Positions 1 through 64,000 of a stretch of 64,000 nucleotides of DNA are shown piece by piece (positions within the stretch are counted from its first letter, which is position 1; the number at the start of each line of letters is the position of its first letter). Both the position numbers and the translations under genes were made by a program. The notes under the pieces were generated by a model. That model did not search any database. It had not been told where the DNA came from and saw nothing but the letters and a program-made list of their open reading frames with translations. Origin of the DNA: Escherichia coli (lineage in GTDB: Bacteria; Pseudomonadota; Gammaproteobacteria; Enterobacterales; Enterobacteriaceae); assembly GCF_003018255.1 (NCBI RefSeq), contig NZ_CP027440.1; one strand, written 5' to 3'.

Positions 1-1277
1 TTAACCAATGGCAGCTGGCGCTGGATAAAGGTCAATTGCCTACGTTTGTTGTAGGATTGGCACCGCAGCATCCGCAATATGCGGCGATGCATGAATCGTT
101 ACTGGCCTTACTCAGTGACACCAAACCGTGGCCCCAACTGACCGGCAAAGCAACGTTGCGCCCAGGACAGTGGAGTAACGACGTACCGGCGTTGCGCGAA
201 ATATTGCAACGTACAGGCATGTTGGACGGGGGACCGAAAATTACGCTACCTGGCGATGACACGCCAACTGACGCGGTAGTCAGCCCATCCGCTGTTACTA
301 TTGAAACAGCAGAAACTAAGCCGATGGACAAGCAAACTACGTCTCGTAGTAAACCTGCGCCTGTCGTTCGTGCCGCCTACGATAATGAACTGGTGGAAGC
401 CGTTAAACGTTTTCAGGCATGGCAAGGATTGGGGGCAGATGGTGCTATTGGCCCGGCAACGCGTGACTGGTTAAACGTAACGCCCGCCCAGCGTGCTGGC
501 GTGTTGGCACTCAACATCCAGCGATTGCGCTTGCTGCCAACAGAGCTTTCTACCGGGATCATGGTTAACATTCCAGCCTATTCGCTGGTCTACTATCAGA
601 ACGGCAATCAGGTGCTGGATTCGCGAGTCATTGTCGGTCGCCCCGATCGCAAAACGCCGATGATGAGCAGTGCACTTAACAACGTAGTGGTAAACCCGCC
701 GTGGAACGTACCACCAACTCTGGCACGCAAAGATATTCTGCCGAAAGTGCGCAACGATCCGGGATATCTCGAAAGCCATGGCTATACGGTGATGCGCGGC
801 TGGAACAGCAGAGAAGCGATTGACCCATGGCAGGTTGACTGGTCTACAATCACGGCCTCGAATTTACCGTTCCGCTTCCAGCAGGCTCCAGGCCCACGGA
901 ACTCGCTGGGGCGCTATAAATTCAATATGCCGAGTTCAGAGGCCATTTATTTGCATGACACGCCGAACCACAATCTGTTCAAGCGTGATACACGCGCATT
1001 GAGCTCAGGCTGTGTACGAGTGAATAAAGCTTCCGATCTGGCGAATATGCTGTTGCAGGATGCAGGCTGGAATGACAAACGTATTTCTGATGCGCTGAAG
1101 CAGGGCGATACGCGTTACGTCAATATTCGGCAGTCGATTCCGGTGAATCTCTACTATCTGACGGCCTTTGTTGGTGCAGATGGTCGTACCCAGTATCGTA
1201 CAGATATTTACAATTATGATCTGCCTGCGCGATCCAGCTCGCAAATTGTATCGAAAGCGGAACAATTAATCAGGTAA
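1..1277 (+). CDS. ldtD: L,D-transpeptidase LdtD (YcbB), 5'-truncated by window edge; C-terminal ~425 codons present
   Basis: ORF track 36..1277 in frame from window start; recognised YcbB C-terminal sequence; gene order upstream of ycbK-ycbL-aspC. Confidence 0.88.
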
Positions 1278-1457
1278 ATGAAGCAGTTCGGGGAAATCAG
1301 TTGTCGTAATAATTAGCATGATTGGGGGCAATTCTCTGCAGCCCCCGTCACTGCTGGGGTTGAGTCATCTTGACGTCTGCTTTACGGGCGGTTAAGGTGC
1401 CTCTTGTGCGCCAGAAGTGCATATAAACGATAACATTGACCTGTAGACTTGATTATC

Positions 1458-2006
1458 ATGGACAAATTCGACGCTAATCGCCGCAAATTGCTGGCGCTTG
1501 GTGGCGTTGCACTCGGTGCCGCCATCCTGCCGACCCCTGCGTTTGCAACACTCTCTACCCCACGCCCGCGCATTTTGACACTCAATAATCTTCATACCGG
1601 AGAGTCAATCAAAGCGGAGTTTTTCGATGGCAGAGGCTATATTCAGGAAGAATTGGCAAAACTTAACCATTTTTTCCGCGATTACCGCGCGAACAAAATA
1701 AAGTCCATCGACCCAGGATTATTCGACCAGTTGTATCGCCTGCAAGGGTTGTTAGGTACCCGCAAACCGGTGCAACTCATTTCCGGTTATCGTTCCATTG
1801 ATACCAACAATGAACTACGCGCCCGCAGCCGTGGAGTAGCGAAGAAAAGCTATCACACGAAAGGGCAGGCGATGGATTTCCATATTGAAGGTATCGCGTT
1901 AAGCAATATTCGCAAAGCCGCGTTATCTATGCGCGCAGGTGGTGTAGGATATTACCCACGTAGTAACTTTGTGCATATTGATACCGGGCCAGCACGGCAC
2001 TGGTAG
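1458..2006 (+). CDS. mepK: peptidoglycan L,D-endopeptidase MepK (YcbK), Tat-exported
   Basis: ATG at 1458 (MDKFDANRRKLLALGG..., twin-arginine signal); ORF track 1449..2006; sequence recognised. Confidence 0.9.
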   Translation: MDKFDANRRKLLALGGVALGAAILPTPAFATLSTPRPRILTLNNLHTGESIKAEFFDGRGYIQEELAKLNHFFRDYRANKIKSIDPGLFDQLYRLQGLLGTRKPVQLISGYRSIDTNNELRARSRGVAKKSYHTKGQAMDFHIEGIALSNIRKAALSMRAGGVGYYPRSNFVHIDTGPARHW

Positions 2007-2032
2007 CAATTGCTTAACGAAACAGGGGCAGT

Positions 2033-2680
2033 ATGAACTATCGTATTATTCCGGTCACCGCATTCTCCCAGAACTGTTCATTGATCTGGTGTGAACAAAC
2101 CCGCCTGGCCGCACTGGTCGATCCTGGCGGCGATGCGGAAAAAATCAAACAGGAAGTTGACGCCAGCGGCCTGACACTGATGCAGATCCTGCTGACGCAT
2201 GGTCATCTGGACCACGTTGGTGCAGCGGCGGAACTGGCGCAACATTACGGCGTGCCGGTTTTTGGCCCGGAAAAAGAAGATGAGTTCTGGCTGCAAGGCT
2301 TGCCTGCGCAAAGTCGTATGTTTGGTCTGGAAGAGTGCCAGCCGCTGACGCCGGATCGTTGGCTGAACGAAGGCGATACCATCAGCATAGGGAATGTGGC
2401 TTTACAGGTGTTACATTGCCCTGGGCATACGCCGGGTCATGTCGTGTTTTTTGATGATCGGGCAAAGCTGCTGATTTCTGGCGACGTTATTTTCAAAGGC
2501 GGAGTAGGGCGCAGTGACTTCCCGCGTGGCGATCATAATCAACTGATTTCTTCAATCAAAGATAAGTTGCTGCCACTGGGGGATGACGTGACATTTATTC
2601 CGGGTCACGGACCATTATCCACACTTGGTTATGAGCGCCTGCATAATCCCTTCCTGCAAGACGAAATGCCCGTCTGGTAA
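2033..2680 (+). CDS. gloC: metallo-beta-lactamase fold hydrolase GloC (YcbL), glyoxalase II-like
   Basis: 215 aa ORF; HxHxDH metal motif ([10 protein letters not shown]) visible. Confidence 0.9.
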
Positions 2681-2688
2681 AGGCGCAT

Positions 2689-2722
2689 AAAAAAGCCCGC
2701 TTTTTAAGCGGGCTTCATTGTT
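2689..2722. terminator. bidirectional rho-independent terminator between convergent ycbL and aspC
   Basis: GC stem aaaaagcccgc/tttttaagcgggctt flanked by A-run and T-run. Confidence 0.7.
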
Positions 2723-2730
2723 TTTAACGC

Positions 2731-3921
2731 TTACAGCACTGCCACAATCGCTTCGCACAGCGGAGCCATATTATCTGGTGTCATCCCGGCCACGTTTACG
2801 CGACCAGAAGCAACAGCATATACGCCAAACTCTTCGCGCAGACGCAGCACTTGTTCTTTTGTCAGGCCACTGAAGGAGAACATGCCGTTCTGTTTGATGA
2901 TAAAGCTGAAGTCGCGATTTGCGCCTTTTTCCTGCAGCGTATTGACGAACAACTGACGCATACGCTGAATACGCTGGCGCATATCAGTCAGTTCTTGTTC
3001 CCAAATCGCACGTAACGCATCGTTGCTCAGGATGGTGGCAACAACAGAAGCGCCGTGTGCTGGTGGGTTAGAGTAGTTAGCGCGAATCGCCGCTTTCATT
3101 TGGCTGAATGCGCGATCAATGGTTTCACTGTCAGCAGCAACCAGAGTACAAGCGCCAACACGCTCGTTGTACAGGCCAAAGTTTTTAGAGTAGGAACTGG
3201 CAACAATCAGCTCTTTATGCATAGCCGCGAAAGCGCGCAGTCCTTCAGCATCTTCTTCCAGACCACGGGCAAACCCCTGGTAAGCGAAGTCAAACAGCGG
3301 TAACCAGCCTTTCTCAACGGAAAGTTGTGCCAGTGTCTGCCATTGTTCCAGCGTAGGGTCGATACCGGTTGGGTTATGGCAGCAGCCATGGAACAGCACC
3401 ACGTCGCCAGCCTGAGCTTCGTTCAGGCTGTTAATCAGTGCATCGAAGTCAAGGGTGTGATTTTCCGCATCATAATAAGCGTATTCACGAACTTCCAGAC
3501 CTGCAGAGTTAAAGACGCTCTTATGGTTCGGCCAGCTTGGGTTGCTCACCCACACACGCTTAACGCTGGTATTTTTTGCCAGGAAATCGGCAGCCACGCG
3601 TAGTGCGCCAGTGCCACCCGGAGTCTGTGCCGTGCGAGCACGTTTGTCATTGATCAGGGCGCTACCTTTACCAAACAGCAGTTCCTGAGTGCAGCGACCA
3701 AATTCAGGGATGCCGTCAATGCCGAGGTAATTTTTGGTGGTTTCATTTTCGAGCAGATACTGTTCAGCCTTTTTCACACTGGTCAGTACCGGGGTTTTGC
3801 CCGTCTCATCTTTATAGACACCAATCCCGAGGTTAATTTTGCCGGGACGTTCATCGGCACGAAACAGATCGGCCAGGCCCAGAATCGGGTCGGCAGGAGC
3901 GGCGGTAATGTTCTCAAACAT
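2731..3921 (-). CDS. aspC: aspartate aminotransferase
   Basis: 396 aa; [17 protein letters not shown]-terminus and [12 protein letters not shown]-lysine motif. Confidence 0.97.
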
Positions 3922-4050
3922 GACGAGGTTCCATTATGGTTACAGAAGGGAAGTCCGCTATCAGGGTAACGGGAGATTTACAAAATTCCAACTATTACTG
4001 ATGAAAACGCAGGCTGTTTTTGCAAGACGTGAGATTGCTCTGGAAGGCAT

Positions 4051-4083
4051 AAAAAAAACAGGACCAAAGTCCTGTTTTTTCGG
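4051..4083 (-). terminator. rho-independent terminator of ompF
   Basis: hairpin caggac-caaa-gtcctg with flanking A8/T6 runs immediately 3' of ompF stop. Confidence 0.75.
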
Positions 4084-4105
4084 CATTTAACAAAGAGGTG
4101 TGCTA

Positions 4106-5194
4106 TTAGAACTGGTAAACGATACCCACAGCAACGGTGTCGTCAGAACCTACGCCCAGTTTGTTGTCAGAATCGATCTGGTTGATGATGTAGTCAACAT
4201 AGGTGGACATGTTTTTGTTGAAGTAGTAGGTTGCGCCCACTTCAAAGTAGTTAACCAGATCAACATCACCGATACCTTCTACGTCTTTCGCTTTAGATTT
4301 GGTGTAAGCGATGGACGGACGCAGACCGAAATCGAACTGGTATTGCGCAACTAACAGAACGTCTTGCGTTTTGTTGGCGAAGCCGCTGATGTTTGTAAAT
4401 TTATTAGTGATCGGCGTAGCGTTACGGGTTTCACCGTAGTTCGCTGCCAGGTAGATGTTGTTCGCGTCATACTTCAGACCAGTAGCCCACTGTTCAGCTT
4501 TTTTACCGTTGCCAAGAGGTTGAGCTTCTTGCAGGTTGGTACGGTCAGCGGCGCCATAAGCACCAACGATACCAAAGCCTTCGTATTCGTAGCTGATAGA
4601 ACCGCCAACACCGTCGCCGTTAGAGCGGCGTGCAGTGTCACGCTCGTTTTTACCCAGGTACTGAACAGCGAAGTTCAGGCCATCAACCAGACCAAAGAAG
4701 TTGGAGTTACGATAGGTAGCAACGCCGCCAACACGACCAACGAAGAAGTCATCGCTGTATGCCGTGTCACCGCCAAACTCAGGCAGCATATCGGTGTAAC
4801 CCAGTGCATCATAAACCACACCGTAGTTACGGCCGTAATCGAAAGAACCAACGTCAGCGTATTTAAGACCCGCGAATGCCAGACGCGTTTTGTTACCAGT
4901 TTGAGCGTCAGCGCCTTCAGAGTTGTTACCCTGGAAGTTATATTCCCACTGACCATAACCGGTCAGATCGGAATTGATTTGAGTTTCCCCTTTAAAACCA
5001 AGACGGGCATAGGTCATGTCACCATTGCCACCGTAACTGTTTTCACCGTTACCCTTGGAGAAATAATGCAGACCGACAGCTTTACCGTACAGATCTACTT
5101 TGTTGCCATCTTTGTTATAGATTTCTGCAGCGTTTGCAGTACCTGCTACTAACAGAGCAGGGACGATCACTGCCAGAATATTGCGCTTCATCAT
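4106..5194 (-). CDS. ompF: outer membrane porin F
   Basis: 362 aa; [32 protein letters not shown] signal plus mature N-terminus; C-terminal ...VGIVYQF. Confidence 0.97.
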
Positions 5195-5338
5195 TATTTA
5201 TTACCCTCATGGTTTTTTTATGACACCTGCCACTGCCGTCAATAAGTTCTGTCAATAAAAATTTACGGAACTATTGATGAGAGTTTGGTGTCTTTATGTG
5301 TCTGCAGGCATCTTTCCATTCAAACTAACGTTTCGCTA

Positions 5339-5403
5339 CCGTGAAAGTGCTACAAAGATAAAGATTTGGTTTCAAAAAGAAAAAATATGTAACCAAAAGT
5401 AAA
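5339..5403 (-). promoter_or_regulatory. OmpR binding sites F1-F3 of the ompF promoter
   Basis: reverse complement reads tttacttttggttacatattttttctttttgaaaccaaatctttatctttgtagcactttcacgg, matching the OmpR-box array as I recall it. Confidence 0.65.
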
Positions 5404-5753
5404 ATTTAAGGAACTTTGTGAACATCGTCATATTTCCATATAGGCGTGATGATATTTACAGCAATTTTTATCTATTTATATGATTTCCTTATATTTAAAT
5501 TAACTAAACGGAAATTTTGTTTCTGATGGAAACTTTATCGACCTGGCACAAAATCCTCTTTCAGACATCCAGAATGCCAAAAAATAGTATGAAAATTGTG
5601 CTATCAGCTAAGAAAAAACTAATCCGCAATAAGAATGCGGGTTATTTTTTGTGCGTAAATGTTGCAATGTAATATTCCGTAACAGGATGATCGTTATGGC
5701 GGGGTTGCAAATAGATTGCTTGACTTAACAAACAGATAACTTGACAGAAAGGA

Positions 5754-5782
5754 TAAAAAAAGAGCCAGCGGGTGCTGGCTCT
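5754..5782 (-). terminator. rho-independent terminator of asnS
   Basis: stem agagccagc-ggg-tgctggctct; A-run on plus strand gives T-run on coding strand. Confidence 0.7.
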
Positions 5783-5795
5783 TGAAGACGCTAAA

Positions 5796-7196
5796 TTAGA
5801 AGCTGGCGTTACGCGGAGTACGTGGGAACGGAATCACATCACGCACGTTTTGCACACCAGTTACGTAAGCAATCAGGCGTTCAAAACCAAGACCGAAACC
5901 TGAATGCGGAACAGTACCGTAGCGACGCAGATCGCGATACCACCAGTAATCTTCTTTATTCAGGCCCATTTCCAGCATACGCTCGTCCAGCACGTCCAGA
6001 CGTTCTTCACGCTGGGAGCCACCAATGATCTCACCGATGCCCGGAGCCAGAACGTCCATAGCCGCAACGGTTTTACCGTCTTCGTTAAGGCGCATATAGA
6101 ACGCTTTAATATCTTTCGGATAGTTTTTAACCACTACCGGTGCTTTAAAGTGTTCTTCCGCCAGATAACGCTCATGCTCAGAAGAGAGATCGACGCCCCA
6201 GTAAACCGGGTTTTCAAACTTCCTGCCGCAGTTTTCGAGAATGGTCACTGCGTCGGTGTAATCCACCTGCGCGAAATCGGCCTCAATGAAGCGTTCCAGA
6301 CGTGAAACGGCATCTTTATCTACGCGTTCAGCGAAGAATTTCATGTCGTCAGCGCGTTCTTCGAGAACCGCTTTGAAGACATATTTCAGCATGGCTTCAG
6401 CCAGACCCGCGATATCGTTCAGGTTAGCAAACGCCACTTCCGGCTCCAGCATCCAGAATTCCGCCAGGTGACGGCTGGTGTTGGAGTTTTCAGCACGGAA
6501 AGTCGGGCCGAAGGTATAAATTTTGGACAATGCGCAAGCGTAGGTTTCGCCGTTCAACTGGCCAGATACGGTCAGGAAAGACTCTTTACCAAAGAAGTCT
6601 TTGTCGAAATCCACTTTGCCCTGATCGTTACGCGGCAGATTTTCCAGATCCAGCGTAGAAACACGGAACATTTCGCCTGCACCTTCGGTATCAGATGCGG
6701 TAATCAGTGGCGTTGAAACCCAGAAAAATCCCTGCTCGTTAAAGAAGCGATGCAGCGCCTGCGCCAGCGTATGGCGAACGCGCGCGACGGCACCAATCAG
6801 GTTTGTGCGCGGACGCAGGTGAGCGACTTCACGCAGATACTCAATGCTGTGGCGTTTTGCCGCCATCGGGTAAGTGTCTGGATCTTCAACCCAACCAGCA
6901 ACTTCAACCTTGCTGGCCTGAATTTCAAATTGTTGCCCCTGGCCCGGCGACGCCACGACTTTACCCGTCACAATGACCGAGCAGCCGGTGGTCAGACGCA
7001 AGACGTCTTCATTGTAATTGGGCAGAGAATTATTGATGACAGCCTGTACAGGATCAAAGCAGGAACCGTCATAAACGGCGAGGAAGGAGATGCCAGCTTT
7101 TGAATCTCGGCGGGTACGTACCCATCCGCGCACGGTGACTTCGCTGTCAACGGCTACGCGGCCCTGGAGTACGTCGGCTACAGGCACAACGCTCAT
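5796..7196 (-). CDS. asnS: asparaginyl-tRNA synthetase
   Basis: ORF track 5796..7241; start placed at internal ATG giving [20 protein letters not shown]...; class II aaRS sequence recognised. Confidence 0.95.
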
Positions 7197-7332
7197 AATA
7201 TTCTCTCTGTTAATAGTCGGAAAAAATAAACACTTGTCCACCCGTAAATGGGGGGATACCTATGTTACCTGGCATCTGCAATCAGACAAGCAGAATTCGC
7301 AAATGCAGCGAAAGATTTCGGAATTAAAGGTA

Positions 7333-7358
7333 AAAAAAGGGAGCCGATTAGCTCCCTG
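7333..7358 (-). terminator. rho-independent terminator of pncB
   Basis: stem gggagc-cgatta-gctccc with adjacent A-run (T-run on minus strand) just 3' of pncB stop. Confidence 0.6.
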
Positions 7359-7364
7359 ATGATA

Positions 7365-8567
7365 TTAACTGGCTTTTTTAATATGCGGAAGGTCGAACGC
7401 TTTGCGTAGCGCCCGAACAAACGCTTTATCGTGGCAGATAGTTTTGCCTGGGCTGTCAGAAAGTTTCGCCACTGGTTTACCGTTACACTCTACCAACTTA
7501 ATGACAATATTCAGGGGTTTTACCTGGGGGATATCGCAGGTCAGGCGAGTCCCAATACCAAAACTTAATTGCACGCGGGAAGAGAAGTGGCGGTATAGCT
7601 CAACCGCTTTGCGTAAATCCAGATTGTCAGAGAAAACCAGCGTTTTACTCTGTGGATCAATTCCCAGCTTTTCATAATGTGCAATGGCTTTTTCACCCCA
7701 TTCAACCGGGTCACCAGAGTCATGGCGCAGGCCCTGATAGCGACTGGCGAACTCGACACCGAAATCTCGCAGGAAAGCATCCATAGTGATGCAGTCGGTT
7801 AACGCAATGCCAAGTTGGTCGGGATACTCTTCCAGCCAGGCAGCAAGTGCAGCTCGCTGGCTGTTGGCTAGATCCGGGCTGATTTGCTGATGCGCCTGGA
7901 ACCATTCGTGTGCCTGTGTTCCCATCGGCGTGAGGGAAAGCCGACGCGCCAGATCGTAGTTGCTGGTGCCCACGAACCAGGATTCCTGTTGCAGACGTTT
8001 CACGATGGTTTCTTGTACTTCACGAGAAAAACGTCGGCGGGTGCCAAAATCCATCAGATGGAAGCGCGACATATCAAGACCGGCGGTTAATGCCGAGAAG
8101 TCGGCTAATTTGCTTTCCAGCGTGTCGAGGGCTTGCGCAACGTCGGCCTGCGGTGAGCGATAGCGATGTACCATTTCACTGATAACCGCCAGCAAAGGAA
8201 CTTCCCAGAGGATGACTTCACGCCACGGGCCGCTTAAACGAATATCCAGCTTGCCATTATCGTTGGACACGGTGACTTGTTCCGGGTTAAAGCGGAACTC
8301 GCGTAGCCAGTTAAGATAGTCGGCCTTAAAGAAAGGCAGGGCAGAGAGCCACTGATATTCATCATCCTGCAGGCGCAGGTACTGCATCGCCTGAACCTGT
8401 TCACGAATAGCATCGGCATAAATACCCAGCAGATCGTCACCTCGGCAACGAAACTCCGCCGCGACATGCACATCGTAATAGTGATGAAACACGGCTTGCT
8501 GCATATGCAACTTATAAGCATCTGTATCCAGCAACGAGTGCAGAACAGGAGAAGCGAATTGTGTCAT
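7365..8567 (-). CDS. pncB: nicotinate phosphoribosyltransferase
   Basis: ORF track 7365..8615; start at ATG giving [20 protein letters not shown]. Confidence 0.95.
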
Positions 8568-8596
8568 AGGTGCGCAGTAGCGTCCTCGTACAGGAG

Positions 8597-8614
8597 CGTT
8601 TAGTACAATAAACA
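8597..8614. promoter_or_regulatory. putative NadR operator (NAD box) in pncB promoter
   Basis: inverted repeat cGTTTA-N6-TAAACA about 30 bp upstream of pncB start; resembles TGTTTA-N6-TAAACA. Confidence 0.5.
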
Positions 8615-8832
8615 TCTTCAGGAACTGCTGGAGTATACCTTGTTTCGCAATTTATTGAACCCCGATCACACCATATGCCACCTTTCTGGTCGATGGCATT
8701 ACGCGGTGTATGTTATAAAAATGTAGCAATAAAGGCGTTTGTACCTGAAAAGATGAAGATTCTGCATAGCGCGATTTACGCAACAGGAATAGACTGAACA
8801 CCAGACTCTATAAAAGATGCTAAAGGTTATTT

Positions 8833-11445
8833 ATGACTCAACAGCCACAAGCCAAATACCGTCACGATTATCGTGCGCCGGATTACCAGATTACTGATAT
8901 TGACTTGACCTTTGACCTGGACGCGCAAAAGACGGTCGTTACCGCGGTCAGCCAGGCTGTCCGTCATGGTGCATCAGATGTTCCGCTTCGTCTCAACGGC
9001 GAAGACCTCAAACTGGTTTCTGTTTATATTAATGATGAGCCGTGGACCGCCTGGAAAGAAGAAGAGGGCGCACTGGTCATCAGTAATTTGCCGGAGCGTT
9101 TTACGCTTAAGATCGTTAATGAAATTAGCCCGGCGGCGAATACTGCGCTGGAAGGGCTTTATCAGTCAGGCGATGCGCTTTGCACCCAGTGTGAAGCCGA
9201 AGGTTTCCGCCATATTACGTATTATCTCGACCGCCCGGATGTGCTGGCGCGTTTTACCACCAAAATTATTGCCGATAAAACCAAATATCCCTTCCTGCTT
9301 TCCAACGGTAACCGCGTTGCGCAAGGTGAACTGGAAAATGGACGTCATTGGGTACGGTGGCAGGACCCGTTCCCGAAACCGTGCTACCTGTTTGCGCTGG
9401 TGGCAGGCGACTTTGATGTGCTGCGCGACACTTTCACCACGCGTTCTGGTCGCGAAGTAGCGCTGGAGCTGTATGTCGATCGTGGCAACCTTGATCGTGC
9501 GCCGTGGGCAATGACCTCGCTGAAAAACTCCATGAAATGGGATGAAGAACGCTTCGGCCTGGAGTATGACCTCGACATCTATATGATCGTCGCGGTGGAT
9601 TTCTTCAATATGGGCGCAATGGAGAATAAGGGGCTGAATATCTTTAACTCCAAATATGTGCTGGCCCGCACCGACACCGCCACCGACAAAGATTACCTCG
9701 ATATTGAACGCGTTATCGGCCATGAATATTTCCATAACTGGACCGGCAACCGTGTCACCTGTCGCGACTGGTTCCAGCTCAGTCTGAAAGAAGGTTTAAC
9801 CGTCTTCCGCGATCAGGAATTCAGCTCTGACCTTGGTTCCCGCGCGGTAAACCGTATCAATAATGTGCGCACCATGCGCGGATTGCAGTTTGCAGAAGAC
9901 GCCAGCCCGATGGCGCACCCAATTCGCCCGGATATGGTCATTGAAATGAACAACTTCTACACCCTGACCGTTTACGAGAAGGGCGCGGAAGTGATTCGTA
10001 TGATCCACACTCTGCTTGGCGAAGAAAACTTCCAGAAAGGGATGCAGCTCTATTTCGAGCGTCATGATGGTAGCGCAGCGACCTGTGACGACTTTGTGCA
10101 GGCGATGGAAGATGCGTCGAATGTCGATCTTTCCCATTTCCGCCGTTGGTACAGCCAATCCGGCACGCCGGTTGTGACTGTCAAAGACGACTACAATCCG
10201 GAAACTGAGCAGTACACCCTGACCATCAGCCAGCGCACGCCAGCTACGCCGGATCAGGCAGAAAAACAGCCGCTGCATATTCCGTTTGCCATCGAACTGT
10301 ATGATAACGAAGGCAAAGTGATCCCGTTGCAGAAAGGCGGTCATCCGGTGAATTCGGTGCTGAACGTCACCCAGGCTGAACAGACCTTTGTTTTTGATAA
10401 TGTCTACTTCCAGCCGGTGCCTGCGCTGCTGTGCGAATTCTCTGCGCCAGTGAAACTGGAATATAAGTGGAGCGATCAGCAACTGACCTTCCTGATGCGT
10501 CATGCGCGTAATGATTTCTCCCGTTGGGATGCGGCGCAAAGCCTGCTGGCAACCTACATCAAGCTAAACGTCGCCCGTCATCAGCAAGGGCAGCTGCTGT
10601 CTCTGCCGGTGCATGTGGCTGACGCTTTCCGCGCGGTGCTGCTCGATGAGAAGATTGATCCAGCGCTGGCGGCAGAAATCCTGACGCTGCCTTCTGTCAA
10701 TGAAATGGCTGAACTGTTCGATATCATCGACCCGATTGCTATTGCCGAAGTACGCGAAGCACTCACTCGTACTCTGGCGACTGAACTGGCGGATGAGCTA
10801 CTGGCTATTTACAACGCGAATTACCAGAGCGAGTACCGTGTTGAGCATGAAGATATTGCAAAACGCACTCTGCGTAATGCCTGCCTGCGCTTCCTTGCTT
10901 TTGGTGAAACGCATCTGGCTGACGTGCTGGTGAGCAAGCAATACCATGAAGCAAACAATATGACCGATGCGCTGGCAGCGCTTTCTGCGGCGGTTGCTGC
11001 ACAGCTGCCTTGCCGTGACGCGCTGATGCAGGAGTACGACGACAAGTGGCATCAGGATGGTCTGGTGATGGATAAATGGTTTATCCTGCAAGCCACCAGC
11101 CCGGCGGCGAATGTGCTGGAGACGGTGCGTGGCCTGTTGCAGCATCGCTCATTTACCATGAGCAACCCGAACCGTATTCGTTCGTTGATTGGTGCGTTTG
11201 CGGGCAGCAACCCGGCAGCGTTCCATGCCGAAGATGGCAGCGGTTACCAGTTCCTGGTGGAAATGCTTACCGACCTCAACAGCCGTAACCCGCAGGTGGC
11301 TTCACGCCTGATTGAGCCGCTGATTCGCCTGAAACGTTACGATGCCAAACGTCAGGAGAAAATGCGCGCGGCGCTGGAGCAGTTGAAAGGGCTGGAAAAT
11401 CTCTCTGGCGATCTGTACGAGAAGATAACTAAAGCACTGGCTTGA
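8833..11445 (+). CDS. pepN: aminopeptidase N (M1 family)
   Basis: 870 aa; GAMEN and HEYFHNWTGN zinc-binding motifs visible. Confidence 0.97.
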   Translation: MTQQPQAKYRHDYRAPDYQITDIDLTFDLDAQKTVVTAVSQAVRHGASDVPLRLNGEDLKLVSVYINDEPWTAWKEEEGALVISNLPERFTLKIVNEISPAANTALEGLYQSGDALCTQCEAEGFRHITYYLDRPDVLARFTTKIIADKTKYPFLLSNGNRVAQGELENGRHWVRWQDPFPKPCYLFALVAGDFDVLRDTFTTRSGREVALELYVDRGNLDRAPWAMTSLKNSMKWDEERFGLEYDLDIYMIVAVDFFNMGAMENKGLNIFNSKYVLARTDTATDKDYLDIERVIGHEYFHNWTGNRVTCRDWFQLSLKEGLTVFRDQEFSSDLGSRAVNRINNVRTMRGLQFAEDASPMAHPIRPDMVIEMNNFYTLTVYEKGAEVIRMIHTLLGEENFQKGMQLYFERHDGSAATCDDFVQAMEDASNVDLSHFRRWYSQSGTPVVTVKDDYNPETEQYTLTISQRTPATPDQAEKQPLHIPFAIELYDNEGKVIPLQKGGHPVNSVLNVTQAEQTFVFDNVYFQPVPALLCEFSAPVKLEYKWSDQQLTFLMRHARNDFSRWDAAQSLLATYIKLNVARHQQGQLLSLPVHVADAFRAVLLDEKIDPALAAEILTLPSVNEMAELFDIIDPIAIAEVREALTRTLATELADELLAIYNANYQSEYRVEHEDIAKRTLRNACLRFLAFGETHLADVLVSKQYHEANNMTDALAALSAAVAAQLPCRDALMQEYDDKWHQDGLVMDKWFILQATSPAANVLETVRGLLQHRSFTMSNPNRIRSLIGAFAGSNPAAFHAEDGSGYQFLVEMLTDLNSRNPQVASRLIEPLIRLKRYDAKRQEKMRAALEQLKGLENLSGDLYEKITKALA

Positions 11446-11460
11446 TACTTTTGAGCCAAA

Positions 11461-11612
11461 ATGCCGGATGCGACGCTTGACGCGTCTTATCAGGCCTACA
11501 AGTCCGTTGAAAATGCTGGTTTTGTAGGCTGGATAAGGCGTTCACGCCGCATCCGGCAGCCGTGCCCAAATGCCTGATGCGACGCTTGACGCGTCTTATC
11601 AGGCCTACAATC
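11461..11612. repeat. REP/BIME cluster (three REP units, alternating orientation)
   Basis: gccggatgcgacgcttgacgcgtcttatcaggcctaca at 11463-11500 and near-identical copy at 11572-11610; inverted REP gtaggctggataaggcgttcacgccgcatccggcagc at 11524-11560. Confidence 0.8.
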
Positions 11613-11650
11613 CGTTGAAACTGCTGGTTTTGTGTGCCACATCCGGCATA

Positions 11651-12418
11651 TTAACCATGACGCCGAATCGGTTGTTCAGAGTGCCCACGCTGCATCACCC
11701 GTTGCAAAACTTCCGCTTCCAGCTCCGCTAATCGCACCGACCCTAACCGGCGCGGACGGGGGATATCCACCGTCAAATCCAGACCAATTTTTCCCTCTTC
11801 AATTAACAATACCCGGTCAGCCATTGCTACCGCTTCGCTCACATCATGCGTCACCAACAGTACGGTAAAGCCGTGCTCCTGCCAAAGTGACACAATCAAA
11901 TCCTGCATCTCGAGCCGAGTCAGGGCGTCCAGCGCCCCGAGCGGTTCATCAAGCAATAATAAACCCGGTCGATGAATTAACGCTCTTGCCAGCGCCACAC
12001 GCTGTTTCTGCCCGCCAGAAAGTGCGGCAGGCCATTCCCCTGCGCGGTTCTCCAGTCCTACTGCAGCCAACGCCCGACGCGCGGCATCGCGCCACTGGCC
12101 TTTAAGGCCTAACCCAACGTTATCAATCACCGATTTCCACGGTAGCAGACGCGCATCCTGAAACATCATTCGCGTGTCTTCCTGAATCTCAGCCAGCGGT
12201 GTGGTGCCCGCTAACACGTCGCCTGCGGTTGGCGTTTCCAGACCTGCCAGCAGGCGCAGCAGGGTACTTTTGCCACCACCGCTGCGGCCCACCACCGCCA
12301 CAAACTGACCTGCCGGAATATGTAAATCCAGTTGGTTCAGGACGATATTTTCCGCGTATTGTTTGCTTACTGCATTGAGCAACAATGGTGTGCCCTGGTT
12401 CAGACGAGCAGTATTCAT
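11651..12418 (-). CDS. ssuB: aliphatic sulfonate ABC transporter ATP-binding protein
   Basis: 255 aa; Walker [18 protein letters not shown] signature. Confidence 0.95.
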
Positions 12419-13206
12419 ACCGTGGCCTCCTTCAAATGATAAGCCGGGTTCCAGCGCAACCAGAGACGCTCTAACAGCTGCGCGCTGACGTCAGCAAGTT
12501 TGCCGAGCAGGGCGTAAAGAATAATAGCGACTACCACCACGTCCGTTTGCAGAAACTCCCGCGCATTCATCGCCAGATAACCAATGCCGGAATTGGCAGA
12601 AATAGTTTCGGCAACGATCAGCGTCAGCCACATCAGGCCCAAAGCAAAACGCACGCCGACCATAATTGAGGGCAGGGCGCCAGGCAGGATCACATGGATA
12701 AACAGCGGTATGCCGGATAATCCATAGCTACGCGCCATTTCCACCAGACCGCGATCGATATTACGGATGCCGTGCCAGGTGTTGATATAAATGGGGAATA
12801 GCGTGCCGAGCGCCACCAGAAAGATTTTTGCGGATTCATCAATGCCAAACCACAAAATCACCAGCGGGATCAGCGCCAGATGCGGCACGTTACGCAACAT
12901 CTGAATGGAGGTATCCAGCAGTCGTTCTCCCCAGCGAGATAGCCCGCTAATCAGTCCCAAAATCAACCCCAGCGATCCGCCAATTGAAAAGCCAATGAGC
13001 GCCCGCCAGGAGCTGATCGCCAGATGCTGCCACAATTCGCCGCTGGCGGAGAGCGTCCAGAACGCCATCACCACTCCTTCCGGTGAGGGCAAAATACGCG
13101 TTGACAGCCAGCCAACTGAGGAGGCCAGTTGCCACACCGCCACGATGCCCACCGGTAAAAACCAGGGGGCAACGCGCAATAACCACTTTTTCACTGGCGT
13201 TGCCAT
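12415..13206 (-). CDS. ssuC: aliphatic sulfonate ABC transporter permease
   Basis: 263 aa hydrophobic; 4-nt overlap with ssuB. Confidence 0.93.
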
Positions 13207-13217
13207 TATCGTATTCC

Positions 13218-14363
13218 TTAGCTTTGCGCGACGTTACGGGGGATAAAATCATTTGCCACCGCTTCGCCTTGCGGATTCAGCGGCTGCGGCTGGGGAATTT
13301 CCGGGATGGCGACATCCAGATGCGGGAACAGCAACTCGCCAACCCGATACGCTTCTTCCAGATGCGGGTAGCCCGAAAGCACAAAGCTGTCGATGCCAAG
13401 CGCGGCGTATTCGTTGATTCGCGCAGCGACCGTCGGACCATCGCCCACCAGTGCCGTCCCGGCACCGCCGCGCACTAAGCCAACGCCCGCCCATAAATTG
13501 GGGCTGATCTCCAGATTGTCGCGCTTGCCGTTATGTAGCGCCGCCATTCGCTGTTGTCCTACGGAATCCGTCCGGGCGAATGCGGCTTGTGCTTTGGCGA
13601 TAGTCTCATCATCAAGATGCGAGATTAACCGCTCGGCGGCCTGCCACGCTTCGTCGTTGGTTTCACGAACAATCACATGCAGACGAATACCGAAACGAAT
13701 TTTGCGTCCATGCGCGGCAGCTTTCGCCCGCACTTGTTCGATTTTCTCTTTAACCAGTTCCGGCGGTTCGCCCCAGGTGAGGTAGAGATCAACTTGTTCT
13801 GCCGCCAGCTCCTGGGCGACATCTGACGATCCGCCAAAGTAAAGCGGAGGATACGGCTGTTGAATCGGCGGGAAGAGCAGTTTGGCTCCGCGCACATGAA
13901 TATGTTTACCGTTGAAATTGACGGTTTCCCCCAGCAATAAGCGCCGCCAGACCTGGGTAAATTCCGCCGAGGCTTCGTAGCGCTCGCTATGATCAAGGAA
14001 CACGCCGTCGCCTGCCAGCTCTTGTGGATCGCTGCCTGTGACCAGATTAAACAACGCACGACCATTCGAGAGACGGTCAAGCGTGGCGGCCTGGCGGGCG
14101 GCAACGGTAGGTGAGGTTACGCTGGGACGCAGGGCGACAAGAAACTTCAGCCGTTGCGTCACCGGGATCATCGACGCGGCAACCAGCCACGCATCTTCAC
14201 ACGATCGTCCTGTTGGGATCAGCACACCGGTATAACCCAGACGATCCGCCGCTTGCGCAATTTGTTGCAGATAACCGTGATCAACCGGACGTGAACCTTC
14301 TTCCGTTCCCAGATAGTGCCCGTCACCATGGGTCGGTAAAAACCAGAACATATTCAGACTCAT
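13218..14363 (-). CDS. ssuD: FMNH2-dependent alkanesulfonate monooxygenase
   Basis: 381 aa; [19 protein letters not shown] luciferase-like N-terminus. Confidence 0.95.
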
Positions 14364-15319
14364 AATTGTTTTCCTTCCAGTTGAGTGGGCTGCCAGATGC
14401 GCTGGCGAATATCGACTTTTTTCGGCACCAGACGGTTTTCATAAAACAGATCTGCCGTTTGCTGCTGTAAGGCGGCAACTTCAGCGCTCAACGGTTTGAT
14501 GGTGGTGGGAGGACGATGATCCAGATATGAGGCAATAACCGGTGCCGGTAAGCCCATCGTTTTTGCCAGTAAAGCGATGCTTTGTTCGCGCTGGCTGCGG
14601 GTTAACGCATCGGCCTCACTAAAGGTTGTCAGCACACCCTGAATAAAAGCGCCGTTTTTTTCTGCATACGGACGAGCTGCCAGATAAAACGATCCAGTTT
14701 GATTGAGATCGGTGCCGTCTTTCAGCACCCGCACGCCGCCCTGTAATAATGCAGCGGAGTAGTAGGGATCCCAGATAGCCCAGGCGTCAACGTTACCTTG
14801 CTGGAACGCGGCGCGGGCATCGGCAGGCGTCAGGTAAGTGGGCTGAATATCCGTGAATTTAAGCCCGGCCTGGCGAAGGGCTCGCAGTAAAAGATTGTGC
14901 GAACTGGAACCTTTCTGAAAGGCAACTTTGTGACCTTTAAGATCGGCTACGGTTTTGATCGGGCTGTTTTCTGCCACCAGAATCACTTCGGCTTTGGGTT
15001 TCGGTGGCTCGACGCCCACGTATACCAAATCAGCCCCGGCAGCCTGGGCAAAGATTGGCGGAATATCCCCGGTACTGCCGAGATCGATACTGCCAACGTT
15101 TAACGCCTCCAGCATCTGTGGGCCAGCGGGGAACTCCACCCAGGAGATTTTTGTTTGCGGATAGCGTTTTTCCAGTAACTGGTGGCTTTTTGCCAGCACC
15201 ATACCAATACTGCCTTTTTGATAGCCTATACGTAACGCCTCTGGCGAAGACTCCGCGGCAACAGCAAGTGTAGAGACGCTAAGTAAACCCGCCAGCGCCA
15301 GTTTAATGATCTTACGCAT
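14360..15319 (-). CDS. ssuA: periplasmic aliphatic sulfonate-binding protein
   Basis: ORF track 14360..15361; start at ATG giving [21 protein letters not shown] signal peptide; overlaps ssuD and ssuE. Confidence 0.9.
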
Positions 15320-15887
15320 GGGCATTACCTCGCAGAGACAGAAGGTCAGGAACCTGAACATCGCGGCGGTGCAACGCCTGCCAGAAAGTTTCTAGCGCGG
15401 TATCAAGACGAGTTTGCAGATTTGGCGTGAACTGGGGTTTGTGTTGGTAATCAATTACTTGCGAGTCATCGGCAAACACGCCGTGCAGGATCTCCTGGGC
15501 TTTCAGCGTACTTAAAACTGGCTTAAGGGCATAATCGACCGCCAGCAGATGGGCCACGGTGCCGCCTGTCGCCAGCGGCAGCACCACTTTGCCTTGCAAC
15601 GCACGTTCTGGCAGCAGGTCGAGCAGGGTTTTCAGCGCGCCGGAATAGGCGGCTTTATACACAGGCGTGGCGACAATCAGCCCATCGGCCTGTTGCAGCT
15701 GTTCGGTGAAGGTCTTGAGTGCCGGACTATCGAAACGAGCATAAAGCAGATCTTCCGGGACGAAGTTTTGCAAATTCCAGTGATAAACCTCTACATCCAG
15801 GCCATTTAGTTTTTCCCGCGCATATTCCAGCAAGGAGCTGGAGCGAGAAGGAAAGCGAGGACTACCCGCCAGGGTGATGACACGCAT
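15312..15887 (-). CDS. ssuE: NADPH-dependent FMN reductase
   Basis: 191 aa; MRVITLAGSPRFPSRSS N-terminus. Confidence 0.95.
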   Translation of the reverse strand: MRVITLAGSPRFPSRSSSLLEYAREKLNGLDVEVYHWNLQNFVPEDLLYARFDSPALKTFTEQLQQADGLIVATPVYKAAYSGALKTLLDLLPERALQGKVVLPLATGGTVAHLLAVDYALKPVLSTLKAQEILHGVFADDSQVIDYQHKPQFTPNLQTRLDTALETFWQALHRRDVQVPDLLSLRGNAHA

Positions 15888-16123
15888 ACTCTCTCCTTAT
15901 AACCAATTGTTCTTGTTTTGTTAACATTGATAACAATTCGGTCAGTCTGACAGAGGGCGTCCGCGAGTCGAAATGATTTATCTGAGGAAGAAAAGCCAAA
16001 AAAAGCATAAAAAAAGCGCAATAAGAAAACGTTTGCTATTTATTGCCGCAGGTCAATTCCCTTTTGGTCCGAACTCGCACATAATACGCCCCCGGTTTGC
16101 ACACCGGGAATCCAGGAGAGTTC

Positions 16124-17134
16124 ATGTACTACCCCTTCGTTCGTAAAGCCCTTTTCCAGCTCGATCCAGAGCGCGCTCATGAGTTTACTTTTCAGCAATT
16201 ACGCCGTATTACCGGAACGCCGTTTGAAGCACTGGTGCGGCAGAAAGTGCCTGCGAAACCTGTTAACTGCATGGGCCTGACGTTTAAAAATCCGCTTGGT
16301 CTGGCAGCCGGTCTTGATAAAGACGGGGAGTGCATTGACGCGTTAGGCGCGATGGGATTTGGATCGATCGAGATCGGTACCGTCACGCCACGTCCCCAGC
16401 CAGGTAATGACAAGCCGCGTCTCTTTCGTCTGGTAGATGCCGAAGGTTTGATCAACCGTATGGGCTTTAATAATCTTGGCGTTGATAACCTCGTAGAGAA
16501 CGTAAAAAAAGCCCATTATGACGGCGTTCTGGGTATTAACATCGGCAAAAATAAAGATACGCCGGTGGAGCAGGGTAAAGATGACTATCTGATTTGTATG
16601 GAAAAAATCTATGCCTATGCGGGATATATCGCCATCAATATTTCATCGCCAAATACCCCAGGATTACGCACACTGCAATATGGCGAAGCGCTGGATGATC
16701 TCTTAACCGCGATTAAAAATAAGCAAAATGATTTGCAAGCGATGCACCATAAATATGTGCCGATCGCAGTGAAGATCGCGCCGGATCTTTCTGAAGAAGA
16801 ATTGATCCAGGTTGCCGATAGTTTAGTTCGCCATAATATTGATGGCGTGATTGCAACCAATACCACGCTCGATCGTTCTCTGGTTCAGGGAATGAAAAAT
16901 TGTGATCAAACCGGTGGCTTAAGTGGTCGTCCGCTTCAGTTAAAAAGCACAGAAATTATTCGCCGCTTGTCACAGGAATTAAACGGTCGCTTACCGATCA
17001 TCGGTGTTGGCGGCATTGATTCGGTTATCGCTGCGCGTGAAAAGATTGCTGCGGGGGCCTCACTGGTGCAAATTTATTCTGGTTTTATTTTTAAAGGTCC
17101 GCCGCTGATTAAAGAAATCGTTACCCATATCTAA
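16124..17134 (+). CDS. pyrD: dihydroorotate dehydrogenase (quinone)
   Basis: ORF track 16097..17134; start at ATG 16124 giving [21 protein letters not shown]. Confidence 0.95.
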
Positions 17135-17166
17135 TTATTTCTTCGAATTCCTCTTTATAAGATAAT

Positions 17167-17196
17167 CAGGGCTTTATTTTAAGCCCTGGTTGTTTT
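17167..17196 (+). terminator. rho-independent terminator of pyrD
   Basis: stem cagggctt-tatttt-aagccctg followed by ttgtttt. Confidence 0.7.
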
Positions 17197-17307
17197 ATAT
17201 TCATCGCTGTTGCTTATTTAGACATTTTGTACTTTTATTGTTGAGGTTATTAAGCGAAGCGACAATGGATTGTGTTGCTGCGGTTTTATAGGGTAGGGGA
17301 GAGGCAG

Positions 17308-17850
17308 ATGCGAATTAAACCAGACGATAACTGGCGTTGGTATTACGATGAAGAGCACGATCGAATGATGCTCGATTTAGCCAATGGTATGCTATTTCGC
17401 TCACGTTTTGCGCGCAAAATGTTGACTCCAGATGCCTTTTCTCCCGCAGGCTTTTGCGTTGACGACGCCGCGCTCTATTTCTCATTTGAAGAAAAATGCC
17501 GCGATTTTAATTTATCTAAAGAACAAAAAGCCGAACTGGTGCTTAATGCGCTGGTAGCAATTCGTTATCTCAAACCGCAAATGCCGAAAAGCTGGCATTT
17601 TGTTTCCCATGGTGAAATGTGGGTGCCCATGCCGGGCGATGCGGCCTGCGTTTGGTTGAGCGACACTCACGAGCAAGTCAATTTGCTGGTCGTTGAATCT
17701 GGCGAAAATGCCGCACTATGCCTGCTGGCACAACCCTGCGTTGTTATTGCGGGTCGCGCGATGCAGCTGGGCGACGCCATCAAAATCATGAACGACAGGC
17801 TGAAACCGCAGGTTAATGTTGACAGCTTCAACCTCGAACAGGCAGTCTAA
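17308..17850 (+). CDS. zapC: cell division protein ZapC (YcbW)
   Basis: ORF track 17272..17850; start at ATG 17308 giving [24 protein letters not shown]. Confidence 0.9.
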
Positions 17851-18956
17851 CGCGTCAGCTTAAGCGCAGTCTTCGGTACACAGCTACAGCAAAGAATGGT
17901 GCCATCATCGCCCATTGCTGATTTTTTCAGCGGCGTGACTTCGCCTTCTAAAAGCTGAACACGGCAACTTCCACAAATGCCCGCGCGGCAAGAATAAGGG
18001 ATACGAATTCCCTGATTTTCTAATTGCTCCAGCAACACCTGCTGGTTATTTCCACGAAATGCCTGTCCCTGCCAGTCAATATCTACATTTGCGTCCGGTT
18101 GTTGCGTGATGTTGACGGTATCATCAGCGGCGGCTGCGCCGTAAATTTTAGCCGGAGCCGTTGCCAGAACTTCCACCTCATCGCCAACGCGAATTACGCC
18201 GCTATTACGGGCAATTAAATTCTGACCAAAATCGACATCGCCGTTATCCTGGGCAGTGCGGAAAGATTGCAATGTTTTTAATGGTTCGCCTGCCGGATGT
18301 TTTTGCCCTTTTTCTGGACTGACGGTGGTGAAAATACAGCGGCTACAAGGTTTAACCACATCAAACACCACATCACCAATGCGAATCACTTTCCAGCTAT
18401 CTTCTTCCCAGGCTGACGCGCCGGAAACCACCAGATTGGGGCGGAATTGCTCCATTTTTACACTGGCCGGACAACGTTGTTGGAGATCACGTAACGAGGC
18501 TTCGTTAGCAAGAAGGTAAGGATAGCCATCAGCAAATGACAGGGGTACAGTGTTGTGGCGTTTCACGCGCCGCGTCATTTGTGGCCCCACCCAGCGCAAC
18601 TGCACTTCGCGGGAGAAAAATCCACTTAGCCATTTGTTGATCGCGTCTGGTGCAATTCGCGCGGTAAAATGTGTGCCCCAAACTTCGGTTGGTGCGTCTT
18701 GTGTGGCGAAATCAGCAAAACGAACATATGCGCTACTGCCATCTGGTGCGGTGAGATGCAAGCCATCATGCACAGGTGAAGGAGTAAACCGTACCATCTG
18801 GGGAAACTGGCGAGCGGTAATAAACGTACCGTCAGGTTCCGTGATCATAAAGATGCGATCGAAGGCCAGACCACTGACATCTGCCAGGGCATGTGTAAGA
18901 CCAATGCCGCGCATCGATTTAACAGGATGAATAAAAAGCCGGGTTAATGTCGCCAC
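17847..18956 (-). CDS. ycbX: MOSC-domain 2Fe-2S protein YcbX
   Basis: 369 aa; C-terminal ferredoxin-like cysteine cluster (CRAGICGSC). Confidence 0.9.
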
Positions 18957-19199
18957 GGTGCGGTCCTCAAATGAAAATAAGCCCTCAACTTTATGACATG
19001 ACGCGCTTATTAGCTATAATGCGCAACAATTTTCTTAGCGCCTGTCCCATTAGGCTATTTTATTTGTCAGTTTGGCCCAGGGAAGTGCTCGAAATCCTCA
19101 CGTACTTGTGTACGCTCCGGTTTCTCCGCGCTGTCCATGTCCAGACTGACTGCAACAATTACGCCTACTGCGGTAGGCTCTTAGAGTAAAAGTGACGAT

Positions 19200-21308
19200 A
19201 TGAATTCTCTGTTTGCCAGTACGGCCCGTGGGCTGGAAGAGCTGTTAAAAACTGAACTGGAAAACCTGGGGGCCGTTGAATGCCAGGTGGTTCAGGGTGG
19301 GGTCCATTTCAAGGGCGACACACGGCTTGTTTACCAGAGCCTGATGTGGAGCCGCCTGGCCTCGCGTATTATGTTGCCGCTGGGCGAGTGTAAGGTTTAC
19401 AGCGATTTAGACCTCTATCTCGGTGTTCAGGCGATCAACTGGACAGAGATGTTTAATCCTGGCGCGACCTTCGCTGTCCACTTCAGTGGTTTGAATGACA
19501 CCATCCGCAACAGTCAGTACGGCGCGATGAAAGTGAAAGACGCGATCGTCGATGCTTTCACGCGGAAAAATCTGCCGCGTCCAAATGTTGATCGCGATGC
19601 GCCGGATATCCGCGTTAACGTCTGGCTGCATAAAGAAACCGCCAGTATTGCCCTTGATCTCAGTGGTGATGGTTTACATCTGCGTGGCTATCGCGATCGT
19701 GCTGGTATTGCGCCGATCAAAGAAACCCTGGCAGCCGCGATTGTTATGCGATCCGGCTGGCAGCCAGGAACACCGCTGCTCGATCCGATGTGTGGTTCCG
19801 GTACGTTGTTGATTGAAGCGGCGATGCTGGCGACCGATCGCGCACCAGGCTTGCACCGTGGACGTTGGGGCTTTAGCGGCTGGGCACAGCATGATGAAGC
19901 CATCTGGCAGGAAGTGAAAGCAGAAGCGCAAACCCGCGCCCGTAAAGGCCTGGCTGAGTATAGCTCTCATTTTTACGGTTCGGACAGCGACGCACGGGTG
20001 ATTCAACGTGCGCGCACTAACGCCCGTCTTGCGGGGATTGGTGAACTGATCACCTTTGAAGTGAAAGATGTCGCGCAACTGACCAATCCGCTGCCGAAAG
20101 GGCCGTACGGTACAGTGTTGAGCAACCCGCCATACGGTGAACGTCTGGACAGCGAACCGGCGCTGATTGCGCTGCATAGTCTGCTGGGCCGAATCATGAA
20201 AAACCAGTTCAGCGGCTGGAATCTCTCTTTATTCAGTGCCTCGCCGGATCTGTTAAGTTGCCTGCAGTTGCGTGCAGACAAACAGTACAAAGCGAAAAAC
20301 GGTCCATTAGACTGCGTGCAGAAAAATTACCACGTTGCCGAAAGCACACCAGACAGCAAACCGGTAATGGCAGCGGAAGACTACGCCAACCGTCTGCGTA
20401 AGAACCTCAAAAAATTCGAGAAGTGGGCGCGTCAGGAAGGCATTGAATGCTACCGCCTGTACGACGCCGATCTACCGGAATACAACGTTGCAGTTGACCG
20501 CTACGCCGATTGGGTGGTGGTGCAGGAGTATGCGCCGCCAAAAACTATTGATGCGCACAAAGCGCGTCAGCGTCTGTTCGATATTATCGCTGCAACCATT
20601 TCGGTATTGGGGATTGCGCCAAACAAACTGGTGCTGAAAACCCGTGAACGCCAGAAGGGCAAAAATCAGTACCAGAAACTGGGCGAGAAGGGCGAGTTTC
20701 TCGAAGTTACCGAATATAACGCTCACTTGTGGGTGAACCTGACGGATTACCTCGATACCGGTCTGTTCCTCGATCACCGTATCGCCCGTCGTATGCTCGG
20801 TCAGATGAGCAAAGGCAAAGATTTCCTCAACCTGTTCTCTTATACCGGCAGCGCCACCGTGCACGCGGGATTAGGCGGTGCACGCAGCACTACCACCGTG
20901 GATATGTCGCGTACTTATCTGGAGTGGGCAGAACGCAACCTGCGTCTGAATGGCCTAACCGGGCGTGCGCATCGCCTGATTCAGGCCGATTGCCTGGCGT
21001 GGCTGCGTGAGGCAAATGAACAGTTCGATCTGATTTTTATCGATCCGCCAACCTTCTCTAACTCAAAACGAATGGAAGATGCGTTTGATGTTCAGCGCGA
21101 TCATCTGGCGCTGATGAAAGATTTGAAACGTCTGCTGCGTGCTGGTGGGACGATCATGTTCTCGAACAACAAACGTGGCTTCCGTATGGATCTTGACGGA
21201 CTGGCAAAACTGGGACTGAAAGCACAAGAAATTACGCAAAAAACGCTCTCCCAGGATTTCGCCCGTAACCGCCAGATCCACAACTGCTGGCTGATTACCG
21301 CAGCCTGA
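19200..21308 (+). CDS. rlmL: bifunctional 23S rRNA methyltransferase RlmKL (YcbY)
   Basis: 702 aa; [21 protein letters not shown]-terminus, SAM-MTase motifs. Confidence 0.93.
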
Positions 21309-21319
21309 AAGGAATAGTA

Positions 21320-23227
21320 ATGTCATTAATCAGTATGCATGGCGCATGGCTGTCGTTCAGCGACGCGCCGCTTCTCGATAACGCAGAACTGCATATCGAA
21401 GATAACGAACGTGTTTGTCTGGTGGGCCGCAACGGCGCAGGCAAATCGACGTTAATGAAAATCCTCAACCGTGAACAAGGGCTGGATGACGGTCGCATTA
21501 TTTACGAGCAAGATTTGATTGTAGCTCGTCTGCAACAGGATCCGCCGCGTAACGTTGAGGGGAGTGTTTATGATTTCGTTGCCGAAGGCATTGAAGAACA
21601 AGCGGAATACCTGAAACGCTATCACGATATTTCGCGCCTGGTGATGAACGACCCGAGCGAGAAAAATCTCAACGAACTGGCGAAGGTTCAGGAACAGTTG
21701 GATCACCACAACCTGTGGCAGCTGGAAAACCGCATTAACGAAGTGCTGGCGCAACTGGGGTTAGATCCTAACGTTGCGCTGTCGTCGCTTTCCGGCGGTT
21801 GGTTGCGTAAAGCGGCATTAGGACGCGCGCTGGTGAGCAATCCGCGCGTATTGCTGCTCGACGAACCGACTAACCACCTGGATATCGAAACCATCGACTG
21901 GCTGGAAGGATTCCTTAAAACCTTCAATGGGACGATTATTTTCATCTCCCACGACCGTTCGTTTATCCGCAATATGGCGACGCGTATTGTTGATCTCGAT
22001 CGCGGCAAACTTGTGACCTATCCAGGGAATTACGACCAGTACCTGCTGGAAAAAGAAGAAGCCCTGCGCGTGGAGGAGCTGCAAAATGCCGAGTTCGATC
22101 GCAAACTGGCGCAGGAAGAAGTGTGGATCCGTCAGGGGATCAAAGCACGCCGTACCCGTAATGAAGGCCGCGTACGCGCCCTGAAAGCAATGCGTCGCGA
22201 GCGTGGCGAACGTCGCGAAGTGATGGGTACCGCAAAAATGCAGGTGGAAGAAGCCAGCCGCTCCGGTAAGATCGTTTTCGAAATGGAAGACGTTTGCTAC
22301 CAGGTTGACGGTAAGCAACTGGTGAAAGATTTTTCTGCCCAGGTTCTACGTGGCGACAAAATTGCCCTGATTGGTCCGAATGGATGCGGCAAAACCACGC
22401 TGCTGAAACTGATGCTCGGTCAGCTTCAGGCGGACAGCGGGCGTATTCACGTTGGCACCAAACTGGAAGTGGCTTATTTCGATCAGCACCGTGCGGAACT
22501 GGATCCCGATAAAACGGTGATGGATAACCTTGCTGAAGGTAAGCAAGAGGTGATGGTTAACGGCAAGCCACGTCATGTTTTGGGCTATTTGCAGGACTTC
22601 CTGTTCCATCCGAAACGGGCGATGACGCCGGTACGTGCGCTTTCTGGCGGTGAGCGTAACCGCTTGCTGTTGGCGCGTTTGTTCCTCAAACCAAGCAACT
22701 TATTGATTCTTGACGAACCGACCAACGATCTTGATGTTGAAACGCTGGAACTGCTGGAAGAACTGATCGACAGCTACCAGGGCACGGTATTGCTGGTGAG
22801 CCACGATCGTCAGTTTGTCGATAACACCGTTACAGAATGCTGGATCTTCGAAGGCGGCGGTAAAATTGGTCGTTATGTCGGCGGTTATCATGATGCCCGT
22901 GGTCAGCAAGAACAGTATGTGGCGCTCAAACAGCCTGCGGTGAAAAAAATCGAAGAAGCCGCCGCGCCAAAAGCAGAAACTGTAAAACGCAGCAGTAGCA
23001 AACTAAGCTATAAATTGCAGCGCGAACTGGAGCAGCTACCGCAATTGCTCGAAGATCTGGAGGCGAAGCTGGAAGCCCTACAGACGCAGGTGGCGGATGC
23101 TTCCTTCTTCAGTCAGCCGCATGAGCAGACGCAAAAAGTGCTCGCCGATATGGCTGCTGCAGAGCAGGAGCTGGAGCAAGCCTTTGAACGCTGGGAGTAT
23201 CTTGAAGCGTTAAAAAATGGTGGCTGA
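21320..23227 (+). CDS. uup: ABC-F family ATPase Uup
   Basis: 635 aa; two Walker A motifs (GRNGAGKST, GPNGCGKTT), two LSGG signatures, C-terminal coiled-coil tail. Confidence 0.95.
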   Translation: MSLISMHGAWLSFSDAPLLDNAELHIEDNERVCLVGRNGAGKSTLMKILNREQGLDDGRIIYEQDLIVARLQQDPPRNVEGSVYDFVAEGIEEQAEYLKRYHDISRLVMNDPSEKNLNELAKVQEQLDHHNLWQLENRINEVLAQLGLDPNVALSSLSGGWLRKAALGRALVSNPRVLLLDEPTNHLDIETIDWLEGFLKTFNGTIIFISHDRSFIRNMATRIVDLDRGKLVTYPGNYDQYLLEKEEALRVEELQNAEFDRKLAQEEVWIRQGIKARRTRNEGRVRALKAMRRERGERREVMGTAKMQVEEASRSGKIVFEMEDVCYQVDGKQLVKDFSAQVLRGDKIALIGPNGCGKTTLLKLMLGQLQADSGRIHVGTKLEVAYFDQHRAELDPDKTVMDNLAEGKQEVMVNGKPRHVLGYLQDFLFHPKRAMTPVRALSGGERNRLLLARLFLKPSNLLILDEPTNDLDVETLELLEELIDSYQGTVLLVSHDRQFVDNTVTECWIFEGGGKIGRYVGGYHDARGQQEQYVALKQPAVKKIEEAAAPKAETVKRSSSKLSYKLQRELEQLPQLLEDLEAKLEALQTQVADASFFSQPHEQTQKVLADMAAAEQELEQAFERWEYLEALKNGG

Positions 23228-23356
23228 TCGCAAAATAGTCGATTTAAACAGAGACAGCTGACAACGGTAAAATTGCCTGATGAACTGGGTTTATCAGGCA
23301 TGAAAACCAACACTTTGTTAGTCATCTGTAAAATAGCGCATCATTAAGGAGTACCA

Positions 23357-24610
23357 ATGTGCGAACATCATCATGCCGCGAAGCACATCCTGTGCTCGCA
23401 GTGTGACATGCTGGTGGCGTTACCGCGCCTTGAGCATGGTCAGAAAGCGGCATGTCCCCGGTGTGGCACAACGTTAACCGTGGCGTGGGATGCCCCTCGG
23501 CAGCGTCCCACCGCCTATGCGTTGGCTGCACTGTTCATGCTGTTGCTGTCCAACTTGTTTCCTTTTGTGAATATGAACGTTGCGGGAGTCACCAGTGAAA
23601 TTACATTACTGGAAATTCCCGGCGTGCTTTTTTCTGAGGACTACGCCAGCCTCGGCACCTTTTTCCTGTTGTTTGTGCAACTGGTTCCCGCGTTTTGTCT
23701 GATAACCATTCTGTTACTGGTGAATCGCGCAGAATTACCGGTCCGTTTAAAAGAGCAACTGGCACGGGTGCTTTTTCAACTCAAAACCTGGGGAATGGCG
23801 GAGATTTTCCTCGCGGGTGTGCTGGTCAGTTTCGTTAAACTGATGGCTTACGGCAGCATTGGCGTAGGCAGCAGCTTTCTCCCCTGGTGTTTATTTTGTG
23901 TCCTGCAACTGCGTGCTTTTCAGTGCGTTGATCGTCGCTGGTTATGGGACGACATCGCCCCGATGCCAGAACTGCGCCAGCCGCTAAAACCTGGCGTCAC
24001 GGGGATACGCCAGGGGTTACGTTCGTGCTCCTGTTGTACAGCAATTCTTCCAGCTGATGATCCGGTGTGTCCGCGCTGTGGTACTAAAGGGTACGTTCGT
24101 CGTAGAAACAGCCTGCAATGGACACTCGCGCTGCTTGTTACGTCCATCATGCTGTATCTTCCGGCTAATATTTTGCCCATCATGGTGACGGATTTATTAG
24201 GCTCGAAGATGCCATCGACGATTCTCGCTGGGGTCATCCTGTTATGGAGCGAAGGATCTTATCCCGTCGCTGCGGTTATCTTTCTGGCCAGTATTATGGT
24301 GCCAACGTTAAAGATGATCGCCATAGCGTGGTTGTGTTGGGATGCCAAAGGGCATGGCAAGCGCGACAGTGAAAGAATGCATTTGATTTATGAAGTTGTT
24401 GAGTTTGTAGGCCGCTGGTCGATGATTGACGTTTTCGTTATCGCGGTGCTCTCGGCGCTGGTGCGTATGGGAGGTTTAATGAGTATTTATCCGGCAATGG
24501 GTGCATTAATGTTTGCTTTAGTCGTCATAATGACAATGTTTTCTGCTATGACGTTTGACCCGCGTTTGTCGTGGGATCGTCAACCTGAATCAGAGCATGA
24601 GGAGTCCTGA
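23357..24610 (+). CDS. pqiA: paraquat-inducible membrane protein A
   Basis: 417 aa polytopic membrane protein with CxxC pairs; followed by MCE-domain pqiB. Confidence 0.93.
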   Translation: MCEHHHAAKHILCSQCDMLVALPRLEHGQKAACPRCGTTLTVAWDAPRQRPTAYALAALFMLLLSNLFPFVNMNVAGVTSEITLLEIPGVLFSEDYASLGTFFLLFVQLVPAFCLITILLLVNRAELPVRLKEQLARVLFQLKTWGMAEIFLAGVLVSFVKLMAYGSIGVGSSFLPWCLFCVLQLRAFQCVDRRWLWDDIAPMPELRQPLKPGVTGIRQGLRSCSCCTAILPADDPVCPRCGTKGYVRRRNSLQWTLALLVTSIMLYLPANILPIMVTDLLGSKMPSTILAGVILLWSEGSYPVAAVIFLASIMVPTLKMIAIAWLCWDAKGHGKRDSERMHLIYEVVEFVGRWSMIDVFVIAVLSALVRMGGLMSIYPAMGALMFALVVIMTMFSAMTFDPRLSWDRQPESEHEES

Positions 24611-24614
24611 CAGT

Positions 24615-26255
24615 ATGGAATCTAATAATGGGGAAGCCAAAATCCAGAAAGTGAAGAACTGGTCTCCCGTGTGGATATTTCCTATCGTCACGGCGCTCAT
24701 TGGGGCCTGGGTTCTTTTTTATCATTACAGCCATCAGGGGCCGGAAGTGACCCTGATCACCGCGAATGCGGAAGGAATAGAAGGTGGTAAAACCACCATT
24801 AAAAGCCGTAGCGTTGACGTCGGCGTGGTTGAAAGCGCCACACTGGCTGATGATTTGACGCACGTTGAAATCAAAGCGCGGCTGAATTCCGGTATGGAAA
24901 AATTGCTGCATAAAGATACCGTCTTTTGGGTGGTGAAACCGCAGATTGGTCGAGAAGGGATTAGCGGCCTGGGAACGCTGCTGTCTGGTGTTTATATCGA
25001 ACTGCAGCCAGGCGCGAAAGGCAGCAAAATGGATAAATACGATTTGCTGGACTCACCACCGTTGGCCCCGCCTGATGCGAAAGGTATCCGTGTGATTCTC
25101 GATAGCAAAAAAGCCGGGCAGCTCTCGCCAGGAGATCCCGTGCTGTTCCGTGGCTATCGGGTAGGTTCGGTTGAAACCAGCACCTTTGATACGCAAAAAC
25201 GCAATATCAGCTATCAACTGTTCATCAATGCACCTTATGACCGACTGGTGACCAGCAATGTTCGCTTCTGGAAAGATAGTGGCATTGCGGTTGATTTGAC
25301 GTCAGCGGGAATGCGTGTGGAGATGGGTTCATTGACAACGCTGCTTAGTGGCGGTGTCAGCTTTGATGTGCCGGAAGGTCTGGATTTAGGGCAGCCAGTG
25401 GCACCGAAAACAGCTTTCGTTTTGTATGATGATCAGAAGAGCATTCAGGATTCGTTGTACACCGATCACATTGATTATCTGATGTTCTTTAAAGATTCGG
25501 TACGCGGTCTGCAACCGGGAGCTCCGGTAGAATTCCGGGGTATTCGCCTGGGTACCGTAAGCAAAGTGCCATTCTTTGCGCCGAATATGCGTCAGACATT
25601 TAACGATGATTACCGTATTCCGGTACTGATTCGTATCGAGCCAGAGCGGCTGAAAATGCAGCTTGGCGAAAATGCGGATGTTGTTGAGCACCTTGGCGAA
25701 TTGTTGAAACGTGGTTTACGCGGATCGCTGAAAACCGGAAACCTGGTCACTGGCGCACTGTATGTTGATCTCGATTTCTATCCAAATACGCCTGCAATAA
25801 CCGGTATTCGTGAATTTAATGGTTATCAGATTATCCCGACCGTTAGCGGCGGTCTGGCGCAAATCCAGCAACGACTGATGGAAGCGTTGGATAAGATCAA
25901 CAAACTGCCATTGAATCCGATGATTGAACAGGCAACCAGTACGCTTTCTGAAAGTCAGCGCACAATGAAAAACCTGCAAACGACGCTGGATAGCATGAAC
26001 AAGATCCTCGCCAGCCAGTCGATGCAGCAGCTGCCGACGGATATGCAGTCAACGTTGCGTGAATTGAATCGCAGCATGCAGGGCTTCCAGCCTGGCTCCG
26101 CAGCCTACAACAAGATGGTGGCGGATATGCAGCGCCTTGATCAGGTGTTGCGAGAACTGCAACCGGTGCTGAAAACGCTCAATGAGAAGAGTAACGCGCT
26201 GGTATTTGAAGCGAAGGACAAAAAAGATCCAGAGCCGAAGAGGGCGAAACAATGA
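24615..26255 (+). CDS. pqiB: MCE-domain envelope-spanning protein PqiB
   Basis: ORF track 24555..26255; start at ATG 24615 giving MESNNGEAKIQKVKNWSPVW. Confidence 0.93.
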   Translation: MESNNGEAKIQKVKNWSPVWIFPIVTALIGAWVLFYHYSHQGPEVTLITANAEGIEGGKTTIKSRSVDVGVVESATLADDLTHVEIKARLNSGMEKLLHKDTVFWVVKPQIGREGISGLGTLLSGVYIELQPGAKGSKMDKYDLLDSPPLAPPDAKGIRVILDSKKAGQLSPGDPVLFRGYRVGSVETSTFDTQKRNISYQLFINAPYDRLVTSNVRFWKDSGIAVDLTSAGMRVEMGSLTTLLSGGVSFDVPEGLDLGQPVAPKTAFVLYDDQKSIQDSLYTDHIDYLMFFKDSVRGLQPGAPVEFRGIRLGTVSKVPFFAPNMRQTFNDDYRIPVLIRIEPERLKMQLGENADVVEHLGELLKRGLRGSLKTGNLVTGALYVDLDFYPNTPAITGIREFNGYQIIPTVSGGLAQIQQRLMEALDKINKLPLNPMIEQATSTLSESQRTMKNLQTTLDSMNKILASQSMQQLPTDMQSTLRELNRSMQGFQPGSAAYNKMVADMQRLDQVLRELQPVLKTLNEKSNALVFEAKDKKDPEPKRAKQ

Positions 26256-26815
26256 AAAAGTGGCTAGTGACGATTGCGGCACTGTGGCTGGCCGGATGCA
26301 GCTCCGGCGAAATTAATAAAAACTATTACCAGTTACCTGTGGTGCAGAGCGGTACACAAAGCACCGCCAGCCAGGGTAATCGCCTGTTATGGGTTGAGCA
26401 GGTCGCTGTTCCTGACTATCTGGCGGGGAATGGTGTGGTTTATCAAACCAGTGATGTGAAGTATGTGATTGCCAACAACAACCTGTGGGCCAGCCCGTTG
26501 GATCAACAGTTGCGCAACACTCTGGTTGCCAACCTGAGCACGCAACTGCCCGGCTGGGTGGTTGCCTCCCAGCCTCTGGGAAGCGCCCAGGATACGCTCA
26601 ATGTTACCGTAACGGAGTTTAACGGGCGATATGATGGCAAGGTCATTGTCAGTGGTGAGTGGCTGTTGAACCACCAGGGACAACTGATCAAACGTCCGTT
26701 CCGTCTGGAAGGGGTGCAAACTCAGGATGGTTACGATGAAATGGTTAAAGTGCTGGCCAGTGTCTGGAGTCAGGAAGCCGCTTCTATTGCGCAAGAGATA
26801 AAGCGTCTACCGTAA
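26252..26815 (+). CDS. pqiC: lipoprotein PqiC (YmbA)
   Basis: 187 aa; lipobox LAGCSS; 4-nt overlap with pqiB. Confidence 0.9.
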   Translation: MKKWLVTIAALWLAGCSSGEINKNYYQLPVVQSGTQSTASQGNRLLWVEQVAVPDYLAGNGVVYQTSDVKYVIANNNLWASPLDQQLRNTLVANLSTQLPGWVVASQPLGSAQDTLNVTVTEFNGRYDGKVIVSGEWLLNHQGQLIKRPFRLEGVQTQDGYDEMVKVLASVWSQEAASIAQEIKRLP

Positions 26816-26837
26816 TCATAAAGATTTGTAAATATAA

Positions 26838-26876
26838 CCGTCTCCGGTATGTTGCCTGAGGCGGTTTTTTTGTTTC
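26838..26876 (+). terminator. probable rho-independent terminator after pqiC
   Basis: imperfect GC-rich stem ending in ggcggttttttt. Confidence 0.5.
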
Positions 26877-27070
26877 TAAGGTGCGGAAAAAGTTGTTCCT
26901 CTTCACATTTTTTGTACAACTGACATGCCCGTGTAGCTCACAAATATGACAGTGGCGTGAATTTTGCGCATTGACGGCAGTTATGATTCGCGGTATTGCT
27001 TAACTGTGATTGCACATTTAGTAATCACTGTTTTCTTTTCCACCAGAAACCAGTATGAGGGAAACGAGGC

Positions 27071-27238
27071 ATGAAGAGACAAAAACGAGATCGCCTGGAA
27101 CGGGCACATCAACGTGGTTATCAGGCCGGCATCGCCGGACGCTCAAAAGAAATGTGTCCCTATCAGACGCTGAATCAAAGGTCACAATGGCTGGGAGGCT
27201 GGCGAGAAGCCATGGCGGACAGGGTAGTAATGGCCTGA
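27071..27238 (+). CDS. rmf: ribosome modulation factor (55 aa; below the ORF-track size cutoff)
   Basis: read directly from DNA: MKRQKRDRLERAHQRGYQAGIAGRSKEMCPYQTLNQRSQWLGGWREAMADRVVMA. Confidence 0.93.
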   Translation: MKRQKRDRLERAHQRGYQAGIAGRSKEMCPYQTLNQRSQWLGGWREAMADRVVMA

Positions 27239-27249
27239 TTCTGTCTCTT

Positions 27250-27287
27250 TAAAAAGAAACCTCCGCATTGCGGAGGTTTCGCCTTTT
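27250..27287. terminator. bidirectional terminator between rmf and fabA
   Basis: stem aaacctccgc-attg-cggaggtttc with A-run 5' and T-run 3'. Confidence 0.75.
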
Positions 27288-27307
27288 GATACTCTGTCTG
27301 ATTATAA

Positions 27308-27826
27308 TCAGAAGGCAGACGTATCCTGGAACAGACCGACTTTCAGGTCGCTGGCGGTATAGATCAGACGACCATCAACCAGCACTTCGCCATCTGCCAG
27401 ACCCATAATCAGACGTCGATTAACAATGCGTTTAAAGTGAATACGGTAGGTCACTTTTTTCGCTGTCGGCAGTACCTGACCGGTGAATTTCACTTCGCCA
27501 ACGCCCAGCGCGCGGCCTTTACCTTCGCCGCCCAGCCAGCCGAGGTAGAACCCTACCAGCTGCCACATTGCGTCCAGGCCCAGGCATCCCGGCATAACCG
27601 GATCGCCAATGAAGTGGCATCCGAAGAACCACAGATCCGGATTGATATCCAGTTCTGCTTCAACATACCCTTTGTCGAAGTTACCACCCGTTTCGGTCAT
27701 TTTGACCACACGGTCCATCATCAGCATGTTCGGTGCTGGCAATTGCGGGCCTTTAGCGCCAAACAGTTCACCGCGACCAGAGGCAAGAAGGTCTTCTTTT
27801 GTATAGGATTCGCGTTTATCTACCAT
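27308..27826 (-). CDS. fabA: 3-hydroxydecanoyl-ACP dehydratase/isomerase
   Basis: ORF track 27308..28024; start at ATG giving [23 protein letters not shown]; 172 aa. Confidence 0.95.
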
Positions 27827-27894
27827 GTTCTCTGTAAGCCTTATTTTATTGAAGCACGCAGGATAGCTAACACGTGTACGCTGAACAAGTCCGA

Positions 27895-29655
27895 TCAGTT
27901 CGGAATAAACCAGTTCAGCCAACGCAATGGCCATGGAAAACGGTGACGTCCTTCCTGTTGCGATGCTTGCGCGATACGTTCCTGGATGGTTTGCATCAGC
28001 GTCGTTTGGCCTTCGCCATCCCACACCAGATTTAATAATAACGGCAGTGCGTCAGTCACATCGTCTACTGCCCAGATGGTGAATTTGCCTTCTTCTACCG
28101 CTTTCACCAGTTCACTGTGAAGACTTAAATGGCGAATGTTAGCAGTGGGGATAATGACACCTTGTTTCCCGGTTAACTCACGTTGCTGGCAAATAGCAAA
28201 GAAGCCTTCGATTTTCTCATTTAAACCACCGACCGGCTGGGCACGACCGAACTGATCGACTGAACCTGTGATAGCGATACTCTGATTCACCGGCACATCG
28301 GCGAGGGCGCTTATCAGGGCGCAGAGTTCAGCCATCGAGGCACTATCGCCATCCACTTCACTGTATGACTGCTCAAATGTCAGCGATGCTGAGAAGGGGA
28401 TCTGTTGCTCAAGCTGTAGTTCCGACATCAGGAACGCCTGCATGATCATCATCCCTTTCGCATGGATATTGCCGCCAAGCTCCGCTTTGCGTTCGATGTC
28501 GGTGAACTCACCATCGCCAATATGCACAACGCAGCTAATGCGAGAAGGTTCGCCAAAAGCGCGTGGATGACCCGGAAATTCAATGACCGAAAGGGCGTTA
28601 ATTTGCCCGATGCGTTCGCCTTCGGTTTCAATCAGGATTTGCTCCTGAAGAATCTCATCCTGCATGCGTTCAGCGAGGAAACCTTCACGCCATTCACGCT
28701 GCTGCAGCATTAAGTTTAGCTGCTCGCCGGAGAAGGTGTCGCCATCGCACAGGGAGGCGACCTCTTTACACTGGCGGAGGATCCACTGCGGGCTAAGCGG
28801 AAGTGTTTCTTGTTCACCGGTGTAGCGGGCTGCTTCGCGGATAAGTACCGGCCAGGCATCCGCTCCCGGTGCAGGTAAGTGATTATGTCTTGCGGTCAAT
28901 GTTACCCAGCGACACCACTGGCTTACTGACTCCGCATCGACAATCTGCAGAGTATCTTCAAATTCGCTATAAATAGCCTGCTCTGAAAGCTCTGGTTCCA
29001 TCTCCTGGAAATCAGCCAATGATTCGCGTTCGCCTACCAGAATGACTTTCAGCTTCAATGGCATCGAAGGCACAGAGACGGGGAGAGGGCGCGACTCATC
29101 AAACGCAACCCAGTCAAAACGCTCGCGGTTAACGATATTTTTCAGCCGCATCCACAGCAGAGGTTGCGCCAGCAGTGTACGCAAAGAGATGATGAGAATA
29201 CCGCCATTTGCCTGATGCACCAGACCTGGCTGCAGGGTAATGTCGCCATTAAACTGGCGCAGGCAGCCAAAGAGTTGTTCCGCTTCTACCCAGTCGGCAG
29301 CGACAACTTGCGTTAAAGTCGCAAAATTATCATCTGCACTCACTGCGTTACGTAAGCGGATGGTGTGCCCGGAAACCTCATAGTGACCGCCCACCAGTTG
29401 GCCTGCATCGCTTTGTAGCGCACGCGCGGCATCGGCAATAAGATTCAGATACTCAGACTCTTCCGGGGCCTTCGCCAGCATAAAAGAGGAGGATGCTCGC
29501 GTATGCAGCAACTGCTCCAGCGCAAATTGCAGTCGCGGTTGAGTATCACTGAATAAAGGATCGTTTTCGTCAATCAAATGTGGCTGAGCAAATATTTCCT
29601 GATAGCTATCGGTATCAGGAACCAGGTCACGCCATGCAAGTTTCGTAATGGTCAA
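27895..29655 (-). CDS. ycbZ: Lon protease homolog YcbZ (LonH)
   Basis: 586 aa; sequence recognised, Lon-like C-terminal protease domain. Confidence 0.88.
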
Positions 29656-29840
29656 AGTTGATGTTTTTTAGTCTGTTGTCAAAGCCGCGATTATACCGTA
29701 ACCGGCACTACAGCACACGTAGAAAGCACCGACAATACTCCTGGCATGGGCGTTAAAGCTCACAGGATGGAGATTCTTTTCTTCACTGGCCCAAAAAGCT
29801 GATATTCTGTAAAGAGTTACACGGTAACATTGAGATCGCT

Positions 29841-30293
29841 ATGAAATATCAACAACTTGAAAATCTTGAAAGCGGTTGGAAATGGAAGTATCTGGTGAAG
29901 AAGCACCGCGAAGGGGAGTTAATCACCCGTTACATAGAAGCCAGTGCCGCCCAGGAAGCCGTCGATGTGTTGCTCTCGCTGGAAAATGAACCCGTGCTGG
30001 TAAATGGCTGGATTGACAAGCATATGAATCCGGAACTGGTCAATCGCATGAAGCAAACCATTCGGGCCAGACGGAAGCGCCATTTTAATGCGGAACATCA
30101 GCATACGCGCAAAAAATCGATCGATCTGGAATTTATTGTCTGGCAACGTCTGGCTGGTCTTGCGCAGCGTCGCGGTAAAACGCTTTCTGAAACGATTGTT
30201 CAGCTGATTGAAGATGCGGAAAACAAAGAGAAATACGCGAATAAAATGTCTTCTTTGAAGCAGGATCTGCAGGCATTGCTGGGTAAGGAATAA
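29841..30293 (+). CDS. matP: macrodomain Ter protein MatP (YcbG)
   Basis: 150 aa; [26 protein letters not shown]. Confidence 0.92.
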
Positions 30294-30325
30294 CTGACGA
30301 AAGTCAGTTCAATTTTCTAAAGACG

Positions 30326-30356
30326 AAAAAAAACCCCGCAGCAGCGGGGTTTTTTA
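30326..30356. terminator. bidirectional terminator between matP and ompA
   Basis: aaaaaaaaccccgc-agca-gcggggtttttta. Confidence 0.8.
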
Positions 30357-30368
30357 CCAGACGAGAAC

Positions 30369-31421
30369 TTAAGCCTGCGGCTGAGTTACAACGTCTTTGA
30401 TGCCTTTAACTTCGATCTCTACGCGACGATCCGGAGCCAGGCAATCGATCAGTGCAGCACGCTGTTTCACGTTGTCACAGGTGTTGCCAGTAACCGGGTT
30501 GGATTCGCCCATACCACGTGCGGAGATTTTGTCTGCCGGGATACCTTTAGAGATCAGGTAATCAACAACGGACTGAGCACGACGCTCGGACAGAGCCTGG
30601 TTATAAGCGTCAGAACCGATGCGGTCAGTGTAACCCAGAACAACTACGGAACCGTCTTTCGGATCCAGGTTGCTCAGCTGGCTGTACAGCTGATCCAGAG
30701 CAGCCTGACCTTCCGGTTTCAGGGTTGCTTTGTTGAAGGTGAACAGAACGTCAGACTTCAGAGTGAAGTGCTTGGTCTGTACTTCCGGTGCCGGAGCTGG
30801 AGCCGGAGCAACTACTGGAGCTGCTTCGCCCTGACCGAAACGGTAGGAAACACCCAGGCTCAGCATGCCGTTGTCCGGACGAGTGCCGATGGTGTGTGCA
30901 TCACCGATGTTGTTGGTCCACTGGTATTCCAGACGGGTAGCGATTTCAGGAGTGATCGCATACTCAACACCGCCAGCGAAGACCGGAGAAACGCCGGTGT
31001 CGTGGTCTTTAAAGGATGCGCCACCAGGTACGTTAGCCTTGGTGTCTGCACGCCATACCATACCACCCAGACGAGTGTAGATGTCCAGATCGTCAGTGAT
31101 TGGGTAACCCAGTTTAGCGGTCAGCTGAACGCCCTGAGCTTTGTATGCGCCGTTGATGTTGTCGCCTTTGTACGGCATACGACCTAACCAGTCGTAACCC
31201 ATTTCAAAGCCAACATACGGGTTAACCTGGTAACCACCAAAAGCACCTGCACCCAGTTGGTTTTCGTGGGTCGGACCATTGTTAGGAATAAAACCAGTGT
31301 CATGGTACTGGGACCAGCCCAGTTTAGCACCAGTGTACCAGGTGTTATCTTTCGGAGCGGCCTGCGCTACGGTAGCGAAACCAGCCAGTGCCACTGCAAT
31401 CGCGATAGCTGTCTTTTTCAT
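30369..31421 (-). CDS. ompA: outer membrane protein A (variant surface-loop allele)
   Basis: ORF track 30369..31508; start at ATG giving [21 protein letters not shown]; APAPAPAP hinge and OmpA-like C-terminal domain. Confidence 0.95.
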
Positions 31422-31776
31422 TTTTTGCGCCTCGTTATCATCCAAAATACGCCATGAATATCTCCAACGAGATAACACGGTTAAATCCTTCACCGGGGAT
31501 CTGCTCAATATTAACTCTACCGATATCTTCGGCTTATGCCGAGCACCCCTGGCGATGTAAAGTCTACAACGTAGTTGAAAACTTACAAGTGTGAACTCCG
31601 TCAGGCATATGAAAAAAAAGTCTTGTATAAGGTACGTTTAATCTTTTTTGTCAGCGACAATTTACAGAAGAAAATCGCGGAAACCGCTTCAGACAAGCCT
31701 CCGCAAGGAAAATTAGTCACGACTGAAAGCATTGGCTGGGCGACAAAAAAAGTTCCAGGATTAATCCTAAATTTAC

Positions 31777-32286
31777 TTAATGATACAAATTAGAGTGAAT
31801 TTTTAGCCCGGAAAGTTGTCTCGTTGCGTGAGAGGATGCGCTTACCGGACGCATAATAAACCCCATAGCGTTACCTTCATTTGCCGCATCAACAAGTTCA
31901 GCATGCTCTTCTGCAGTCAAATCATCTGCCAACCAACCGATCACCACGCTGTAATTGCCCGTGCGTAAAGCGCGAACCATTGACTCCACGGTGTGGCAAG
32001 GGGAGAGCTGGCTAATCTGCATTACTTTCGTTAAGGGTAGCCCAGATGCCTGAACCCATTCGCGACTCAGTTTTTGTTGCGGTGTTAACCAGAGTTGCCA
32101 GCGCGATTGCTGACCGAGTTGCTGTAACAATGGCAACAGTAGAAGTTGCGTCATCATGGGCTGATCTTCGCGATAGACAACTTCACTGATAAGCCCGGCT
32201 GTAGTGTTTTCCGTAGAGACACGCGCAATTTTACTTGCTGCGGATGAGAACGACGAAGAACGATGTGCATAGCCTGAAGTGTACAT
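31777..32286 (-). CDS. sulA: SOS cell division inhibitor SulA
   Basis: ORF track 31777..32292; start giving [20 protein letters not shown]. Confidence 0.95.
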
Positions 32287-32308
32287 AATCAATCCAGCCC
32301 CTGTGAGT

Positions 32309-32328
32309 TACTGTATGAATGTACAGTA
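32309..32328. promoter_or_regulatory. LexA operator (SOS box) of sulA
   Basis: taCTGTatgaatgtACAGta, a near-perfect CTGT-N8-ACAG palindrome 23 bp upstream of sulA start. Confidence 0.85.
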
Positions 32329-32504
32329 CATCCAGTGACGACAAAGATCAACTCTATTTTCGGAAAGAGCCTCGCAAATTTTGTCGTTGGTGACGGGAAA
32401 ACATAAATTAATCTTGCCCCTTAAGAATAAGTTGCCTATTTTCGTAGTTAACGGATCCGTTAATGTGAATCATTCTTTTATGTTATGATTTTAAAAGGAA
32501 TTTT

Positions 32505-33134
32505 ATGAAAAGCCTCTCCTATAAGCGGATCTATAAATCACAAGAATACCTGGCAACGTTGGGCACAATTGAATACCGATCATTGTTTGGTAGTTACAGC
32601 CTGACCGTTGACGACACGGTGTTTGCGATGGTTTCTGATGGTGAGTTGTATCTTCGGGCTTGTGAGCAAAGTGCACAGTACTGTGTAAAACATCCGCCTG
32701 TCTGGCTGACATATAAAAAGTGTGGCCGATCCGTTACCCTCAATTACTATCGGGTTGATGAAAGTCTATGGCGAAATCAACTGAAGCTGGTGCGTCTGTC
32801 GAAATATTCTCTCGATGCAGCGCTGAAAGAGAAAAGCACGCGCAATACCCGGGAAAGACTGAAAGATTTGCCCAATATGTCTTTTCATCTGGAAGCGATT
32901 CTCGGGGAGGTGGGGATTAAGGATGTACGGGCGTTACGTATACTTGGGGCAAAAATGTGTTGGTTGCGACTGCGGCAGCAAAACAGTCTGGTGACAGAAA
33001 AGATTCTGTTTATGCTTGAAGGGGCCATTATCGGTATTCATGAAGCTGCGCTCCCGGTGGCACGCCGCCAGGAGCTTGCAGAATGGGCTGACTCTCTTAC
33101 GCCAAAACAGGAGTTTCCTGCGGAACTTGAGTAA
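32505..33134 (+). CDS. sxy: competence regulator Sxy/TfoX
   Basis: 209 aa; MKSLSYKRIYKSQEYLATLGTIEYRSLFGSYSL. Confidence 0.92.
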   Translation: MKSLSYKRIYKSQEYLATLGTIEYRSLFGSYSLTVDDTVFAMVSDGELYLRACEQSAQYCVKHPPVWLTYKKCGRSVTLNYYRVDESLWRNQLKLVRLSKYSLDAALKEKSTRNTRERLKDLPNMSFHLEAILGEVGIKDVRALRILGAKMCWLRLRQQNSLVTEKILFMLEGAIIGIHEAALPVARRQELAEWADSLTPKQEFPAELE

Positions 33135-35250
33135 TCTGGCGTTGCAGACGACCAATCTCTGGCAGTAATGCAATCAATAACCCAACTTGTTGTACGACCA
33201 GAGGTTCTTTGCTGTCTGCCCGTGGTTCAAGTTGCTGCATCCGCTGTTTCAGGCCAGCTAATGCCTGATTGACGCGTTCTTCATCAGCAGGTTGATGATG
33301 TAGCGCGTCATCAACATAGCAAACTGCGTCATCAAGAAACGCCAGAATTTCAGGATTAGTTAACTGCTCCCGGTGAGCACCGAGGGCTGAGATATAGCTG
33401 GTAAACGTATGGTTAAGGCACAGCAACCGAAACGCGGCTTCGCGAATTTGCGGGGTAACGTTCGGTTCGCTGGACATATTTGATACCACCGACGCCAGTT
33501 CAGCATCACGGTTGTGTGCATCGCGGCGGGCAATACGATACGCCAGACGGTTATCACGCCCCTGATGGTATTGTTCCAGTATGGCATCGAGATACCGGCA
33601 GTTGGCCTCTGTGGCGCGTTCGAGCATTCGCGGCAGATTGCGAAACTTCCAGTCAGGCCAGATGTAGCTCACTGCCGCCCACGCAATGGCACAACCAATC
33701 AGCGTATCGATTACGCGAGGTAACGCCACTTCAAAACCTTCACCCAGCAAGTTGAAACACAGTAGCACCAAAAGTGTGATGAACATCGTTGCATGGGCGT
33801 ATTGCACGTTACGGAAGGCAAAAAAGAGCACGCCGGTAATAACCAGCAGCACCAGCTGCCCTTCCAGTGATGGCACAAACCACAGCACAGGAATACCAAT
33901 TGCGATACCTACCAGCGTACCAATAATCCTTAACTTCAGGCGGTGGCGCGTGGCGTTATAGTTTGGCTGGCAGACAAACAAACTTGTCAGCAAGATCCAA
34001 TACCCGTGATGCATTCCGGTTATCTGAATGATGGCGTAGCCGAAGCACAACACCAGCGACATTCTTACCGCATGACGGAAGAGGGCGGATTCCGGCGTGA
34101 AGTGACGGCTAAGACGCAGCCAGATATCACTCAATCCGTGCGGGCTGTCATCAGCGAGCTCATTTTCGTCATTATTATGGGGCAGTGCCTGGGCCTGTTC
34201 TGATTCAATTGTTGCCAGTTGGGCATCAATGGCACGTAAATTGTTCAGTAAAAATCCCAGTGTTTTGAGTAAATCAGCAGGAGCGCCGTTATCGCGCATC
34301 CGCTCCAGCGCAGCATCAATATGCGTAAAAGCGCGCTCAAAATGCGGATCATGTTGATAAGGCTGACGCAGCAAAATACAGCGTGACAGTTGCTGGCACG
34401 CCTGGCCCTGCATCGACATCAGCCGCTGAAAACGGAACAGCACGTCGCTGTGGCGAAAATGTTCACGCAATGTTTGATATTGAATATGAGAAGAGCTGGC
34501 ACGCTCGTGAATATCCTGTGCGACAAAGTAATAATGCAGTGTGCGACGCGTTCCTCGTTGACCACGATCGCCACGTAAGCGGGTCAGCAGCGAGAGTTTC
34601 GTCTGATTCAATGTCGCCATCAGCTGACCGTTGGCGAGAGCCAAATCGTACAGCGGTGCCTGGCTTTCATCTTCAATATCAGGATCAAACATGCGCGACT
34701 TGAGCTCAAGATAACGCGCCAGTTGTTCATAGCAACGCGCCAGGTTGTCCTGCAGCGGGCGGACCGGGAACAGCAGATGACCAATAAGTGTCAGGACGTT
34801 GTACCAGACGGCACCGGCCAGAAGATACATCGGCTGCTGATACCAGTGCTCATACAGTGATGTTCCCAACATAGTGTAAATGGCGATCAGCAATGCACCG
34901 AAGGCAATTGTTGCATAGCGTTGACCCAGACCGCCGAGCAAAATGAAGCCGCTGGTAGAGAGCGTTAAGCCAATCGCAAATAGCCAGGGCCAGGGAAACA
35001 GCAATTCTACTGAGGCCGAGGCGATAAAAAAGCAGAACAGCGTAATGATGAGGTTACGCAAACGTCCCGCCAGTCGGTCATCGAGATCGGTCAGCGCCGC
35101 TGCCACCATCCCAAGCGTCAGCGGAATCGTCAGTTTTACATCACCCAGCCACCACGGAAACGCTGTGGTTCCACAAAGCGCAATAAAAATACGCGCGTAA
35201 TACAGCCAGGCGCTGTTCCAGGTATAGCGTTTGAGCAAAGGACTTAGCAT
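33097..35250 (-). CDS. yccS: inner membrane protein YccS (putative efflux/FUSC-like transporter)
   Basis: ORF track 33097..35259 (720 aa); two in-frame ATGs 9 nt apart, so start is ambiguous (35250 or 35259). Confidence 0.88.
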   Translation of the reverse strand: MLSPLLKRYTWNSAWLYYARIFIALCGTTAFPWWLGDVKLTIPLTLGMVAAALTDLDDRLAGRLRNLIITLFCFFIASASVELLFPWPWLFAIGLTLSTSGFILLGGLGQRYATIAFGALLIAIYTMLGTSLYEHWYQQPMYLLAGAVWYNVLTLIGHLLFPVRPLQDNLARCYEQLARYLELKSRMFDPDIEDESQAPLYDLALANGQLMATLNQTKLSLLTRLRGDRGQRGTRRTLHYYFVAQDIHERASSSHIQYQTLREHFRHSDVLFRFQRLMSMQGQACQQLSRCILLRQPYQHDPHFERAFTHIDAALERMRDNGAPADLLKTLGFLLNNLRAIDAQLATIESEQAQALPHNNDENELADDSPHGLSDIWLRLSRHFTPESALFRHAVRMSLVLCFGYAIIQITGMHHGYWILLTSLFVCQPNYNATRHRLKLRIIGTLVGIAIGIPVLWFVPSLEGQLVLLVITGVLFFAFRNVQYAHATMFITLLVLLCFNLLGEGFEVALPRVIDTLIGCAIAWAAVSYIWPDWKFRNLPRMLERATEANCRYLDAILEQYHQGRDNRLAYRIARRDAHNRDAELASVVSNMSSEPNVTPQIREAAFRLLCLNHTFTSYISALGAHREQLTNPEILAFLDDAVCYVDDALHHQPADEERVNQALAGLKQRMQQLEPRADSKEPLVVQQVGLLIALLPEIGRLQRQITQVPQETPVLA

Positions 35251-35268
35251 AAAGGCCATATTAGTGGA

Positions 35269-35715
35269 TTATTGGAAACGACGACGTGCATTGGCTTCGC
35301 GCGCAGCTTGCGCTGTTTCTACCGATACCACGCGACGACCGACCGGCCATAGTGCAATAGCGGCAATTTTAAAGTTCGCAATACCGACAGGAATGCCAAT
35401 GATGGAAATACATTGTGCGATGCCCGTTGCAATGTGCATCAGGCATAACCACCAGCCAAAGAAAATCAGCCAGAAAATATTCAATACCGTACCGCCAGTA
35501 TTTAGCAGCACATTTTTGCCAGCCGGGTTCAGTTCATCGACATGAATAGCTTCATTGCCATAAGGCACCAGAGACAGTTTGGTGATCTCCCAGCAGGATC
35601 GTGTCAGTGGTAAGGTAAAAATCAGCACAATACTGACCAGAGTCGCCAACAGCCAGCCCAGAGTGGTGGCAAATCCGCCAAGCACAAAGTTCAGAATGTT
35701 CAAAACGGTACGCAT
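35269..35715 (-). CDS. yccF: inner membrane protein YccF
   Basis: 148 aa hydrophobic; MRTVLNILNFVLGGFATTLGWLL. Confidence 0.9.
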   Translation of the reverse strand: MRTVLNILNFVLGGFATTLGWLLATLVSIVLIFTLPLTRSCWEITKLSLVPYGNEAIHVDELNPAGKNVLLNTGGTVLNIFWLIFFGWWLCLMHIATGIAQCISIIGIPVGIANFKIAAIALWPVGRRVVSVETAQAAREANARRRFQ

Positions 35716-35837
35716 AAAACCTCGCTTTACTGTGGTTTTCAGTAATGGGCGGCAATTGTAACGTTTTTTTGGGCTGGAGCACGTTTTCTCTGACGGTTAC
35801 ACTGATAAGAAATAATTTCGTGTGGATCTACAGAGTC

Positions 35838-37892
35838 ATGGAACTGAAAGCGACAACGCTTGGAAAACGTCTGGCACAGCACCCTTACGATCGGGCGGTG
35901 ATCCTCAATGCCGGGATTAAAGTCTCCGGCGATCGCCACGAATACCTTATTCCTTTCAATCAATTACTGGCGATTCACTGTAAGCGCGGTCTGGTATGGG
36001 GCGAACTGGAGTTTGTACTGCCGGACGAAAAAGTGGTGCGTCTGCACGGCACCGAATGGGGCGAGACGCAGCGTTTTTACCATCATCTTGATGCTCACTG
36101 GCGGCGGTGGAGTGGCGAGATGAGCGAAATTGCGTCTGGCGTTTTACGTCAGCAACTGGATTTGATTGCCACGCGCACCGGAGAAAATAAATGGCTGACG
36201 CGTGAGCAAACCTCTGGCGTGCAGCAACAAATCCGCCAGGCTTTGTCGGCGTTACCATTGCCGGTTAACCGACTGGAAGAATTCGATAACTGCCGTGAGG
36301 CGTGGCGTAAATGTCAGGCCTGGTTGAAGGACATTGAAGGCGCTCGGTTGCAGTATAATCAGGCGTATACCGAAGCCATGCTTACCGAGTATGCGGATTT
36401 TTTCCGCCAGGTCGAGTCTTCACCGCTGAATCCGGCGCAGGCCCGGGCAGTCGTTAATGGCGAGCATTCTCTGTTAGTGCTGGCAGGTGCAGGAAGCGGA
36501 AAAACGTCGGTGCTGGTGGCCCGTGCTGGCTGGTTACTGGCGCGTGGTGAAGCGTCTCCTGAGCAAATTTTATTGCTGGCGTTTGGTCGCAAAGCCGCTG
36601 AAGAGATGCACGAGCGTATTCGAGAACGACTACATACCGAAGACATTACCGCACGCACGTTTCATGCGCTGGCGCTGCATATTATTCAGCAGGGCAGCAA
36701 AAAAGTTCCGATAGTCAGCAAACTGGAAAATGATACCGCTGCCCGTCATGAACTTTTTATTGCTGAGTGGCGCAAGCAATGCAGCGAAAAGAAAGCGCAG
36801 GCGAAGGGCTGGCGGCAATGGCTGACGGAAGAAATGCAGTGGTCAGTGCCAGAAGGTAATTTCTGGGATGATGAAAAATTACAGCGTCGTCTTGCCTCTC
36901 GCCTCGATCGCTGGGTAAGTCTGATGCGGATGCACGGTGGTGCACAGGCAGAAATGATTGCCAGTGCACCCGAAGAGATTCGCGATCTGTTCAGTAAACG
37001 TATCAAGTTGATGGCCCCGTTATTAAAAGCCTGGAAAGGTGCGCTGAAGGCAGAAAACGCTGTCGATTTTTCGGGCCTTATTCACCAGGCGATTGTGATT
37101 CTGGAGAAAGGTCGCTTTATCAGCCCGTGGAAGCATATTCTGGTTGATGAATTTCAGGATATCTCGCCGCAGCGTGCAGCGTTGTTAGCGGCATTACGCA
37201 AGCAAAATAGTCAAACGACGTTGTTCGCTGTTGGTGATGACTGGCAGGCGATTTACCGATTCAGCGGTGCGCAAATGTCGCTTACCACGGCTTTCCATGA
37301 AAACTTTGGTGAAGGTGATCGCTGTGATTTAGACACGACCTACCGTTTTAACAGTCGTATCGGTGAGGTGGCAAACAGGTTTATTCAGCAGAACCCAGGC
37401 CAGCTTAAAAAGCCGCTAAACAGCTTAACCAATGGAGACAAAAAAGCCGTCACGTTATTGGATGAGGGTCAACTTGACGCTTTGCTGGATAAACTCTCTG
37501 GTTATGCCAAACCGGAAGAGCGCATTCTGATCCTGGCGCGTTACCATCACATGAGGCCTGCCAGCCTGGAAAAAGCAGCAACACGCTGGCCGAAGTTGCA
37601 AATCGACTTTATGACCATTCATGCCAGCAAAGGGCAACAGGCGGATTACGTCATCATCGTTGGCTTGCAGGAGGGGAGTGATGGTTTTCCGGCTGCGGCG
37701 CGGGAGTCGATTATGGAAGAGGCGCTACTGCCACCGGTTGAGGATTTCCCGGACGCTGAAGAACGGCGGTTAATGTACGTGGCGCTGACCCGGGCACGCC
37801 ATCGGGTATGGGCACTGTTTAACAAAGAGAATCCCTCTCCCTTTGTGGAAATACTGAAAAATCTGGATGTGCCGGTGGCGAGAAAACCGTAA
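35838..37892 (+). CDS. helD: DNA helicase IV
   Basis: ORF track 35745..37892; start at ATG 35838 giving MELKATTLGKRLAQHPYDRAVIL; Walker A GAGSGKT. Confidence 0.93.
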   Translation: MELKATTLGKRLAQHPYDRAVILNAGIKVSGDRHEYLIPFNQLLAIHCKRGLVWGELEFVLPDEKVVRLHGTEWGETQRFYHHLDAHWRRWSGEMSEIASGVLRQQLDLIATRTGENKWLTREQTSGVQQQIRQALSALPLPVNRLEEFDNCREAWRKCQAWLKDIEGARLQYNQAYTEAMLTEYADFFRQVESSPLNPAQARAVVNGEHSLLVLAGAGSGKTSVLVARAGWLLARGEASPEQILLLAFGRKAAEEMHERIRERLHTEDITARTFHALALHIIQQGSKKVPIVSKLENDTAARHELFIAEWRKQCSEKKAQAKGWRQWLTEEMQWSVPEGNFWDDEKLQRRLASRLDRWVSLMRMHGGAQAEMIASAPEEIRDLFSKRIKLMAPLLKAWKGALKAENAVDFSGLIHQAIVILEKGRFISPWKHILVDEFQDISPQRAALLAALRKQNSQTTLFAVGDDWQAIYRFSGAQMSLTTAFHENFGEGDRCDLDTTYRFNSRIGEVANRFIQQNPGQLKKPLNSLTNGDKKAVTLLDEGQLDALLDKLSGYAKPEERILILARYHHMRPASLEKAATRWPKLQIDFMTIHASKGQQADYVIIVGLQEGSDGFPAAARESIMEEALLPPVEDFPDAEERRLMYVALTRARHRVWALFNKENPSPFVEILKNLDVPVARKP

Positions 37893-37895
37893 GAA

Positions 37896-37917
37896 ACAGG
37901 TGGCGTTTGCCACCTGT
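37896..37917. terminator. bidirectional hairpin between convergent helD and mgsA
   Basis: acaggtggc-gttt-gccacctgt. Confidence 0.6.
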
Positions 37918-37923
37918 GCAATA

Positions 37924-38382
37924 TTACTTCAGACGGTCCGCGAGATAACGCTGATAATCGGGGATCAGAATATCGACCGCGTCGTTGAAATGCGGCGACT
38001 GGATAATGAAGTCTGCCGTTGCCACGTTGGTGGCAACCGGAATGTTCCATACCGTCGCCAGACGCAGCAAGGCTTTCACGTCAGGATCGTGCGGAACGGC
38101 ATTTAGTGGGTCCCAGAAGAAAATCAATACATCAATTTTCCCTTCTGAGATCAATGCGCCAACCTGCTGGTCACCCCCCATTGGGCCACTCAACATCGCG
38201 TTGACGTTCATGCCGGTTGCACGGGAAATCAAGTTACCGGTAGTGCCTGTTGCATACAGTACGTGTTGTTCCAGTAACGGTTGATGTCGTTCCACCCAGC
38301 TCATCAGCATTTGTTTGCAGTGATCGTGTGCCACCAGCGCAATATGTTTCCGCGCAGGTAAAGTGCGTGTCGTCAGTTCCAT
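37924..38382 (-). CDS. mgsA: methylglyoxal synthase
   Basis: ORF track 37924..38391; start giving [23 protein letters not shown]. Confidence 0.95.
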
Positions 38383-38477
38383 AATGTACATCCGTAGTTA
38401 ACTTTCCTACAGATTACTGTAAGCACTTATCGCTGCAAGAGAAAGACCGAAAAAGCCTGCGCACAGGCACAAAAATC

Positions 38478-39140
38478 TCAGGAGGATGGTTGTTTTTCCG
38501 CCCATTGCAGGAAAGTATTTCGCGTTTGTGGGTCAGCCAGTTTAAACCAATACTTCAGCCGTTGTTCTGTGAGCACCTGAGACTGCGGCGGAATAGCATC
38601 CAGCTCGGAAACACCCGAAAGCAGCGTACTGTCATCTGCCATCATCGTGGCAAATTGCGGTAGTGAAGCGCGTTTCGCGGATTTGTTATAGCGTTCAACC
38701 TCGACCTCATAATCAATCGTTTTTGCAGTTGAGGTAATGGCGAGAATATCCAGCTTTACCGGAATCGGCGTCGCATCGCCATCCAACAATTCAAGGCGCG
38801 GCGCGGCATCAAAATGGTTAGCTTCCCGCTCATTCTCCAGGCGAGGCAGGCGAAAATTGACCTGGTTGATGAGCTGGGTATTAAAACTAACCACCAGTGG
38901 AGGGGAGATATAGAGCCGTTCTTCACTATTGGAAAGATGAATCGTCTTCTCAACGCGAAACACTAACTGATGCGGTCCATTGTCCAGTTCAATGCTGTCC
39001 GCACCACGCAGCAGAGAGCTGGAAACCTTCTTACCGTCGAGTACCAGAAGATCGACATCGGTAGAAAGCCGCAGCGTGGTGGCAAAAACGGATACCGGCA
39101 AACATAATGCAATCAAGGTGGTCACGATGCCGGTTTTCAT
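38478..39140 (-). CDS. yccT: periplasmic protein YccT (UPF0319/DUF2057)
   Basis: 220 aa; N-terminal signal peptide [20 protein letters not shown]. Confidence 0.88.
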
Positions 39141-39312
39141 AGATAGCTCCTGTTAAAAGACCGCCCGAATAATAATGTGTCAAAATTTTTCTTTAATCAT
39201 ACTTACTAACATATAGATATATTTCCCGCTTTTGCTCTCATTCATTCGTATTAGCTGCATGGTTGGCATGTCGGCTTTGTCGTACACTTTGTTAAACAGT
39301 CTGGAGGAAATA

Positions 39313-39768
39313 ATGAAAGAAACCGATATTGCAGGCATTTTAACGTCCACTCACACCATTGCGCTGGTGGGGGCAAGCGACAAACCCGATCGTCCCAGCT
39401 ATCGCGTGATGAAATATCTACTCGACCAGGGGTATCACGTCATTCCTGTTTCGCCAAAAGTTGCCGGCAAAACACTGCTGGGCCAGCAGGGGTATGGCAC
39501 GCTGGCAGACGTTCCGGAAAAAGTCGATATGGTCGATGTTTTCCGTAATTCAGAAGCGGCGTGGGGCGTGGCGCAGGAAGCTATCGCCATTGGTGCGAAA
39601 ACCCTCTGGATGCAACTGGGGGTGATTAATGAGCAAGCGGCAGTGCTGGCGCGTGATGCAGGGCTAAACGTGGTGATGGATCGCTGCCCGGCGATTGAGA
39701 TCCCTCGTCTGGGCCTGGCAAAAAAAAAAAATACCCGGAAGGCGAAAACCTTCCGGGTATGTTTATGA
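39313..39768 (+). CDS. yccU: CoA-binding domain protein YccU; C-terminal tail here reads through an A12 tract
   Basis: ORF track 39232..39768; start at ATG 39313 giving [20 protein letters not shown]; reading frame continues ...[19 protein letters not shown] through the terminator hairpin. Confidence 0.85.
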
Positions 39769-39771
39769 GGA

Positions 39772-40146
<375 letters not shown>

Positions 40147-41337
40147 TTACATGACGCGACAGGCAAACCCTTTCAGATATAGCCCTTCCGGGTAGGTAGC
40201 GATCACCGGATGATCGGCTGCCTGACGGAACTGCTCTATAAATTGTACATCACGACCGGCATCAATTGCGGCATCCGCGATGATTTTCTGAAATAAATCG
40301 CTGGTCATCAGACCGGAACAGGAGAAAGTCAGGAGAACACCGCCTTCATTCAGCAACTGAATCGCCAGCATGTTGATGTCTTTATAACCACGACACGCGC
40401 CCATCAACTGGCTTTTATTCTCAACAAACTTCGGCGGGTCCATCACGATAACGTCAAATTTTTCACCGCGATCGCGATAAGTACGCAGCAATTTAAAGAC
40501 ATCATCACGGACAAACTCAGCCTTGCTCAGATCCAGTTTGTTCAGCTCAACGTTCTGCCGTGCAATATCCAGCGCTTCGTGGGAGGTATCAACGCTGACA
40601 ACCTGGCTGCAACCGCCCATCAATGCCGATACGGCGAAACCACCGGTATAGGAGAAACAGTTAAGTACGCGTTTATTTTCGACGTAGCGGCGGGTAGCCA
40701 GGCGGCTGTCACGCTGGTCCAGGTAGTAGCCCGTTTTGTGTCCGTGCTGAATATCCACCAGCAGTTTCATGCCGTGTTCTTCAATCGGCAGCAGGGCAGG
40801 CGGCAACTCGCCGGTGATGGGGCCCTGAGTCAGCTCCATCCCTTCTTTTTTACGTACCGCGACGTCGCTGCGATCGTAAATAGCACATTCCGGGTACAGC
40901 GTTTGCAGGGCGCTAATTAATGCCGCGCGCTGATACTCTGCGCCAGCACTCAGCAGTTGCAGCACCAGAAAATTACCGAAACGATCGATAGTAATACCCG
41001 GCAGGCCATCAGATTCTCCGGCGATTAAACGATAGCTGTCGAGGCCATCTTTTTGCGCCAGCCAGTCACGCCATTTTTGTGCTTGCTGCAAACGGCGGGT
41101 AAAAAAAGCAATGTCGATAGACTCTGACGGGTCAAACGTCCAGACGCGCGCCCGGATTTGCGAAGCTGGCGAATAAGCGCCGCGTGCTAACCATTTTCCC
41201 TGATGATCAACAATATCGATGGTTTCACCGAGGCTGGCTTTACCTTCCATGCGGGCAACGGCCCCGGAAAAGACCCACGGATGGCGACGAAGTAATGATT
41301 TTTCGCGCCCTTTGGCTAACACTAAACGTACACTCAT
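40147..41337 (-). CDS. rlmI: 23S rRNA m5C1962 methyltransferase RlmI (YccW)
   Basis: 396 aa; [27 protein letters not shown]. Confidence 0.93.
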
Positions 41338-41431
41338 AATTTACTTTTCTGTCGATGCAAAGAAATGGGCGTCATTGTCCGGAGTTTTCCATGGATTTGC
41401 AACGCGTCCATTAAGGATAAGGAGAGCAGCA

Positions 41432-41710
41432 ATGTCGAAAGTCTGCATAATTGCCTGGGTTTACGGGCGAGTTCAGGGCGTAGGATTCCGCTACACCACG
41501 CAGTACGAAGCGAAAAAACTGGGACTAACCGGGTACGCCAAAAATCTTGACGATGGCAGCGTGGAAGTGGTTGCCTGCGGTGACGAAGGGCAGGTGGAAA
41601 AATTAATGCAGTGGTTAAAAAGTGGCGGCCCGCGTTCAGCGCGTGTGGAACGGGTGCTTAGCGAGCCGCATCATCCCTCCGGGGAGTTAACGGATTTTCG
41701 TATCCGTTAA
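41432..41710 (+). CDS. acyP: acylphosphatase (YccX)
   Basis: ORF track 41219..41710; start at ATG 41432 giving [27 protein letters not shown] (acylphosphatase signature); 92 aa. Confidence 0.9.
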
Positions 41711-42036
41711 ATGCATTTTACCGGTTTAGGCAGGCCAGCAATTTTGGTGGCTTGCTTTGCCGGACCTTTCGGGAACAGTCGGTACAGATAGCGGCTATTG
41801 CCTTTCTCTTCGCCAAATTTATTCGCCATCGCTTTTACCAGCATACGAATCGCCGGAGAAGTATTGAATTCCAGATAGAAATCACGCACAAAACGCACCA
41901 CTTCCCAGTGTTCTGGCGACAGCGCAATCCCTTCGTTCTCTGCAATCACCACCGCCAGTGGTTCACTCCACTGGCTGCTTTCTTTGAGATAGCCTTCGGT
42001 ATCCGTTTCTATCTCTTTACCTTCGAAGATCAGCAT
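41707..42036 (-). CDS. tusE: sulfurtransferase TusE (YccK)
   Basis: 109 aa; [18 protein letters not shown]; DsrC-like C-terminal ...PKPVKCI. Confidence 0.92.
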
Positions 42037-42127
42037 AATTCTTTACTACCTTAATCAGACTGGCGGCAGTGTAACAAAAAACAAAGCCCCGCATAAAGCG
42101 AGGCTCGGTAAGTAACCCTGGGCGAGA

Positions 42128-42787
42128 TTAATCGCGGCTGGCGAAGCCCAGAATGCTCAGCAGGCTGACGAAGATGTTGTACAGCGAAACATACAGGCTA
42201 ACCGTGGCACGAATATAGTTCGTTTCACCGCCATGAATGATGTTGCTGGTTTCAAACAAAATAGCGCCAGAGGAGATCAGAATGAAGACCGCGCTGATCG
42301 CCAGATGCAGAGCAGGCAGTTGCAGGAAGATATTAGCAACCATACCAATCAGCACCACCACAATACCCGCCATCAGCATACCGCCAAGGAATGACATATC
42401 TTTGCGGGTGGTCAGCACATACGCAGAGCAGCAGAAGAACACTAACGCCGTTCCGCCCAGTGCCATAGCGATTACGTCACCCATTCCGGCAGACAGATAG
42501 GTGTTCAGAATTGGTCCGAGGATATAACCCAGAAAACCGGTAAAGGCGAATGCGGAGATAATCCCGGTCGGCTTATTCGCCGTTTTGTAGGTCAGGAACA
42601 TCAAACCATACATACCCACCAGCGTCAGAATCAGACCCGGAGATGGCAGCATCAGCACCGTACTGGCAGTTGCGGTAATCGCCGAAAAGGCCAGCGTCAG
42701 GCTCAGCAGAAAATAGGTATTACGCAGCACCTTATGGGTGCTAAGCAGCGATGTACGGTCATGTGAAGAACTAACTATACGATCCAT
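42128..42787 (-). CDS. yccA: FtsH modulator YccA (BI-1 family membrane protein)
   Basis: 219 aa, 7-TM-like hydrophobic profile; sequence recognised. Confidence 0.93.
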
Positions 42788-42957
42788 TGAGTCACTCTCT
42801 ATGACAGATGTAATTAATTAAGCAGCATAATGATAATGTGGGAAGGTACACAGAAGTTTTACCCATCTTTACGCATTTGATCTGAAACAAGTTTCACAGC
42901 GGAGTCTCAGGTCATTAGGCAGTGATATAACGCCCTGAGAATTTCGACAGGCAAAAG

Positions 42958-42990
42958 AAAAAGGGGTTAGCATTTAGCTAACCCCTTATC
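42958..42990 (-). terminator. rho-independent terminator of serT
   Basis: stem aaggggttagc-attt-agctaacccctt; T-run on minus strand immediately 3' of the tRNA. Confidence 0.75.
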
Positions 42991-42995
42991 TTATT

Positions 42996-43083
42996 TGGCG
43001 GAAGCGCAGAGATTCGAACTCTGGAACCCTTTCGGGTCGCCGGTTTTCAAGACCGGTGCCTTCAACCGCTCGGCCACACTTCC
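42996..43083 (-). tRNA. serT: tRNA-Ser (anticodon UGA), 88 nt including encoded CCA
   Basis: minus strand reads GGAAGTGTGGCCGAGCGGTTGAAGGCACCGGTCTTGAAAACCGG...GGTTCGAATCTCTGCGCTTCCGCCA; long variable arm; anticodon loop CUUGAAA. Confidence 0.95.
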
Positions 43084-43509
43084 GGAATGACGCGCACTAT
43101 AAACATCCCGATGCAGCGTGTAAACCCCTAATTTGTTTGTTTGCCTGAAAAACAGCCAAAAGTGCATTGATAGCGTGAAATAACAGCAGATTGATCATTT
43201 CATCACCATGAATTCCTTCTCTTTTACTCGTTTAGCAATCGGCTAAACATCCCCACCGCCCGGTAAAAAGAAAAATAGGTCCATTTTTATCGCTAAAAGA
43301 TAAATCCACACAGTTTGTATTGTTTTGTGCAAAAGTTTCACTACGCTTTATTAACAATACTTTCTGGCGACGTGCGCCAGTGCAGAAGGATGAGCTTTCG
43401 TTTTCAGCATCTCACGTGAAGCGATGGTTTGCCTTGCTACAGGGACGTCGCTTGCCGACCATAAGCGCCCGGTGTCCTGCCGGTGTCGCAAGGAGAAGAG
43501 ACGTGCGAT

Positions 43510-44628
43510 ATGAATAACGAGGAAACATTTTACCAGGCCATGCGGCGTCAGGGCGTTACCCGACGCAGCTTTCTCAAATATTGCAGTCTGGCTGCCACGT
43601 CGCTGGGATTAGGCGCGGGGATGGCACCAAAGATTGCCTGGGCGCTGGAGAACAAACCGCGCATTCCGGTGGTATGGATCCACGGTCTGGAATGCACCTG
43701 CTGTACCGAATCTTTTATCCGCTCCGCTCACCCGCTGGCAAAGGACGTCATCCTTTCCCTGATTTCCCTCGATTACGACGATACTTTGATGGCTGCCGCC
43801 GGAACCCAGGCGGAAGAAGTCTTTGAAGACATCATCACGCAATACAATGGCAAATATATCCTCGCAGTAGAAGGTAATCCGCCGCTGGGCGAGCAGGGGA
43901 TGTTCTGTATCAGCAGCGGTCGACCGTTTATTGAGAAACTCAAACGTGCCGCTGCCGGAGCCAGTGCGATTATCGCCTGGGGAACCTGCGCGTCCTGGGG
44001 CTGCGTGCAGGCCGCGCGACCCAATCCGACGCAGGCAACGCCTATCGACAAAGTCATCACCGACAAACCTATTATCAAAGTACCTGGCTGCCCGCCGATC
44101 CCGGATGTGATGAGCGCCATCATTACTTACATGGTGACCTTTGATCGCTTGCCAGATGTCGACAGAATGGGCCGTCCGTTGATGTTCTATGGTCAGCGTA
44201 TCCACGATAAATGCTATCGCCGTGCTCACTTCGACGCCGGAGAGTTCGTCCAGAGTTGGGATGATGACGCTGCCCGCAAAGGTTACTGCCTGTACAAAAT
44301 GGGCTGCAAAGGGCCTACCACCTATAACGCCTGTTCCTCCACACGCTGGAACGATGGCGTTTCCTTCCCGATCCAGTCAGGTCACGGCTGCCTGGGTTGT
44401 GCGGAAAATGGTTTCTGGGATCGCGGTTCGTTCTACAGCCGCGTGGTCGATATTCCACAAATGGGTACCCATTCCACCGCCGACACCGTCGGTTTAACCG
44501 CGCTTGGCGTGGTGGCAGCGGCTGTTGGTGTGCACGCAGTCGCCAGCGCCGTTGACCAGCGCAGGCGTCATAACCAGCAACCTACAGAAACCGAACATCA
44601 GCCAGGCAATGAGGATAAACAGGCATGA
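43510..44628 (+). CDS. hyaA: [NiFe] hydrogenase 1 small subunit, Tat signal
   Basis: ORF track 43483..44628; start at ATG 43510 giving [29 protein letters not shown] (twin-arginine motif). Confidence 0.95.
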
Positions 44629-46418
44629 GCACTCAGTACGAAACTCAGGGATACACCATCAACAATGCCGGACGCCGCCTGGTGGTCGACCCGATTACGC
44701 GCATTGAAGGCCACATGCGCTGCGAAGTGAATATTAACGATCAGAATGTGATCACCAATGCCGTCTCCTGCGGCACCATGTTTCGCGGGCTGGAGATCAT
44801 CCTGCAAGGGCGCGACCCGCGCGATGCGTGGGCGTTCGTTGAACGTATCTGCGGCGTCTGTACTGGCGTACACGCTCTGGCTTCGGTTTACGCCATCGAA
44901 GATGCCATCGGTATTAAAGTGCCGGACAACGCCAATATCATCCGCAACATTATGCTGGCAACGCTCTGGTGCCACGATCATCTGGTGCACTTCTATCAGC
45001 TTGCCGGGATGGACTGGATCGATGTGTTAGATGCGCTGAAAGCCGACCCGCGGAAAACCTCCGAACTGGCGCAAAGCCTCTCCTCATGGCCGAAATCATC
45101 CCCTGGCTATTTCTTCGACGTACAAAACCGCCTGAAGAAATTCGTTGAAGGCGGGCAGTTGGGGATCTTCCGCAATGGCTACTGGGGGCACCCGCAGTAC
45201 AAACTGCCGCCAGAAGCCAACCTGATGGGCTTTGCCCACTATCTCGAAGCTCTCGATTTCCAGCGTGAAATTGTCAAAATCCACGCGGTCTTTGGTGGTA
45301 AAAACCCGCATCCAAACTGGATTGTCGGCGGGATGCCTTGCGCCATTAACATTGACGAAAGCGGCGCAGTCGGGGCGGTCAATATGGAACGCCTGAACCT
45401 GGTGCAGTCGATCATTACCCGTACGGCGGATTTCATTAACAACGTGATGATCCCCGACGCCTTAGCCATCGGCCAGTTCAACAAACCGTGGAGCGAAATC
45501 GGCACGGGTCTTTCTGATAAATGTGTCCTCAGCTACGGCGCATTCCCGGATATTGCCAACGACTTTAGTGAGAAAAGTCTGCTGATGCCTGGCGGCGCGG
45601 TGATTAACGGCGACTTCAACAATGTGCTGCCAGTGGATTTGGTTGATCCGCAGCAGGTGCAGGAGTTTGTCGATCACGCCTGGTATCGTTATCCCAACGA
45701 TCAGGTCGGGCGTCATCCGTTCGATGGCATCACCGACCCGTGGTACAACCCCGGCGATGTCAAAGGCAGCGATACCAACATTCAGCAGCTGAATGAACAG
45801 GAACGCTACTCGTGGATCAAAGCGCCACGCTGGCGCGGTAATGCGATGGAAGTGGGGCCGCTGGCACGCACGTTAATCGCTTATCACAAAGGCGATGCGG
45901 CGACCGTTGAGTCGGTCGATCGCATGATGTCGGCGTTGAACCTGCCGCTTTCCGGCATCCAGTCAACGTTAGGCCGCATTTTGTGTCGCGCGCACGAAGC
46001 GCAGTGGGCCGCAGGCAAGTTACAATATTTCTTCGACAAGCTGATGACCAATCTCAAAAACGGCAATCTCGCCACCGCCTCCACTGAGAAGTGGGAACCA
46101 GCAACCTGGCCGACAGAGTGCCGTGGTGTCGGCTTTACCGAAGCGCCGCGCGGAGCGTTAGGCCACTGGGCCGCCATTCGCGATGGCAAGATTGATCTCT
46201 ACCAGTGCGTGGTGCCGACCACCTGGAACGCCAGCCCGCGCGATCCTAAAGGGCAAATTGGCGCTTATGAAGCGGCGCTGATGAACACCAAAATGGCGAT
46301 CCCCGAGCAACCGCTGGAGATCCTGCGTACTCTGCACAGCTTTGACCCGTGCCTCGCCTGTTCAACACACGTGCTGGGCGACGACGGTAGCGAGCTGATC
46401 TCCGTGCAGGTGCGTTAA
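44625..46418 (+). CDS. hyaB: [NiFe] hydrogenase 1 large subunit
   Basis: 597 aa; N-terminal RIEGH and C-terminal DPCLACSTH nickel-binding motifs. Confidence 0.96.
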
Positions 46419-46436
46419 CAGCGAAGGAGAATCATC

Positions 46437-47144
46437 ATGCAACAGAAAAGCGACAACGTTGTCAGTCACTATGTCTTTGAAGCACCCGTGCGGATATGGC
46501 ACTGGCTGACGGTGTTATGCATGGCGGTGTTGATGGTCACCGGTTACTTCATCGGCAAACCGCTGCCTTCGGTCAGCGGTGAGGCGACGTATCTGTTTTA
46601 CATGGGCTATATCAGGTTGATTCACTTCAGCGCCGGGATGATTTTTACCGTGGTCTTGCTGATGCGGATCTACTGGGCTTTTGTCGGCAATCGCTACTCA
46701 CGCGAGCTTTTCATCGTGCCAGTATGGCGCAAAAGCTGGTGGCAGGGCGTGTGGTATGAAATCCGCTGGTACCTGTTTCTGGCAAAACGTCCGAGTGCCG
46801 ATATAGGTCATAACCCCATCGCCCAGGCGGCGATGTTCGGCTATTTCCTGATGTCGGTATTTATGATCATCACCGGCTTTGCGCTCTACAGCGAACACAG
46901 CCAGTACGCTATTTTTGCGCCGTTTCGTTATGTGGTGGAATTTTTCTACTGGACGGGGGGCAACTCAATGGACATTCACAGCTGGCATCGGCTGGGGATG
47001 TGGCTGATTGGCGCGTTTGTGATCGGCCATGTCTACATGGCGCTGCGTGAAGACATTATGTCCGACGACACGGTGATCTCCACTATGGTCAACGGCTACC
47101 GTAGCCACAAATTTGGCAAAATAAGTAACAAGGAGCGTTCATGA
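46437..47144 (+). CDS. hyaC: hydrogenase 1 cytochrome b subunit
   Basis: 235 aa membrane protein with conserved His ligands. Confidence 0.93.
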
Positions 47145-47728
47145 GCGAGCAACGCGTGGTGGTAATGGGGCTGGGCAACCTGCTGTGGGCCGATGAAGGC
47201 TTCGGCGTGCGGGTGGCGGAACGGCTGTATGCCCATTACCACTGGCCCGAGGATGTGGAGATTGTCGATGGCGGTACTCAGGGACTGAACTTGCTGGGGT
47301 ATGTCGAAAGCGCCAGTCACTTGTTGATCCTCGATGCCATTGATTACGGGCTGGAACCCGGAACGCTGCGAACATATGCCGGAGAACGCATTCCGGCTTA
47401 TCTCAGCGCGAAGAAAATGAGTCTGCACCAGAACAGCTTCTCCGAAGTGCTGGCGCTGGCAGATATCCGCGGACATCTGCCAGCACATATTGCCCTCGTC
47501 GGTCTGCAACCCGCAATGCTCGACGACTACGGCGGTAGCCTGAGCGAACTGGCGCGGGAGCAACTGCCCGCTGCGGAACAGGCGGCGCTGGCGCAGCTGG
47601 CTGTGTGGGGAATTGTGCCGCAACCGGCTAATGAATCGCGCTGTCTCAATTATGACTGTCTGTCGATGGAAAATTACGAAGGCGTTCGCTTGCGCCAGTA
47701 CCGGATGACGCTGGAGGAGCAGGGATGA
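47141..47728 (+). CDS. hyaD: hydrogenase 1 maturation endopeptidase
   Basis: 195 aa; [16 protein letters not shown] motif. Confidence 0.93.
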
Positions 47729-48123
47729 GCAACGACACGCCATTTGATGCGTTGTGGCAACGAATGCTGGCGCGCGGCTGGACGCCGGTCAGTGAATCCC
47801 GCCTTGAGGACTGGCTCACGCAAGCGCCAGACGGCGTGGTGTTATTAAGCAGTGACCCGAAACGCACGCCAGAGGTCAGCGATAATCCGGTAATGATTGG
47901 CGAATTATTGCGCGAGTTTCCAGACTTTACATGGCAGGTAGCGATTGCTGACCTTGAGCAGAGCGAAGCCATCGGCGATCGCTTTGGCGTCTTTCGCTTT
48001 CCCGCCACATTAGTATTTACCGGCGGAAACTATCGCGGCGTGCTGAATGGTATTCACCCGTGGGCGGAACTGATAAACCTGATGCGCGGGCTTGTCGAAC
48101 CGCAGCAGGAGCGTGCCTCATGA
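47725..48123 (+). CDS. hyaE: hydrogenase 1 operon protein HyaE (thioredoxin-like chaperone)
   Basis: 132 aa; 4-nt overlaps with hyaD and hyaF. Confidence 0.9.
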
Positions 48124-48977
48124 GCGAAACTTTTTTCCATCTGCTGGGGCCAGGAACGCAACCGAACGATGACAGTTTCAGCATGAATCCACTGCCGATC
48201 ACCTGTCAGGTGAATGATGAACCGAGTATGGCGGCCCTGGAGCAATGTGCTCACAGCCCGCAGGTGATTGCGCTATTAAACGAGTTACAACATCAACTAA
48301 GCGAGCGCCAGCCGCCGCTGGGCGAGGTGCTGGCAGTCGATCTGTTAAATCTCAACGCCGACGATCGTCACTTTATCAATACGCTTCTCGGGGAAGGGGA
48401 AGTGTCAGTGCGCATTCAGCAGGCTGACGACAGTGAAAGTGAAATACAGGAGGCGATCTTCTGCGGATTATGGCGGGTGCGCAGACGTCGTGGCGAACAG
48501 TTGCTGGAAGACAAACTGGAGGCTGGCTGCGCACCGCTGGCGTTGTGGCAGGCGGCAACGCAAAACGTCTTGCCAACAGACTCGTTGCTACCGCCGCCCA
48601 TCGATGGCCTGATGAATGGCCTACCGTTGGCCCATGAATTACTGGCACATGTACGTAACCCCGACGCGCAGCCGCACAGCATTAATCTGACGCAATTGCC
48701 CATCAGCGAAGCTGACCGGCTTTTTCTCTCACGTCTCTGTGGGCCGGGAAATATTCAGATTCGTACCATTGGCTATGGCGAGAGCTATATCAACGCCACG
48801 GGGTTACGCCATGTCTGGCATTTACGCTGTACGGACACCTTAAAAGGCCCGTTAATGGAAAGTTATGAAATCTGCCCAATACCGGAAGTGGTGCTGGCAG
48901 CGCCAGAAGATTTGGTCGACTCTGCGCAGCGGCTTAGCGAGGTATGTCAGTGGCTGGCGGAAGGTGCACCGACGTAA
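48120..48977 (+). CDS. hyaF: hydrogenase 1 operon protein HyaF
   Basis: ORF track 48060..48977; start at ATG 48120 giving [18 protein letters not shown]. Confidence 0.9.
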
Positions 48978-49110
48978 AAAGACGGTAAGTATCGCTTTCA
49001 GTCTTATGAATATCGCAATCGGCGAATACCTCTGGTCGTAGAGTTTCAGGATAAAGAGGGAGATCTACCATTATCGGGTTATTTTTCTCTCTTCGCCTAC
49101 AGGAGTGCGC

Positions 49111-50655
49111 ATGTGGGATGTCATTGATTTATCGCGCTGGCAGTTTGCACTGACCGCGCTGTATCACTTTTTATTTGTACCCCTTACCCTGGGGCTGATT
49201 TTTTTGCTGGCTATCATGGAAACCATTTACGTGGTCACCGGCAAAACAATCTACCGCGATATGACGCGCTTCTGGGGTAAGCTCTTCGGTATCAACTTTG
49301 CTCTTGGCGTGGCTACCGGCCTGACCATGGAGTTTCAGTTTGGTACTAACTGGTCATTCTATTCCAACTATGTGGGCGATATTTTTGGCGCACCGCTGGC
49401 GATGGAAGCATTAATGGCCTTCTTCCTCGAATCCACCTTTGTCGGGCTGTTCTTCTTCGGCTGGCAGCGGCTGAATAAATACCAGCACCTGCTGGTGACG
49501 TGGCTGGTGGCGTTCGGTTCAAATCTCTCTGCATTGTGGATATTGAATGCCAACGGTTGGATGCAATACCCGACCGGTGCGCATTTTGATATCGACACCC
49601 TGCGTATGGAGATGACCAGTTTCAGCGAGTTGGTCTTTAACCCGGTCAGCCAGGTGAAATTTGTGCACACCGTAATGGCGGGCTACGTGACCGGGGCCAT
49701 GTTTATTATGGCGATCAGCGCCTGGTATTTACTGCGCGGACGGGAGCGCGATGTTGCATTACGCTCGTTTGCCATCGGTTCCGTCTTCGGTACTCTGGCG
49801 ATTATCGGCACGCTGCAACTCGGAGACAGTTCTGCGTATGAAGTCGCGCAAGTACAACCGGTAAAACTGGCGGCGATGGAAGGGGAGTGGCAAACGGAAC
49901 CTGCACCTGCACCGTTCCATGTGGTTGCCTGGCCGGAACAGGATCAAGAGCGTAACGCCTTTGCTATCAAAATTCCCGCGCTGCTAGGGATCCTCGCCAC
50001 TCACTCATTAGATAAACCCGTGCCGGGTCTGAAGAATTTGATGGCTGAAACCTACCCACGCTTGCAACGCGGACGTATGGCCTGGCTGTTAATGCAGGAA
50101 ATATCGCAAGGCAATCGAGAGCCGCATGTGTTGCAGGCATTCCGGGAGCTGGAAGGCGACCTGGGCTACGGCATGTTGCTCTCCCGCTATGCGCCGGATA
50201 TGAATCATGTCACAGCCGCACAGTACCAGGCGGCGATGCGTGGCGCGATACCTCAGGTTGCGCCGGTATTCTGGAGTTTCCGCATCATGGTGGGCTGTGG
50301 TTCCCTGCTGCTACTGGTGATGCTGATTGCGCTTGTCCAGACGCTGCGTGGCAAAATCGACCAGCATCGCTGGGTGCTGAAAATGGCGCTCTGGAGTTTG
50401 CCGCTGCCGTGGATTGCGATTGAAGCCGGGTGGTTTATGACCGAGTTTGGTCGTCAGCCGTGGGCGATACAGGACATCTTACCGACATACTCCGCGCACT
50501 CCGCCTTAACCACAGGACAACTGGCTTTCTCACTGATCATGATCGTAGGGCTTTACACCCTGTTCTTAATCGCCGAAGTCTACCTGATGCAGAAATATGC
50601 CCGTCTGGGGCCGAGCGCGATGCAGAGTGAACAACCGACGCAGCAACAGGGGTAA
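49111..50655 (+). CDS. appC: cytochrome bd-II ubiquinol oxidase subunit I
   Basis: ORF track 49105..50655; start giving [20 protein letters not shown]. Confidence 0.95.
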
Positions 50656-50666
50656 AGGAGAAAATC

Positions 50667-51803
50667 ATGTTTGATTATGAAACATTGCGCTTCATCTGGT
50701 GGCTGCTGATTGGCGTGATCCTGGTGGTCTTTATGATATCCGACGGATTTGACATGGGGATCGGCTGTCTGCTGCCGCTGGTGGCGCGTAATGATGATGA
50801 ACGTCGGATAGTGATAAACAGCGTTGGCGCGCACTGGGAAGGCAATCAGGTCTGGTTAATCCTCGCAGGTGGCGCATTATTTGCCGCCTGGCCCAGAGTG
50901 TATGCAGCGGCGTTTTCCGGCTTTTATGTGGCGATGATTCTGGTGCTGTGCTCGCTGTTCTTCCGCCCGCTGGCCTTTGATTATCGCGGAAAAATCGCCG
51001 ATGCACGCTGGCGTAAAATGTGGGATGCCGGACTGGTCATCGGCAGTCTGGTGCCGCCGGTAGTCTTCGGTATCGCCTTCGGCAACTTGCTGCTCGGCGT
51101 GCCGTTTGCCTTCACACCGCAATTACGCGTGGAATATCTCGGCAGTTTTTGGCAACTGCTGACGCCATTCCCTTTATTGTGCGGATTGCTCAGCCTTGGG
51201 ATGGTGATTTTGCAAGGTGGCGTCTGGTTACAACTGAAAACTGTTGGTGTGATTCATCTGCGTTCACAGCTGGCGACTAAACGCGCTGCACTACTGGTGA
51301 TGCTGTGCTTTTTGCTGGCGGGTTACTGGCTGTGGGTCGGTATTGATGGCTTTGTACTGCTCGCCCAGGATGCTAACGGTCCTTCCAATCCGTTAATGAA
51401 ACTGGTGGCAGTGCTACCTGGTGCCTGGATGAATAATTTCGTCGAATCGCCCGTTTTGTGGATCTTCCCGCTGCTGGGGTTCTTCTGCCCATTGCTGACG
51501 GTGATGGCGATTTATCGTGGTCGCCCGGGTTGGGGATTTTTGATGGCGTCATTGATGCAATTTGGCGTGATTTTCACGGCAGGCATCACGCTGTTCCCCT
51601 TTGTCATGCCGTCAAGCGTGAGTCCGATCTCCAGCCTGACGTTGTGGGACAGCACTTCCAGTCAGCTGACGCTGAGCATTATGTTGGTAATCGTGCTGAT
51701 ATTTTTGCCCATTGTGTTGCTCTACACTCTCTGGAGCTACTACAAAATGTGGGGGCGCATGACGACAGAAACTCTCCGCCGTAACGAAAACGAGCTGTAC
51801 TAA
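50667..51803 (+). CDS. appB: cytochrome bd-II ubiquinol oxidase subunit II
   Basis: 378 aa; [23 protein letters not shown]. Confidence 0.95.
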
Positions 51804-51815
51804 GGAGCAGGAACA

Positions 51816-51908
51816 ATGTGGTATTTACTTTGGTTCGTCGGCATTTTGTTGATGTGTTCGCTCTCCACCCTTGTGTTGGTATGGCTGGACCCGCGTCTGA
51901 AAAGTTAA
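51816..51908 (+). CDS. appX: cytochrome bd-II small subunit AppX (30 aa; below the ORF-track cutoff)
   Basis: read from DNA: MWYLLWFVGILLMCSLSTLVLVWLDPRLKS, preceded by aaggag RBS. Confidence 0.85.
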   Translation: MWYLLWFVGILLMCSLSTLVLVWLDPRLKS

Positions 51909-51987
51909 CGAACGTAAGCCTGATGTGGCGCATTAGCATCTCATCAGGCAATCAATAATGTCAGATATGAAAAGCGGAAACATATCG

Positions 51988-53286
51988 ATGAAAGCGATCT
52001 TAATCCCATTTTTATCTCTTCTGATTCCGTTAACCCCGCAATCTGCATTCGCTCAGAGTGAGCCGGAGCTGAAGCTGGAAAGTGTGGTGATTGTCAGTCG
52101 TCATGGTGTGCGTGCACCAACCAAGGCCACGCAACTGATGCAGGATGTCACCCCAGACGCATGGCCAACCTGGCCGGTAAAACTGGGTTGGCTGACACCG
52201 CGCGGTGGTGAGCTGATCGCCTATCTCGGACATTACCAACGCCAGCGTCTGGTGGCTGACGGATTGCTGGCGAAAAAGGGCTGCCCGCAGCTTGGTCAGG
52301 TCGCGATTATTGCTGATGTCGACGAGCGTACCCGTAAAACAGGCGAAGCCTTCGCCGCCGGGCTGGCACCTGACTGTGCAATAACCGTACATACCCAGGC
52401 AGATACCTCCAGTCCCGATCCGTTATTTAATCCCCTAAAAACTGGCGTTTGCCAACTGGATAATGCGAACGTGACTGACGCGATCCTCAGCAGGGCAGGA
52501 GGGTCAATTGCTGACTTTACCGGGCATCGGCAAACGGCGTTTCGCGAACTGGAACGAGTGCTTAATTTTCCGCAATCAAACTTGTGCCTTAACCGTGAGA
52601 AACAGGACGAAAGCTGTTCATTAACGCAGGCATTACCATCGGAACTCAAGGTGAGCGCCGACAATGTCTCATTAACCGGTGCGGTAAGCCTCGCATCAAT
52701 GCTGACGGAGATATTTCTCCTGCAACAGGCACAAGGAATGCCGGAGCCGGGGTGGGGAAGGATCACTGATTCACACCAGTGGAACACCTTGCTAAGTTTG
52801 CATAACGCGCAATTTTATTTACTACAACGCACGCCAGAGGTTGCCCGCAGTCGCGCCACCCCGTTATTGGATTTGATCATGGCAGCGTTGACGCCCCATC
52901 CACCGCAAAAACAGGCGTATGGTGTGACATTACCCACTTCAGTGCTGTTTATTGCCGGACACGATACTAATCTGGCAAATCTCGGCGGCGCACTGGAGCT
53001 CAACTGGACGCTTCCAGGTCAGCCGGATAACACACCGCCAGGGGGTGAACTGGTGTTTGAACGCTGGCGTCGGCTAAGCGATAACAGCCAGTGGATTCAG
53101 GTTTCGCTGGTCTTCCAGACTTTACAGCAGATGCGTGATAAAACGCCGCTGTCATTAAATACGCCGCCCGGAGAGGTGAAACTGACCCTGGCAGGATGTG
53201 AAGAGCGAAATGCGCAGGGCATGTGTTCGTTGGCAGGTTTTACGCAAATCGTGAATGAAGCACGCATACCGGCGTGCAGTTTGTAA
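51988..53286 (+). CDS. appA: periplasmic phytase / acid phosphatase (histidine acid phosphatase family)
   Basis: ORF track 51958..53286; start at ATG 51988 giving MKAILIPFLSLLIPLTPQSAFA signal; RHGVRAP active-site motif. Confidence 0.95.
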   Translation: MKAILIPFLSLLIPLTPQSAFAQSEPELKLESVVIVSRHGVRAPTKATQLMQDVTPDAWPTWPVKLGWLTPRGGELIAYLGHYQRQRLVADGLLAKKGCPQLGQVAIIADVDERTRKTGEAFAAGLAPDCAITVHTQADTSSPDPLFNPLKTGVCQLDNANVTDAILSRAGGSIADFTGHRQTAFRELERVLNFPQSNLCLNREKQDESCSLTQALPSELKVSADNVSLTGAVSLASMLTEIFLLQQAQGMPEPGWGRITDSHQWNTLLSLHNAQFYLLQRTPEVARSRATPLLDLIMAALTPHPPQKQAYGVTLPTSVLFIAGHDTNLANLGGALELNWTLPGQPDNTPPGGELVFERWRRLSDNSQWIQVSLVFQTLQQMRDKTPLSLNTPPGEVKLTLAGCEERNAQGMCSLAGFTQIVNEARIPACSL

Positions 53287-53291
53287 TGCAT

Positions 53292-53322
53292 AAAAAAGAG
53301 CATTCAGTTATCTGAATGCTCT
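53292..53322 (+). terminator. rho-independent terminator of the app operon
   Basis: stem agagcattcag-ttat-ctgaatgctct flanked by A6. Confidence 0.7.
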
Positions 53323-53353
53323 GAGGCTGATGACAAACGAAGAACTGTCTAAT

Positions 53354-53390
53354 GCGTAGACCGGAAAAGGCGTTCACGCCCCATCCGGCC
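53354..53390. repeat. single REP element
   Basis: gcgtagaccggaaaaggcgttcacgccccatccggcc, REP-like palindrome between convergent appA and etk. Confidence 0.7.
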
Positions 53391-53405
53391 ACCTTACCTT
53401 CAGTT

Positions 53406-55586
53406 TTACTCTTTCTCGGAGTAACTATAACCGTAATAGTTATAGCCGTAACTGTAAGCGGTGCTGGCGCGTTTAATCACACCATTGAGGATTGCGCCTT
53501 TAATATTAACGCCAGCCTGTTCCAGACGCTGCATTGACAAGCTCACCTCTTTGGCGGTGTTCAAGCCAAAACGCGCAACCAGCAGGCTGGTGCCGACAGA
53601 GCGTCCCACGACCGCAGCATCGCTCACCGCCAGCATCGGCGGCGTATCGACAATCACCAGATCGTAATGGTCGTTCGCCCATTCCAGTAATTGACGCATC
53701 CGATCGCGCATCAGCAGTTCAGACGGGTTAGGTGGCACCTGACCGCGAGTAATCACATCAAAGCCTCCTTTGCTAAAATGCTGGATCACTTTGTTGAGCT
53801 CATCTTTACCTGCCAGATATTCCGACAAGCCATGTTCATTACTCACGGTAAACAGGTTATGCGAATAACCACGGCGTAAGTCGGCATCAATAAATAACAC
53901 TTTTTGATCGGACTGGGCGATCACCGCTGCCAGAGTTGAACTGACAAACGTTTTACCACTGTCTGGCGTCGCACCGGTGATCATCAGAATATTATTCTCA
54001 GTCTCCATCATAGCGAAATGCAGACTGGTTCGTAGCGCACGTACGGCCTCCACAGCAGAATCCGCCGGGTTATCCACCGCCAGGAAGGGGATATTTTTAG
54101 TACGATGGCGCTGCTGATTAGAAAATAAATTTTTCTTACGCAGACGGGTACGTTTATCCAGCCACTCGGACATTGGGATAGTGGCATAAACGCTGATGCC
54201 GTGCTCTTCCAGTTGTTCCGGGGCTTCTACACCACGACGCAACATCGCACGCGCCAGCACGGCACCCACCGAAATAAACAGGCCAAGAATAAAACCAAGC
54301 ACCACATTCAACGCTTTTTTCGGTTTCACTGGCTGCGGCTGAGTGACTGCCGGGTCGATAATCCGCACGTTACCAATCGCACTGGATTTCGAAATACTCA
54401 ACTCCTGCTGGCGGTTAAGTAATTGCAGATATACCGCACGGCCCGCTTCTACGTCACGGCTTAAACGCAATACTTCCTGTTGAGTGGAAGGCATTGCCGA
54501 TACCCGCTTATTCAGGCGTTTGCGTTCTTGCTCCAGCGTCTGGCGTTTTTCCAGTAGCGCACGATAAGTTGGGTGATCTTTCTTGTACAGCTGGGAGATC
54601 TCTGCCTCGCGGAAGGTCAGCTCATTGAGTTGATTATCAACGTTAACAATCTGCTCAAGAACGGCTTTGGCTTCCAGGTTAAGGTCAACCGAATCGCGCT
54701 GTTGGCGATAAACGTTGAGTTTTTCTTCCGCCTGGTCCAGCTCGCTGCGTACTTCAGGCAACTGGCGCTGTAAGAACTCAAGGCTTTGTGAATCCTGCGC
54801 CGCCTGGCGAGCGATATTCTGTTGCAAATAGTTGTTAGCGATGCTGTTCAGAATACGGGTAATCAACTGGGGATCATCACCGGTCATGGTAAGTTCCAGC
54901 ATCCCGCTTTCTTTACTGCGTTCGCTAACGGTAAAGGTTTCCTGCAGGGCGTTAATCGCTTCCAGTTCGGTGCGCTGGCTCAGGACAAACTGTGTTCCTG
55001 CTTTGGCCTTAATGTCCGCGATAGTCAGCGCAACGCCGTCTTTTTCCAGACGCTGGCCGACCATACCATTGACGGTGAACCCTTCACCTTCCAGCGTATA
55101 GTGGCCGTTTTCCCCAACTGTGAGTGTCAGTTGCTGATCCTGACCATTCAGTTGTGGGATGTGCATCCAGCTGATCGCCAGCTCACCTGGTTTCTCTTTG
55201 GTTAATCTCGCCCAGCCGCGACCCACAATAGGAAAATACTTCTGCTCAACCATGTCGCGCAGATTCAGTTCAGCAATGGTTTTACCGAGAATCATGCGCG
55301 ATTGCAGCAGTTGGATCTCCGGTGCTGACTCGGGCGATGAGTTAGGGATCATATCGCTCAGGCCGCTGAGAATGGCGTTGCCCTGTTTCTGCTCAACCTG
55401 GACCAGAGTATCTGCCTGATAAATTGGCGTGCTTAACAGCGAGTAAGCGACAGCGATCAGCGTGAACAACGCGGTCACGCTGACAATAAACTTACGGTGA
55501 TCCCATAACTCGCCGACCAGACGAAGCAGATCGATCTCATTTTCCTGAGTGCTGCCTGGTGGCGTATTCATATTTTTAGTTGTCAT
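53406..55586 (-). CDS. etk: BY-kinase (protein tyrosine autokinase / capsule co-polymerase) Etk
   Basis: 726 aa; Wzc-like with C-terminal Tyr-rich tail (YSYGYNYYGYSYSEKE) and Walker A (GATPDSGKT). Confidence 0.93.
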   Translation of the reverse strand: MTTKNMNTPPGSTQENEIDLLRLVGELWDHRKFIVSVTALFTLIAVAYSLLSTPIYQADTLVQVEQKQGNAILSGLSDMIPNSSPESAPEIQLLQSRMILGKTIAELNLRDMVEQKYFPIVGRGWARLTKEKPGELAISWMHIPQLNGQDQQLTLTVGENGHYTLEGEGFTVNGMVGQRLEKDGVALTIADIKAKAGTQFVLSQRTELEAINALQETFTVSERSKESGMLELTMTGDDPQLITRILNSIANNYLQQNIARQAAQDSQSLEFLQRQLPEVRSELDQAEEKLNVYRQQRDSVDLNLEAKAVLEQIVNVDNQLNELTFREAEISQLYKKDHPTYRALLEKRQTLEQERKRLNKRVSAMPSTQQEVLRLSRDVEAGRAVYLQLLNRQQELSISKSSAIGNVRIIDPAVTQPQPVKPKKALNVVLGFILGLFISVGAVLARAMLRRGVEAPEQLEEHGISVYATIPMSEWLDKRTRLRKKNLFSNQQRHRTKNIPFLAVDNPADSAVEAVRALRTSLHFAMMETENNILMITGATPDSGKTFVSSTLAAVIAQSDQKVLFIDADLRRGYSHNLFTVSNEHGLSEYLAGKDELNKVIQHFSKGGFDVITRGQVPPNPSELLMRDRMRQLLEWANDHYDLVIVDTPPMLAVSDAAVVGRSVGTSLLVARFGLNTAKEVSLSMQRLEQAGVNIKGAILNGVIKRASTAYSYGYNYYGYSYSEKE

Positions 55587-55605
55587 CGTATTTTATAAAC
55601 TCAAA

Positions 55606-56052
55606 TTACCGGCTGAGGCGCTTCGCCCATTCCTGACTGGCGCGCTCCAACATACCGTAGACATGTTCAAATGCGTCCTGACTTTTACGATAGGGATCCG
55701 GGATCTCTTTCTGTTCCAGCCATTGCCCAAACAGCATTGTCTTCCCGCGGACCTCGGGAGCGATTGCGGTAACCTGAGCAATATGTTCCGACTCCATTGC
55801 CAGAATCAGATCGTAATTTCGTGCCATCTCAGCAGTGAGCTTACGTCCGGCATGTCCTTCAAGAGATACGCCATGATTTGCGGCAACATCTGCTGCTGTC
55901 GCATCTGCAGGGTGTTTTACCAGACCATGAACACCTGCCGATTTGACTTTTACGCCTGGCAGACGTTTACGCAGCAAGCGCTCGCCAATGGGCGAACGGC
56001 AAATGTTGCCGGTACAAACCACCAGGATTGAGTTAAATTTTAGTTGGGCCAT
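55606..56052 (-). CDS. etp: low-molecular-weight phosphotyrosine protein phosphatase Etp
   Basis: ORF track 55606..56133; start giving [24 protein letters not shown] (CX5R P-loop). Confidence 0.92.
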
Positions 56053-57179
56053 GTTTGAATCCACCGTGAAGTCTCTGTCAGGTCGTGCACCCCGGAAATC
56101 GTCGGTACCAGCAGAGAAATCACACGGTTCCAACGAGCCAGCGGCGCGGTAGTGACATAAACAATGTCGTAAGGTTCAAGCTGGAATTCCGTTCCGAGTA
56201 TCATTGCCGATGCGTCCTTCGCATTCAGCTGATAAATATTGGCGATTTTGCCATTCTGCTTGTTTTGCGTTGCACGAATAACAAAAATCCCCGTCGCATC
56301 AGCGACATCCTGATTCATACCCTCAGCGTTACCCAGCGCTTCCGCCAGGGTCATACCGCTGCGGTCCATTTTCAGCGTGCTCTGTTTACCCACTTCACCC
56401 ATCACGAAGACTTTCAGATCATCGTTGCGCGGAATAAATAAAATATCGCCCGGGTGCAGCAGTTTGTTCTGGCGCAAGTCGCCACGCTGCATCAGCGCAT
56501 AGAGGTTCACTTTGGTCTTTACGCCATTCTGGGTGAGCACCACGTTGCGCCAGTCTGCATCTGCGGTCAGACCGCCCGCGGCGTTAATCGCATCCATGAT
56601 GGTCAGAGGAATATTGGTAATCGGCTGCTGACCCGATTTGCTGACTTCGCCGGTGACGTACGCTTTTTGCGAGCGGAACGCCGCGACGCTGACATCGACT
56701 TGCGGGCTTTCAATGACTGAATCCAGACGCGCTGTAATCTCGTTGCGTACCTGGGTAAGCGTTTTCCCGGCCACTTTCAGGCGACCAATATAAGGGTAGA
56801 AAATTGCACCATCAGCGTTAACCCAGTTGCCGGTATCACTGGCGCTACGGTATTGCCCTGCGGGGGTGGTTAGTTCCGGGTGATCCCAGACCGTAACCAT
56901 CAACACATCCCCAATGCCGATACGATATTCATAGTTCGCGATTTGCTGCTCCAGCTCCGGATTAGCCTGCGACATAATCGGTTTGGCGCGCAGCTGATCA
57001 ATCAATCCTGGCGTGACGGGATAGATATTGACCATTTTGTCCAGGTCATACTGATTGTCAGGTAGTTCAATGACATCCTTGTTACTGGTCGATAAATTCT
57101 GACCAGGAACAAGGGTACATGCTGTCAAAGACAGAACAGCCAATGTCAGTACCGAAAACTTAAAAATGTTCTTTTTCAT
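56040..57179 (-). CDS. gfcE: Wza-like outer-membrane polysaccharide export lipoprotein GfcE
   Basis: ORF track 56040..57200; start giving [21 protein letters not shown] lipobox. Confidence 0.92.
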
Positions 57180-57224
57180 TGGTTTATATTTATCAGTCAA
57201 TGTAATGTTATGAATTACGTCAGG

Positions 57225-59321
57225 TTATTGTCCAACCGGTACTTCTCGCTCTGCCGTCATTGGATAGAGCTGGTATTTACGTGACAGCATTTGTCCACCA
57301 TCACGCGTCAATGGTGTCCACGAAACCACCGCGCGGTTGCGGTTAGGTCCAATGGTCATCAAGTCGAACGGAATCGAGATATAAAAACCTTTACTAAAGC
57401 CGCCTTCGCCGTAGTCATCTTTTGATACGTTACTGATTGCCGCCCATACCCCTACTGCCACGCCGCTGTCAAAGCGTTTGGCGACGTCGATCGTTGCACC
57501 TTTATCTTTTGCCAGATATTGCCCAACGCTAAGTTTCATCAGTACGCCATTGAGCGTCGGCGGGTTCCAGTAAGCCGTCACGAAACCTGTTGGCGTAGAA
57601 TAATCGGTGAAGCGCATCATGTTGTCCCAGTCACGCTGCTTCACGTAGTTAACGTCCACACCCAGCGCCCAGCTGGCATCTAGCGGGCGATAAAGCAGCT
57701 CGGAACCGACACCGGCATACATCGTTTCCAGATAACCGCCATACACCTGGCCATAGAAACCGTTGCCTAAGTCGGCAAAGTAGTTCGCTTGCAAGTTGTT
57801 GAGATAAACGTCATTGCGAACGTAATCACGGATATGCGTGCGCACGCGGGGCAGGGTAGAGTCCGCGGGTAATAGCGAAGACTTAAACTTGTCGTAGTTA
57901 TTGTAAATATTGGTGAAAATACCGCCATCAAGCAGCAGGTGGTCGGTAAACCAGTAGCGGGCGCTGGACATCAGCCCCAGCTGGAACATATAGAAATCTT
58001 CCGGGCCGCCCAGCGACTGTGAAAGTGTTGGGTTGAAAGAGTAGCTAAAGCGATCTTCACGAATACGGTAGCCCCGACCAAAGGCAGAAAGATCTTCAGC
58101 TTCAACACGTTGTTGTTGCAGTGGCTCTGATTGACCAGGCGCTGTACCGGCCAGTTGTTTGCGCAGGCTGGCTACGTCGGTTTCGGTAGTCACCATCGCC
58201 ATATGCTCGCGCTTTTGCGTCACACTAATCTTCTCAACGCCTTGCGGCAGGTTATTCACCAGAATCCGGTTGGCACGATCGACCGCTTCGCGAGAGTCAC
58301 GGTATTTGTATTGCTGACCAGACATATACAGCGTCTTATCGCGTAGCTGAATTTCTGGCGCGTCAAAGCCCGCGTTATACTTCAGGGCGGTAAGTTGGTT
58401 TGCTACCGTGGTGTACTGCAATCCTTCAGATTCCGGCGCAGGTTGATATGCCGGTTTTGGCGTATCGCGCAGGGCAGGGCGCAGATCGTTGAAATTGGTC
58501 CGTAACGTGAAGCCAAACATCAACGTGTTACCGCGTTCATAACTCAGGTTGAGATCTGCCCAACTGGCAGCGCGATAAACTGCGCCGACGTTGAAATGGC
58601 TTGCCTGCGGCAATTTGCCCGCAAAATCATTCTGGTAATTGTTGCCATCGTATTCGAGTTTCAGACGCAGAGGATTCCACGGCGTTTGATACTCAATACC
58701 GCCCAAAATAGAGGCTGGACCACGAAAGATATCGCTAAAGCTGATATCTCCCGCATCGTGAGACTCTGCGCGATGGCAATATTTATCGCTTACCCGACAA
58801 AACGGGTTGGTAATATTGCCCGCATTACCGGCGTAGCCCCAGGCCATCCCGAGGGTGAAATCGAACGGGCCCGCTTGCTTGCTGGCCACCAAATATTCAC
58901 CGTCAAACAGACCCGTACCAGCAATATCACGTTTACCAAACGCCACTTGCGGTAGCCAGTAACCTTCTTCCCACAGGCGAAGTTTAAAATCGAAAGATTT
59001 GTCTTTGTATGACTGATCGCCGCTGAAATCTTCCCACTGGCTATATTTGCGTGTGCGCACATCCGTATAACGAATGGTGCCTTCCAGCCATGGGAACAGC
59101 GCCACGGAGGTGGAGTAGAAACGGTATTGATCGTTATCCCGGTAGTTTACGCTGAATTCACCTTCCGGTGCGATGCGCGCATTTGGCATCTGCAACAATC
59201 CTGTGCCGCCAAAGTCTGATTGCGACGAACCCAGCGGATCCGGATAGGTTAATACTTCAGCATGACAGGCACTGGAGACGGCAATGGCCAGGCAGCTTAA
59301 AAGATAAGAGTTCTTCTTCAT
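57225..59321 (-). CDS. gfcD: outer membrane beta-barrel protein GfcD (YmcA)
   Basis: 698 aa with signal peptide; sequence recognised. Confidence 0.9.
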
Positions 59322-60067
59322 CAGTCAGGAACACGTTGCGTTAAAACAGACACAATCTGGTCATTTAAATCAGCATATTTTTCGGGCAGTACATGCGCAG
59401 AAAAGCCTAACCAAAGCTGGCTGCCAGGCGGTGGTTCCACATGTCTTTTATTCCACAGGGCAACAGGGGCGACGACAGCCTCACCCTCAGGCGTAATCAC
59501 CATAACGTTATTCTTGTCCGCGCCTGCAAGACGGGTGTGATCTTGCAGATAATCGGTAACGCTACGGCCTGCCAGCCAGGGCAATTGCCCAGCCCCAGAA
59601 ACCGCACCTAGCAGAGTAATAGTCACCGGACGCTGTACGGTATAGAGCGTATAGTCCCCGACCAGCGGGGGATTGCTGTTCTCATCCACTCGTACAAAAT
59701 CAGGGTCCAGTTTGACCGGTAAGCGACCAGTGATATTGAGATTGAGTAACTGCTGGCGCACGGATTTAATCGTTGCCACCACATCGTCGTCAGCTTCTGC
59801 TTCCCAGGAAGCAAGCTGTGCCATGACATGTTGGTAGTCTTTAAGCGCTTTAGCTTTCGCCGCAGAGTCGGTCAGCAAGGCACCAGGCCACCAGAGGCGA
59901 TCGCGCAGTTGCGGTTGTGTCACCAACTGGACAACATTTTCCACGGGGCCAACGGAAAGTGTCTGTTGTTCGCCAGGCAGATAAATAGTCACCGTTCCTT
60001 GCGCAAAGGCATGGGGTGTCATTACGTAAAGTACGCTGGCAATGAAATACGACTGTAATTTATTCAT
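59321..60067 (-). CDS. gfcC: periplasmic protein GfcC (YmcB)
   Basis: 248 aa with signal peptide; operon position. Confidence 0.9.
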
Positions 60068-60708
60068 GGTGCGGGTTTAAGAAACGTCATTTCTACGGGA
60101 ATAACCCCTGCGCCTAACATTTGCCGACTTTGACGAACCTGGCCACTAGCCGAATCGACCCAGAATGTGTTTTGCCACTGTTTTTCTGGCAGCGTGGAAG
60201 TCACCTCTTCCTGCCAGACATTACACAGCACATCGCGACCCGCAATATTCAGCGTCTCTAATCCAGCAAAGGAAAAAGTGGAACTCAGGGTCGCAGAGCG
60301 AAAATGGTTGTCTTCACTCCAGAGAATATCGCGCGTCCAGCGGCTGCCGTCTTTTATTGCCAGCGCGTTACGCAGAGGGTCCTGCCCGGAATTTGTCACT
60401 TCCAGCAGATTATTATTAAGTTTGACGGTTTTTAAAAGACGTCCATTGTGGGTAACCAGCATGGCGTTATCCTGGGATAACCATTTGCTTTGTTCTTGTT
60501 CTATATATCCCAGTACCACAAAGATTCGTTGCCCTTCATTAAGGCGTAAATACATCGTGGAATAAGGCAACGCCTGGATCTGCTGATCCGCTACGGTGAT
60601 ATCCTGATTATCGAAAAGGCTGGCGCGAAATGTATCGACCATACTTTGCTGGCTGTGCGTACATCCCGCAAGAAATAGTGCGAAAATCGATAAAATAAGA
60701 GGGCGCAC
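60064..60708 (-). CDS. gfcB: lipoprotein GfcB (YmcC)
   Basis: 214 aa; lipobox LAGCTHS. Confidence 0.9.
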   Translation of the reverse strand: MRPLILSIFALFLAGCTHSQQSMVDTFRASLFDNQDITVADQQIQALPYSTMYLRLNEGQRIFVVLGYIEQEQSKWLSQDNAMLVTHNGRLLKTVKLNNNLLEVTNSGQDPLRNALAIKDGSRWTRDILWSEDNHFRSATLSSTFSFAGLETLNIAGRDVLCNVWQEEVTSTLPEKQWQNTFWVDSASGQVRQSRQMLGAGVIPVEMTFLKPAP

Positions 60709-60814
60709 CTTTAATCCTTGAAAGGTTAATTAAAAAAATGCAAATCTCTAAAGCCCGGTACGAATATCGCAACCGGGTATCATTTAACTTTAATTTTGAC
60801 GCGTTAAAGCAGTA

Positions 60815-61120
60815 TTAGCGCGTAGTGGACGTGGTGGTTGAGGTGTTATGAGAACCGCCATCGCCACTGTCATTTGCTGCAACTACTGCCAACGTCGCCA
60901 CACCAACAGCCGTTGCCACACCGACAACCGTCGCCGTGCCGACAGCGCCAGCAGCCACGCCACCAGTGGTAGCAGCAGTCGTGGTTGCACCTGTAGTGGT
61001 CGTTGTGGTGCCAGTAGTACCCGTCGTTGCCTCAGTCCCGTTTGCTGCTTCAGGGGCAGCAAATGCAGCTGGCGTCGTCAACATGAAGGCCATAAGGATT
61101 GCAGAAAGCTTGTGTTTCAT
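60815..61120 (-). CDS. gfcA: Thr-rich secreted protein GfcA (YmcD)
   Basis: ORF track 60815..61138; start giving MKHKLSAILMAFMLTTPAAFA; Thr/Gly/Ala/Val low-complexity body. Confidence 0.88.
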   Translation of the reverse strand: MKHKLSAILMAFMLTTPAAFAAPEAANGTEATTGTTGTTTTTTGATTTAATTGGVAAGAVGTATVVGVATAVGVATLAVVAANDSGDGGSHNTSTTTSTTR

Positions 61121-61560
61121 AACTTTTCCTTTATTCATCGCATGGACAATACGTACGCTTGAGATCAGGATTATCTACTTTGAGTATAACATCCTTGTGA
61201 AATCTCCCTTTCCTCATACCGCCAGCACTATATACTGCGGGTGGGAAAGGCGCGCAGAGGGAAATATAAGATTGTTAACTATTCCCCTCTGGAAATACGA
61301 CTTGTGAGCATAAGATAAATCTTAGCAAAATACAAATTAAAGATAAGAAAATTGTTAAGAAAGCTATTAACTATTGTTGGTAATATAGTTTCAAGTGGTA
61401 CTATAACTGGCTGTTAAGTGGCATTTATAACTATTAGGTGCAGAGATATTCGCTTAAATGGATTTGTTGCCCGGTGAAAAAGTAACTTGCGTTATAATTT
61501 ATGGTGTTGACTATTGAGCTATTCCAATAAAACCAGCCAACTTTAAACAAGCAACTCATA

Positions 61561-61773
61561 TTAAGAGAGATAAACATTTGCCGCTGTTGGTCCTCGCAGG
61601 CCATTTACGCGGCAAAATTCCACGCGTAATCCTGGTATAAGCACTTCTGCGTCGCGGGGAGTGAATGCGGAAATATGGACCTGGACTTCTTTACGACCGT
61701 CGGAGGGGATAATGAATCCTTTGCCGCTTTTGCGATCAAAGGTTTTGACAATTCCTGTCATTTTACGGGACAA
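61561..61773 (-). CDS. cspH: cold-shock-domain protein CspH
   Basis: 70 aa; [23 protein letters not shown]. Confidence 0.92.
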
Positions 61774-62058
61774 ACAAATTCCTTACTGAAAATACTGCGC
61801 TGCACTATACGGGGTTAATAAAATAAAGCCAGCGATATTTAAGACCGCCGGACGGCTAAAATAAAATTTGCTTAATCTCAATTATCATGCGTTAATAGCT
61901 GCGTCGGTTTGAAAGACAGACAGCATACAAAGTAGTTTACTAAAGCAGTTCTCATTATCAGGCATTATCCCCTTCTTTTGAGTCTCTCTCCTGAACACTA
62001 AGTAGTTTCTGTACTAAAGCCCTGTTTGCCGAAAGGCCCAAAATGAAGGAAGTAAAAT

Positions 62059-62271
62059 ATGTCTAATAAAATGACTGGTTTAGTAAAATGGTTTAACGCA
62101 GATAAAGGTTTTGGCTTTATCACTCCTGATGATGGCAGCAAAGACGTTTTCGTCCATTTCACCGCCATCCAGAGCAATGAATTCCGCACGCTGAACGAAA
62201 ATCAGAAAGTTGAATTTTCTATTGAGCAGGGGCAACGTGGTCCCGCGGCAGCGAACGTTGTTACGCTCTAA
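62059..62271 (+). CDS. cspG: cold shock protein CspG
   Basis: 70 aa; [23 protein letters not shown] (RNP1 motif). Confidence 0.95.
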
Positions 62272-62470
62272 GGTTGCCGTTATTACTCCACATCTCCATT
62301 TCCGCTGTCCATGTTGTCATGGTTCACAGTACCGCACATCGGCATTCGATGTGACGGAGCGAAATCCTTTAGGGGCAAAGTGTATTTTTTGTAAATCGAC
62401 GATGATCACCTTTGATAACGTCGCGCTGCAAATACGCACTGACCATGCGCCGCTGGATTTCACAAAATAA
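62237..62470 (+). CDS. ymcE: small Cys-rich protein YmcE; start codon uncertain (non-ATG)
   Basis: ORF track 62210..62470; contains ...[21 protein letters not shown]...; no in-frame ATG near 5' end, GTG at 62237 chosen. Confidence 0.5.
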
Positions 62471-62664
62471 TATCAGGCTCCCTCGTGGAGCCTTTTTTAT
62501 ATCTGCCTTATTTTTCTTCAACGCTGTATGTATAGTAAGCGATAACCTGTTGATTATTGAATCTTTCGGGGAGATGGCTTATAACATTTCTTACCTGACC
62601 AGGGTACCGGGAACCAACACCTTACTGGCGTGTTGCTGTCTTTCAAGACCAGAAGAGGTTAACA

Positions 62665-62838
62665 GTGAATATTGAAGAGTTAAAAAAACAAGCCGAAACG
62701 GAAATCGCTGACTTTATCGCGCAAAAAATCGCCGAGCTGAACAAGAATACAGGGAAAGAAGTCTCTGAAATTCGCTTCACCGCACGAGAAAAAATGACCG
62801 GGCTTGAAAGTTATGATGTCAAAATCAAAATAATGTGA
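62665..62838 (+). CDS. gnsA: GnsA (57 aa; GTG start; below the ORF-track cutoff)
   Basis: read from DNA: (M)NIEELKKQAETEIADFIAQKIAELNKNTGKEVSEIRFTAREKMTGLESYDVKIKIM. Confidence 0.85.
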   Translation: MNIEELKKQAETEIADFIAQKIAELNKNTGKEVSEIRFTAREKMTGLESYDVKIKIM

Positions 62839-62885
62839 TTTTGTGAACATCACCCGTGCGAGGTGATGTTCCGCTTGTTGCTAAT

Positions 62886-63959
62886 TTAGTGGCCAATCAT
62901 TGGCGCTTGTGGAATTAAGCGTCGGTACAATTCCTCCGGCACCGGGCTTTGCCATACTCCCGCATACATTGCGTAACCAATCACCGCAAACATAATCCCC
63001 AGAATCAGTAGCGTCATTAACCAGCCAGACAACGCAAAGGCTTTTTTATTTGCCGCAGGTTTTTGCAGTGAAAAGGTCAATGTTGAGGCTACCGGACATG
63101 ACTCTACGCAAGTCATACAGCCGGTACATTCCACTGTTCGTACCTGAATTAATTTATCGACCGGGATCCGTGATGGGCAATTTTTTGCGCATTTGCCACA
63201 GTCGATACAACTTTCGGCATTGCGACGAATCTTAAACGGCGATAATAGCGAAACCACGCCCATCAGCGCGCCATATGGGCAAAGATAACGACACCAGGCA
63301 TGGCGAATAAACAGGCTGGCAATCAGCAAAACGATCATGCTGATTAATGTCGCGGTCCCCATATGACGAAAGAAATTGAGCATTTTAACGTCCATCACCA
63401 CGCTGTAGGGCGACAACATAAAATAGTGAATCGCCTGAGCGGGCATCAATAACGCAATATAGAGAAAAAAACTCAACAGCAAATACTTCACGCCGCGCAG
63501 AGGAGTATCCAGCCAGCGGGGAAGGACAAATTGCCGACCAAACAGTTTGTTACCGAGATCGCCGATTAATTCAGAAAGCGTACCAACCGGGCATAACCAT
63601 GAACAAAAGGCCTTTTTTAATAATAGACTGATGACGATAAAAGCGACCAATAACAGCATCGCGGCGGCGTGGACGGACGGTAACTGGCCTGTTGCAAGGC
63701 TATATTTCAGATTCATCAGACCGGCAATCGGTAGCCAGCCTTCGATACCTCCCGGTCTGGTGACAAATGTCGTACTACCTGCCGTTTCGTAATAGCGCAC
63801 CCAATACCAGAACGTGATGGCAATATAAATATTCATTGCCAACAGTAATAATTGCGTCGCTTTACGCCAGGTCGTGGCATTGCGCCAGTCATTCCACGGT
63901 AATTTGCCGCCCGTCGTGCTTGGCCGCCGCTGCCAGCGGGTTCTTCTTTTCTCTGTCAT
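62886..63959 (-). CDS. yccM: membrane-bound 4Fe-4S ferredoxin-type protein YccM (NapH/MauN-like)
   Basis: 357 aa; polytopic with CxxCxxC clusters (CIDCGKCAKNCP, CTGCMTCVESCP). Confidence 0.9.
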   Translation of the reverse strand: MTEKRRTRWQRRPSTTGGKLPWNDWRNATTWRKATQLLLLAMNIYIAITFWYWVRYYETAGSTTFVTRPGGIEGWLPIAGLMNLKYSLATGQLPSVHAAAMLLLVAFIVISLLLKKAFCSWLCPVGTLSELIGDLGNKLFGRQFVLPRWLDTPLRGVKYLLLSFFLYIALLMPAQAIHYFMLSPYSVVMDVKMLNFFRHMGTATLISMIVLLIASLFIRHAWCRYLCPYGALMGVVSLLSPFKIRRNAESCIDCGKCAKNCPSRIPVDKLIQVRTVECTGCMTCVESCPVASTLTFSLQKPAANKKAFALSGWLMTLLILGIMFAVIGYAMYAGVWQSPVPEELYRRLIPQAPMIGH

Positions 63960-64000
63960 GATTTTGCCAGTCCGTTAAGTTGCATACCAAATGCCACTAT

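Follow-up and report, generated by a model that had tools for sequence, protein, structure and literature searches.

The 218-bp spacer that separates sulA from sxy in Escherichia coli very probably functions as two back-to-back sigma-70 promoters, each under its own regulator, with LexA acting at the sulA promoter (PsulA) and cAMP-CRP together with Sxy acting at the sxy promoter (Psxy). The divergent gene pair and all six control elements of the spacer are conserved at nearly fixed spacing across 86 Enterobacterales loci. Element positions, start sites, spacing and conservation come from public data and from the sequence of a 64-kb window (the whole stretch of DNA analyzed, 64,000 nucleotides, in whose numbering positions are given here), while LexA repression and the CRP and Sxy dependence of the identical K-12 sequence are taken from the literature. 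The biology is not new: the sulA SOS box is textbook material and the CRP-S site of sxy has already been published. What the locus offers is a clean, fully mapped example of two apparently independently regulated divergent promoters within 218 bp.

The window is E. coli chromosomal DNA with the gene order ompA-sulA-sxy-yccS, as given by the RefSeq annotation of identical DNA. Several complete genomes match positions 31700 to 33200 with 100% identity, and 5425 of 5426 complete E. coli genomes contain the region. Both the list of open reading frames and RefSeq place sulA, which encodes the 169-aa SOS-induced cell division inhibitor, on the minus strand at 31777 to 32286 (ATG at 32286), and sxy (tfoX), which encodes the 209-aa coactivator of the CRP-S regulon, on the plus strand at 32505 to 33134. 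The two genes are divergent, with the spacer at 32287 to 32504, and in annotated genomes ompA lies downstream of sulA. A preliminary description of this DNA had named both genes, set the sxy start 218 bp away on the opposite strand, and placed an SOS box 23 bp from the sulA start; the names agree with annotated genomes, and the distances and coordinates are correct. Its remark that the control signals are packed into about 200 bp also stands, the two transcription start sites being 134 bp apart.

Two features of the neighboring genes were noted in passing. The 3' ends of sxy (plus strand) and yccS (minus strand) are convergent and overlap by 38 bp (33097 to 33134). OmpA (30372 to 31421, minus strand) has 350 aa here and 346 aa in K-12. 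Four residues are inserted and several others substituted at three variable sites, one of which corresponds to K-12 NVYGKN; the window has an allelic variant of ompA.

For comparison across the order, relatives were collected via the 5' end of the neighboring ompA, so that the tested sites themselves played no part in the choice. The loci span Escherichia, Salmonella, Citrobacter, Klebsiella, Enterobacter, Pantoea, Erwinia, Yersinia, Serratia, Photorhabdus, Proteus, Providencia, Morganella and Hafnia, and sulA and sxy are divergent in all 88 that hold both genes. Order-wide counts of elements refer to the 86 non-reference loci, and identities to 36 Enterobacteriaceae spacers, in which the DNA between the elements has an identity of 0.51 to 0.64.

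The LexA operator, or SOS box, occupies 32309 to 32328 and reads TACTGTATGAATGTACAGTA, or TACTGTACATTCATACAGTA in the orientation of sulA. Between it and the sulA ATG lie 22 bp, which puts its closer edge 23 bp away from the A of that codon. Taken by itself, the core CTGT-N8-ACAG is at chance level in 64 kb (one found against 0.75 expected, and at least one in 54 of 100 shuffles), and we therefore used the full 20-mer instead. By that measure, TACTGTATGAATGTACAGTA is the sole site in the 64 kb within three mismatches of TACTG(TA)5CAGTA, and 100 shuffles yielded none. All three mismatches fall in the central (TA)n, leaving the TACTGT and ACAGTA arms perfect and the CTG-N10-CAG core intact. The core is also intact, at the same distance from sulA, in 84 of the 86 loci, and within the Enterobacteriaceae the arms have identities of 1.00 and 0.89 and the center one of 0.72.

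The promoter on which this operator lies was placed from its mapped start site. In supplementary file 2 of Kim et al. (2012), sulA has a start at 1020172(-) of U00096.2 and a 30-nt 5' untranslated region, and the upstream sequence is printed, which puts +1 at 32316 and the sulA leader at 32287 to 32316 on the minus strand. The offset from U00096.2 to NC_000913.3 is 777, as confirmed by Kim's ompA coordinates, and with it all five listed starts fall on an A. On the minus strand, the -10 hexamer TACTGT (32323 to 32328, -12 to -7) is invariant, and is separated by 17 bp from the -35 hexamer TTGATC (32346 to 32351, -35 to -30). The latter is found at the same offset in 80 of the 86 loci, and the block AAAGATCAAC at this position has a mean identity of 1.00 in the 36 Enterobacteriaceae spacers. 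A scan for the sigma-70 consensus picked up neither promoter of the spacer because their hexamers are weak, and both were assigned from mapped start sites together with the conservation footprint. An essentially invariant GATC (Dam) site lies at 32346 to 32349, within the sulA -35 hexamer. Elsewhere in the locus, Cappable-seq lists two weak plus-strand starts, at 31844 and 31865 (scores of about 2.4), both in antisense orientation to the 3' portion of sulA; the one at 31865 is preceded by a CATAAT -10 element in the sigma-70 promoter scan.

Spanning -12 to +8 of PsulA, the operator thus overlaps the core promoter and takes in both the -10 hexamer and the mapped start, in a classical occlusion geometry. 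The frequency of the 16-mer core, which is about what is expected in 64 kb, is what might suggest a chance palindrome with no regulatory role. That reading is exceedingly improbable, and is in effect already refuted by conservation, since the arms are kept across genera while the center varies; moreover, the full 20-mer is unmatched in the shuffles, the site sits on the -10 and +1 of a mapped promoter, and sulA is an established LexA target. In the literature, sulA is described as a late, tightly LexA-repressed SOS promoter, and its K-12 operator variant has been used as a LexA probe. The site at 32309 to 32328 is therefore confirmed as the sulA LexA operator, as the preliminary description had proposed, and as a textbook SOS box it was already known. 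In the model, a LexA dimer on the 20-bp operator would occlude the -10 element and the start site of PsulA until DNA damage leads to RecA-stimulated cleavage of LexA and frees the promoter. SulA would then be made and would block FtsZ ring formation.

Strain variation touches this side of the spacer alone. Compared with K-12, the spacer is identical at 215 of 218 positions, the three differences (32318, 32340 and 32353) all being on the sulA side, and from 32354 to the sxy ATG no base differs. Position 32318, at the center of the LexA operator and at -2 of PsulA, is an A in the window and a G in K-12. Among the 5426 complete E. coli genomes, 843 have the operator of the window and 3880 that of K-12, and the position falls in the part of the operator that varies freely among genera. 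The literature on LexA binding and SOS induction refers to the K-12 variant, one central base away from the window operator.

On the sxy side, two independent genome-wide data sets place the +1 at A32450. Kim et al. (2012) list a sxy start at 1020306(+) with 124 reads and a 5' untranslated region of 55 nt, again with the upstream sequence printed, and Cappable-seq, for which our evidence consists of plus-strand starts, has a strong start at the same position, 1020306(+), with a score of 58.6, along with a minor start at 1020352. The supplements of SMRT-Cappable-seq contain no entry for either sulA or sxy. Ahead of this start on the plus strand lie the -35 hexamer TTGCCC (32414 to 32419, -36 to -31) and, after a 17-bp spacer, the -10 hexamer TATTTT (32437 to 32442, -13 to -8), which ends 8 nt upstream of the mapped start. 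Their identities in the Enterobacteriaceae are 0.88 and 0.93, respectively, and the -35 assignment draws on this footprint and on a SELEX survey with the sigma-70 holoenzyme, in which the same two hexamers were named as the sxy promoter (Shimada et al. 2014).

A different start has been published. Sinha and Redfield (2012) state that the sxy start was mapped to a G located 115 bp upstream of the ATG, which corresponds to 32390, and the window does have a G there. Were this the main start, TTGCCC and TATTTT would be elements of the leader RNA, and the CRP-S site described below would overlap the core promoter. We consider this very unlikely. Both genome-wide maps, which agree on -55, give 32450 and nothing near 32390, and no conserved -10 or -35 element precedes 32390. 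In Erwiniaceae the hexamers read TTGAAC and TATCTT at the same positions, nearer to the sigma-70 consensus, which argues for promoter elements rather than RNA motifs, in line with their naming in the SELEX survey. Furthermore, a start at 32390 would put the CRP-S site at -21.5, a repressing position, whereas the published effect is activation. We therefore rejected -115 as the main start and kept the start at -55, which resolves a minor discrepancy among published accounts and gives the CRP-S site a class-I-type distance from +1.

The CRP-S site of Psxy is a 22-mer at 32358 to 32379 whose core, at 32361 to 32376, reads TGCGA-GGCTCT-TTCCG on the minus strand, as identified from the published half-sites, a scan and conservation. 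Its center at 32368.5 corresponds to -81.5 of Psxy and to -52.5 of PsulA. These hexamer and -81.5 assignments are derived from public start-site data and the footprint, and not from the papers on Psxy. According to Sondberg et al. (2019), the TGCGA half is promoter-proximal and conserved and the TTCCG half distal, and activation of Psxy depends on Sxy, CRP, cAMP and AR1, as determined on a K-12 sequence that is identical here. The asymmetry of the E. coli type, with one good and one degenerate half-site, is present in the window, where both halves equal the published ones and TGCGA has the C at position 6 that marks a CRP-S half-site. The primary paper on the sxy CRP-S site is that of Jaskolska and Gerdes (2015).

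Within the spacer, a scan with the E. coli CRP-S core gave a single match with at most one mismatch, against 0.03 expected per 218 bp. Over the whole 64 kb, the core is not enriched (10 matches against 5.8 expected), and the assignment therefore rests on the published mutagenesis and on conservation. No canonical CRP site (TGTGA-N6-TCACA) occurs in the spacer within two mismatches, the best candidate having three, with 0.62 expected, and the symmetric CRP-S core of the Haemophilus influenzae type matches there only with three mismatches, at chance level. The main text of a paper on SELEX with CRP alone does not mention the spacer. The preliminary description had anticipated CRP-type sites on the sxy side and suggested scans for CRP and CRP-S sites. 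The scans with consensus cores bear this out as far as the published CRP-S site of Psxy is concerned, but they revealed no canonical site, and the 22-mer, which starts 6 bp beyond the sulA -35, is on the sulA-proximal side of the spacer and not near the sxy ATG. Both this non-canonical site and sxy autoregulation were thus already known, having been published between 2015 and 2019.

Under the two-promoter model, Psxy would be a weak promoter activated from its asymmetric CRP-S site at -81.5. cAMP-CRP would bind this low-affinity site only with the help of Sxy and, once bound, would contact RNA polymerase in a class-I manner, resulting in positive autoregulation of sxy.

Conservation across the order fits the geometry of this site. 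Of the 86 loci, 79 keep the TCGCA half in position, and in 74 a promoter of the form TTGnnn-17-TAnnnT begins exactly 42 nt after it; in the Enterobacteriaceae the two halves have identities of 0.93 and 0.92 and the N6 center one of 0.64, and between families the distal half varies. One locus, from Pseudocitrobacter faecalis, has a 10-bp deletion between the CRP-S site and the sxy -35, which leaves 32 nt from TCGCA; among 76 loci, no other shows a sizeable change of length there. Since the loss amounts to about one turn of the helix, the site stays on roughly the same face, as a class I face-of-helix constraint predicts.

Other loci depart from the common layout in different ways. In Klebsiella oxytoca NBRC 105695, about 240 bp are inserted at about 77 to 316 of the spacer, precisely in the interval from the sulA -35 to the CRP-S site, and neither promoter is disrupted; a duplicated CTATTTTC flanks the insertion, which has the appearance of a small mobile element and its target-site duplication. 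The distal CRP-S half is replaced in five Serratia loci (L020, L047, L059, L017 and L082), two Yersinia loci (L003 and L069) and one Hafnia locus (L070), where a second TGCGA or TGTGA follows 4 nt after TCGCA, forming the palindrome TCGCAAATTTGCGA in L069. The core promoter in those Serratia and Yersinia loci is TTGGCA-17-TATTTT and is less clear in Hafnia. Their sequences suggest that the CRP-S site has a different architecture in these families.

The 55-nt sxy leader (32450 to 32504, plus strand), which is defined by the two start-site data sets and by conservation, carries a conserved TGATTT block at 32486 to 32491 and the Shine-Dalgarno sequence AAGGA at 32495 to 32499. At its 5' end, TTAACGGATCCGTTAA forms a perfect 16-bp palindrome at 32448 to 32463, from -2 to +14 of Psxy, with a conservation of 0.80 in Enterobacteriaceae. 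Across 40 aligned leaders, 75% of the pairing in the palindrome stem is kept and both partners change in four of the six pairs, with apparently compensatory changes in some genera (GAGG..CCTC and GGTG..CACC). The palindrome could be a 5'-terminal RNA hairpin or, equally, the operator of an unnamed repressor. A second conserved GATC (Dam) site was observed inside it, at 32454 to 32457, or +5 to +8 of the leader.

Farther downstream, the TGATT block is invariant and is located 14 nt upstream of the sxy ATG. It can pair with the region of the start codon, with the Shine-Dalgarno sequence in the loop (32484 to 32507), and the pairing (C/U)AUGAUU:AAUCAUG, which includes the start codon, is 84% kept in the 40 leaders against 30 to 49% when the partner is slid. 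Most genera have a strong form of it (CATGATT/AATCATG), and Escherichia, Salmonella and Citrobacter a weaker one. RNAalifold recovers only its core, at -0.85 kcal/mol and with mostly G-U changes, a single-sequence fold of the E. coli leader is no better than those of shuffled sequences (z = -0.05), and an Rfam search of the leader gave no credible match. We take the evidence for leader pairing and for the palindrome as hints only. A 7-codon upstream open reading frame (ATG at 32485, with its TGA overlapping the sxy ATG) was considered as a conserved feature and rejected, because other genera have ATGATTTAA, with only two codons.

The close packing of the two promoters allows for a reading in which SOS and competence control are coupled through the spacer, such that CRP-Sxy modulates sulA, or polymerase or LexA at PsulA modulates sxy, and competence is linked to division arrest. 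The CRP-S 22-mer is only 6 bp past the sulA -35, and its center at -52.5 is where the alpha-CTDs of a polymerase at PsulA would sit, but this is not a recognized CRP activation position and, to our knowledge, it is outside the established class I and class II activation spacing. The offset of +48 from the LexA box to the CRP-S site is fixed across most Enterobacterales families, and the divergent pairing holds in 88 of 88 loci; such fixed spacing would, however, be expected in any case, given that there is hardly any free DNA between the elements, and the K. oxytoca insertion pries the sulA -35 and the CRP-S site apart with both promoters left intact. In the other direction, the center of the LexA box lies upstream of the sxy start by about 131 bp, a distance too great for LexA to repress sxy directly. 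A literature search for cross-talk among Sxy, sulA and LexA found no relevant report, either of an effect of Sxy on sulA or of one of LexA on sxy. We therefore regard coupling as unlikely, and we found no evidence for a functional link between SOS and competence at this spacer. We infer instead that the two promoters are controlled independently.

If coupling were nonetheless real, E. coli would have a competence-linked division checkpoint like those of Gram-positive bacteria, although nothing that we found supports one. Also improbable, in our judgment, is a broader scheme in which the spacer is a rigid Enterobacterales module, with CRP-Sxy tuning sulA or SOS polymerase traffic tuning sxy, and with the palindrome at Psxy serving as an operator that silences sxy. 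Such a module would hard-wire DNA uptake to the arrest of cell division, and a repressor bound at the palindrome might account for the silence of sxy under laboratory conditions.

Set beside known systems, the two independent promoters proposed here resemble, first of all, their K-12 counterparts. K-12 sulA (sfiA) shares the promoter hexamers, start site and operator position of the window locus and differs within the operator by the G at the equivalent of 32318, where the window has an A. The published CRP-S site of K-12 Psxy (Jaskolska and Gerdes 2015; Sondberg et al. 2019) has the same half-sites, TGCGA proximal and TTCCG distal. The sxy gene of H. influenzae is likewise activated by CRP from an upstream class-I position and has a leader of similar length, 51 nt against 55 nt in E. 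coli. However, the H. influenzae site is a canonical, Sxy-independent CRP site at -61.5, whereas E. coli uses a CRP-S site at -81.5 and autoregulation, and the leader stem of H. influenzae is experimentally supported, while the E. coli leader folds no better than shuffles. In Vibrio, cAMP-CRP directly activates the competence regulator gene tfoX, as it does at Psxy, but the tfoX promoters carry canonical CRP-N sites rather than CRP-S sites. The lac P1 promoter, the archetype of class I, is similar to Psxy in that activation depends on AR1 and CRP binds ahead of the core promoter on the same face of the helix. The lac site is canonical, has high affinity and is centered at -61.5, in contrast to that of sxy, which is two helical turns further upstream and needs Sxy.

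Follow-up and report, generated by a model that had tools for sequence, protein, structure and literature searches.

The genes sxy (tfoX) and yccS of Escherichia coli converge on each other, and their coding sequences run into one another at the 3' ends. We analysed this junction within a window of 64,000 nucleotides from contig NZ_CP027440.1, in which the chromosomal gene order is ycbZ-matP-ompA-sulA-sxy-yccS-yccF-helD. Sxy is the co-activator of the CRP-S regulon, and YccS, the product of the distal gene of the yccF-yccS operon, is a putative inner-membrane transporter of the FUSC-like YccS family, as indicated by Pfam matches to FUSC-like, FUSC_2 and FUSC. The features at the junction are as follows:

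32505..33134, + strand, sxy (tfoX) coding sequence, 209 aa (ORF list, Pfam and RefSeq, identical)
33097..35259, - strand, yccS coding sequence, 720 aa (ORF list, Pfam, TIGR01666 and RefSeq)
35269..35715, - strand, yccF, the upstream gene in the yccF-yccS transcription unit converging on sxy (annotation and Conway et al.)
33097..33134, both strands, 38-bp shared stretch: Sxy codons 198-209 and the stop on the + strand; YccS codons 710-720, the stop and part of the I709 codon on the - strand
33087..33132, both strands, 46-nt inter-core spacer bounded by the codons of the final conserved residues, W194 of Sxy (33084-33086) and I709 of YccS (33133-33135)

Both the ORF list and the sequence place the 3' ends of the two genes on opposite strands of the same 38 bp. 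The + strand carries the sxy stop, TAA, at 33132-33134; the yccS stop is a TAA read from 33099 to 33097, which appears as TTA on the + strand. The first-pass annotation of this DNA had reported an overlap of this length at these coordinates, and the ORF list, the sequence and RefSeq all bear it out. The 38-bp overlap is identical in three RefSeq records, namely, those of an identical strain, of a 92%-identical strain (the most divergent in a spread E. coli sample) and of K-12 MG1655. In the latter, sxy occupies 1021138..1021767 (+ strand) and yccS 1021730..1023883 (- strand), with the yccS start annotated three codons later, resulting in a protein of 717 aa. The region was found in 5425 of the 5426 complete E. 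coli genomes, and the stops are identical throughout the Escherichia loci examined.

Both members of this convergent overlapping pair are real protein-coding genes in the frames given above, rather than artefacts of 3' extension. In Pfam, Sxy residues 14-194 are covered by TfoX_N (14-106) and TfoX_C (116-194); no NCBIfam model matched Sxy. The curated NCBIfam model TIGR01666 ('YCCS') matches YccS residues 11-709 over the full profile length. The tails, Sxy 198-209 beyond TfoX_C and YccS 710-720 beyond TIGR01666, thus lie outside the family models. The first-pass annotation had named a wrongly annotated stop as the finding that would undo its claim. Such a mis-called stop is excluded because both frames are fixed by homology nearly to their ends, up to residue 194 of 209 in Sxy and 709 of 720 in YccS, and a stop codon, unlike a start codon, is unambiguous once the frame is known. 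Many convergent overlaps longer than 60 bp are indeed 3'-extension artefacts (Pallejà 2008, PMC2478687), but 38 bp falls below this class, and nothing specific to sxy-yccS was found to point that way. Given also the ortholog alignments and the fact that identical stops in all Escherichia loci examined would call for a common error in thousands of independent assemblies, the probability that the overlap stems from a wrong stop or frame appears negligible. The overlap between sxy and yccS is therefore confirmed as real; it is also already known, as it sits in the reference annotation.

Two further observations concern the surroundings of the junction. In the first 50 kb of the window, three of the nine convergent junctions overlap, namely, zapC/ycbX (4 bp), sxy/yccS (38 bp) and yccX/tusE (4 bp). 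A search for the CRP-S core TGCGA-N6-TCGCA with up to two mismatches returned 38 matches against 43 expected, none of them in the sxy promoter region.

Variation of the junction across species

Scanning one genome per species yielded 80 loci from Escherichia, Salmonella, Citrobacter, Enterobacter, Lelliottia, Leclercia, Kosakonia, Kluyvera, Buttiauxella, Trabulsiella and others. The overlap is present in 76 of these species loci, measuring 4-47 nt in 73 of them and 80 nt in three Trabulsiella, the only clade in which Sxy extends on. The overlaps that stay within the spacer come in lengths of 4, 7, 11, 14, 16, 20, 23, 32, 35, 38, 41, 44 and 47 nt. The four loci lacking an overlap comprise two Kluyvera, with abutting genes in one and an 11-nt gap in the other, one lineage whose spacer measures 249 nt and another in which a 2.3-kb insertion carrying two genes separates sxy from yccS.

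The distance between the two conserved cores was measured in 69 sequences that could be anchored on the Sxy W194 codon and the YccS motif LLPEIxRLQxQ[IV]. It amounts to 46 nt in 47 sequences, 41 nt in 11 and 47 nt in eight, with distances of 40, 37 and 43 nt found once each. The 46-nt spacer is stable in Escherichia, Salmonella, Citrobacter, Enterobacter and Lelliottia, and three of the five changes in spacer length are multiples of 3. In E. coli, both stop codons and both non-conserved tails fall inside this 46-nt spacer.

Beyond the Enterobacteriaceae, sxy and yccS overlap by 26 nt in the Erwiniaceae (Tatumella, Rosenbergiella). No overlap is found in Proteus, where a 70-nt gap holds a 19-bp hairpin (z = -5.3 and -5.1 for the two strands), or in Providencia, where a 95-nt gap holds a 13-bp hairpin. 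Because Proteus and Providencia keep the pair with a spacer, the convergent arrangement is older than the overlap. The Enterobacteriaceae lineage with the 249-nt spacer likewise has a hairpin past each stop (z = -5.8 and -3.0). Overall, convergent synteny and a missing intergenic terminator persist across the Enterobacteriaceae and Erwiniaceae, and the overlap characterises the lineages of the two families that were sampled; hairpins occur where the spacer gives room for them, as in Proteus, Providencia and the one Enterobacteriaceae lineage.

In an alignment of 15 orthologs, W194 is the last invariant residue of Sxy, and the tail that follows varies in both sequence and length. The tails reach 7 to 15 residues past W194 in Sxy and 1 to 14 residues past the conserved core in YccS, and their sequences are almost wholly different between genera. 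When variability was computed column by column on an ungapped alignment of the junctions with 46-nt spacing, a 3-base periodicity in the sxy frame was apparent to the left of 33086 and one in the yccS frame to the right of 33135. Between 33099 and 33133, nearly all columns are variable and the codon periodicity is lost, the columns of the overlap being the most variable of the junction. What conservation there is sits in a few second codon positions at the extreme edges of both cores. According to the codon-position table, the overlap is in the (123:132) phase, in which a synonymous change in one gene always alters the protein encoded by the other. Given that the wobble base of each gene lies opposite the second base of its partner, conserving both peptides would require conservation of the DNA itself, which is not seen.

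These patterns bear on whether the shared DNA might be a constrained dual-coding segment, with both tails needed, for instance, as a degradation or interaction signal of Sxy. Such a role fits the weakly conserved columns 33097 and 33100 (Sxy L198 and the second base of codon 199), the confinement of tail lengths to the spacer and the predominance of in-frame indels among the length changes. Nevertheless, we regard this possibility as very improbable, considering that both tails lie outside the curated family models, that they diverge between genera almost entirely in sequence and also in length, and that almost all columns of the overlap vary without codon periodicity. Furthermore, the published mutations that alter Sxy function are all near the N-terminus, and for the C-terminus the literature offers only these N-terminal mutations and a 1-122 truncation.

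We then considered how often an overlap would arise by chance. When we randomised the 46 nt separating the conserved cores and left the E. coli flanks intact, 83-86% of the trials gave overlapping ORFs and 68-73% an overlap of at least 38 nt. The median was 86-92 nt, and the real overlaps are, if anything, shorter. The overlap is therefore not beyond chance, and the non-random part is the short spacing. The shorter-than-random lengths are consistent with ordinary selection against long C-terminal extensions. Both stops nearly always fall within the spacer, whereas the ORFs of the random model often run further. Taken together, the stable spacer, the in-frame length changes and the confined stops show some selection on tail length or compactness, so that the junction is not fully neutral. 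The comparison points to a constraint on length or compactness rather than on sequence.

Transcript ends at the junction

Three features bear on where transcription of the two genes might end:

33120..33108, - strand, small hairpin CAGGAAACUCCUG followed by a UUUU run at 33107..33104, located before the yccS stop (minimum-free-energy folds)
32891..32968, - strand, C-rich, G-poor tract, candidate rut site, 32 C and 9 G in 78 nt (composition scan)
33668..33745, + strand, weaker tract with C exceeding G, 30 C and 13 G

The first-pass annotation held that the junction contains no intergenic DNA, so that either polymerase enters the coding region of the partner gene before reaching its own stop, and that there is no room for a terminator. 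The coordinates agree with the former statement, and the latter can be extended in that no intrinsic terminator is embedded in the junction either. A terminator consensus scan found none in 33000-33300 on either strand and none on the - strand from the yccS stop to 31700. The nearest terminator-like site on the + strand, at 33460-33475, is weak, and the total count returned by the scan is no higher than that for shuffled sequence. The 67-nt junction folds no better than its shuffles, with z scores of 0.0 and -1.0 for the + and - strands, respectively; across the other species, z ranges from about -3 to +1.8. RNAalifold found no consensus pairs in an ungapped alignment of 44 junctions, and an Rfam scan of 30000-37000 at E<=1 gave no match in or near the overlap. 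The only Rfam matches were sub-threshold ones around 30280-30450. A small hairpin that seemed by eye to recur in several genera was supported neither by the folds nor by RNAalifold. The stable G+C-rich hairpin and U-tract that define an intrinsic (Rho-independent) terminator at a transcript end are thus absent from the junction.

The closest approach to such a signal is the CAGGAAACUCCUG hairpin. If it acted as an intrinsic terminator of yccS, the yccFS transcripts would barely invade sxy. The hairpin and its U4 tail are present in the window sequence and in the minimum-free-energy folds, and among the E. coli genes that take part in convergent overlaps, about 20% have been predicted to have an intrinsic terminator inside the partner (Lillo and Krakauer, PMC2174442). 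However, the stem has only 5-6 bp and the tail four U, the consensus scan did not call it, and the U-run is UUUC in other Escherichia lineages. The fold z scores and the lack of consensus pairs given above speak against it as well. Moreover, termination upstream of the yccS stop would yield non-stop mRNAs. We judge that the hairpin is not a functional terminator, and its embedding as the yccS terminator is highly improbable.

With neither intergenic DNA nor an embedded intrinsic terminator, the sxy and yccFS transcripts necessarily extend into the coding sequence of the partner gene. Antisense RNA that is no longer translated after ribosome release is a classical substrate of Rho. The most conspicuous tract of the composition scan, 32891..32968, lies 128-205 nt downstream of the yccS stop, opposite sxy codons ~129-155. 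Its C/G ratio of 3.44 is reached by only 0.026% of the 78-nt segments on both strands of the 64-kb window, and ratios of at least 2 occur at a similar distance on the yccS-sense strand in most genera. For sxy read-through, the C/G ratio stays at roughly 1 from 33135 to about 33600, and the first rut-like composition is that of the 33668..33745 tract, which lies antisense to yccS at a distance of 533 nt from the sxy stop and where C/G peaks at 2.3. A rut-like stretch of ~70-80 nt downstream of the stop is thus found on the - strand, and a much weaker one on the + strand.

These compositions suggest that the 32891..32968 tract is a candidate rut site at which yccFS transcripts would be ended inside sxy. 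We infer a role for Rho solely from base composition, which is itself partly dictated by the conserved Sxy amino acids encoded on the opposite strand: the yccFS read-through is C-rich in part because the sxy codons on the other strand are G-rich. The Term-seq tables of Adams 2021 contain no sxy or yccS rows.

Interpretation and relation to known systems

The sxy-yccS junction is probably an ordinary case, already in the annotation, of two genuine genes overlapping tail to tail, which arose as stop codons moved neutrally within a very short spacer. Across the Enterobacteriaceae, the conserved cores end at W194 of Sxy and I709 of YccS and face each other over ~46 nt, each poorly conserved C-terminal tail reading into the spacer until the first stop. 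So short a spacer usually leaves the two tails with DNA in common, which in E. coli amounts to 38 bp. Both transcripts would most probably be ended by Rho after ribosome release. For yccFS, Rho is expected to act at the C-rich tract ~130-205 nt inside sxy, which makes the testable prediction that these transcripts end by Rho within sxy, near 32750-32890; the yccFS RNA would then be antisense to roughly the last 200-350 nt of sxy. The sxy RNA might similarly be ended by Rho several hundred nt into yccS. Head-on collision of polymerases, a published way to end convergent transcription (bioRxiv 10.1101/2022.10.23.513370), may contribute.

In published RNA-seq analyses, the sxy and yccFS transcripts were found to converge or overlap (Conway 2014, PMC4161252; ExcludonFinder, PMC12288877). 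Convergent E. coli operons normally have complementary 3' ends: these occur in 276 of the 370 examined (~75%), with a mean of 286 nt (Conway 2014, PMC4161252). ExcludonFinder lists sxy-yccS among 165 convergent excludons detected in at least half of 58 E. coli samples, and 146 of the 165 pairs were attributed to predicted terminators inside the neighbouring transcription unit (Sanmartin 2025, PMC12288877). Our search of the literature on sxy antisense transcription and on yccS and yccF found no regulatory consequence reported for the pair beyond the overlaps described in these two studies.

The first-pass annotation had suggested that, through antisense transcription, the competence regulator and the transporter might interfere with each other. 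Such regulation is plausible, but the comparative data do not favour it; mutual interference between sxy and yccFS would most likely be a weak by-product, and the variability of the overlap together with its repeated loss argues against antisense interference as a selected function. In its strongest form, the pair would be a selected convergent excludon, in which the absence of a terminator is maintained and yccFS and sxy transcription are mutually repressive, whether by colliding polymerases or by RNase III cutting the 3' duplex, so that expression is mutually exclusive. That sxy-yccS belongs to the core set of ExcludonFinder, with detection in at least 50% of the 58 RNA-seq samples (PMC12288877), agrees with this possibility, yet adds little, because a pair with overlapping coding sequences scores automatically once both genes are transcribed. 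The convergent synteny without an intergenic terminator that is kept in Enterobacteriaceae and Erwiniaceae, and the stable 46-nt spacing, would also fit, and higher synteny has been reported for excludon pairs than for other adjacent genes. Nevertheless, sequence conservation across the junction is lowest in the overlap, which in several genera is reduced to 4-7 nt or absent altogether, two lineages carry the 249-nt spacer or the 2.3-kb insertion, and the Morganellaceae retain the pair with a hairpin-bearing spacer. Furthermore, 75% of convergent operons overlap with no known consequence, and our literature search found no data on reciprocal expression, dsRNA or RNase III for sxy-yccS. We therefore consider a selected excludon unlikely.

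Related to it, and still less likely, is a compact, terminator-less junction that has been selected as a switch gated by Rho or by collision. Were this the case, compromised Rho or translation would let yccFS antisense transcription proceed through all of sxy, silencing the competence co-activator, and continue into the co-oriented sulA-ompA, and induced sxy transcription would damp yccFS. The finding itself matters little; the gene overlap is in the reference annotation, and the transcript overlap has already been published. The comparative picture has a modest value in illustrating the origin of tail-to-tail overlaps, with a constant 46 nt between the cores, drifting stops, no embedded terminator, and hairpins in sister families wherever there is a spacer. 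Given that sxy regulation in E. coli is incompletely understood, the junction would gain interest only if separating the two genes changed the output of Sxy.

Among the known systems to which the junction can be compared is Rho-dependent termination of untranslated RNA. Work by Peters and colleagues in 2012 reportedly described the suppression of antisense transcription by Rho, and a 2018 study by Dar and Sorek is said to have dealt with Rho-dependent termination downstream of stop codons. As in those settings, the RNA past either stop is untranslated and antisense, and the yccFS read-through is exceptionally C-rich and G-poor; at sxy/yccS, however, the likeness is one of composition only, derived at least in part from the G-rich sxy codons.

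Bidirectional intrinsic terminators share the setting of converging polymerases that meet at gene ends, and such terminators between convergent genes were reportedly a subject of the SEnd-seq work of Ju and colleagues in 2019. The Proteus spacer resembles them, as its 19-bp hairpin folds equally well on both strands. By contrast, the E. coli junction does not belong to this class because it has no hairpin between A and U tracts, and the genera with 46-nt spacers have no conserved structure in common.

Convergent excludons (PMC4161252; PMC12288877) are similar in that at least 38 nt of the sxy and yccS transcripts are bound to be complementary. Whereas most excludon pairs overlap in their 3' UTRs, sxy and yccS overlap in their coding sequences, with no terminator-like hairpin, and mutually exclusive expression or RNase III dependence is unreported for them in the literature searched.

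The junction matches the tail-to-tail overlaps of prokaryotic genes (Rogozin 2002; PMC2174442; PMC2478687). In both, bona fide genes on opposite strands share a short stretch (<60 bp) in the commonest phase, (123:132) being the most frequent among convergent overlaps of 5 nt or more (Lillo and Krakauer, PMC2174442). The same study counted 58 convergent coding-sequence overlaps in E. coli and attributed them to stop-codon mutation (Lillo and Krakauer 2007), and the sxy and yccS stops shift between relatives as this model expects. The pair is thus one of about 58 in E. coli, and nothing essential sets it apart. Its 38 bp exceed the 4-bp overlaps that are so common, but it is the presence of the overlap across the Enterobacteriaceae and Erwiniaceae, rather than its length, that is unusually widespread.

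Boundaries of the sxy and yccS reading frames

Within the 38 bp common to the 3' ends of both genes, the stop codon of sxy (TAA, 33132-33134) has two bases in common with the codon for I709 of YccS (33133-33135), as read directly from the window sequence. I709 is the final residue within TIGR01666, the YccS family model. Because the two codons share bases, the end of the sxy ORF coincides exactly with the start of the conserved part of yccS.

At the other end of yccS, the annotated start varies between records (window 35250-35259). The PGAP records and the ORF list place it at the ATG at 35259, yielding a protein of 720 aa, and in K-12 MG1655 it is annotated three codons further downstream, yielding 717 aa. 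The match of YccS to TIGR01666 begins only from residue 11.

The strand opposite sxy also carries the candidate Rho-utilisation region:

32891-32968, - strand: 78-nt tract rich in C (32) and poor in G (9), antisense to sxy codons ~129-155

In a composition scan of the 64 kb, this tract proved exceptional, falling within the top 0.026% of windows; another window of the same 64 kb exceeds it, with a C/G ratio of 4.67.

The junction in other species

The arrangement of the two 3' ends differs among related loci (coordinates are those of each locus). In Enterobacteriaceae bacterium UBA5654 (L050, 4625-4873), sxy and yccS do not overlap and lie 249 nt apart; the spacer contains a 12-bp G+C-rich hairpin past the sxy stop (fold z-score against shuffled sequence, -5.8) and an 11-12-bp hairpin past the yccS stop (z -3.0). 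In Superficieibacter electus (L052, 4616-6901), the genes are separated by a 2.3-kb insertion with two ORFs of 200 and 425 aa, both on the - strand, the longer of which looks like a multi-pass membrane protein. In Trabulsiella (L048, L066 and L074, about 4584-4663), Sxy is lengthened to 220 aa and the overlap therefore reaches 80 nt; this is the sole clade in which a tail enters the conserved core of the partner.

Two metagenome contigs (L089 and L090) encode a distant Sxy homologue (37% identity) with sulA kept upstream. Downstream of this homologue there is no yccS, just two tiny called ORFs followed by unrelated genes. Thus, the sulA-sxy link is kept in a lineage without the sxy-yccS link.

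Neighbouring elements and other convergent overlaps

Reading of the sequence between sulA and sxy revealed one further element:

32309-32328: palindrome TACTGTATGAATGTACAGTA (CTG-N10-CAG), sulA-sxy intergenic region, immediately upstream of sulA

Judging from its sequence, this palindrome appears to be sulA's LexA (SOS) box. Around the convergent matP/ompA junction, sub-threshold Rfam matches cluster on both strands at 30280-30450 and include Leu_leader, istR, rimP, RsmY and other families; most likely, the cluster reflects a strong terminator hairpin rather than the matched families.

The window contains two other convergent coding-sequence overlaps:

18003-18006: zapC/ycbX, 4 bp
41706-41709: yccX/tusE, 4 bp

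Both pairs are present in the list of convergent excludons compiled from RNA-seq in the ExcludonFinder study (PMC12288877).

Follow-up and report, generated by a model that had tools for sequence, protein, structure and literature searches.

Organization of the yccU-hspQ junction

The window, a 64,000-nucleotide stretch of Escherichia coli DNA, contains the convergent genes yccU and hspQ with one hairpin between them (Table 1). YccU is a small CoA-binding protein. Its gene starts with the ATG at 39313 and contains 151 sense codons in the window, compared to the normal 137; the 151-aa form is already present in RefSeq under a generic name. The initial annotation of this DNA had reported twelve consecutive A at 39720-39731 and a 151-codon yccU frame that runs through the hairpin to a TGA at 39766-39768. 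The twelve A are seen in the window as reported, and the C-terminus of the frame reads as it was claimed.

Table 1. Coordinates of the features at the yccU-hspQ junction in the window
Feature	Position	Strand	Description
yccU frame	39313..39768	+	151 codons plus TGA; product is RefSeq WP_106905428.1
yccU codons 1-137	39313..39723	+	same as the common 137-aa YccU (WP_000665217.1)
A12 tract	39720..39731	+	A4, the T→A change, A6 and one extra A; decoded as K137-K138-K139 and the first two bases of N140
Ancestral TAA position	39724..39726	+	now AAA; T→A at 39724 compared to lineage mates
T12 (U-tract), same bases as A12	39720..39731	-	adjoins the 3′ side of the hairpin that follows hspQ; T6-A-T4 in the ancestor
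G+C-rich hairpin	39731..39760		12-13 bp, between convergent yccU and hspQ; now within the extended yccU frame
TGA stop, A12 allele	39766..39768	+	6-8 nt 3′ of the hairpin
TAG stop, A11 allele (153 aa)	39773..39775	+	shares bases with the stop codon of hspQ (opposite strand)
hspQ	39772..40089	-	105 aa, convergent with yccU; stop codon 12 nt from the hairpin

No A/T run in the 64-kb window other than the A12 tract is longer than 8, which is the length of the next longest. Runs of at least 12 are expected 0.003 times in 64 kb under an order-0 model and 0.02 times under an order-1 model; the A12 run is beyond chance expectation for a sequence of this size.

The tract lies downstream of the complete domain of the protein. 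The CoA_binding_2 domain (PF13380) spans residues 14-130 of YccU and scores 140.4 bits in the 151-aa form, against a Pfam gathering cut-off of 22.8; the score is equal for the 137-, 151- and 153-aa forms. In the Pfam profile search of these three forms, no family match was found past residue 130, and the alignment to the solved ortholog 2DUW stops at K137. Different from the usual ortholog, which is 137 aa in length and ends in ...GLAK, YccU of the window is 14 residues longer. Among the papers that mention YccU, screened by title and abstract, we found no study of its function.

As computed from the sequence, all three frames downstream of the tract are open through the hairpin. The A12 frame adds 14 residues with a net charge of +6 before its TGA (39766-39768), and the A11 frame adds 16 residues before its TAG (39773-39775). 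The third frame continues for ∼120 more codons antisense to hspQ, giving about 258 aa in total. On the plus strand, a 110-codon open frame (39759-40091) lies antisense over most of hspQ; a tract of A10 or A13 would join this frame to yccU, with a product of ∼258 aa.

The normal state of yccU in E. coli and related genera

In six E. coli genomes that we fetched (K-12-derived CJ236, O157:H7, ATCC 25922 and three closer ones), yccU is 414 nt in length and encodes 137 aa. The six genomes read GC(A/C) AAA TAA AAA AAT at the end of the gene: K137 is followed by the TAA stop and six A, and then by the hairpin. The initial annotation had taken the K-12 protein to be shorter, about 137 aa with an LGLAK end, and this proved to be right, as CJ236 is annotated with a 414-nt gene and TAA comes next. 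It had also called for a comparison of the tract and of the sequence after codon 137 across E. coli, and had taken a 151-codon frame in reference genomes as evidence against its reading. The references read A4-T-A6 with TAA after K137, and the 137-aa form is carried by all six of the fetched genomes.

The 137-aa YccU is also found in cluster members from Citrobacter, Kluyvera, Enterobacter, Lelliottia and Klebsiella. With 137 aa as the norm in E. coli and other Enterobacteriaceae, and the 151-aa form on one contig, the suspicion that the extension is strain-specific is borne out. When a 701-nt region of the window was searched against complete E. coli genomes, 5425 of 5426 were matched; in each of the 39 full-length matches sampled from this search, the match spanned 700 nt, which is the query minus one base.

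Compared to the norm, the window carries two changes within one 12-nt stretch, namely a T→A change in the stop codon and the gain of one A. The initial annotation gave no cause for the tract, which did not arise by expansion of a homopolymer: the T→A change in the stop codon joined two short runs, A4 and A6, into one, and a further A was added. The wild-type K-12 yccU/hspQ pair is like that of the window in its genes, in their order (csgI, yccU, hspQ, rlmI) and in the inter-stop hairpin, and the sequence of the yccU domain in the window is the same as in the most common E. coli allele. The difference is that the wild-type TAA is located 5 nt 5′ of the hairpin, inside an A-rich run, whereas the window has AAA at this position and its frame crosses the hairpin.

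The hairpin is called as a terminator on the hspQ strand

The hairpin is formed by the inverted repeat ATACCCGGAAGG-(loop)-CCTTCCGGGTAT at 39731-39760, with folding energies of -20.8 kcal/mol on the plus strand and -22.1 kcal/mol on the minus strand. Its 86-nt context folds more stably than 200 of 200 dinucleotide shuffles on both strands (z = -3.5 and -4.1). The consensus scan called an intrinsic terminator on the minus strand only, with 13 pairs, 7 of them G-C, followed by T12; a G+C-rich stem-loop followed by a T/U run, the hallmark of an intrinsic terminator, is thus present on the strand of hspQ. On the yccU strand, the tail GTTTATGA is U-poor and falls below the rule of the scan, 5 T in 8; in K-12, the plus-strand tail is ATTTGTTC.

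The initial annotation had described the hairpin as the own terminator of yccU. This holds in part: the hairpin does adjoin yccU, lying between the convergent yccU and hspQ, but the consensus scan assigns it to hspQ only. Bidirectional hairpin terminators are common between convergent E. coli genes, and the hairpin may act for yccU too, in a bidirectional manner.

The published tables of curated K-12 Term-seq 3′ ends (PMC7815308 supplements) list none at the hairpin, for either yccU or hspQ. Neither gene is mentioned in the TERMITe supplements, and a literature search on hspQ and terminator returned nothing relevant. One Rho termination region of K-12 is antisense to yccU, at 1028165(-), equivalent to ∼39530 of the window (PMC7815308 supplementary file 2); from its position, part of the minus-strand transcription in K-12 would continue beyond the hairpin of hspQ.

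Within hspQ itself, the terminator scan found one small hairpin, GGTCGTTGATATCGACC, followed by CGGTTTATTC, at 40008-40024 on the minus strand. Its K-12 equivalent (GGTCGTGGATATCGACCCGGTTT) coincides with an ORF-internal Term-seq 3′ end at 1028644(-) (Adams et al. 2021, PMC7815308), which points to a genuine 3′ end inside the hspQ gene.

The normal yccU stop codon lies inside the U-tract of hspQ, and hence the plus-strand T→A change is at the same time a minus-strand A→U change that leaves the U-tract uninterrupted. The change might have been selected through the other strand: conversion of U6-A-U4 to U11-12 would improve hspQ termination and reduce antisense read-through, and the extension of YccU would be a by-product. 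The changed base is indeed located within the terminator U-tract of the minus strand. However, the U residues that adjoin the stem of a terminator matter most; here these residues are unchanged, and the ancestral tract already had 10 U in 11. The Rho region of K-12 at 1028165(-), which implies transcription past the hspQ hairpin (PMC7815308), lends this explanation some support, but the change is carried by one or two isolates, and thus gives no sign of spread or recurrence. We consider selection for hspQ termination unlikely.

Distribution of the stop-loss allele

By exact-sequence look-up, the 151-aa protein WP_106905428.1 is found on one contig (4,892,666 bp). The 153-aa product of the A11 allele was identified as EET9566120.1 from the draft assembly GCA_011958185.1, with NCBI as well as Logan among the sources listed for it; for the A12 product, no Logan (read-derived) record was found by the same look-up. 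The draft assembly and the window share 20,463 aligned positions with 0 mismatch and 1 gap, which is the A tract itself (A11 versus A12). The initial annotation had regarded the tract as prone to slippage, and a tract of A11 in one and A12 in the other of two otherwise identical assemblies agrees with this.

About 51 contigs carry the hspQ allele of the window, and about 50 carry its helD allele. We read 23 of the ∼51 contigs with the hspQ allele, and 22 of these 23 carry the 137-aa YccU with the TAA stop; four of the 22 were fetched. Over 1,718 bp, two of the fetched contigs, representing 20, depart from the window only by the T→A change at 39724 and by the extra A. In the remaining two, position 40328 of the window is a further difference.

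Among complete E. coli genomes, the best match to the A12 allele in its window-type background was 98.8% over 161 nt. A best identity of this value for the 161-nt query means that both differences are always present in the complete genomes. When the T→A allele was placed in a K-12 background, the search returned 0 matches at 100% among 5284 genomes.

One near-match, from E. coli GF4-3, was considered as the same allele and rejected, because it has A3-T-A7 and the stop is kept. In this genome (NZ_CP053258.1; L009 480-492), A3-T-A7 replaces A3-T-A6 after yccU, so that the hspQ U-tract is one base longer. GF4-3 shows that one-base differences in tract length exist elsewhere too; this one could equally be real or technical.

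We also designed ten stop-loss or frameshift YccU products: the substitutions T→C and T→G, one A added ahead of the stop, A10, A13, T→A in four backgrounds (K-12, O157, ATCC 25922 and AVS0967) and one more T→C. None of the ten was found in a collection of 15 billion proteins. A recurrent stop-loss hotspot was dropped as an explanation on account of this absence.

Taken together, the distribution indicates that this is very probably a very recent yccU stop-loss allele, limited to one sub-branch of one E. coli lineage, a rarely sampled clone. The stop loss is an ordinary strain-level mutation and no new kind of element. It is supported by separately deposited assemblies, whereas the twelfth A comes from one assembly.

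Proposed history of the tract and reliability of the assemblies

The most parsimonious history, as read from the compared sequences, would lead from A4-T-A6 to A11 by one substitution and from A11 to A12 by one slip, all within one clone. The ancestral yccU TAA is embedded in the A4-T-A6 that forms, on the opposite strand, the U-tract of the hspQ intrinsic terminator. The T→A transversion turned TAA into AAA and joined the two runs as A11, which is the state of the sister isolate with its 153-aa product. The window has one further A, which gives A12 and shifts the frame of the tail, yielding the 151-aa product with its TGA just past the hairpin. Either a genuine replication slip on the new homopolymer or a miscalled tract length in one assembly of the pair would account for the extra A.

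Compared to a genome of 98.2% identity, the assembly of the window shows 8 small gap openings in 45 kb, and as judged from gene coordinates none of them besides the tract is in a gene. With so few small gaps and no other in a gene, general sloppiness of the assembly was rejected.

Several differences from strain 377323_2f were observed outside the locus. Single-base indels occur at 30355, 61556 and 62853, all intergenic by gene coordinates, and positions 53393-53400, between appA and etk, differ by 5 bases (CCTTACC versus C-T----). In the intergenic region of ycbX and rlmKL, ∼135 bp of the window (19040-19175) are missing from strain 377323_2f; this resembles an intergenic repeat element that was gained or lost.

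Could the whole feature be an assembly or sequencing artefact, with the strain keeping its normal TAA? The allele is very rare, and errors are frequent in sequence rich in homopolymers, but a T→A substitution is atypical as a homopolymer error. Two assemblies that were deposited separately carry the substitution, the A11 form has both NCBI and Logan among its sources, and the surrounding sequence is otherwise identical in the lineage mates. We regard an artefact of this extent as extremely improbable.

The twelfth A is another matter. If the stop loss is real and the twelfth A is a homopolymer length miscall, the true state would be A11 and the product 153 aa. One A is the sole difference from the sister draft over 20.46 kb; the A11 product is sourced from NCBI and Logan, and the A12 product comes from one 4.89-Mb contig and has no record among called genes; and the tract, being the longest homopolymer in the window, is its most error-prone position. 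Against this, the comparison of 45 kb with a related genome revealed no other homopolymer-type indels in genes, so that the consensus looks accurate. An A11 run is highly prone to genuine +1/-1 replication slips, as is well established, and the complete genome of GF4-3 likewise has a one-A change (A3-T-A7), real or technical. On balance, a miscalled twelfth A is a substantial possibility, but not the favored one.

Predicted effects on YccU expression

Transcriptional slippage occurs at runs of ∼9 A or T, and coding sequences avoid such runs (PMC1088944); ribosome sliding in E. coli systems is robust at A11, with little at A9 and A10 (PMC4363877). The tract exceeds both the length for RNA polymerase slippage (∼9) and that for ribosome sliding (at least 11), and its mRNA and protein would be expected to be heterogeneous in frame. 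With no stop in any of the three frames before the end of the hairpin, three C-terminal forms of YccU are predicted. The added tail itself would be translated terminator sequence, presumably free of conserved function.

Ribosomes that read the extended frame would have to melt the 3′ hairpin. Where transcription and translation are coupled, melting of such a hairpin by ribosomes makes termination weaker, and the hairpin then no longer protects the transcript against exonucleases. In transcripts ending at the usual 7-9 nt past the stem, the new stop codon would be located at the extreme 3′ end, or would be missing. Part of the YccU product would then go to tmRNA/ArfA release and degradation (PMC3985003, PMC10107115). 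YccU output is probably lowered, or altered and heterogeneous, rather than improved or endowed with a new function.

Comparison with known stop-loss, slippage and phase-variation systems

The allele is similar to known stop-loss (non-stop) alleles, in which a sense codon replaces the stop and translation enters the 3′ sequence and the hairpin, and also to tmRNA/ArfA substrates, as its next in-frame stop is near the expected end of the transcript (PMC3985003, PMC10107115). Different from non-stop mRNAs, the DNA of the window does have in-frame stops, the TGA at 39766-39768 and the TAG at 39773-39775.

Like the A runs at coding slippage sites (Thermus dnaX A9, Shigella mxiE and IS elements; PMC1088944) and in poly(A) sliding (PMC4363877), the tract consists of 11-12 A read as AAA lysine codons. 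Known functional slippage sites, however, are conserved in homologs and give a defined second product, whereas the tract of the window is confined to one clone and leads into terminator and antisense frames. Neither conservation in homologs nor a conserved or functional polypeptide in an alternative frame, by which programmed slippage is recognized, was found for it.

In the contingency loci of Haemophilus, Neisseria and Campylobacter, phase variation arises from slipped-strand mispairing at homopolymers. The tract resembles these loci in its one-base length difference between otherwise identical isolates, a difference that may be technical in origin. It differs from them in being located past a complete domain, where no length switches the gene off, and in being one mutational step old and missing from the other members of the lineage. 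The on/off behavior that marks phase variation is lacking, with residues 1-137 kept in all three frames.

A functional recoding or phase-variation device, in which slippage or heritable switching of length supplies alternative YccU C-termini that the cell uses, would be consistent with a tract length above the slippage thresholds (PMC4363877, PMC1088944), with the length difference between two clonal isolates and with the three open frames beyond the tract. But the tract is missing from 22 of the 23 same-lineage contigs read and from the other genera listed above, and no complete E. coli genome carries it in the two backgrounds searched. Moreover, the tails are translated terminator or antisense sequence without any domain match, and with the tract placed after the complete domain, no frame turns the protein off. 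Such a device is therefore exceedingly unlikely.

We also considered that A11/A12 randomises the frame during replication, transcription and translation alike, coupling yccU translation to the terminator shared with hspQ, and that it was selected for tuning of YccU or hspQ expression instead of being a neutral lesion. If this were true, there would be three C-terminal isoforms of YccU, one of them a ∼258-aa fusion antisense to hspQ; we consider it very unlikely. The feature belongs to known classes, being at once a stop-loss allele, a homopolymer that a point mutation created and a coding A run that is prone to slip. The programmed-slippage and contingency-locus families do not include it, as it lacks their defining features of conservation, a functional alternative product and on/off switching.

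Significance of the allele and other features of the window

The allele is present in one or two isolates and carries little weight for biology at large. It is a clean natural case of overlapping constraints at convergent gene ends: with the stop codon inside the U-tract of the opposite terminator, one substitution both removes the stop and creates a slippery homopolymer. The allele is also a practical flag for a position at which one clone has been assembled with both A11 and A12, and at which automatic annotation silently accepts the 151- or the 153-aa product. Poly(A) sliding and the entry of ribosomes into a terminator hairpin could be studied in this strain, as a test case in E. coli provided by nature.

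Elsewhere in the window, four Rfam matches at gathering score were found: a cspA thermoregulator (61903-62325) upstream of cspG, a PyrD leader (16056-16129), the nucleoid-associated RNA naRNA4 (11527-11605) and a tRNA-Ser (42999-43083). All four are expected as normal for this region of E. coli.

Follow-up and report, generated by a model that had tools for sequence, protein, structure and literature searches.

The serT–hyaA gap of Escherichia coli: a probable divergent control region with a conserved hyaA 5' UTR

The serT–hyaA locus

In Escherichia coli the tRNA gene serT and the hyaA gene of the hydrogenase-1 operon (hyaABCDEF) are divergently oriented and separated by a gene-free gap of 426 bp. 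The gap lies at positions 43084..43509 of a 64,000-nucleotide stretch of contig NZ_CP027440.1 (assembly GCF_003018255.1), which is referred to here as the window, and the order of the locus is yccA-serT-hyaAB with the PhyaA promoter region located directly 5' of hyaA (Table 1). An earlier note on this DNA described the gap as a noncoding leader of 425 bp. Its noncoding nature holds up, the borders being set by ARAGORN and Rfam on the serT side and by the ATG of hyaA at 43510, and its length is corrected by a single base pair. The AT-richness that had been noticed in the 5' half is likewise borne out, with a GC content of 31-41% over 43100-43340 compared to 54-61% over 43380-43500. The serT gene on the left border is identical at 88/88 positions in four other Escherichia lineages.

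The gap shares 99% identity with positions 1031713..1032138 of K-12 MG1655, where no annotation is found between serT (b0971) and hyaA (b0972). The two sequences are distinguished by five single-base differences (at 43115, 43239, 43264, 43265 and 43496), none of which falls within a documented PhyaA site. All but one of 5,426 complete E. coli genomes (5,425) carry the gap, almost always as a single copy, and the 14 E. coli records listed show no annotated feature beneath it. Its length is no statistical anomaly because the gap is flanked by divergent genes and has to provide for two promoters. It is very probably a divergent control region that is composed of the serT promoter, a spacer, PhyaA and the hyaA 5' UTR, rather than a single leader, and those of its parts that can be named are the PhyaA/serT control region already known from K-12. 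The term leader is therefore too wide for the whole 425 bp that it had been applied to, as the transcribed leader covers only about 156 nt (43354/55..43509). The divergence of serT had been overlooked as well; the first ~45 bp of the gap constitute the serT core promoter on the opposite strand, and conservation of the ~60 bp that follow is limited to genomes in which serT is the neighbour.

Table 1. Features of the serT–hyaA gap and its borders, in window coordinates
Feature	Position	Strand	Description
serT, tRNA-Ser(UGA)	42996..43083	-	Left border of the gap; ARAGORN; Rfam tRNA, 57.5 bits; K-12 annotation b0971
serT core promoter	43096..43124	-	-35 TTTACA (43124..43119), 17-bp spacer, -10 TATAGT (43101..43096)
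Flank upstream of the serT promoter	43131..43190	-	83-90% identity in other Escherichia lineages
Fast-evolving, Escherichia-specific spacer	43191..43282		46-52% identity and indels in E. albertii and two divergent Escherichia lineages
PhyaA promoter block	43283..43353	+	-35 TTGTTT (43320-25), 16-bp spacer, -10 TACGCT (43342-47), C at -13
IscR type-2 operator	43300..43328	+	ataaatccacacagtttgtattgttttgt; identical to the 29-bp DNA of PDB 4HF1 (IscR-hya complex)
65-aa TTG ORF, spurious	43320..43517	+	Start codon falls within the -35 hexamer and precedes +1 by 34 nt
ArcA box	43337..43357	-	TTGTTAATAAAGCGTAGTGAA; same 21-mer as published (PMC3798270 supplement)
hyaA 5' UTR	43354..43509	+	155/156 nt; start at A43354 or C43355
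H0 hairpin/palindrome	43364..43380	+	CTGGCG-ACGTG-CGCCAG; +10/+11 to +26/+27
29-aa ATG uORF, not a conserved gene	43424..43513	+	Stop overlaps the hyaA start (ATGA)
HC hairpin	43465..43489	+	GCGCCCGGTGTCCTGCCGGTGTCGC; adjoins the Shine-Dalgarno sequence; basal 5 pairs in 100% of cells, 14 distinct sequences
Shine-Dalgarno sequence to hyaA ATG	43490..43512	+	AAGGAG (43490-95), 14-nt spacer, ATG; direct reading
hyaA start	43510	+	ATG; right border of the gap

The serT promoter and the spacer

The serT promoter is the sole sigma-70-like site that a promoter scan detects in the gap, and it matches the consensus at 10/12 positions. Both of its hexamers are identical across five Escherichia sequences, and the segment 43084-43130 contains a single variable site among nine E. 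coli strains. On the minus strand this strong promoter of the stable-RNA type (43096-43124) would drive the expression of serT. Promoters of stable RNAs carry a G+C-rich discriminator after the -10 element. In the serT promoter the sequence GCGCGTC directly follows the -10 hexamer and may represent such a discriminator of the stringent type, while the 5' end of the mature tRNA is located 12 nt past the -10 element. By analogy with other stable-RNA promoters, transcription is predicted to start at ~43088-89, which would place the start 5-6 nt ahead of the mature 5' end and leave a short leader that is presumably removed by RNase P. The near-consensus hexamers, the 17-bp spacer and an A-rich stretch above the -35 element are shared with the sigma-70 promoters of tRNA and rRNA genes, as would be the putative G+C-rich discriminator and the predicted start just before the mature tRNA. 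Growth-rate or stringent control with sensitivity to ppGpp/DksA, an UP element and a dependence on Fis are assumed for serT by this analogy alone.

The flank upstream of the serT promoter (43131..43190) is conserved only where serT adjoins and is not alignable outside Escherichia. It may possibly serve as an UP element or as a binding region for an activator of serT. Together with the spacer that follows, it forms the fast-evolving and Escherichia-specific part of the gap (about 43131-43282). Within the locus the spacer itself (43191..43282) shows the lowest conservation, and across the nine E. coli strains it has 10.9 variable sites per 100 nt. Hexamers of the sequence ATTTCA, known as the 'YdeO box', are found just before the spacer on the minus strand (43176-81) and within it on the plus strand (43197-202). 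Binding of YdeO is documented by ChIP-chip and EMSA at the resolution of the serT–hyaA intergenic region and is accompanied by induction of hya (PMC4222967).

The PhyaA promoter

PhyaA is the single known promoter of the hya operon. The promoter block is 100% identical to that of K-12 and contains no variable sites among nine E. coli strains, and its -35 hexamer TTGTTT is invariant in 18 sequences. In the comparison of hyaA loci across genera, which is based on one genome per species, serT flanks the operon upstream in Escherichia alone, as the operon is placed elsewhere in Salmonella, Citrobacter and Edwardsiella. Despite the differing upstream neighbour, cross-genus conservation begins sharply at ~43283 and continues to the ATG, so that the control region specific to hya spans ~227 bp. 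The simple promoter scan did not pick up PhyaA, as would be expected of a weak, activator-dependent promoter. The context of its -10 element appears to be favourable to sigma-S.

The documented IscR and ArcA sites of the K-12 promoter can be matched one by one in the window. The -35 hexamer is located within the IscR type-2 operator, in the layout described for K-12, where it is embedded in the right half of the IscR site and where repression results from a steric clash with sigma region 4 and the alpha-CTD (PMC8561392). The ArcA box corresponds to NC_000913.2 1031189-1031209 and is listed at '-18 to 3' (PMC3798270 supplement). The peak centres from ArcA ChIP-chip and ChIP-seq map to window positions ~43419 and ~43412, respectively, which corresponds to +58 to +65 and lies some 60 bp past the predicted box on the hyaA side. 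The ChIP-seq summit of AppY is located at K-12 position 1031990, which corresponds to 43361 in the window, and hya is induced 2^9.2-fold by AppY (PMC10057817). No exact match to the AppY motif ATGSCWGM was found in the gap, and a motif search of the gap returned no FNR, CRP or NarL motifs.

The numbering of the ArcA box places +1 at 43355, and the 'insertions at -17 and -19' of pPK13849, for which the primer adds G and T at 43335-38, place it at 43354/55. The start is derived from published numbering and not from raw mapping data, which leaves a margin of 1 nt and room for minor promoters.

The weak -35 element of PhyaA is buried in the IscR type-2 operator, and in air apo-IscR very probably occludes sigma region 4. 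Phosphorylated ArcA binds its box across the -10 element to +3 (43337-57), and the AraC-type activators AppY and YdeO bind as well. Jointly these factors very probably relieve or override the repression in response to anoxia, acid and stationary phase, and transcription from 43354/55 yields a 5' UTR of ~156 nt that ends in AAGGAG-N14-ATG. This is the K-12 scheme of IscR type-2 repression that is relieved by ArcA and AppY, with activation by YdeO, at the same locus; the occupancy by AppY and YdeO and the control by oxygen, pH and growth phase are carried over to the window from the K-12 literature (PMC10057817, PMC4222967). The earlier expectation of a complex promoter that responds to anaerobiosis, acid and stationary phase is borne out. 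The documented binding of IscR, ArcA, AppY and YdeO makes it a promoter with several inputs, namely oxygen, redox state, acid and stationary phase (PMC8561392, PMC3798270, PMC10057817, PMC4222967).

Conservation of the hyaA leader

The 5' UTR of hyaA is conserved well above the level that is seen at neutral proxies. It is identical to that of E. albertii at 154/156 positions, compared to 75% identity at the 4-fold degenerate sites of hyaA and 86% in the promoter block. In three other Escherichia lineages the identity of the UTR is 92-100% while that of the 4-fold sites is 70-74%, and the adjacent yccA-serT gap reaches just 67-89% in the same genomes. Within E. coli the segment 43354-43462 contains one variable site among nine strains, as opposed to ~15 variable sites for every 100 third-codon positions. 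Of the seven polymorphisms that the UTR carries in these strains, six cluster at 43463-96, in or beside the hairpin HC. The Shine-Dalgarno sequence AAGGAG is invariant in 15 full-length UTR sequences.

A UTR profile built for nhmmer matches enterobacterial hya loci only among 95 loci, and the leader is absent from the second hya-like locus of Salmonella, from Plesiomonas and from the beta- and alpha-proteobacterial homologues. The region upstream of the Plesiomonas hyaA gene is unrelated. A scan of metagenomes for further orthologues yielded one contig resembling S. arizonae. In three Citrobacter species the UTR is shortened by ~100 nt between the hairpin H0 and the Shine-Dalgarno sequence. 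No documented site accounts for the strong conservation of +1 to +109. Judged from these sequence comparisons, we read the leader as probably being under purifying selection for some function.

RNA structure of the hyaA leader

A tentative reading of this conservation is that the 156-nt leader is a post-transcriptional element which tunes the translation of hyaA or the decay of its mRNA, by means of H0, HC and a possible anti-Shine-Dalgarno sequence (CCUUGC), or of docking sites for sRNAs or proteins. It would supplement the promoter model and not replace it. The slow evolution of the UTR relative to the 4-fold sites, the third-codon positions and the yccA-serT gap speaks in its favour, as do two local hairpins. 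The first of these, H0, recurs in three of four genera, namely Escherichia, Salmonella and Citrobacter, where even the three species with a short UTR retain it, and is weakened by one mismatch in Edwardsiella. In H0 93% of cells are paired, and its local folding reaches z-scores of -1.7 to -3.5 except in Edwardsiella. No compensatory change was found in H0, and in the window no similar palindrome recurs at other promoters. The second hairpin, HC, recurs in 15/15 sequences, and its interior varies in sequence and length by genus yet still folds (z of -0.9 to -3.9). The leader also contains the inverted repeat CCTTGC (43432-37) and GCAAGG (43488-93), the latter of which overlaps the Shine-Dalgarno sequence, and CCUUGC could on the basis of this complementarity mask the Shine-Dalgarno region. 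Both arms of the repeat are conserved for other possible reasons, which means that covariation between them is not assessable.

The properties of the leader as a whole weigh against such an element. The entire UTR folds no better than its dinucleotide shuffles, with a z-score of 0.04 for the window and of -1.7 to +1.1 for 15 orthologues. The RNAalifold consensus is weak at -9.4 kcal/mol with a covariation term of -1.87. No pair that changed on both sides was found in H0, HA, HB or HC, and the covariation score lies within that of the shuffles, in an alignment of 14 distinct sequences from four genera that gives limited power. The helices HA (43398-404/43416-23) and HB (43419-26/43446-53) are mutually exclusive in E. 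coli and were considered as a switch, a candidate that was rejected as neither helix is kept in Salmonella or Edwardsiella. The leader furthermore has no Rfam match, and ~100 nt of it are missing in three Citrobacter species. With neither compensatory changes nor excess stability, the leader does not present itself as a structured leader of the riboswitch kind. A comparison with the long regulatory 5' UTRs of enterobacteria, which are controlled by sRNAs, by CsrA or by structure, gives a mixed picture. The hyaA leader has in common with them its length of ~156 nt and its conservation above the synonymous level, as well as a hairpin adjacent to the Shine-Dalgarno sequence and a CCUUGC stretch complementary to the Shine-Dalgarno region, but differs in the lack of covariation and in its ordinary stability, so that this is a resemblance and not membership.

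The expression of hyaABCDEF falls upon anaerobic expression of RyhB (PMC4676285), which is consistent with docking of an sRNA on the leader. However, in terms of duplex energy the UTR does not pair with RyhB more favourably than its shuffled versions do (p about 0.13 and 0.69). Pairing with FnrS was considered and rejected, as the sole complementarity amounts to 9 bp (an exact stretch of 7 bp plus two wobble or extension pairs added by eye), which by our own estimate is at chance level. As a separate observation, FnrS and the leader share a stretch of 13/14-nt identity, which is not complementarity.

Open reading frames in the gap

The 65-aa open reading frame that begins with TTG at 43320 had been dismissed as spurious, and this is supported by the position of its TTG inside the -35 hexamer and 34 nt upstream of the hya +1. 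As the start codon lies upstream of the transcription start, the frame is not contained in the hya mRNA, and it is lost in relatives.

A second frame of 29 codons (43424..43513) is located on the mRNA, and its translation might regulate hyaA by translational coupling. The ATG is present, the overlap of stop and start codons (ATGA) is the classic layout for coupling, and the 14-nt distance between the Shine-Dalgarno sequence and the ATG of hyaA is unusually long. Such a regulatory uORF is nevertheless very unlikely. S. arizonae, Citrobacter MGH106 and E. hoshinae do not have its ATG. Owing to 1-nt indels, the ATG is found in the frame of hyaA in one Escherichia lineage (L004) and in E. ictaluri, and it occupies the third frame in Salmonella. 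The frame of the uORF relative to hyaA thus differs even between close relatives, namely between the window and L004 and between E. ictaluri and E. anguillarum. The uORF has no usable Shine-Dalgarno sequence, as the purine run GAAG ends 2 nt before the ATG, and the entire region is deleted in the three Citrobacter species. Among the Ribo-RET rows listed from the table of Stringer et al. none falls at K-12 10319xx-10320xx, which is weak evidence given this scope and the aerobic cells from which the data stem. The similarity of the N-terminal peptides follows from the conservation of the nucleotide sequence. A mini-ORF of nine codons (MSFRFQHLT, 43390-43419) was rejected on the basis of start and frame conservation and of its Shine-Dalgarno spacing. 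With regard to attenuation, the scan revealed no terminator-like site in 43084-43509 and the alternative helices HA and HB are not conserved.

Search for a possible small RNA gene in the gap

The length of the gap and the 5' part without assigned function (43131-43282) would leave room for an independent sRNA gene on either strand. Such a gene is even less probable than a regulatory uORF and can be considered highly improbable. An Rfam scan of the gap (E <= 10) returned nothing above noise, with a best E-value greater than 0.1 and far below the gathering thresholds; over 42500-44000 only the tRNA passes, while all others score no more than 22 bits against thresholds of 35-86. The gap contains no terminator-like site, and the serT promoter is the only one that was found by the scan. 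The Term-seq tables (PMC7815308) contain no 3' ends between serT and appA/insB and jump from serT (1031625) past hya, although these data come from aerobically grown cells, which express hya poorly, and therefore represent absence of evidence only. Similarly, none of the Cappable-seq rows listed falls in the hya region, and hya is barely expressed aerobically. The part without assigned function shows the lowest conservation in the locus and carries no annotation in K-12 or among the E. coli genomes listed. The earlier note had left room for an sRNA or a leader peptide and suggested a structure or covariance search for sRNAs. With the Rfam models this search gave no family match in the gap, and neither possibility gains support from Rfam, from the conservation of the reading frames or from the Term-seq data, which cover aerobic conditions.

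RNA- and DNA-level readings of the leader

A rival explanation for the conservation of the leader is that the sequence downstream of +1 acts as DNA and contains operators inside the transcribed region, such as extended sites for ArcA, YdeO and AppY or sites for NarL/NarP and Fis. This is consistent with the ArcA ChIP centres, which at +58 to +65 lie beyond the predicted box in the direction of hyaA, with the AppY summit at +7 and with the protection by YdeO that reaches +84 at the gadW promoter (PMC4222967). H0 is also a perfect palindrome at the level of DNA, and NarL, NarP and Fis are included in a list of hya repressors (table in PMC8910356). On the other hand, the UTR contains no exact NarL heptamer, no FNR or CRP site and no second ArcA repeat, and constructs covering -200 to +40 reproduce the regulation by IscR in vitro (PMC8561392). 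For peaks as weak as these (enrichment of 2-4x), ChIP does not resolve offsets of ~60 bp, and the conservation of the leader is continuous over ~110 nt and thus not site-sized. An operator function within the transcribed region is accordingly rather doubtful.

A role of the leader at the level of RNA, in mRNA stability or translation, is itself no more than tentatively favoured, and is considered more likely than the comparable reading in terms of DNA operators. H0, HC and the conserved core of the UTR may act on mRNA stability or on translation. Whether the leader, and chiefly its near-invariant first ~110 nt, constitutes an undescribed post-transcriptional element that is specific to the enterobacterial hya operon is more doubtful than an RNA-level role as such. 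Such an element might serve as a platform on which an anaerobic or iron-responsive sRNA docks, or as a switch that masks the Shine-Dalgarno sequence by means of CCUUGC (43432-37).

Implications for hydrogenase-1 regulation

A long gap that was formerly unexplained is accounted for by two known promoters and a leader, and is not a candidate for a new gene. The regulation of hydrogenase-1 has been studied nearly entirely at the promoter, with constructs that extend to +40, while the leader past +40 is conserved above neutral expectation. If the leader does act post-transcriptionally, the deletion of ~100 nt in three Citrobacter species would provide a natural loss-of-function comparison. Such a finding would be of use to specialists and would come as no surprise; it would add a layer of control at the level of translation or mRNA stability to hydrogenase-1, a model operon for the response to oxygen and Fe-S status.

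The serT flank

In both pathogenic E. coli strains whose flank was inspected, one of them O157:H7 (loci L089, 1-2945, and L095, 1-1031), yccA is replaced as the neighbour of serT by prophage genes, which comprise tail fibre genes, tccP2 and espV in one strain and espK in the other, which marks the 3' flank of serT as a site where prophages integrate. No insertion is present in this flank in the window. Of 5,425 E. coli genomes, about 760 cease to match the window approximately 40 nt 3' of serT. Inside serT, a FliA ChIP peak has been reported that is very weak (FAT score 1) and whose motif is poor (Fitzgerald et al. 2014). A 3' end is tabulated at K-12 position 1031585, just beyond the terminator hairpin of serT, and we interpret this end as sensitive to bicyclomycin (Adams et al. 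2021).

Features of the serT-hyaA region in window coordinates
Feature	Position	Strand
3' flank of serT	42953-42995	
Tabulated 3' end	~42956	
serT terminator hairpin	42961-42987	
serT	42996-43083	minus
FliA ChIP peak	43021-43048	
Predicted ArcA box	43337-43357	
hyaA leader	43354/43355-43509	
Hairpin H0	43364-43380	
ArcA ChIP peak centres, mapped	~43412-43419	
FnrS-like stretch	43414-43427	
In-frame GTG	43483	
Shine-Dalgarno AAGGAG to hyaA ATG	43490-43512	plus

The hyaA leader and translation start

The published centres of the ArcA ChIP-chip and ChIP-seq peaks (NC_000913.2 1031271 and 1031264) both map within the conserved leader, with the predicted ArcA box lying about 60 bp upstream of them. 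The leader also contains a stretch, ACGTGAAGCGATGG, which is identical rather than complementary at 13 of 14 nt to nucleotides 14-27 of the anaerobic sRNA FnrS (ACGTCAAGCGATGG), which we take to be the loop of its first stem-loop. By our own estimate a match of this quality has a chance expectation of about 0.004 for this RNA pair, the comparison being post hoc, and it is not conserved in the leaders of Salmonella or Edwardsiella.

The Shine-Dalgarno sequence lies unusually far (14 nt) from the hyaA start codon, a spacing that is kept in Escherichia, Edwardsiella and Salmonella. In Citrobacter sp. On2M, C. werkmanii and C. youngae (L013-L015, ~1440-1500) approximately 100 nt of the leader are absent while the promoter and hairpin H0 are retained; here hyaA, which begins ATGAATACGAAT..., starts 6 nt farther upstream and the spacing is therefore 8 nt, not 14. 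The in-frame GTG upstream of the Shine-Dalgarno sequence gives a mechanical ORF of 381 aa. One Salmonella enterica 'hydrogenase 1 small subunit' record (P0001) has 424 aa, 52 residues more than the usual 372, which may reflect a mis-called start running into the leader.

Relationships of the hya operon

Over residues 1-330 HyaA of Edwardsiella (L006-L009) is 98% identical to that of E. coli, compared with 94-95% for Salmonella and Citrobacter (L010-L015, L082), and the leaders are 72% and 54-63% identical, respectively. Because Edwardsiella is the more distant genus yet the more similar to E. coli, these sequence comparisons suggest horizontal transfer of the hya operon, including its promoter and leader.

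Follow-up and report, generated by a model that had tools for sequence, protein, structure and literature searches.

Intact hyaABCDEF and appCBXA genes of Escherichia coli compared with known hydrogenase and cytochrome bd loci

Hydrogenase 1, composed of HyaA and HyaB and anchored to the membrane by the b-type cytochrome HyaC, uses the Tat pathway for export, oxidises H2 and feeds electrons into the quinone pool, while cytochrome bd-II, composed of AppC, AppB and AppX, re-oxidises quinol with O2. An oxygen-tolerant membrane-bound [NiFe]-hydrogenase is also encoded by the Knallgas operons, such as hoxKGZMLOQR... of Cupriavidus necator and hupSLCDFGHI... of Rhizobium. These presumably share the gene order seen in hya, with the small and large subunits followed by a cytochrome b, an endopeptidase, a HoxO/HyaE-like protein and a HoxQ/HyaF(HupH)-like protein, and we take them to differ in holding additional maturation genes (hoxL, the rubredoxin gene hoxR, hoxT and hoxV) and in having no cytochrome bd oxidase genes after them. 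The HoxG structure (PDB 3RGW) matches HyaB with an E-value of 2.7e-233. On the oxidase side, the E. coli cydABX genes for cytochrome bd-I likewise encode a three-subunit enzyme, paralogous to bd-II, with the gene for a tiny third subunit placed straight after that for subunit II; AppC matches CydA (6RKO chain A) with an E-value of 4e-218, and AppX matches CydX weakly (E 0.009). However, cydABX differs from appCBX in lying at a separate locus under other regulation, and AppC scores below the cut-off of the bd-I equivalog model (796 bits versus 968).

The direct reference for the locus described here is that of K-12 MG1655 (b0972-b0980 and b4592; NC_000913.3, 1032139-1041915). The window, a stretch of 64,000 nucleotides, carries the same ten genes with the same order, strand and lengths at 43510-53286, where hyaABCDEF is followed on the + strand by appC, appB, appX and finally appA. 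All ten genes begin with ATG and are free of internal stops on inspection of their reading frames, and their coordinates agree one-to-one with the RefSeq annotation of both E. coli SC418 and K-12 MG1655, the comparison that the first-pass annotation had named as a check. For hyaA, hyaF, appC and appA, mechanical open reading frame calling runs upstream to earlier start codons; the first-pass annotation had used the reference-annotated starts. The gene identities and order that it proposed hold against the K-12 and RefSeq annotations, family models and solved structures, the last being available for every protein of the locus except HyaC to HyaF. NCBIfam cut-offs are exceeded by nine of the ten proteins, through eight equivalog models and, for HyaA, the subfamily model TIGR00391. 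It had also called the locus intact, and all ten genes are indeed full-length, with K-12 lengths and with neither stops nor frameshifts relative to K-12. Among 5426 complete E. coli genomes, the block is likewise unbroken in 5411. This is almost certainly the canonical, fully intact hyaABCDEF-appCBXA locus of E. coli, formed of two adjacent same-strand operons that bear their own promoters and are switched on together. The finding is correct but ordinary, since the locus is already known; it belongs to the textbook account of how E. coli respires anaerobically and under acid stress, and its importance beyond quality control is slight. As quality control, it shows that raw letters are enough for a first-stage reader to place gene boundaries exactly and to find 4-nt overlaps and a 30-codon gene.

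The small subunit gene hyaA (43510-44628, +) encodes 372 residues that match TIGR00391 at 675 bits, with a TAT signal domain (TIGR01409) across residues 16-45 and the twin-arginine motif TRRSFLK at residue 17, so that the small subunit carries the expected twin-arginine signal. In the structural literature on Hyd-1, O2 tolerance has as its signature two additional cysteines where the small subunit binds its proximal cluster, Cys19 and Cys120 in mature numbering. Counted from the end of a 45-residue signal, the HyaA precursor cysteines 62, 64, 65, 160, 165 and 194 are residues 17, 19, 20, 115, 120 and 149 of the mature chain, so that the predicted mature protein holds both signature cysteines. 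The large subunit gene hyaB (44625-46418, +; 597 residues), whose ATG overlaps the hyaA stop, scores 1443 bits against the equivalog NF007550 (cut-off 1101) and aligns over residues 1-582 with chain L of PDB 3UQY, 582 being where the crystal chains stop. Its Ni-Fe ligand motifs, RICGVC at 74 and DPCLACSTH at 574-582, are followed by 15 further residues, giving HyaB the RxCGxC and DPCxxCxxH motifs and the cleavable C-terminal extension of a large subunit. The maturation endopeptidase HyaD removes this 15-residue extension, and HyaE and HyaF help hydrogenase 1 to mature. The remaining genes provide the cytochrome b anchor, endopeptidase and accessory proteins expected for Hyd-1: hyaC (46437-47144, +; 235 residues; equivalog NF007551, 537.6 bits versus a cut-off of 442), hyaD (47141-47728, +; 195 residues; equivalog NF007616, 440 versus 261), hyaE (47725-48123, +; 132 residues; equivalog NF008563, 282.7 versus 210; Pfam HyaE, E 6e-46), which is annotated as a hydrogenase-1 operon protein and putative HyaA chaperone, and hyaF (48120-48977, +; 285 residues), which encodes a HupH/HoxQ-type hydrogenase expression protein (Pfam HupH_C, E 6.5e-43) that found no match in the NCBIfam model search.

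The oxidase genes begin with appC (cbdA; 49111-50655, +), which encodes the 514-residue subunit 1 of cytochrome bd-II, covered over its full length by chain A of PDB 7OSE, and which reaches 1201.5 bits against the bd-II model NF011609 (cut-off 1025). Subunit 2 is encoded by appB (cbdB; 50667-51803, +; 378 residues; equivalog NF011602, 832.8 bits versus 681). On these family-model scores, AppC and AppB are assigned to cytochrome bd-II and not to bd-I. The 30-codon gene appX (cbdX; 51816-51908, +) starts 12 nt past appB with AAGGAG ahead of it, and encodes the 30-residue accessory subunit; its presence, as first noted from the raw letters, is confirmed by the equivalog NF011333 (80.8 bits versus 57), by chain C of 7OSE, which matches residues 1-30, and by the K-12 annotation. 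The structure of cytochrome bd-II, including its small third subunit, has been described (PMC8585947). The app operon closes with appA (51988-53286, +), which encodes a 432-residue periplasmic acid phosphatase/phytase (equivalog NF007552, 842 bits versus 585). PDB 1DKL covers residues 23-432 of AppA, the N-terminus MKAILIPFLSLLIPLTPQSAFA is hydrophobic, in keeping with a signal peptide, and RHGVRAP at 38 and HD at 325 are the RHGxRxP and HD motifs of a histidine acid phosphatase. Among the compared loci, appA was seen only in Escherichia.

Outside Escherichia, Edwardsiella piscicida, E. anguillarum, E. hoshinae and E. ictaluri (loci L009-L012) likewise have hyaABCDEF and, downstream on the same strand, appC, appB and appX. 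These loci also share the spacings hyaA/B -4, hyaB/C +18, hyaC/D -4, appC/B +11 and appB/X +12, along with the Shine-Dalgarno motifs. They differ in that appA is absent, more non-coding sequence precedes appC than here, the hyaD/E overlap measures 7 nt and has a GTG start, and the hyaE/F spacing is +3 or -1. Edwardsiella alone has a gene for a 65-residue rubredoxin (Pfam PF00301, E 8.5e-22), which overlaps the hyaF stop, and no rubredoxin gene was found in the window. Across the related loci, appX is present in all ten that retain app genes. We take the comparison to mean that the adjacency of hydrogenase and oxidase, together with most junction spacings, predates the genus Escherichia, that appA is a later addition, and that Edwardsiella retains a rubredoxin gene missing from E. 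coli. One Escherichia lineage (L005) was seen to have a decayed app operon.

Relative to K-12, the coding sequence diverges by 2.4% (225 of 9540 nt), rising to 5.2% in hyaC, and the proteins differ by 18 amino-acid substitutions in total, one of them in HyaB and four in HyaF. HyaA and AppB are identical as proteins and appX is identical as DNA (100%). So many nucleotide changes with so few amino-acid changes and equal gene lengths indicate purifying selection. The best match to the hya-app region among the 5426 E. coli genomes is only 98.0-98.5% identical while the flanks reach 99.5-99.9%, and this dip, together with the loss of the app operon in L005, might have suggested a decaying or pseudogene copy in a divergent lineage. 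That reading is refuted by the ten full-length genes and has essentially no probability left: only 18 of the 225 nucleotide differences alter an amino acid, the catalytic and cofactor motifs are intact and the promoter spacer equals that of K-12. The lower identity instead reflects a recombination mosaic. A recombination tract of about 27 kb was seen relative to the closest genome.

The junctions within hya are tight. As first reported, hyaA/B, hyaC/D, hyaD/E and hyaE/F each overlap by 4 nt and read ATGA at the stop and start, which both the coordinates and the junction sequences bear out, and K-12 shares the four overlaps as well as the spacers of 18, 133, 11, 12 and 79 nt; the 18-nt spacer between hyaB and hyaC contains AAGGAG and is identical to that of K-12. 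The first-pass annotation took the overlaps to indicate coupled translation, and here the overlaps, the conservation of the junctions and the Shine-Dalgarno motifs agree with it, coupling itself being inferred from geometry. We compared the junctions in 11 loci of the genera Escherichia, Edwardsiella and Citrobacter, in one of which hyaA is cut and in another of which the app genes are absent. At all scorable junctions, hyaA/B (-4), hyaC/D (-4), hyaB/C (+18) and appC/B (+11) are invariant, appB/X is +12 or +13, and each start keeps a Shine-Dalgarno motif ahead of it. Such constancy across three genera is not a matter of chance, and translational coupling within hya is plausible on these grounds. 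Ribosomes finishing one hya gene would most likely start the next at the four ATGA overlaps, where the Shine-Dalgarno motif lies inside the upstream gene, and synthesis of the subunits and maturation factors would in this way be kept linked.

It is also conceivable, though improbable in our judgement, that the overlaps are a by-product of genome compaction or of drift in starts and stops, each gene being initiated independently at its own Shine-Dalgarno motif. Overlaps of 4 nt are frequent in the neighbourhood, as at pqiB/pqiC and gfcC/gfcB, so that those in hya are unremarkable by themselves, and the conserved motif at every overlapped start would allow independent initiation too. The hyaD/E and hyaE/F spacings, moreover, shift among genera to -7, +5, +3 or -1 with the genes retained, and the exact 4-nt overlap is thus inessential at those two junctions. 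However, every variant lies within 7 nt of abutting and is still compatible with termination-reinitiation, the hyaA/B and hyaC/D overlaps stay constant across the three genera though the neighbouring proteins diverge by 4-27%, and HyaA pairs stoichiometrically with HyaB in a heterodimer (PDB 3UQY), a classic setting for coupling. Translational coupling remains the preferred reading; a literature search found no experiment testing it in hya.

Regulation of the two gene sets has been described in published work, in which AppY and YdeO induce the locus and transcription from the appC promoter is sigma-S-dependent. AppY ChIP-seq peaks lie at both hyaA and appC (PMC10057817), and YdeO ChIP-chip peaks and reporter fusions are available for both promoters (PMC4222967); this co-regulation agrees with the respiratory module of acid, anaerobic and stationary-phase conditions proposed on first reading (PMC4222967, PMC10057817). 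In the window, the hya promoter and regulatory region lies between serT and hyaA (43084-43509, +), departs from K-12 at 5 places over 426 nt, and contains an inverted pair of YdeO-box hexamers (TGAAAT at 43176 and ATTTCA at 43197). The appC promoter region is the hyaF-appC spacer (48978-49110, +), which measures exactly 133 nt from stop to start, as first reported, and is 100% identical to K-12. Separate AppY- and YdeO-bound promoters before hyaA and appC argue for two co-regulated tandem operons. On the + strand of the spacer, however, no hairpin resembling a terminator and followed by a T run was found, and its predicted RNA structure is no stronger than that of shuffled sequences (fold z-score -0.18), so that a strict two-operon picture may be incomplete.

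Taken to its extreme, the missing terminator could mean that hya and app form one long transcription unit, in which polymerase from the hya promoter reads through the spacer into appCBXA, with the appC promoter as a mere supplement. The same-strand succession of hya and appCBX in three genera fits such a unit, as does the joint rise of both gene sets on over-production of YdeO or AppY, yet we hold it to be unlikely. Peaks and fusions place an autonomous promoter just upstream of appC (PMC4222967, PMC10057817), and under YdeO over-production appC rises about ten-fold above hyaF (RT-qPCR log10 ratios of 2.64 versus 1.66; PMC4222967), for which read-through alone is insufficient. In Edwardsiella, the gap from the last gene of the hya operon to appC is about 340 nt. 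Two co-regulated operons thus remain the favoured arrangement. Partial read-through is conceivable, given the lack of an intrinsic terminator between hyaF and appC and the hya-appCBX order kept in Escherichia, Edwardsiella and Citrobacter, and we regard it as a tentative possibility, somewhat doubtful, that some hya transcripts continue into appCBXA; a literature search found no description of a hya-app transcript. Were this so, synthesis of the H2-oxidising enzyme would be physically linked to that of the oxidase consuming its electrons, giving a built-in H2-to-O2 respiratory chain in microaerobic acid stress, which would extend the known regulation and not constitute a new kind of system.

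Two hairpins lie around appA. The spacer between appX and appA holds a stem-loop (51918-51949, +) with no U tract behind it, and the 85-nt segment containing it folds at -23.6 kcal/mol with a z-score of -3.1, versus -5.1 for its K-12 counterpart. Each arm carries one change relative to K-12, breaking one base pair and leaving a single U-U mismatch. An 11-bp hairpin (53297-53322) sits where appA and etk converge. On the + strand it has a z-score of -4.1 and no U tract follows it; on the - strand, the etk side, it has a T run and is terminator-like.

A mechanical listing of open reading frames, combined with direct translation of 43510-53286, gives ten uninterrupted reading frames on the + strand, each opening with ATG. 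Six encode the hydrogenase-1 set, namely hyaA (43510-44628, 372 aa), hyaB (44625-46418, 597 aa), hyaC (46437-47144, 235 aa), hyaD (47141-47728, 195 aa), hyaE (47725-48123, 132 aa), and hyaF (48120-48977, 285 aa), and four the cytochrome bd-II/phytase set, namely appC (49111-50655, 514 aa), appB (50667-51803, 378 aa), appX (51816-51908, 30 aa), and appA (51988-53286, 432 aa). The hyaA/B, hyaC/D, hyaD/E, and hyaE/F junctions are 4-nt overlaps of the ATGA type, hyaB and hyaC are separated by 18 nt, and exactly 133 nt lie between the hyaF stop and the appC start. The numbers in the first-pass annotation, including the 133-bp spacer and the 30-codon appX, were thus all right. The longest possible frames of hyaA, hyaF, appC, and appA reach further upstream than the reference-annotated starts, and it is the reference-annotated starts that this annotation had used. 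The RefSeq annotations of strain SC418 and K-12 MG1655 map gene for gene onto the window.

The same annotation had described a known and intact module, and all ten genes are indeed full length relative to K-12, with identical lengths and without interruption. Of 9540 coding positions, 225 (2.4%) differ from K-12, yet only 18 amino acids change, which indicates strong purifying selection on intact genes; HyaA, AppB, and AppX are unchanged from the K-12 proteins. Of 5426 complete E. coli genomes, 5425 contain matches to an 11-kb query over the region, and in 5411 at least 80% of the query lies in a single place, annotated as hyaA-F, appC, appB, cbdX (appX), and appA. Curated NCBIfam cut-offs are passed by HyaA (through the subfamily model TIGR00391), HyaB, HyaC, HyaD, HyaE, AppC, AppB, AppX, and AppA, with AppC and AppB fitting the bd-II rather than the bd-I models. 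HyaF matched no NCBIfam model and was assigned through Pfam HupH_C (E 6.5e-43). HyaA carries the Tat motif TRRSFLK and six proximal-cluster cysteines, two of which mark oxygen-tolerant enzymes. HyaB contains RICGVC, as well as DPCLACSTH followed by a 15-residue tail, and AppA has the RHGVRAP and HD motifs. Solved structures of the same proteins were recovered for the Hyd-1 large chain (3UQY), cytochrome bd-II (7OSE, chains A and C), and the phytase (1DKL), and AppX is a structurally confirmed bd-II subunit (PMC8585947; PDB 7OSE). The locus is therefore confirmed as the already known E. coli hydrogenase-1/cytochrome bd-II/phytase module, intact and unremarkable.

The best identity of the hya-app region to other E. 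coli is about 98-98.5%, which could in principle mean that the DNA is not from E. coli or that the locus is decaying. The closest complete genome, E. coli JNE23-011 (NZ_AP045067.1), is 99.9% identical over 1-25000 and 99.5% identical over 53200-64000, while the hya-app block is 98.2% identical to this same genome. Compared base by base, the two differ at 0-1 positions per kb outside about 30.9-59 kb and at 2-47 per kb inside. With flanks this close to JNE23-011 and every gene intact, both of these explanations are ruled out, and the divergence is an ordinary homologous-recombination mosaic that leaves gene integrity unaffected. The tract is about 27 kb long (about 30900-58500) and spans ompA/sulA, hya, app, etk, and gfc; in its hyaC-hyaD part (46000-47500) the sequence hardly differs from that of strain SC418. 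The gene most divergent from K-12 is hyaC (46437-47144), with 5.2% of its nucleotides changed and a single amino-acid change, compared with 1.3-3.2% nucleotide divergence in the other genes and 0% in appX. A separate import by recombination would fit this pattern. Two small insertions were also seen, one of 2 nt (GT, 42922-42923) between yccA and serT, and one of 5 nt (ACCTT, 53391-53395) that K-12 and SC418 lack, between appA and etk and shortly past the etk stop codon.

The ATGA overlaps had been read as indicating coupled translation. Direct translation bears out the overlaps themselves; coupling is a reasonable inference from the junction geometry, one supported by the conservation of the junctions and of Shine-Dalgarno-like motifs lying within the upstream gene: GAGGA for hyaB, AAGGAG for hyaD, GGAGGAG for hyaE, and CAGGAG for hyaF. 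We compared junctions among loci encoding HyaF relatives, taking one genome per species and rebuilding the gene models. Eleven loci were usable, six from Escherichia (E. albertii, E. whittamii, two other Escherichia species, and two records labelled E. coli), four from Edwardsiella, and one from Citrobacter; Salmonella was not among the loci returned by the peptide-pattern scan. Junctions were left unscored where hyaA was cut in one locus and where the app genes were absent from another. At every scorable junction of the 11 loci the spacing is -4 for hyaA/B, +18 for hyaB/C, -4 for hyaC/D, +11 for appC/B, and +12 or +13 for appB/X. The hyaD/E and hyaE/F junctions are tight too but vary (to -7 or +5 and to +3 or -1, respectively). 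The Shine-Dalgarno motifs are kept across these related loci. Tight linkage is thus preserved, with the least variation between the stoichiometric partners HyaA and HyaB, and the exact 4-nt overlap is not required at two of the four junctions, hyaD/E and hyaE/F. Overlaps of 4 nt are also common nearby, as at pqiB/C and gfcC/B.

Two long open frames on the - strand, one opposite hyaA (43609-44229, 206 aa) and one opposite hyaD (47096-47743, 215 aa), were considered as antisense genes. Both run directly antiparallel to the sense codons and owe their openness solely to the avoidance of TTA, CTA, and TCA codons in the sense genes. As codon-usage shadows that are interrupted in other species, they were rejected as genes.

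The hyaABCDEF and appCBA (appCBXA) genes are treated in the literature searched as two transcription units (PMC4222967, PMC10057817). ChIP-chip places YdeO peaks in two spacers, the one between yccA and hyaA and the one ahead of appC, and hyaA-lacZ and appC-lacZ fusions show the YdeO response (PMC4222967). The appC promoter is described as sigma-S-dependent and AppY-induced (PMC4222967). ChIP-seq of AppY shows peaks at both hyaA and appC, and the two operons are massively induced (PMC10057817). This co-regulation by YdeO and AppY agrees with the first-pass description of a known respiratory module. In the window, the 133-nt spacer holding the appC promoter shows no difference from K-12 (100% identity), although the adjoining coding DNA is 2-3% different. 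Upstream of hya, 5 of 426 nt differ from K-12, and two YdeO-box hexamers in inverted orientation are kept, at 43176 and 43197.

On read-through from hya into app the sequence by itself speaks neither for nor against, since a pattern scan, to which Rho-dependent termination is invisible, found no + strand hairpin followed by a T run from hyaF to appC, and the hyaF-appC spacer RNA forms no stable structure, folding no better than shuffles (z -0.18). RT-qPCR in the YdeO study gave log10 values of 2.64 for appC and 1.66 for hyaF (PMC4222967). This roughly ten-fold greater rise of appC argues that its own promoter is dominant, at least in the YdeO condition. No hya-app co-transcript or hyaF terminator is reported in the literature searched, the original transcript-mapping papers lying outside it. 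Further downstream, the appX-appA spacer holds a stable stem-loop (51918-51949) that lacks a following U tract and so is not a canonical terminator. It is weaker than the K-12 copy because of one U-U mismatch; each arm carries a change from the K-12 sequence, one C to U and the other G to U, so that the pair is broken rather than compensated. At 53297-53322 lies a further hairpin, whose T run falls on the etk strand.

The order hya then appCBX holds for each of the ten loci with retained app genes, which come from three genera. By contrast, appA occurs only in the Escherichia loci and does not follow appCBX in the four Edwardsiella species or in Citrobacter sp. On2M (L009-L013), which makes the phytase gene look like a later addition to the operon. 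The four Edwardsiella species (E. piscicida, E. anguillarum, E. hoshinae, and E. ictaluri; L009-L012) differ further in that a gene for a 65-aa rubredoxin (Pfam PF00301, E 8.5e-22) comes next after hyaF and ahead of appC, located at 6772-6966 in L009, 10851-11048 in L010, 6941-7135 in L011, and 10851-11024 in L012. In L010 its start is seen directly, 8 nt before the hyaF stop. No remnant of this gene was traced in the window, in the other Escherichia loci, or in Citrobacter sp. On2M. In Escherichia sp. MOD1-EC7003 (L005), hyaA-F are intact, and all that is left of the app operon is three short pieces at 10843-11160: 135 nt from appC and, from appA, 47 nt plus the final ~125 nt. Cytochrome bd-II and the phytase have here been lost naturally while hydrogenase 1 was kept, and the two units are thus evolutionarily separable. 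A 250-bp contig labelled Ruminococcus sp. 210702-SL.1.03 (L015) encodes a HyaF fragment with 99% identity to the window protein, most likely E. coli contamination of that assembly.

No RNA family turned up within 43510-53286 when the sequence was scanned with Rfam. Outside the locus, Rfam and ARAGORN identified a REP-derived naRNA4 (11527-11605), the PyrD leader (16056-16129), a cspA-type thermoregulator (61903-62325) that covers cspG and its 5′ UTR, and the tRNA-Ser(UGA) gene serT (42996-43083), which lies on the - strand immediately before the hya promoter region.

Follow-up and report, generated by a model that had tools for sequence, protein, structure and literature searches.

An intact, insertion-free gfcABCDE-etp-etk locus in the appA/cspH interval of an Escherichia coli chromosome

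The window (the whole stretch of DNA that was analysed, 64,000 nucleotides, spanning ldtD to yccM) almost certainly carries, in the appA/cspH interval, the chromosomal gfcABCDE-etp-etk group 4 (O-antigen) capsule export operon of E. coli in insertion-free form. No evidence contradicting this identification was found. Profile HMM matches and annotation assign the genes to an already known system in its ordinary intact form, and the original prediction was correct in calling it described and not new. Read in the order gfcA-B-C-D-E-etp-etk, the seven genes lie on a single strand and are separated by short gaps or overlap, the same layout as in four annotated genomes. Genes and flanks are as follows.

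51958-53286, plus strand: appA, downstream flank, convergent with etk; an open reading frame annotated as appA in collinear records
53406-55586, minus strand: etk, 726 aa
55606-56052, minus strand: etp, 148 aa
56040-57179, minus strand: gfcE, 379 aa
57225-59321, minus strand: gfcD, 698 aa
59321-60067, minus strand: gfcC, 248 aa
60064-60708, minus strand: gfcB, 214 aa, GTG start
60815-61120, minus strand: gfcA, 101 aa
61561-61773, minus strand: cspH, upstream flank on the same strand as the gfc genes (NF012008, 176 bits against a cut-off of 141)

The coordinates give overlaps of 13 nt (etp/gfcE), 4 nt (gfcC/gfcB) and 1 nt (gfcD/gfcC), matching those named in the original prediction, and gaps of 19 nt (etk/etp), 45 nt (gfcE/gfcD) and 106 nt (gfcB/gfcA). 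None of the seven genes contains an internal stop or frameshift, and each protein has the length of its counterparts in K-12, EDL933, JNE23-011 and EPEC E2348/69, so that the claimed intactness of all seven genes is borne out. Identity to the proteins of EPEC O127:H6 E2348/69, the strain in which the capsule role of the operon was demonstrated, is 97.6-100%, and the proteins of K-12 and EDL933 are nearly identical as well. The gene order appA-etk...gfcA-cspH-cspG is common to the window and the four annotated genomes, and the window is collinear with JNE23-011. A foreign origin of the locus was considered and rejected: with about 51% its G+C content is similar to that of the flanks, leaving no compositional trace of recent acquisition.

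Etk is an inner-membrane BY-type tyrosine autokinase (NCBIfam equivalog NF007350, 1589.9 bits against a cut-off of 1248) with the Pfam domains Wzz, WZC_N, GNVR and P-loop. K545, the Walker A lysine, is retained together with Y574 and a cluster of Tyr residues at the C-terminus, and the kinase domain is that of the solved Etk structure PDB 3CIO except for G605S, a position at which Wzc has E. Etp is a low-molecular-weight phosphotyrosine phosphatase (NF008486, 331 bits against a cut-off of 247; Pfam LMWPc) with its CX5R(S/T) motif, CTGNICRS, at residue 13 and with D119 and Y121 present. GfcE is a Wza-like outer-membrane polysaccharide export lipoprotein (NF011658, 703 bits; Pfam Poly_export, SLBB and Wza_C) with the lipobox LTAC at residue 18. 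Both Etp and GfcE are 100% identical to the proteins of EPEC, K-12 and EDL933.

Full-length Pfam matches well over the cut-offs were obtained for GfcB, GfcC and GfcD. GfcD is a YjbH-family outer-membrane beta-barrel protein (YjbH, 894 bits) and 99.3% identical to the EPEC protein. The periplasmic GfcC, matched by Caps_syn_GfcC_N and Caps_syn_GfcC_C, is 97.6% identical to that of EPEC and identical to that of JNE23-011. GfcB is a YjbF-family lipoprotein (YjbF, 233 bits) with the lipobox LAGC at residue 13 and 99.5% identity to EPEC. GfcA, a small protein with 28% Thr and an N-terminal signal peptide, matched no Pfam or NCBIfam model; it is identical to WP_001299283.1 of EDL933 and JNE23-011, named 'threonine-rich inner membrane protein GfcA' in RefSeq. 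Its ATG is preceded 8 nt upstream by AAGGA.

The region between gfcA and cspH had been predicted as about 440 bp of continuous sequence with no insertion element, and this was confirmed by alignment to EPEC, EDL933 and JNE23-011 and by the empty K-12 IS1 site. Two features are of importance here.

61121-61560, minus strand: gfcA-cspH spacer, 440 bp, continuous, AT-rich (36.5% G+C)
61145-61153, no strand assigned: 9-bp IS1 target GACAATACG, in a single copy in the window and duplicated around IS1 in K-12 (from BLAST breakpoints and junctions)

The spacer aligns end to end, with single-base gaps only, to EDL933, EPEC and JNE23-011, and likewise to K-12 when the IS1 element and one of the two target copies are taken out. 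In K-12 AG100, 768 extra bases annotated as 'IS1-like element IS1D' lie between two copies of GACAATACG, and the MG1655 record breaks at the same base. The element sits 25 nt upstream of the gfcA ATG with its transposase gene directed away from gfcA. A location of IS1 in the promoter of the K-12 operon is also given in PMC2516531. The original prediction is correct in that K-12 carries IS1 here, the 768-bp element and its 9-bp duplication lying between the promoter region and gfcA. That the element silences the operon is too strong, since etk was argued to be still expressed in K-12 under some conditions despite IS1 (PMC2516531) and since a 'native etp promoter' close to etp has been used (PMC3366997).

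Among the complete E. coli genomes carrying this stretch, 3179 of 3615 (88%) are uninterrupted at the IS1 site. In the interrupted genomes that were sampled, mostly laboratory K-12 derivatives, the breakpoint is that of K-12. The insertion-free locus is the ancestral state in E. coli and, with such a majority, marks nothing special about this strain; once more, it is K-12 that stands out here as atypical. The gfc locus is missing altogether from about one third of the complete E. coli genomes, in which appA and cspH meet at a clean junction, so it was fair to call the locus the most accessory-like part of the window.

Such losses raise the question of a hidden inactivating lesion, a missense or promoter point mutation in a locus heading to loss as has happened repeatedly elsewhere. 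Other lineages often show decay: in strain 116333 an IS1A-associated deletion has removed gfcA and its promoter and gfcD is frameshifted, and etk of S. flexneri has a 14-bp deletion (PMC4368438). The window itself exhibits four lineage-specific substitutions, Etk P196A and G605S, GfcD F206L and GfcB T188S. All four recur in dozens of E. coli assemblies, though, and the exact Etk and GfcD proteins are present on 68 and 67 E. coli contigs, respectively, so that they represent lineage polymorphism and not sequencing errors. As G605S further affects a residue that differs between Etk and Wzc, and as catalytic and lipidation motifs are intact in genes free of stops and frameshifts, we find a hidden lesion barely credible.

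For the intact operon, a mechanism can be proposed by analogy to work on EPEC O127:H6, EHEC and S. sonnei. Wzx/Wzy enzymes encoded elsewhere would make the polymer of O-antigen repeat units; the rfb/O-antigen region needed as this polymer source lies outside the window. The operon products would export the polymer and assemble it at the cell surface into a layer of high molecular weight, known as the group 4 or 'O-antigen' capsule. GfcE would serve as the Wza-like outer-membrane channel and Etk as the Wzc-like inner-membrane co-polymerase and tyrosine autokinase, which Etp would dephosphorylate so that the phosphorylation state cycles. The lipoprotein GfcB, the periplasmic GfcC and the beta-barrel GfcD are expected to form an outer-membrane complex, and GfcA would be a small Thr-rich envelope protein. 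Transcription probably begins in the AT-rich spacer upstream of gfcA, from which IS1 would separate the genes in K-12.

Several of these steps have counterparts in the literature. The EPEC capsule requires all seven genes, which are carried on one mRNA; a complex of GfcBCD is also reported (PMC8592465). In S. sonnei, deletion of the operon led to loss of the capsule, which was restored by the operon with its own promoter (PMC4368438). In EPEC, EHEC, S. sonnei and O78 ExPEC the capsule affects resistance to serum, complement and defensins and masks surface structures (PMC4368438, PMC3853201, PMC10932389). For the strain investigated here, transcription of the operon and formation of a capsule would follow the same scheme. 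The import beyond annotation is small: the locus equips the strain genetically for an O-antigen (group 4) capsule, and the window makes no open question testable.

It is quite possible that the locus is intact yet effectively cryptic, with a gfcA promoter of low activity or tightly repressed as in EHEC and no capsule under ordinary conditions. The composition of the spacer is consistent with such repression, AT-rich DNA being typically bound by H-NS. EHEC O157:H7 EDL933 has the same intact, IS-free locus collinear with the window, and in EHEC the gfcA mRNA is about 30-fold lower than in EPEC and no capsule is formed in N-minimal medium (PMC3853201). Judged by this analogy, an intact and IS-free locus is insufficient for a capsule, since the same arrangement in EHEC comes with low gfcA mRNA and none. 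An EHEC O26:H11 strain was likewise found to be non-capsulated (PMC10932389), the gfc locus of that strain not being examined there.

The sequence next to gfcA points in the other direction. The 293 bp that adjoin gfcA on its upstream side are of the EPEC-type haplotype in the window, with 3 differences from high-expressing EPEC against 9 from EDL933, a contrast that is only suggestive. Positions 61173 and 61223-61224 group the window with EPEC, and K-12 with EDL933; on the gfc strand, 61173 lies in GATAAT in the former pair and in GACAAT in the latter. Whether a strain is encapsulated might be set by natural point variants in the promoter region next to gfcA rather than by IS1, an idea which we regard as very unlikely to hold. 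If the bases at 61173 and 61223-61224 did explain the difference in gfcA mRNA between EPEC and EHEC, the commensal-type chromosome studied here would be a constitutive producer of group 4 capsule.

The genes could also matter mainly beyond the capsule, for example through Etk-dependent tyrosine phosphorylation of Ugd, which is tied to polymyxin resistance (PMC2516531), with possible internal promoters acting independently of the gfcA promoter. The argued expression of etk in K-12 (PMC2516531) would fit, as would the use of a 'native etp promoter' inside the 80 bp upstream of etp to express Etp (PMC3366997). This reading, however, leaves the conserved, intact gfcABCD genes with their translationally coupled overlaps unexplained, and it is at odds with the need for all seven genes in the EPEC capsule (PMC4368438, PMC8592465). 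We therefore consider it unlikely and retain the capsule export operon as the preferred reading. A role in Ugd phosphorylation and polymyxin resistance and a role in capsule formation are not mutually exclusive.

Alignment of 61121..61560 with K-12, EPEC and EHEC, as proposed originally, settled the absence of IS1. The promoter could be bounded without being pinpointed; we infer its position to be within about 61154-61413. The outer limit comes from the S. sonnei complementing fragment (PMC4368438), the upstream end of which maps to 61392-61413. For the primer at its far end, downstream of etk, the window offers no site even when 2 mismatches are allowed, so only the upstream end could be mapped. 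A sigma-70 promoter scan of the spacer on the gfc strand found none. The best weight-matrix candidate was TTGTAT-17-TATGCT with the -10 element at 61312-61307 (score 7.7), followed by an extended -10 TGTTATACT with the -10 element at 61188-61183 (score 4.5). Shuffled sequences gave a mean best score of 8.6, and 140 of 200 shuffles reached or exceeded the best candidate; no sigma-70 promoter is therefore asserted.

On the minus strand, GGCGGTAT at 61219-61226 agrees with the RfaH ops core in 7 of 8 positions and was considered as an ops/JUMPStart-like element. It was rejected for lack of conservation, the site being AGCGGTAT in K-12, AGTGGTAT in EDL933 and GGAGGTAT in EPEC. RNA folding z-scores of -0.08 (cspH 3' region), -0.19 (gfcA 5' leader) and -0.81 (gfcA-gfcB spacer) were indistinguishable from shuffled sequence. 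Rfam gave no match within the gfc locus or the gfcA-cspH spacer, and otherwise just the cspA-type thermoregulator at cspG and an STnc220 match below threshold.

Among known systems, the gfc locus of EPEC O127:H6 E2348/69 (ymcDCBA-yccZ-etp-etk) shares with the window the same seven genes, order, lengths, overlaps and appA/cspH flanks, and neither carries IS1. Apart from Etp and GfcE the proteins are 97.6-99.5% identical, differing in a few amino-acid substitutions, and expression and a capsule are predictions for the strain analysed here. Of the 20 differences between the two spacers over 440 bp, 17 fall into the 147 bp adjoining cspH. In K-12 (MG1655, AG100) all seven open reading frames are intact as well and appA-gfcA matches the window at 98.1% DNA identity, the difference being IS1 with its duplication in place of an empty site.

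In the group 1 capsule and colanic acid systems, Wza, Wzb and Wzc are paralogues of GfcE, Etp and Etk and appear as the second-best NCBIfam matches; Etk matches the PDB Wzc structures with E=1e-104. In contrast to those systems, the best HMM matches here are the Etk- and Etp-specific equivalogs and not Wzc and Wzb. The Pfam families of GfcB and GfcD take their names from YjbF and YjbH of the yjbEFGH exopolysaccharide operon, which is described as homologous to gfcABCD (PMC8592465). Only the gfc locus has the two modules fused into seven genes between appA and cspH.

The window is ordinary Escherichia coli core chromosome that extends from ldtD to yccM. Between appA (end at 53286) and cspH (61561-61773) it carries the seven open reading frames of the group 4 capsule export locus:

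53406-55586, minus strand, etk, open reading frame
55606-56052, minus strand, etp, open reading frame
56040-57179, minus strand, gfcE, open reading frame
57225-59321, minus strand, gfcD, open reading frame
59321-60067, minus strand, gfcC, open reading frame
60064-60708, minus strand, gfcB, open reading frame with GTG start
60815-61120, minus strand, gfcA, open reading frame

None of the seven frames contains an internal stop, and all proteins have the length of their counterparts in K-12 AG100, O157:H7 EDL933, JNE23-011 and EPEC O127:H6 E2348/69, so that the genes are intact as originally predicted. The predicted overlaps of etp/gfcE (13 nt), gfcB/gfcC (4 nt) and gfcC/gfcD (1 nt) are reproduced by the coordinates; the other junctions are gaps of 19 nt (etk/etp), 45 nt (gfcE/gfcD) and 106 nt (gfcB/gfcA). 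Within the latter, a hairpin (CCCGGU...ACCGGG) is located at 60754-60777 on the minus strand, followed by a U-run about 20 nt beyond it, and might reduce read-through towards gfcB-etk. The gfcA-gfcB spacer as a whole folds no better than shuffled sequence (z = -0.81).

Etk and Etp match their own NCBIfam equivalogs with 1589.9 bits (cut-off 1248) and 331 bits (cut-off 247), followed by the models for Wzc and Wzb, respectively, and GfcE matches a polysaccharide export model. Pfam domains are Wzz/WZC_N/GNVR and P-loop in Etk, LMWPc in Etp, Poly_export/SLBB/Wza_C in GfcE, YjbH in GfcD, two GfcC domains in GfcC and YjbF in GfcB. GfcA gave no match to any Pfam or NCBIfam model; it is identical in sequence to the RefSeq threonine-rich inner membrane protein GfcA of EDL933 and JNE23-011, with 28% threonine and a signal-like N-terminus. 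Expected motifs were found in Etk (K545, Y574, C-terminal tyrosine cluster) and Etp (CTGNICRS, D119, Y121), as were lipoboxes in GfcE and GfcB. In comparison to the solved structure 3CIO, the Etk kinase domain exhibits one difference, G605S, at a position that is not conserved, since Wzc carries glutamate there. Identity to EPEC E2348/69, where the role of the operon was established, amounts to 100% for Etp and GfcE, 99.5% for GfcB, 99.3% for Etk and GfcD, 98% for GfcA and 97.6% for GfcC. Etk and GfcD are found with exactly these sequences on 68 and 67 E. coli contigs, respectively, and the lineage-specific substitutions are thus real polymorphisms rather than sequencing errors.

The gfcA-cspH spacer (61121-61560, 440 bp, 36.5% G+C) aligns continuously with EDL933, EPEC and JNE23-011, in accordance with the predicted lack of an insertion element. 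Against K-12 the BLAST alignment is broken: window 52000-61153 ends at one K-12 point and window 61145-64000 restarts 768 bp later, with the 9 bp GACAATACG (61145-61153) on both sides of the break. This 768-bp insert is annotated as an IS1D-family element with its transposase gene directed away from gfcA, and the break falls at the same base in an MG1655 record. The predicted IS1 of K-12 is thereby established. Its insertion point precedes the gfcA ATG by 25 nt, just ahead of the AAGGA ribosome-binding sequence, and it therefore cuts the K-12 genes off from everything further upstream. To call the K-12 operon silenced, as was originally done, is an oversimplification, since etk appears to be expressed there under some conditions (PMC2516531). 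Experiments have made use of a promoter close to etp (PMC3366997).

The IS1 site was probed with 201 bp centred on it, a length short enough to keep the two parts of an IS1-split match separate; 3615 of the 5426 complete E. coli genomes gave a match, and the site is uninterrupted in 3179 of these (88%). Among the matches listed, six of eight interrupted genomes share the K-12 breakpoint and are, by name, mostly laboratory derivatives. In the species the uninterrupted site prevails and is not unusual; the window shows this state of an already known system. The full locus is present at a coverage of at least 80% in 3695 of the 5426 genomes. About one third lack the whole gfc-etk locus together with the spacer (window 53278-61559), appA abutting cspH directly; homology to the window ends at about 53277 and restarts at about 61560. 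In this form (comparison locus L004, 3990-4011) appA ends in altered codons and runs 13 bp into cspH. Both breakpoints fall almost exactly on the limits of the stretch originally described (53406-61560). Strain 116333 (L005) represents an independent decay route: IS1A replaces window 60835-61318, comprising gfcA and the proximal half of the spacer, and the same genome has gfcD annotated with a frameshift. In S. flexneri 2a, a 14-bp deletion in etk was reported (PMC4368438). Loss of the whole locus in about one third of the genomes and these other routes characterize it as a frequently lost, semi-accessory module, of which K-12 carries one of several decayed versions and the window the common intact form.

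In EPEC O127 a single mRNA carries all seven genes, and the capsule requires every one of them; Wza, Wzb and Wzc are paralogues of GfcE, Etp and Etk, respectively, an outer-membrane complex is built from GfcB, GfcC and GfcD, and GfcA is a Thr-rich protein of the envelope (PMC8592465). As capsule polymer the strain uses its own O-antigen, the product of a Wzy-dependent pathway encoded elsewhere (PMC4368438; PMC10932389). By analogy, the capsule-export model established in these relatives would apply to the window strain. The family assignments and the match to the EPEC operon agree with the original view of a described system, not a new one. Overall, the original observation is confirmed and its interpretation supported. 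The strain may retain a functional locus, within limits set by the EHEC example and by O-antigen genes located outside the window: EDL933 shares the intact arrangement without IS1, but in EHEC gfcA mRNA is about 30-fold below EPEC and no capsule is formed in N-minimal medium (PMC3853201). An EHEC O26:H11 strain is likewise non-capsulated (PMC10932389).

In S. sonnei, capsule was regained with a fragment reported to carry the operon "with its own promoter" (PMC4368438), and the upstream primer of this fragment matches window 61392-61413 with 0 mismatches. Combined with the position of IS1 in K-12, this match would place the promoter at about 61154-61413. Alignment of the spacer with K-12, EPEC and EHEC, as originally proposed, verified the absence of IS1 and contributed to bounding the promoter rather than locating it. 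Neither a tool scan nor a weight-matrix scan returned a sigma-70 site scoring above shuffled sequence, and the spacer contains no Rfam family and no RNA structure distinguishable from shuffled sequence.

The 293 bp adjoining gfcA (61121-61413) show 0-9 differences among five strains, the window differing from K-12, EDL933 or EPEC at only 3-9 positions (1-3%; three from EPEC, nine from EDL933). In the 147 bp on the cspH side (61414-61560) 15-19 differences (10-13%) to the same three strains occur, and JNE23-011 is identical to the window. On the minus strand, T at 61173 is common to the window and EPEC and produces GATAAT (GACAAT in K-12 and EDL933); the two also agree in TG at 61224-61223 (AA in K-12 and EDL933). 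These states parallel the reported high (EPEC) and low (EHEC) gfcA mRNA, in two strains only and with an unmapped promoter. It is unlikely that the EPEC-like proximal haplotype is decisive for expression.

The first 50 kb of the window are collinear with JNE23-011, among complete genomes the closest, at 99.2% identity, and the last 12 kb align at 99.5% without gaps. In the latter the similarity is mosaic, with 58 of 60 mismatches within 52116-60146 followed by about 3.3 kb (60147-63464) with none, a pattern that suggests a recombination boundary inside the gfc locus. The cspA thermoregulator family (Rfam, 155 bits) covers the cspG leader and start at 61903-62325 (plus strand), as expected for cspG; further downstream, near ymcE/gnsA, 62428-62508 (plus strand) resembles STnc220 only weakly (34 bits, against a gathering score of 60). 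Cross-matches in the BLAST against JNE23-011 also revealed a 70-71 bp repeat present twice between pepN and ssuB (11455-11525 and 11564-11633). The two copies are about 94% alike and are probably REP/BIME-type intergenic repeats.
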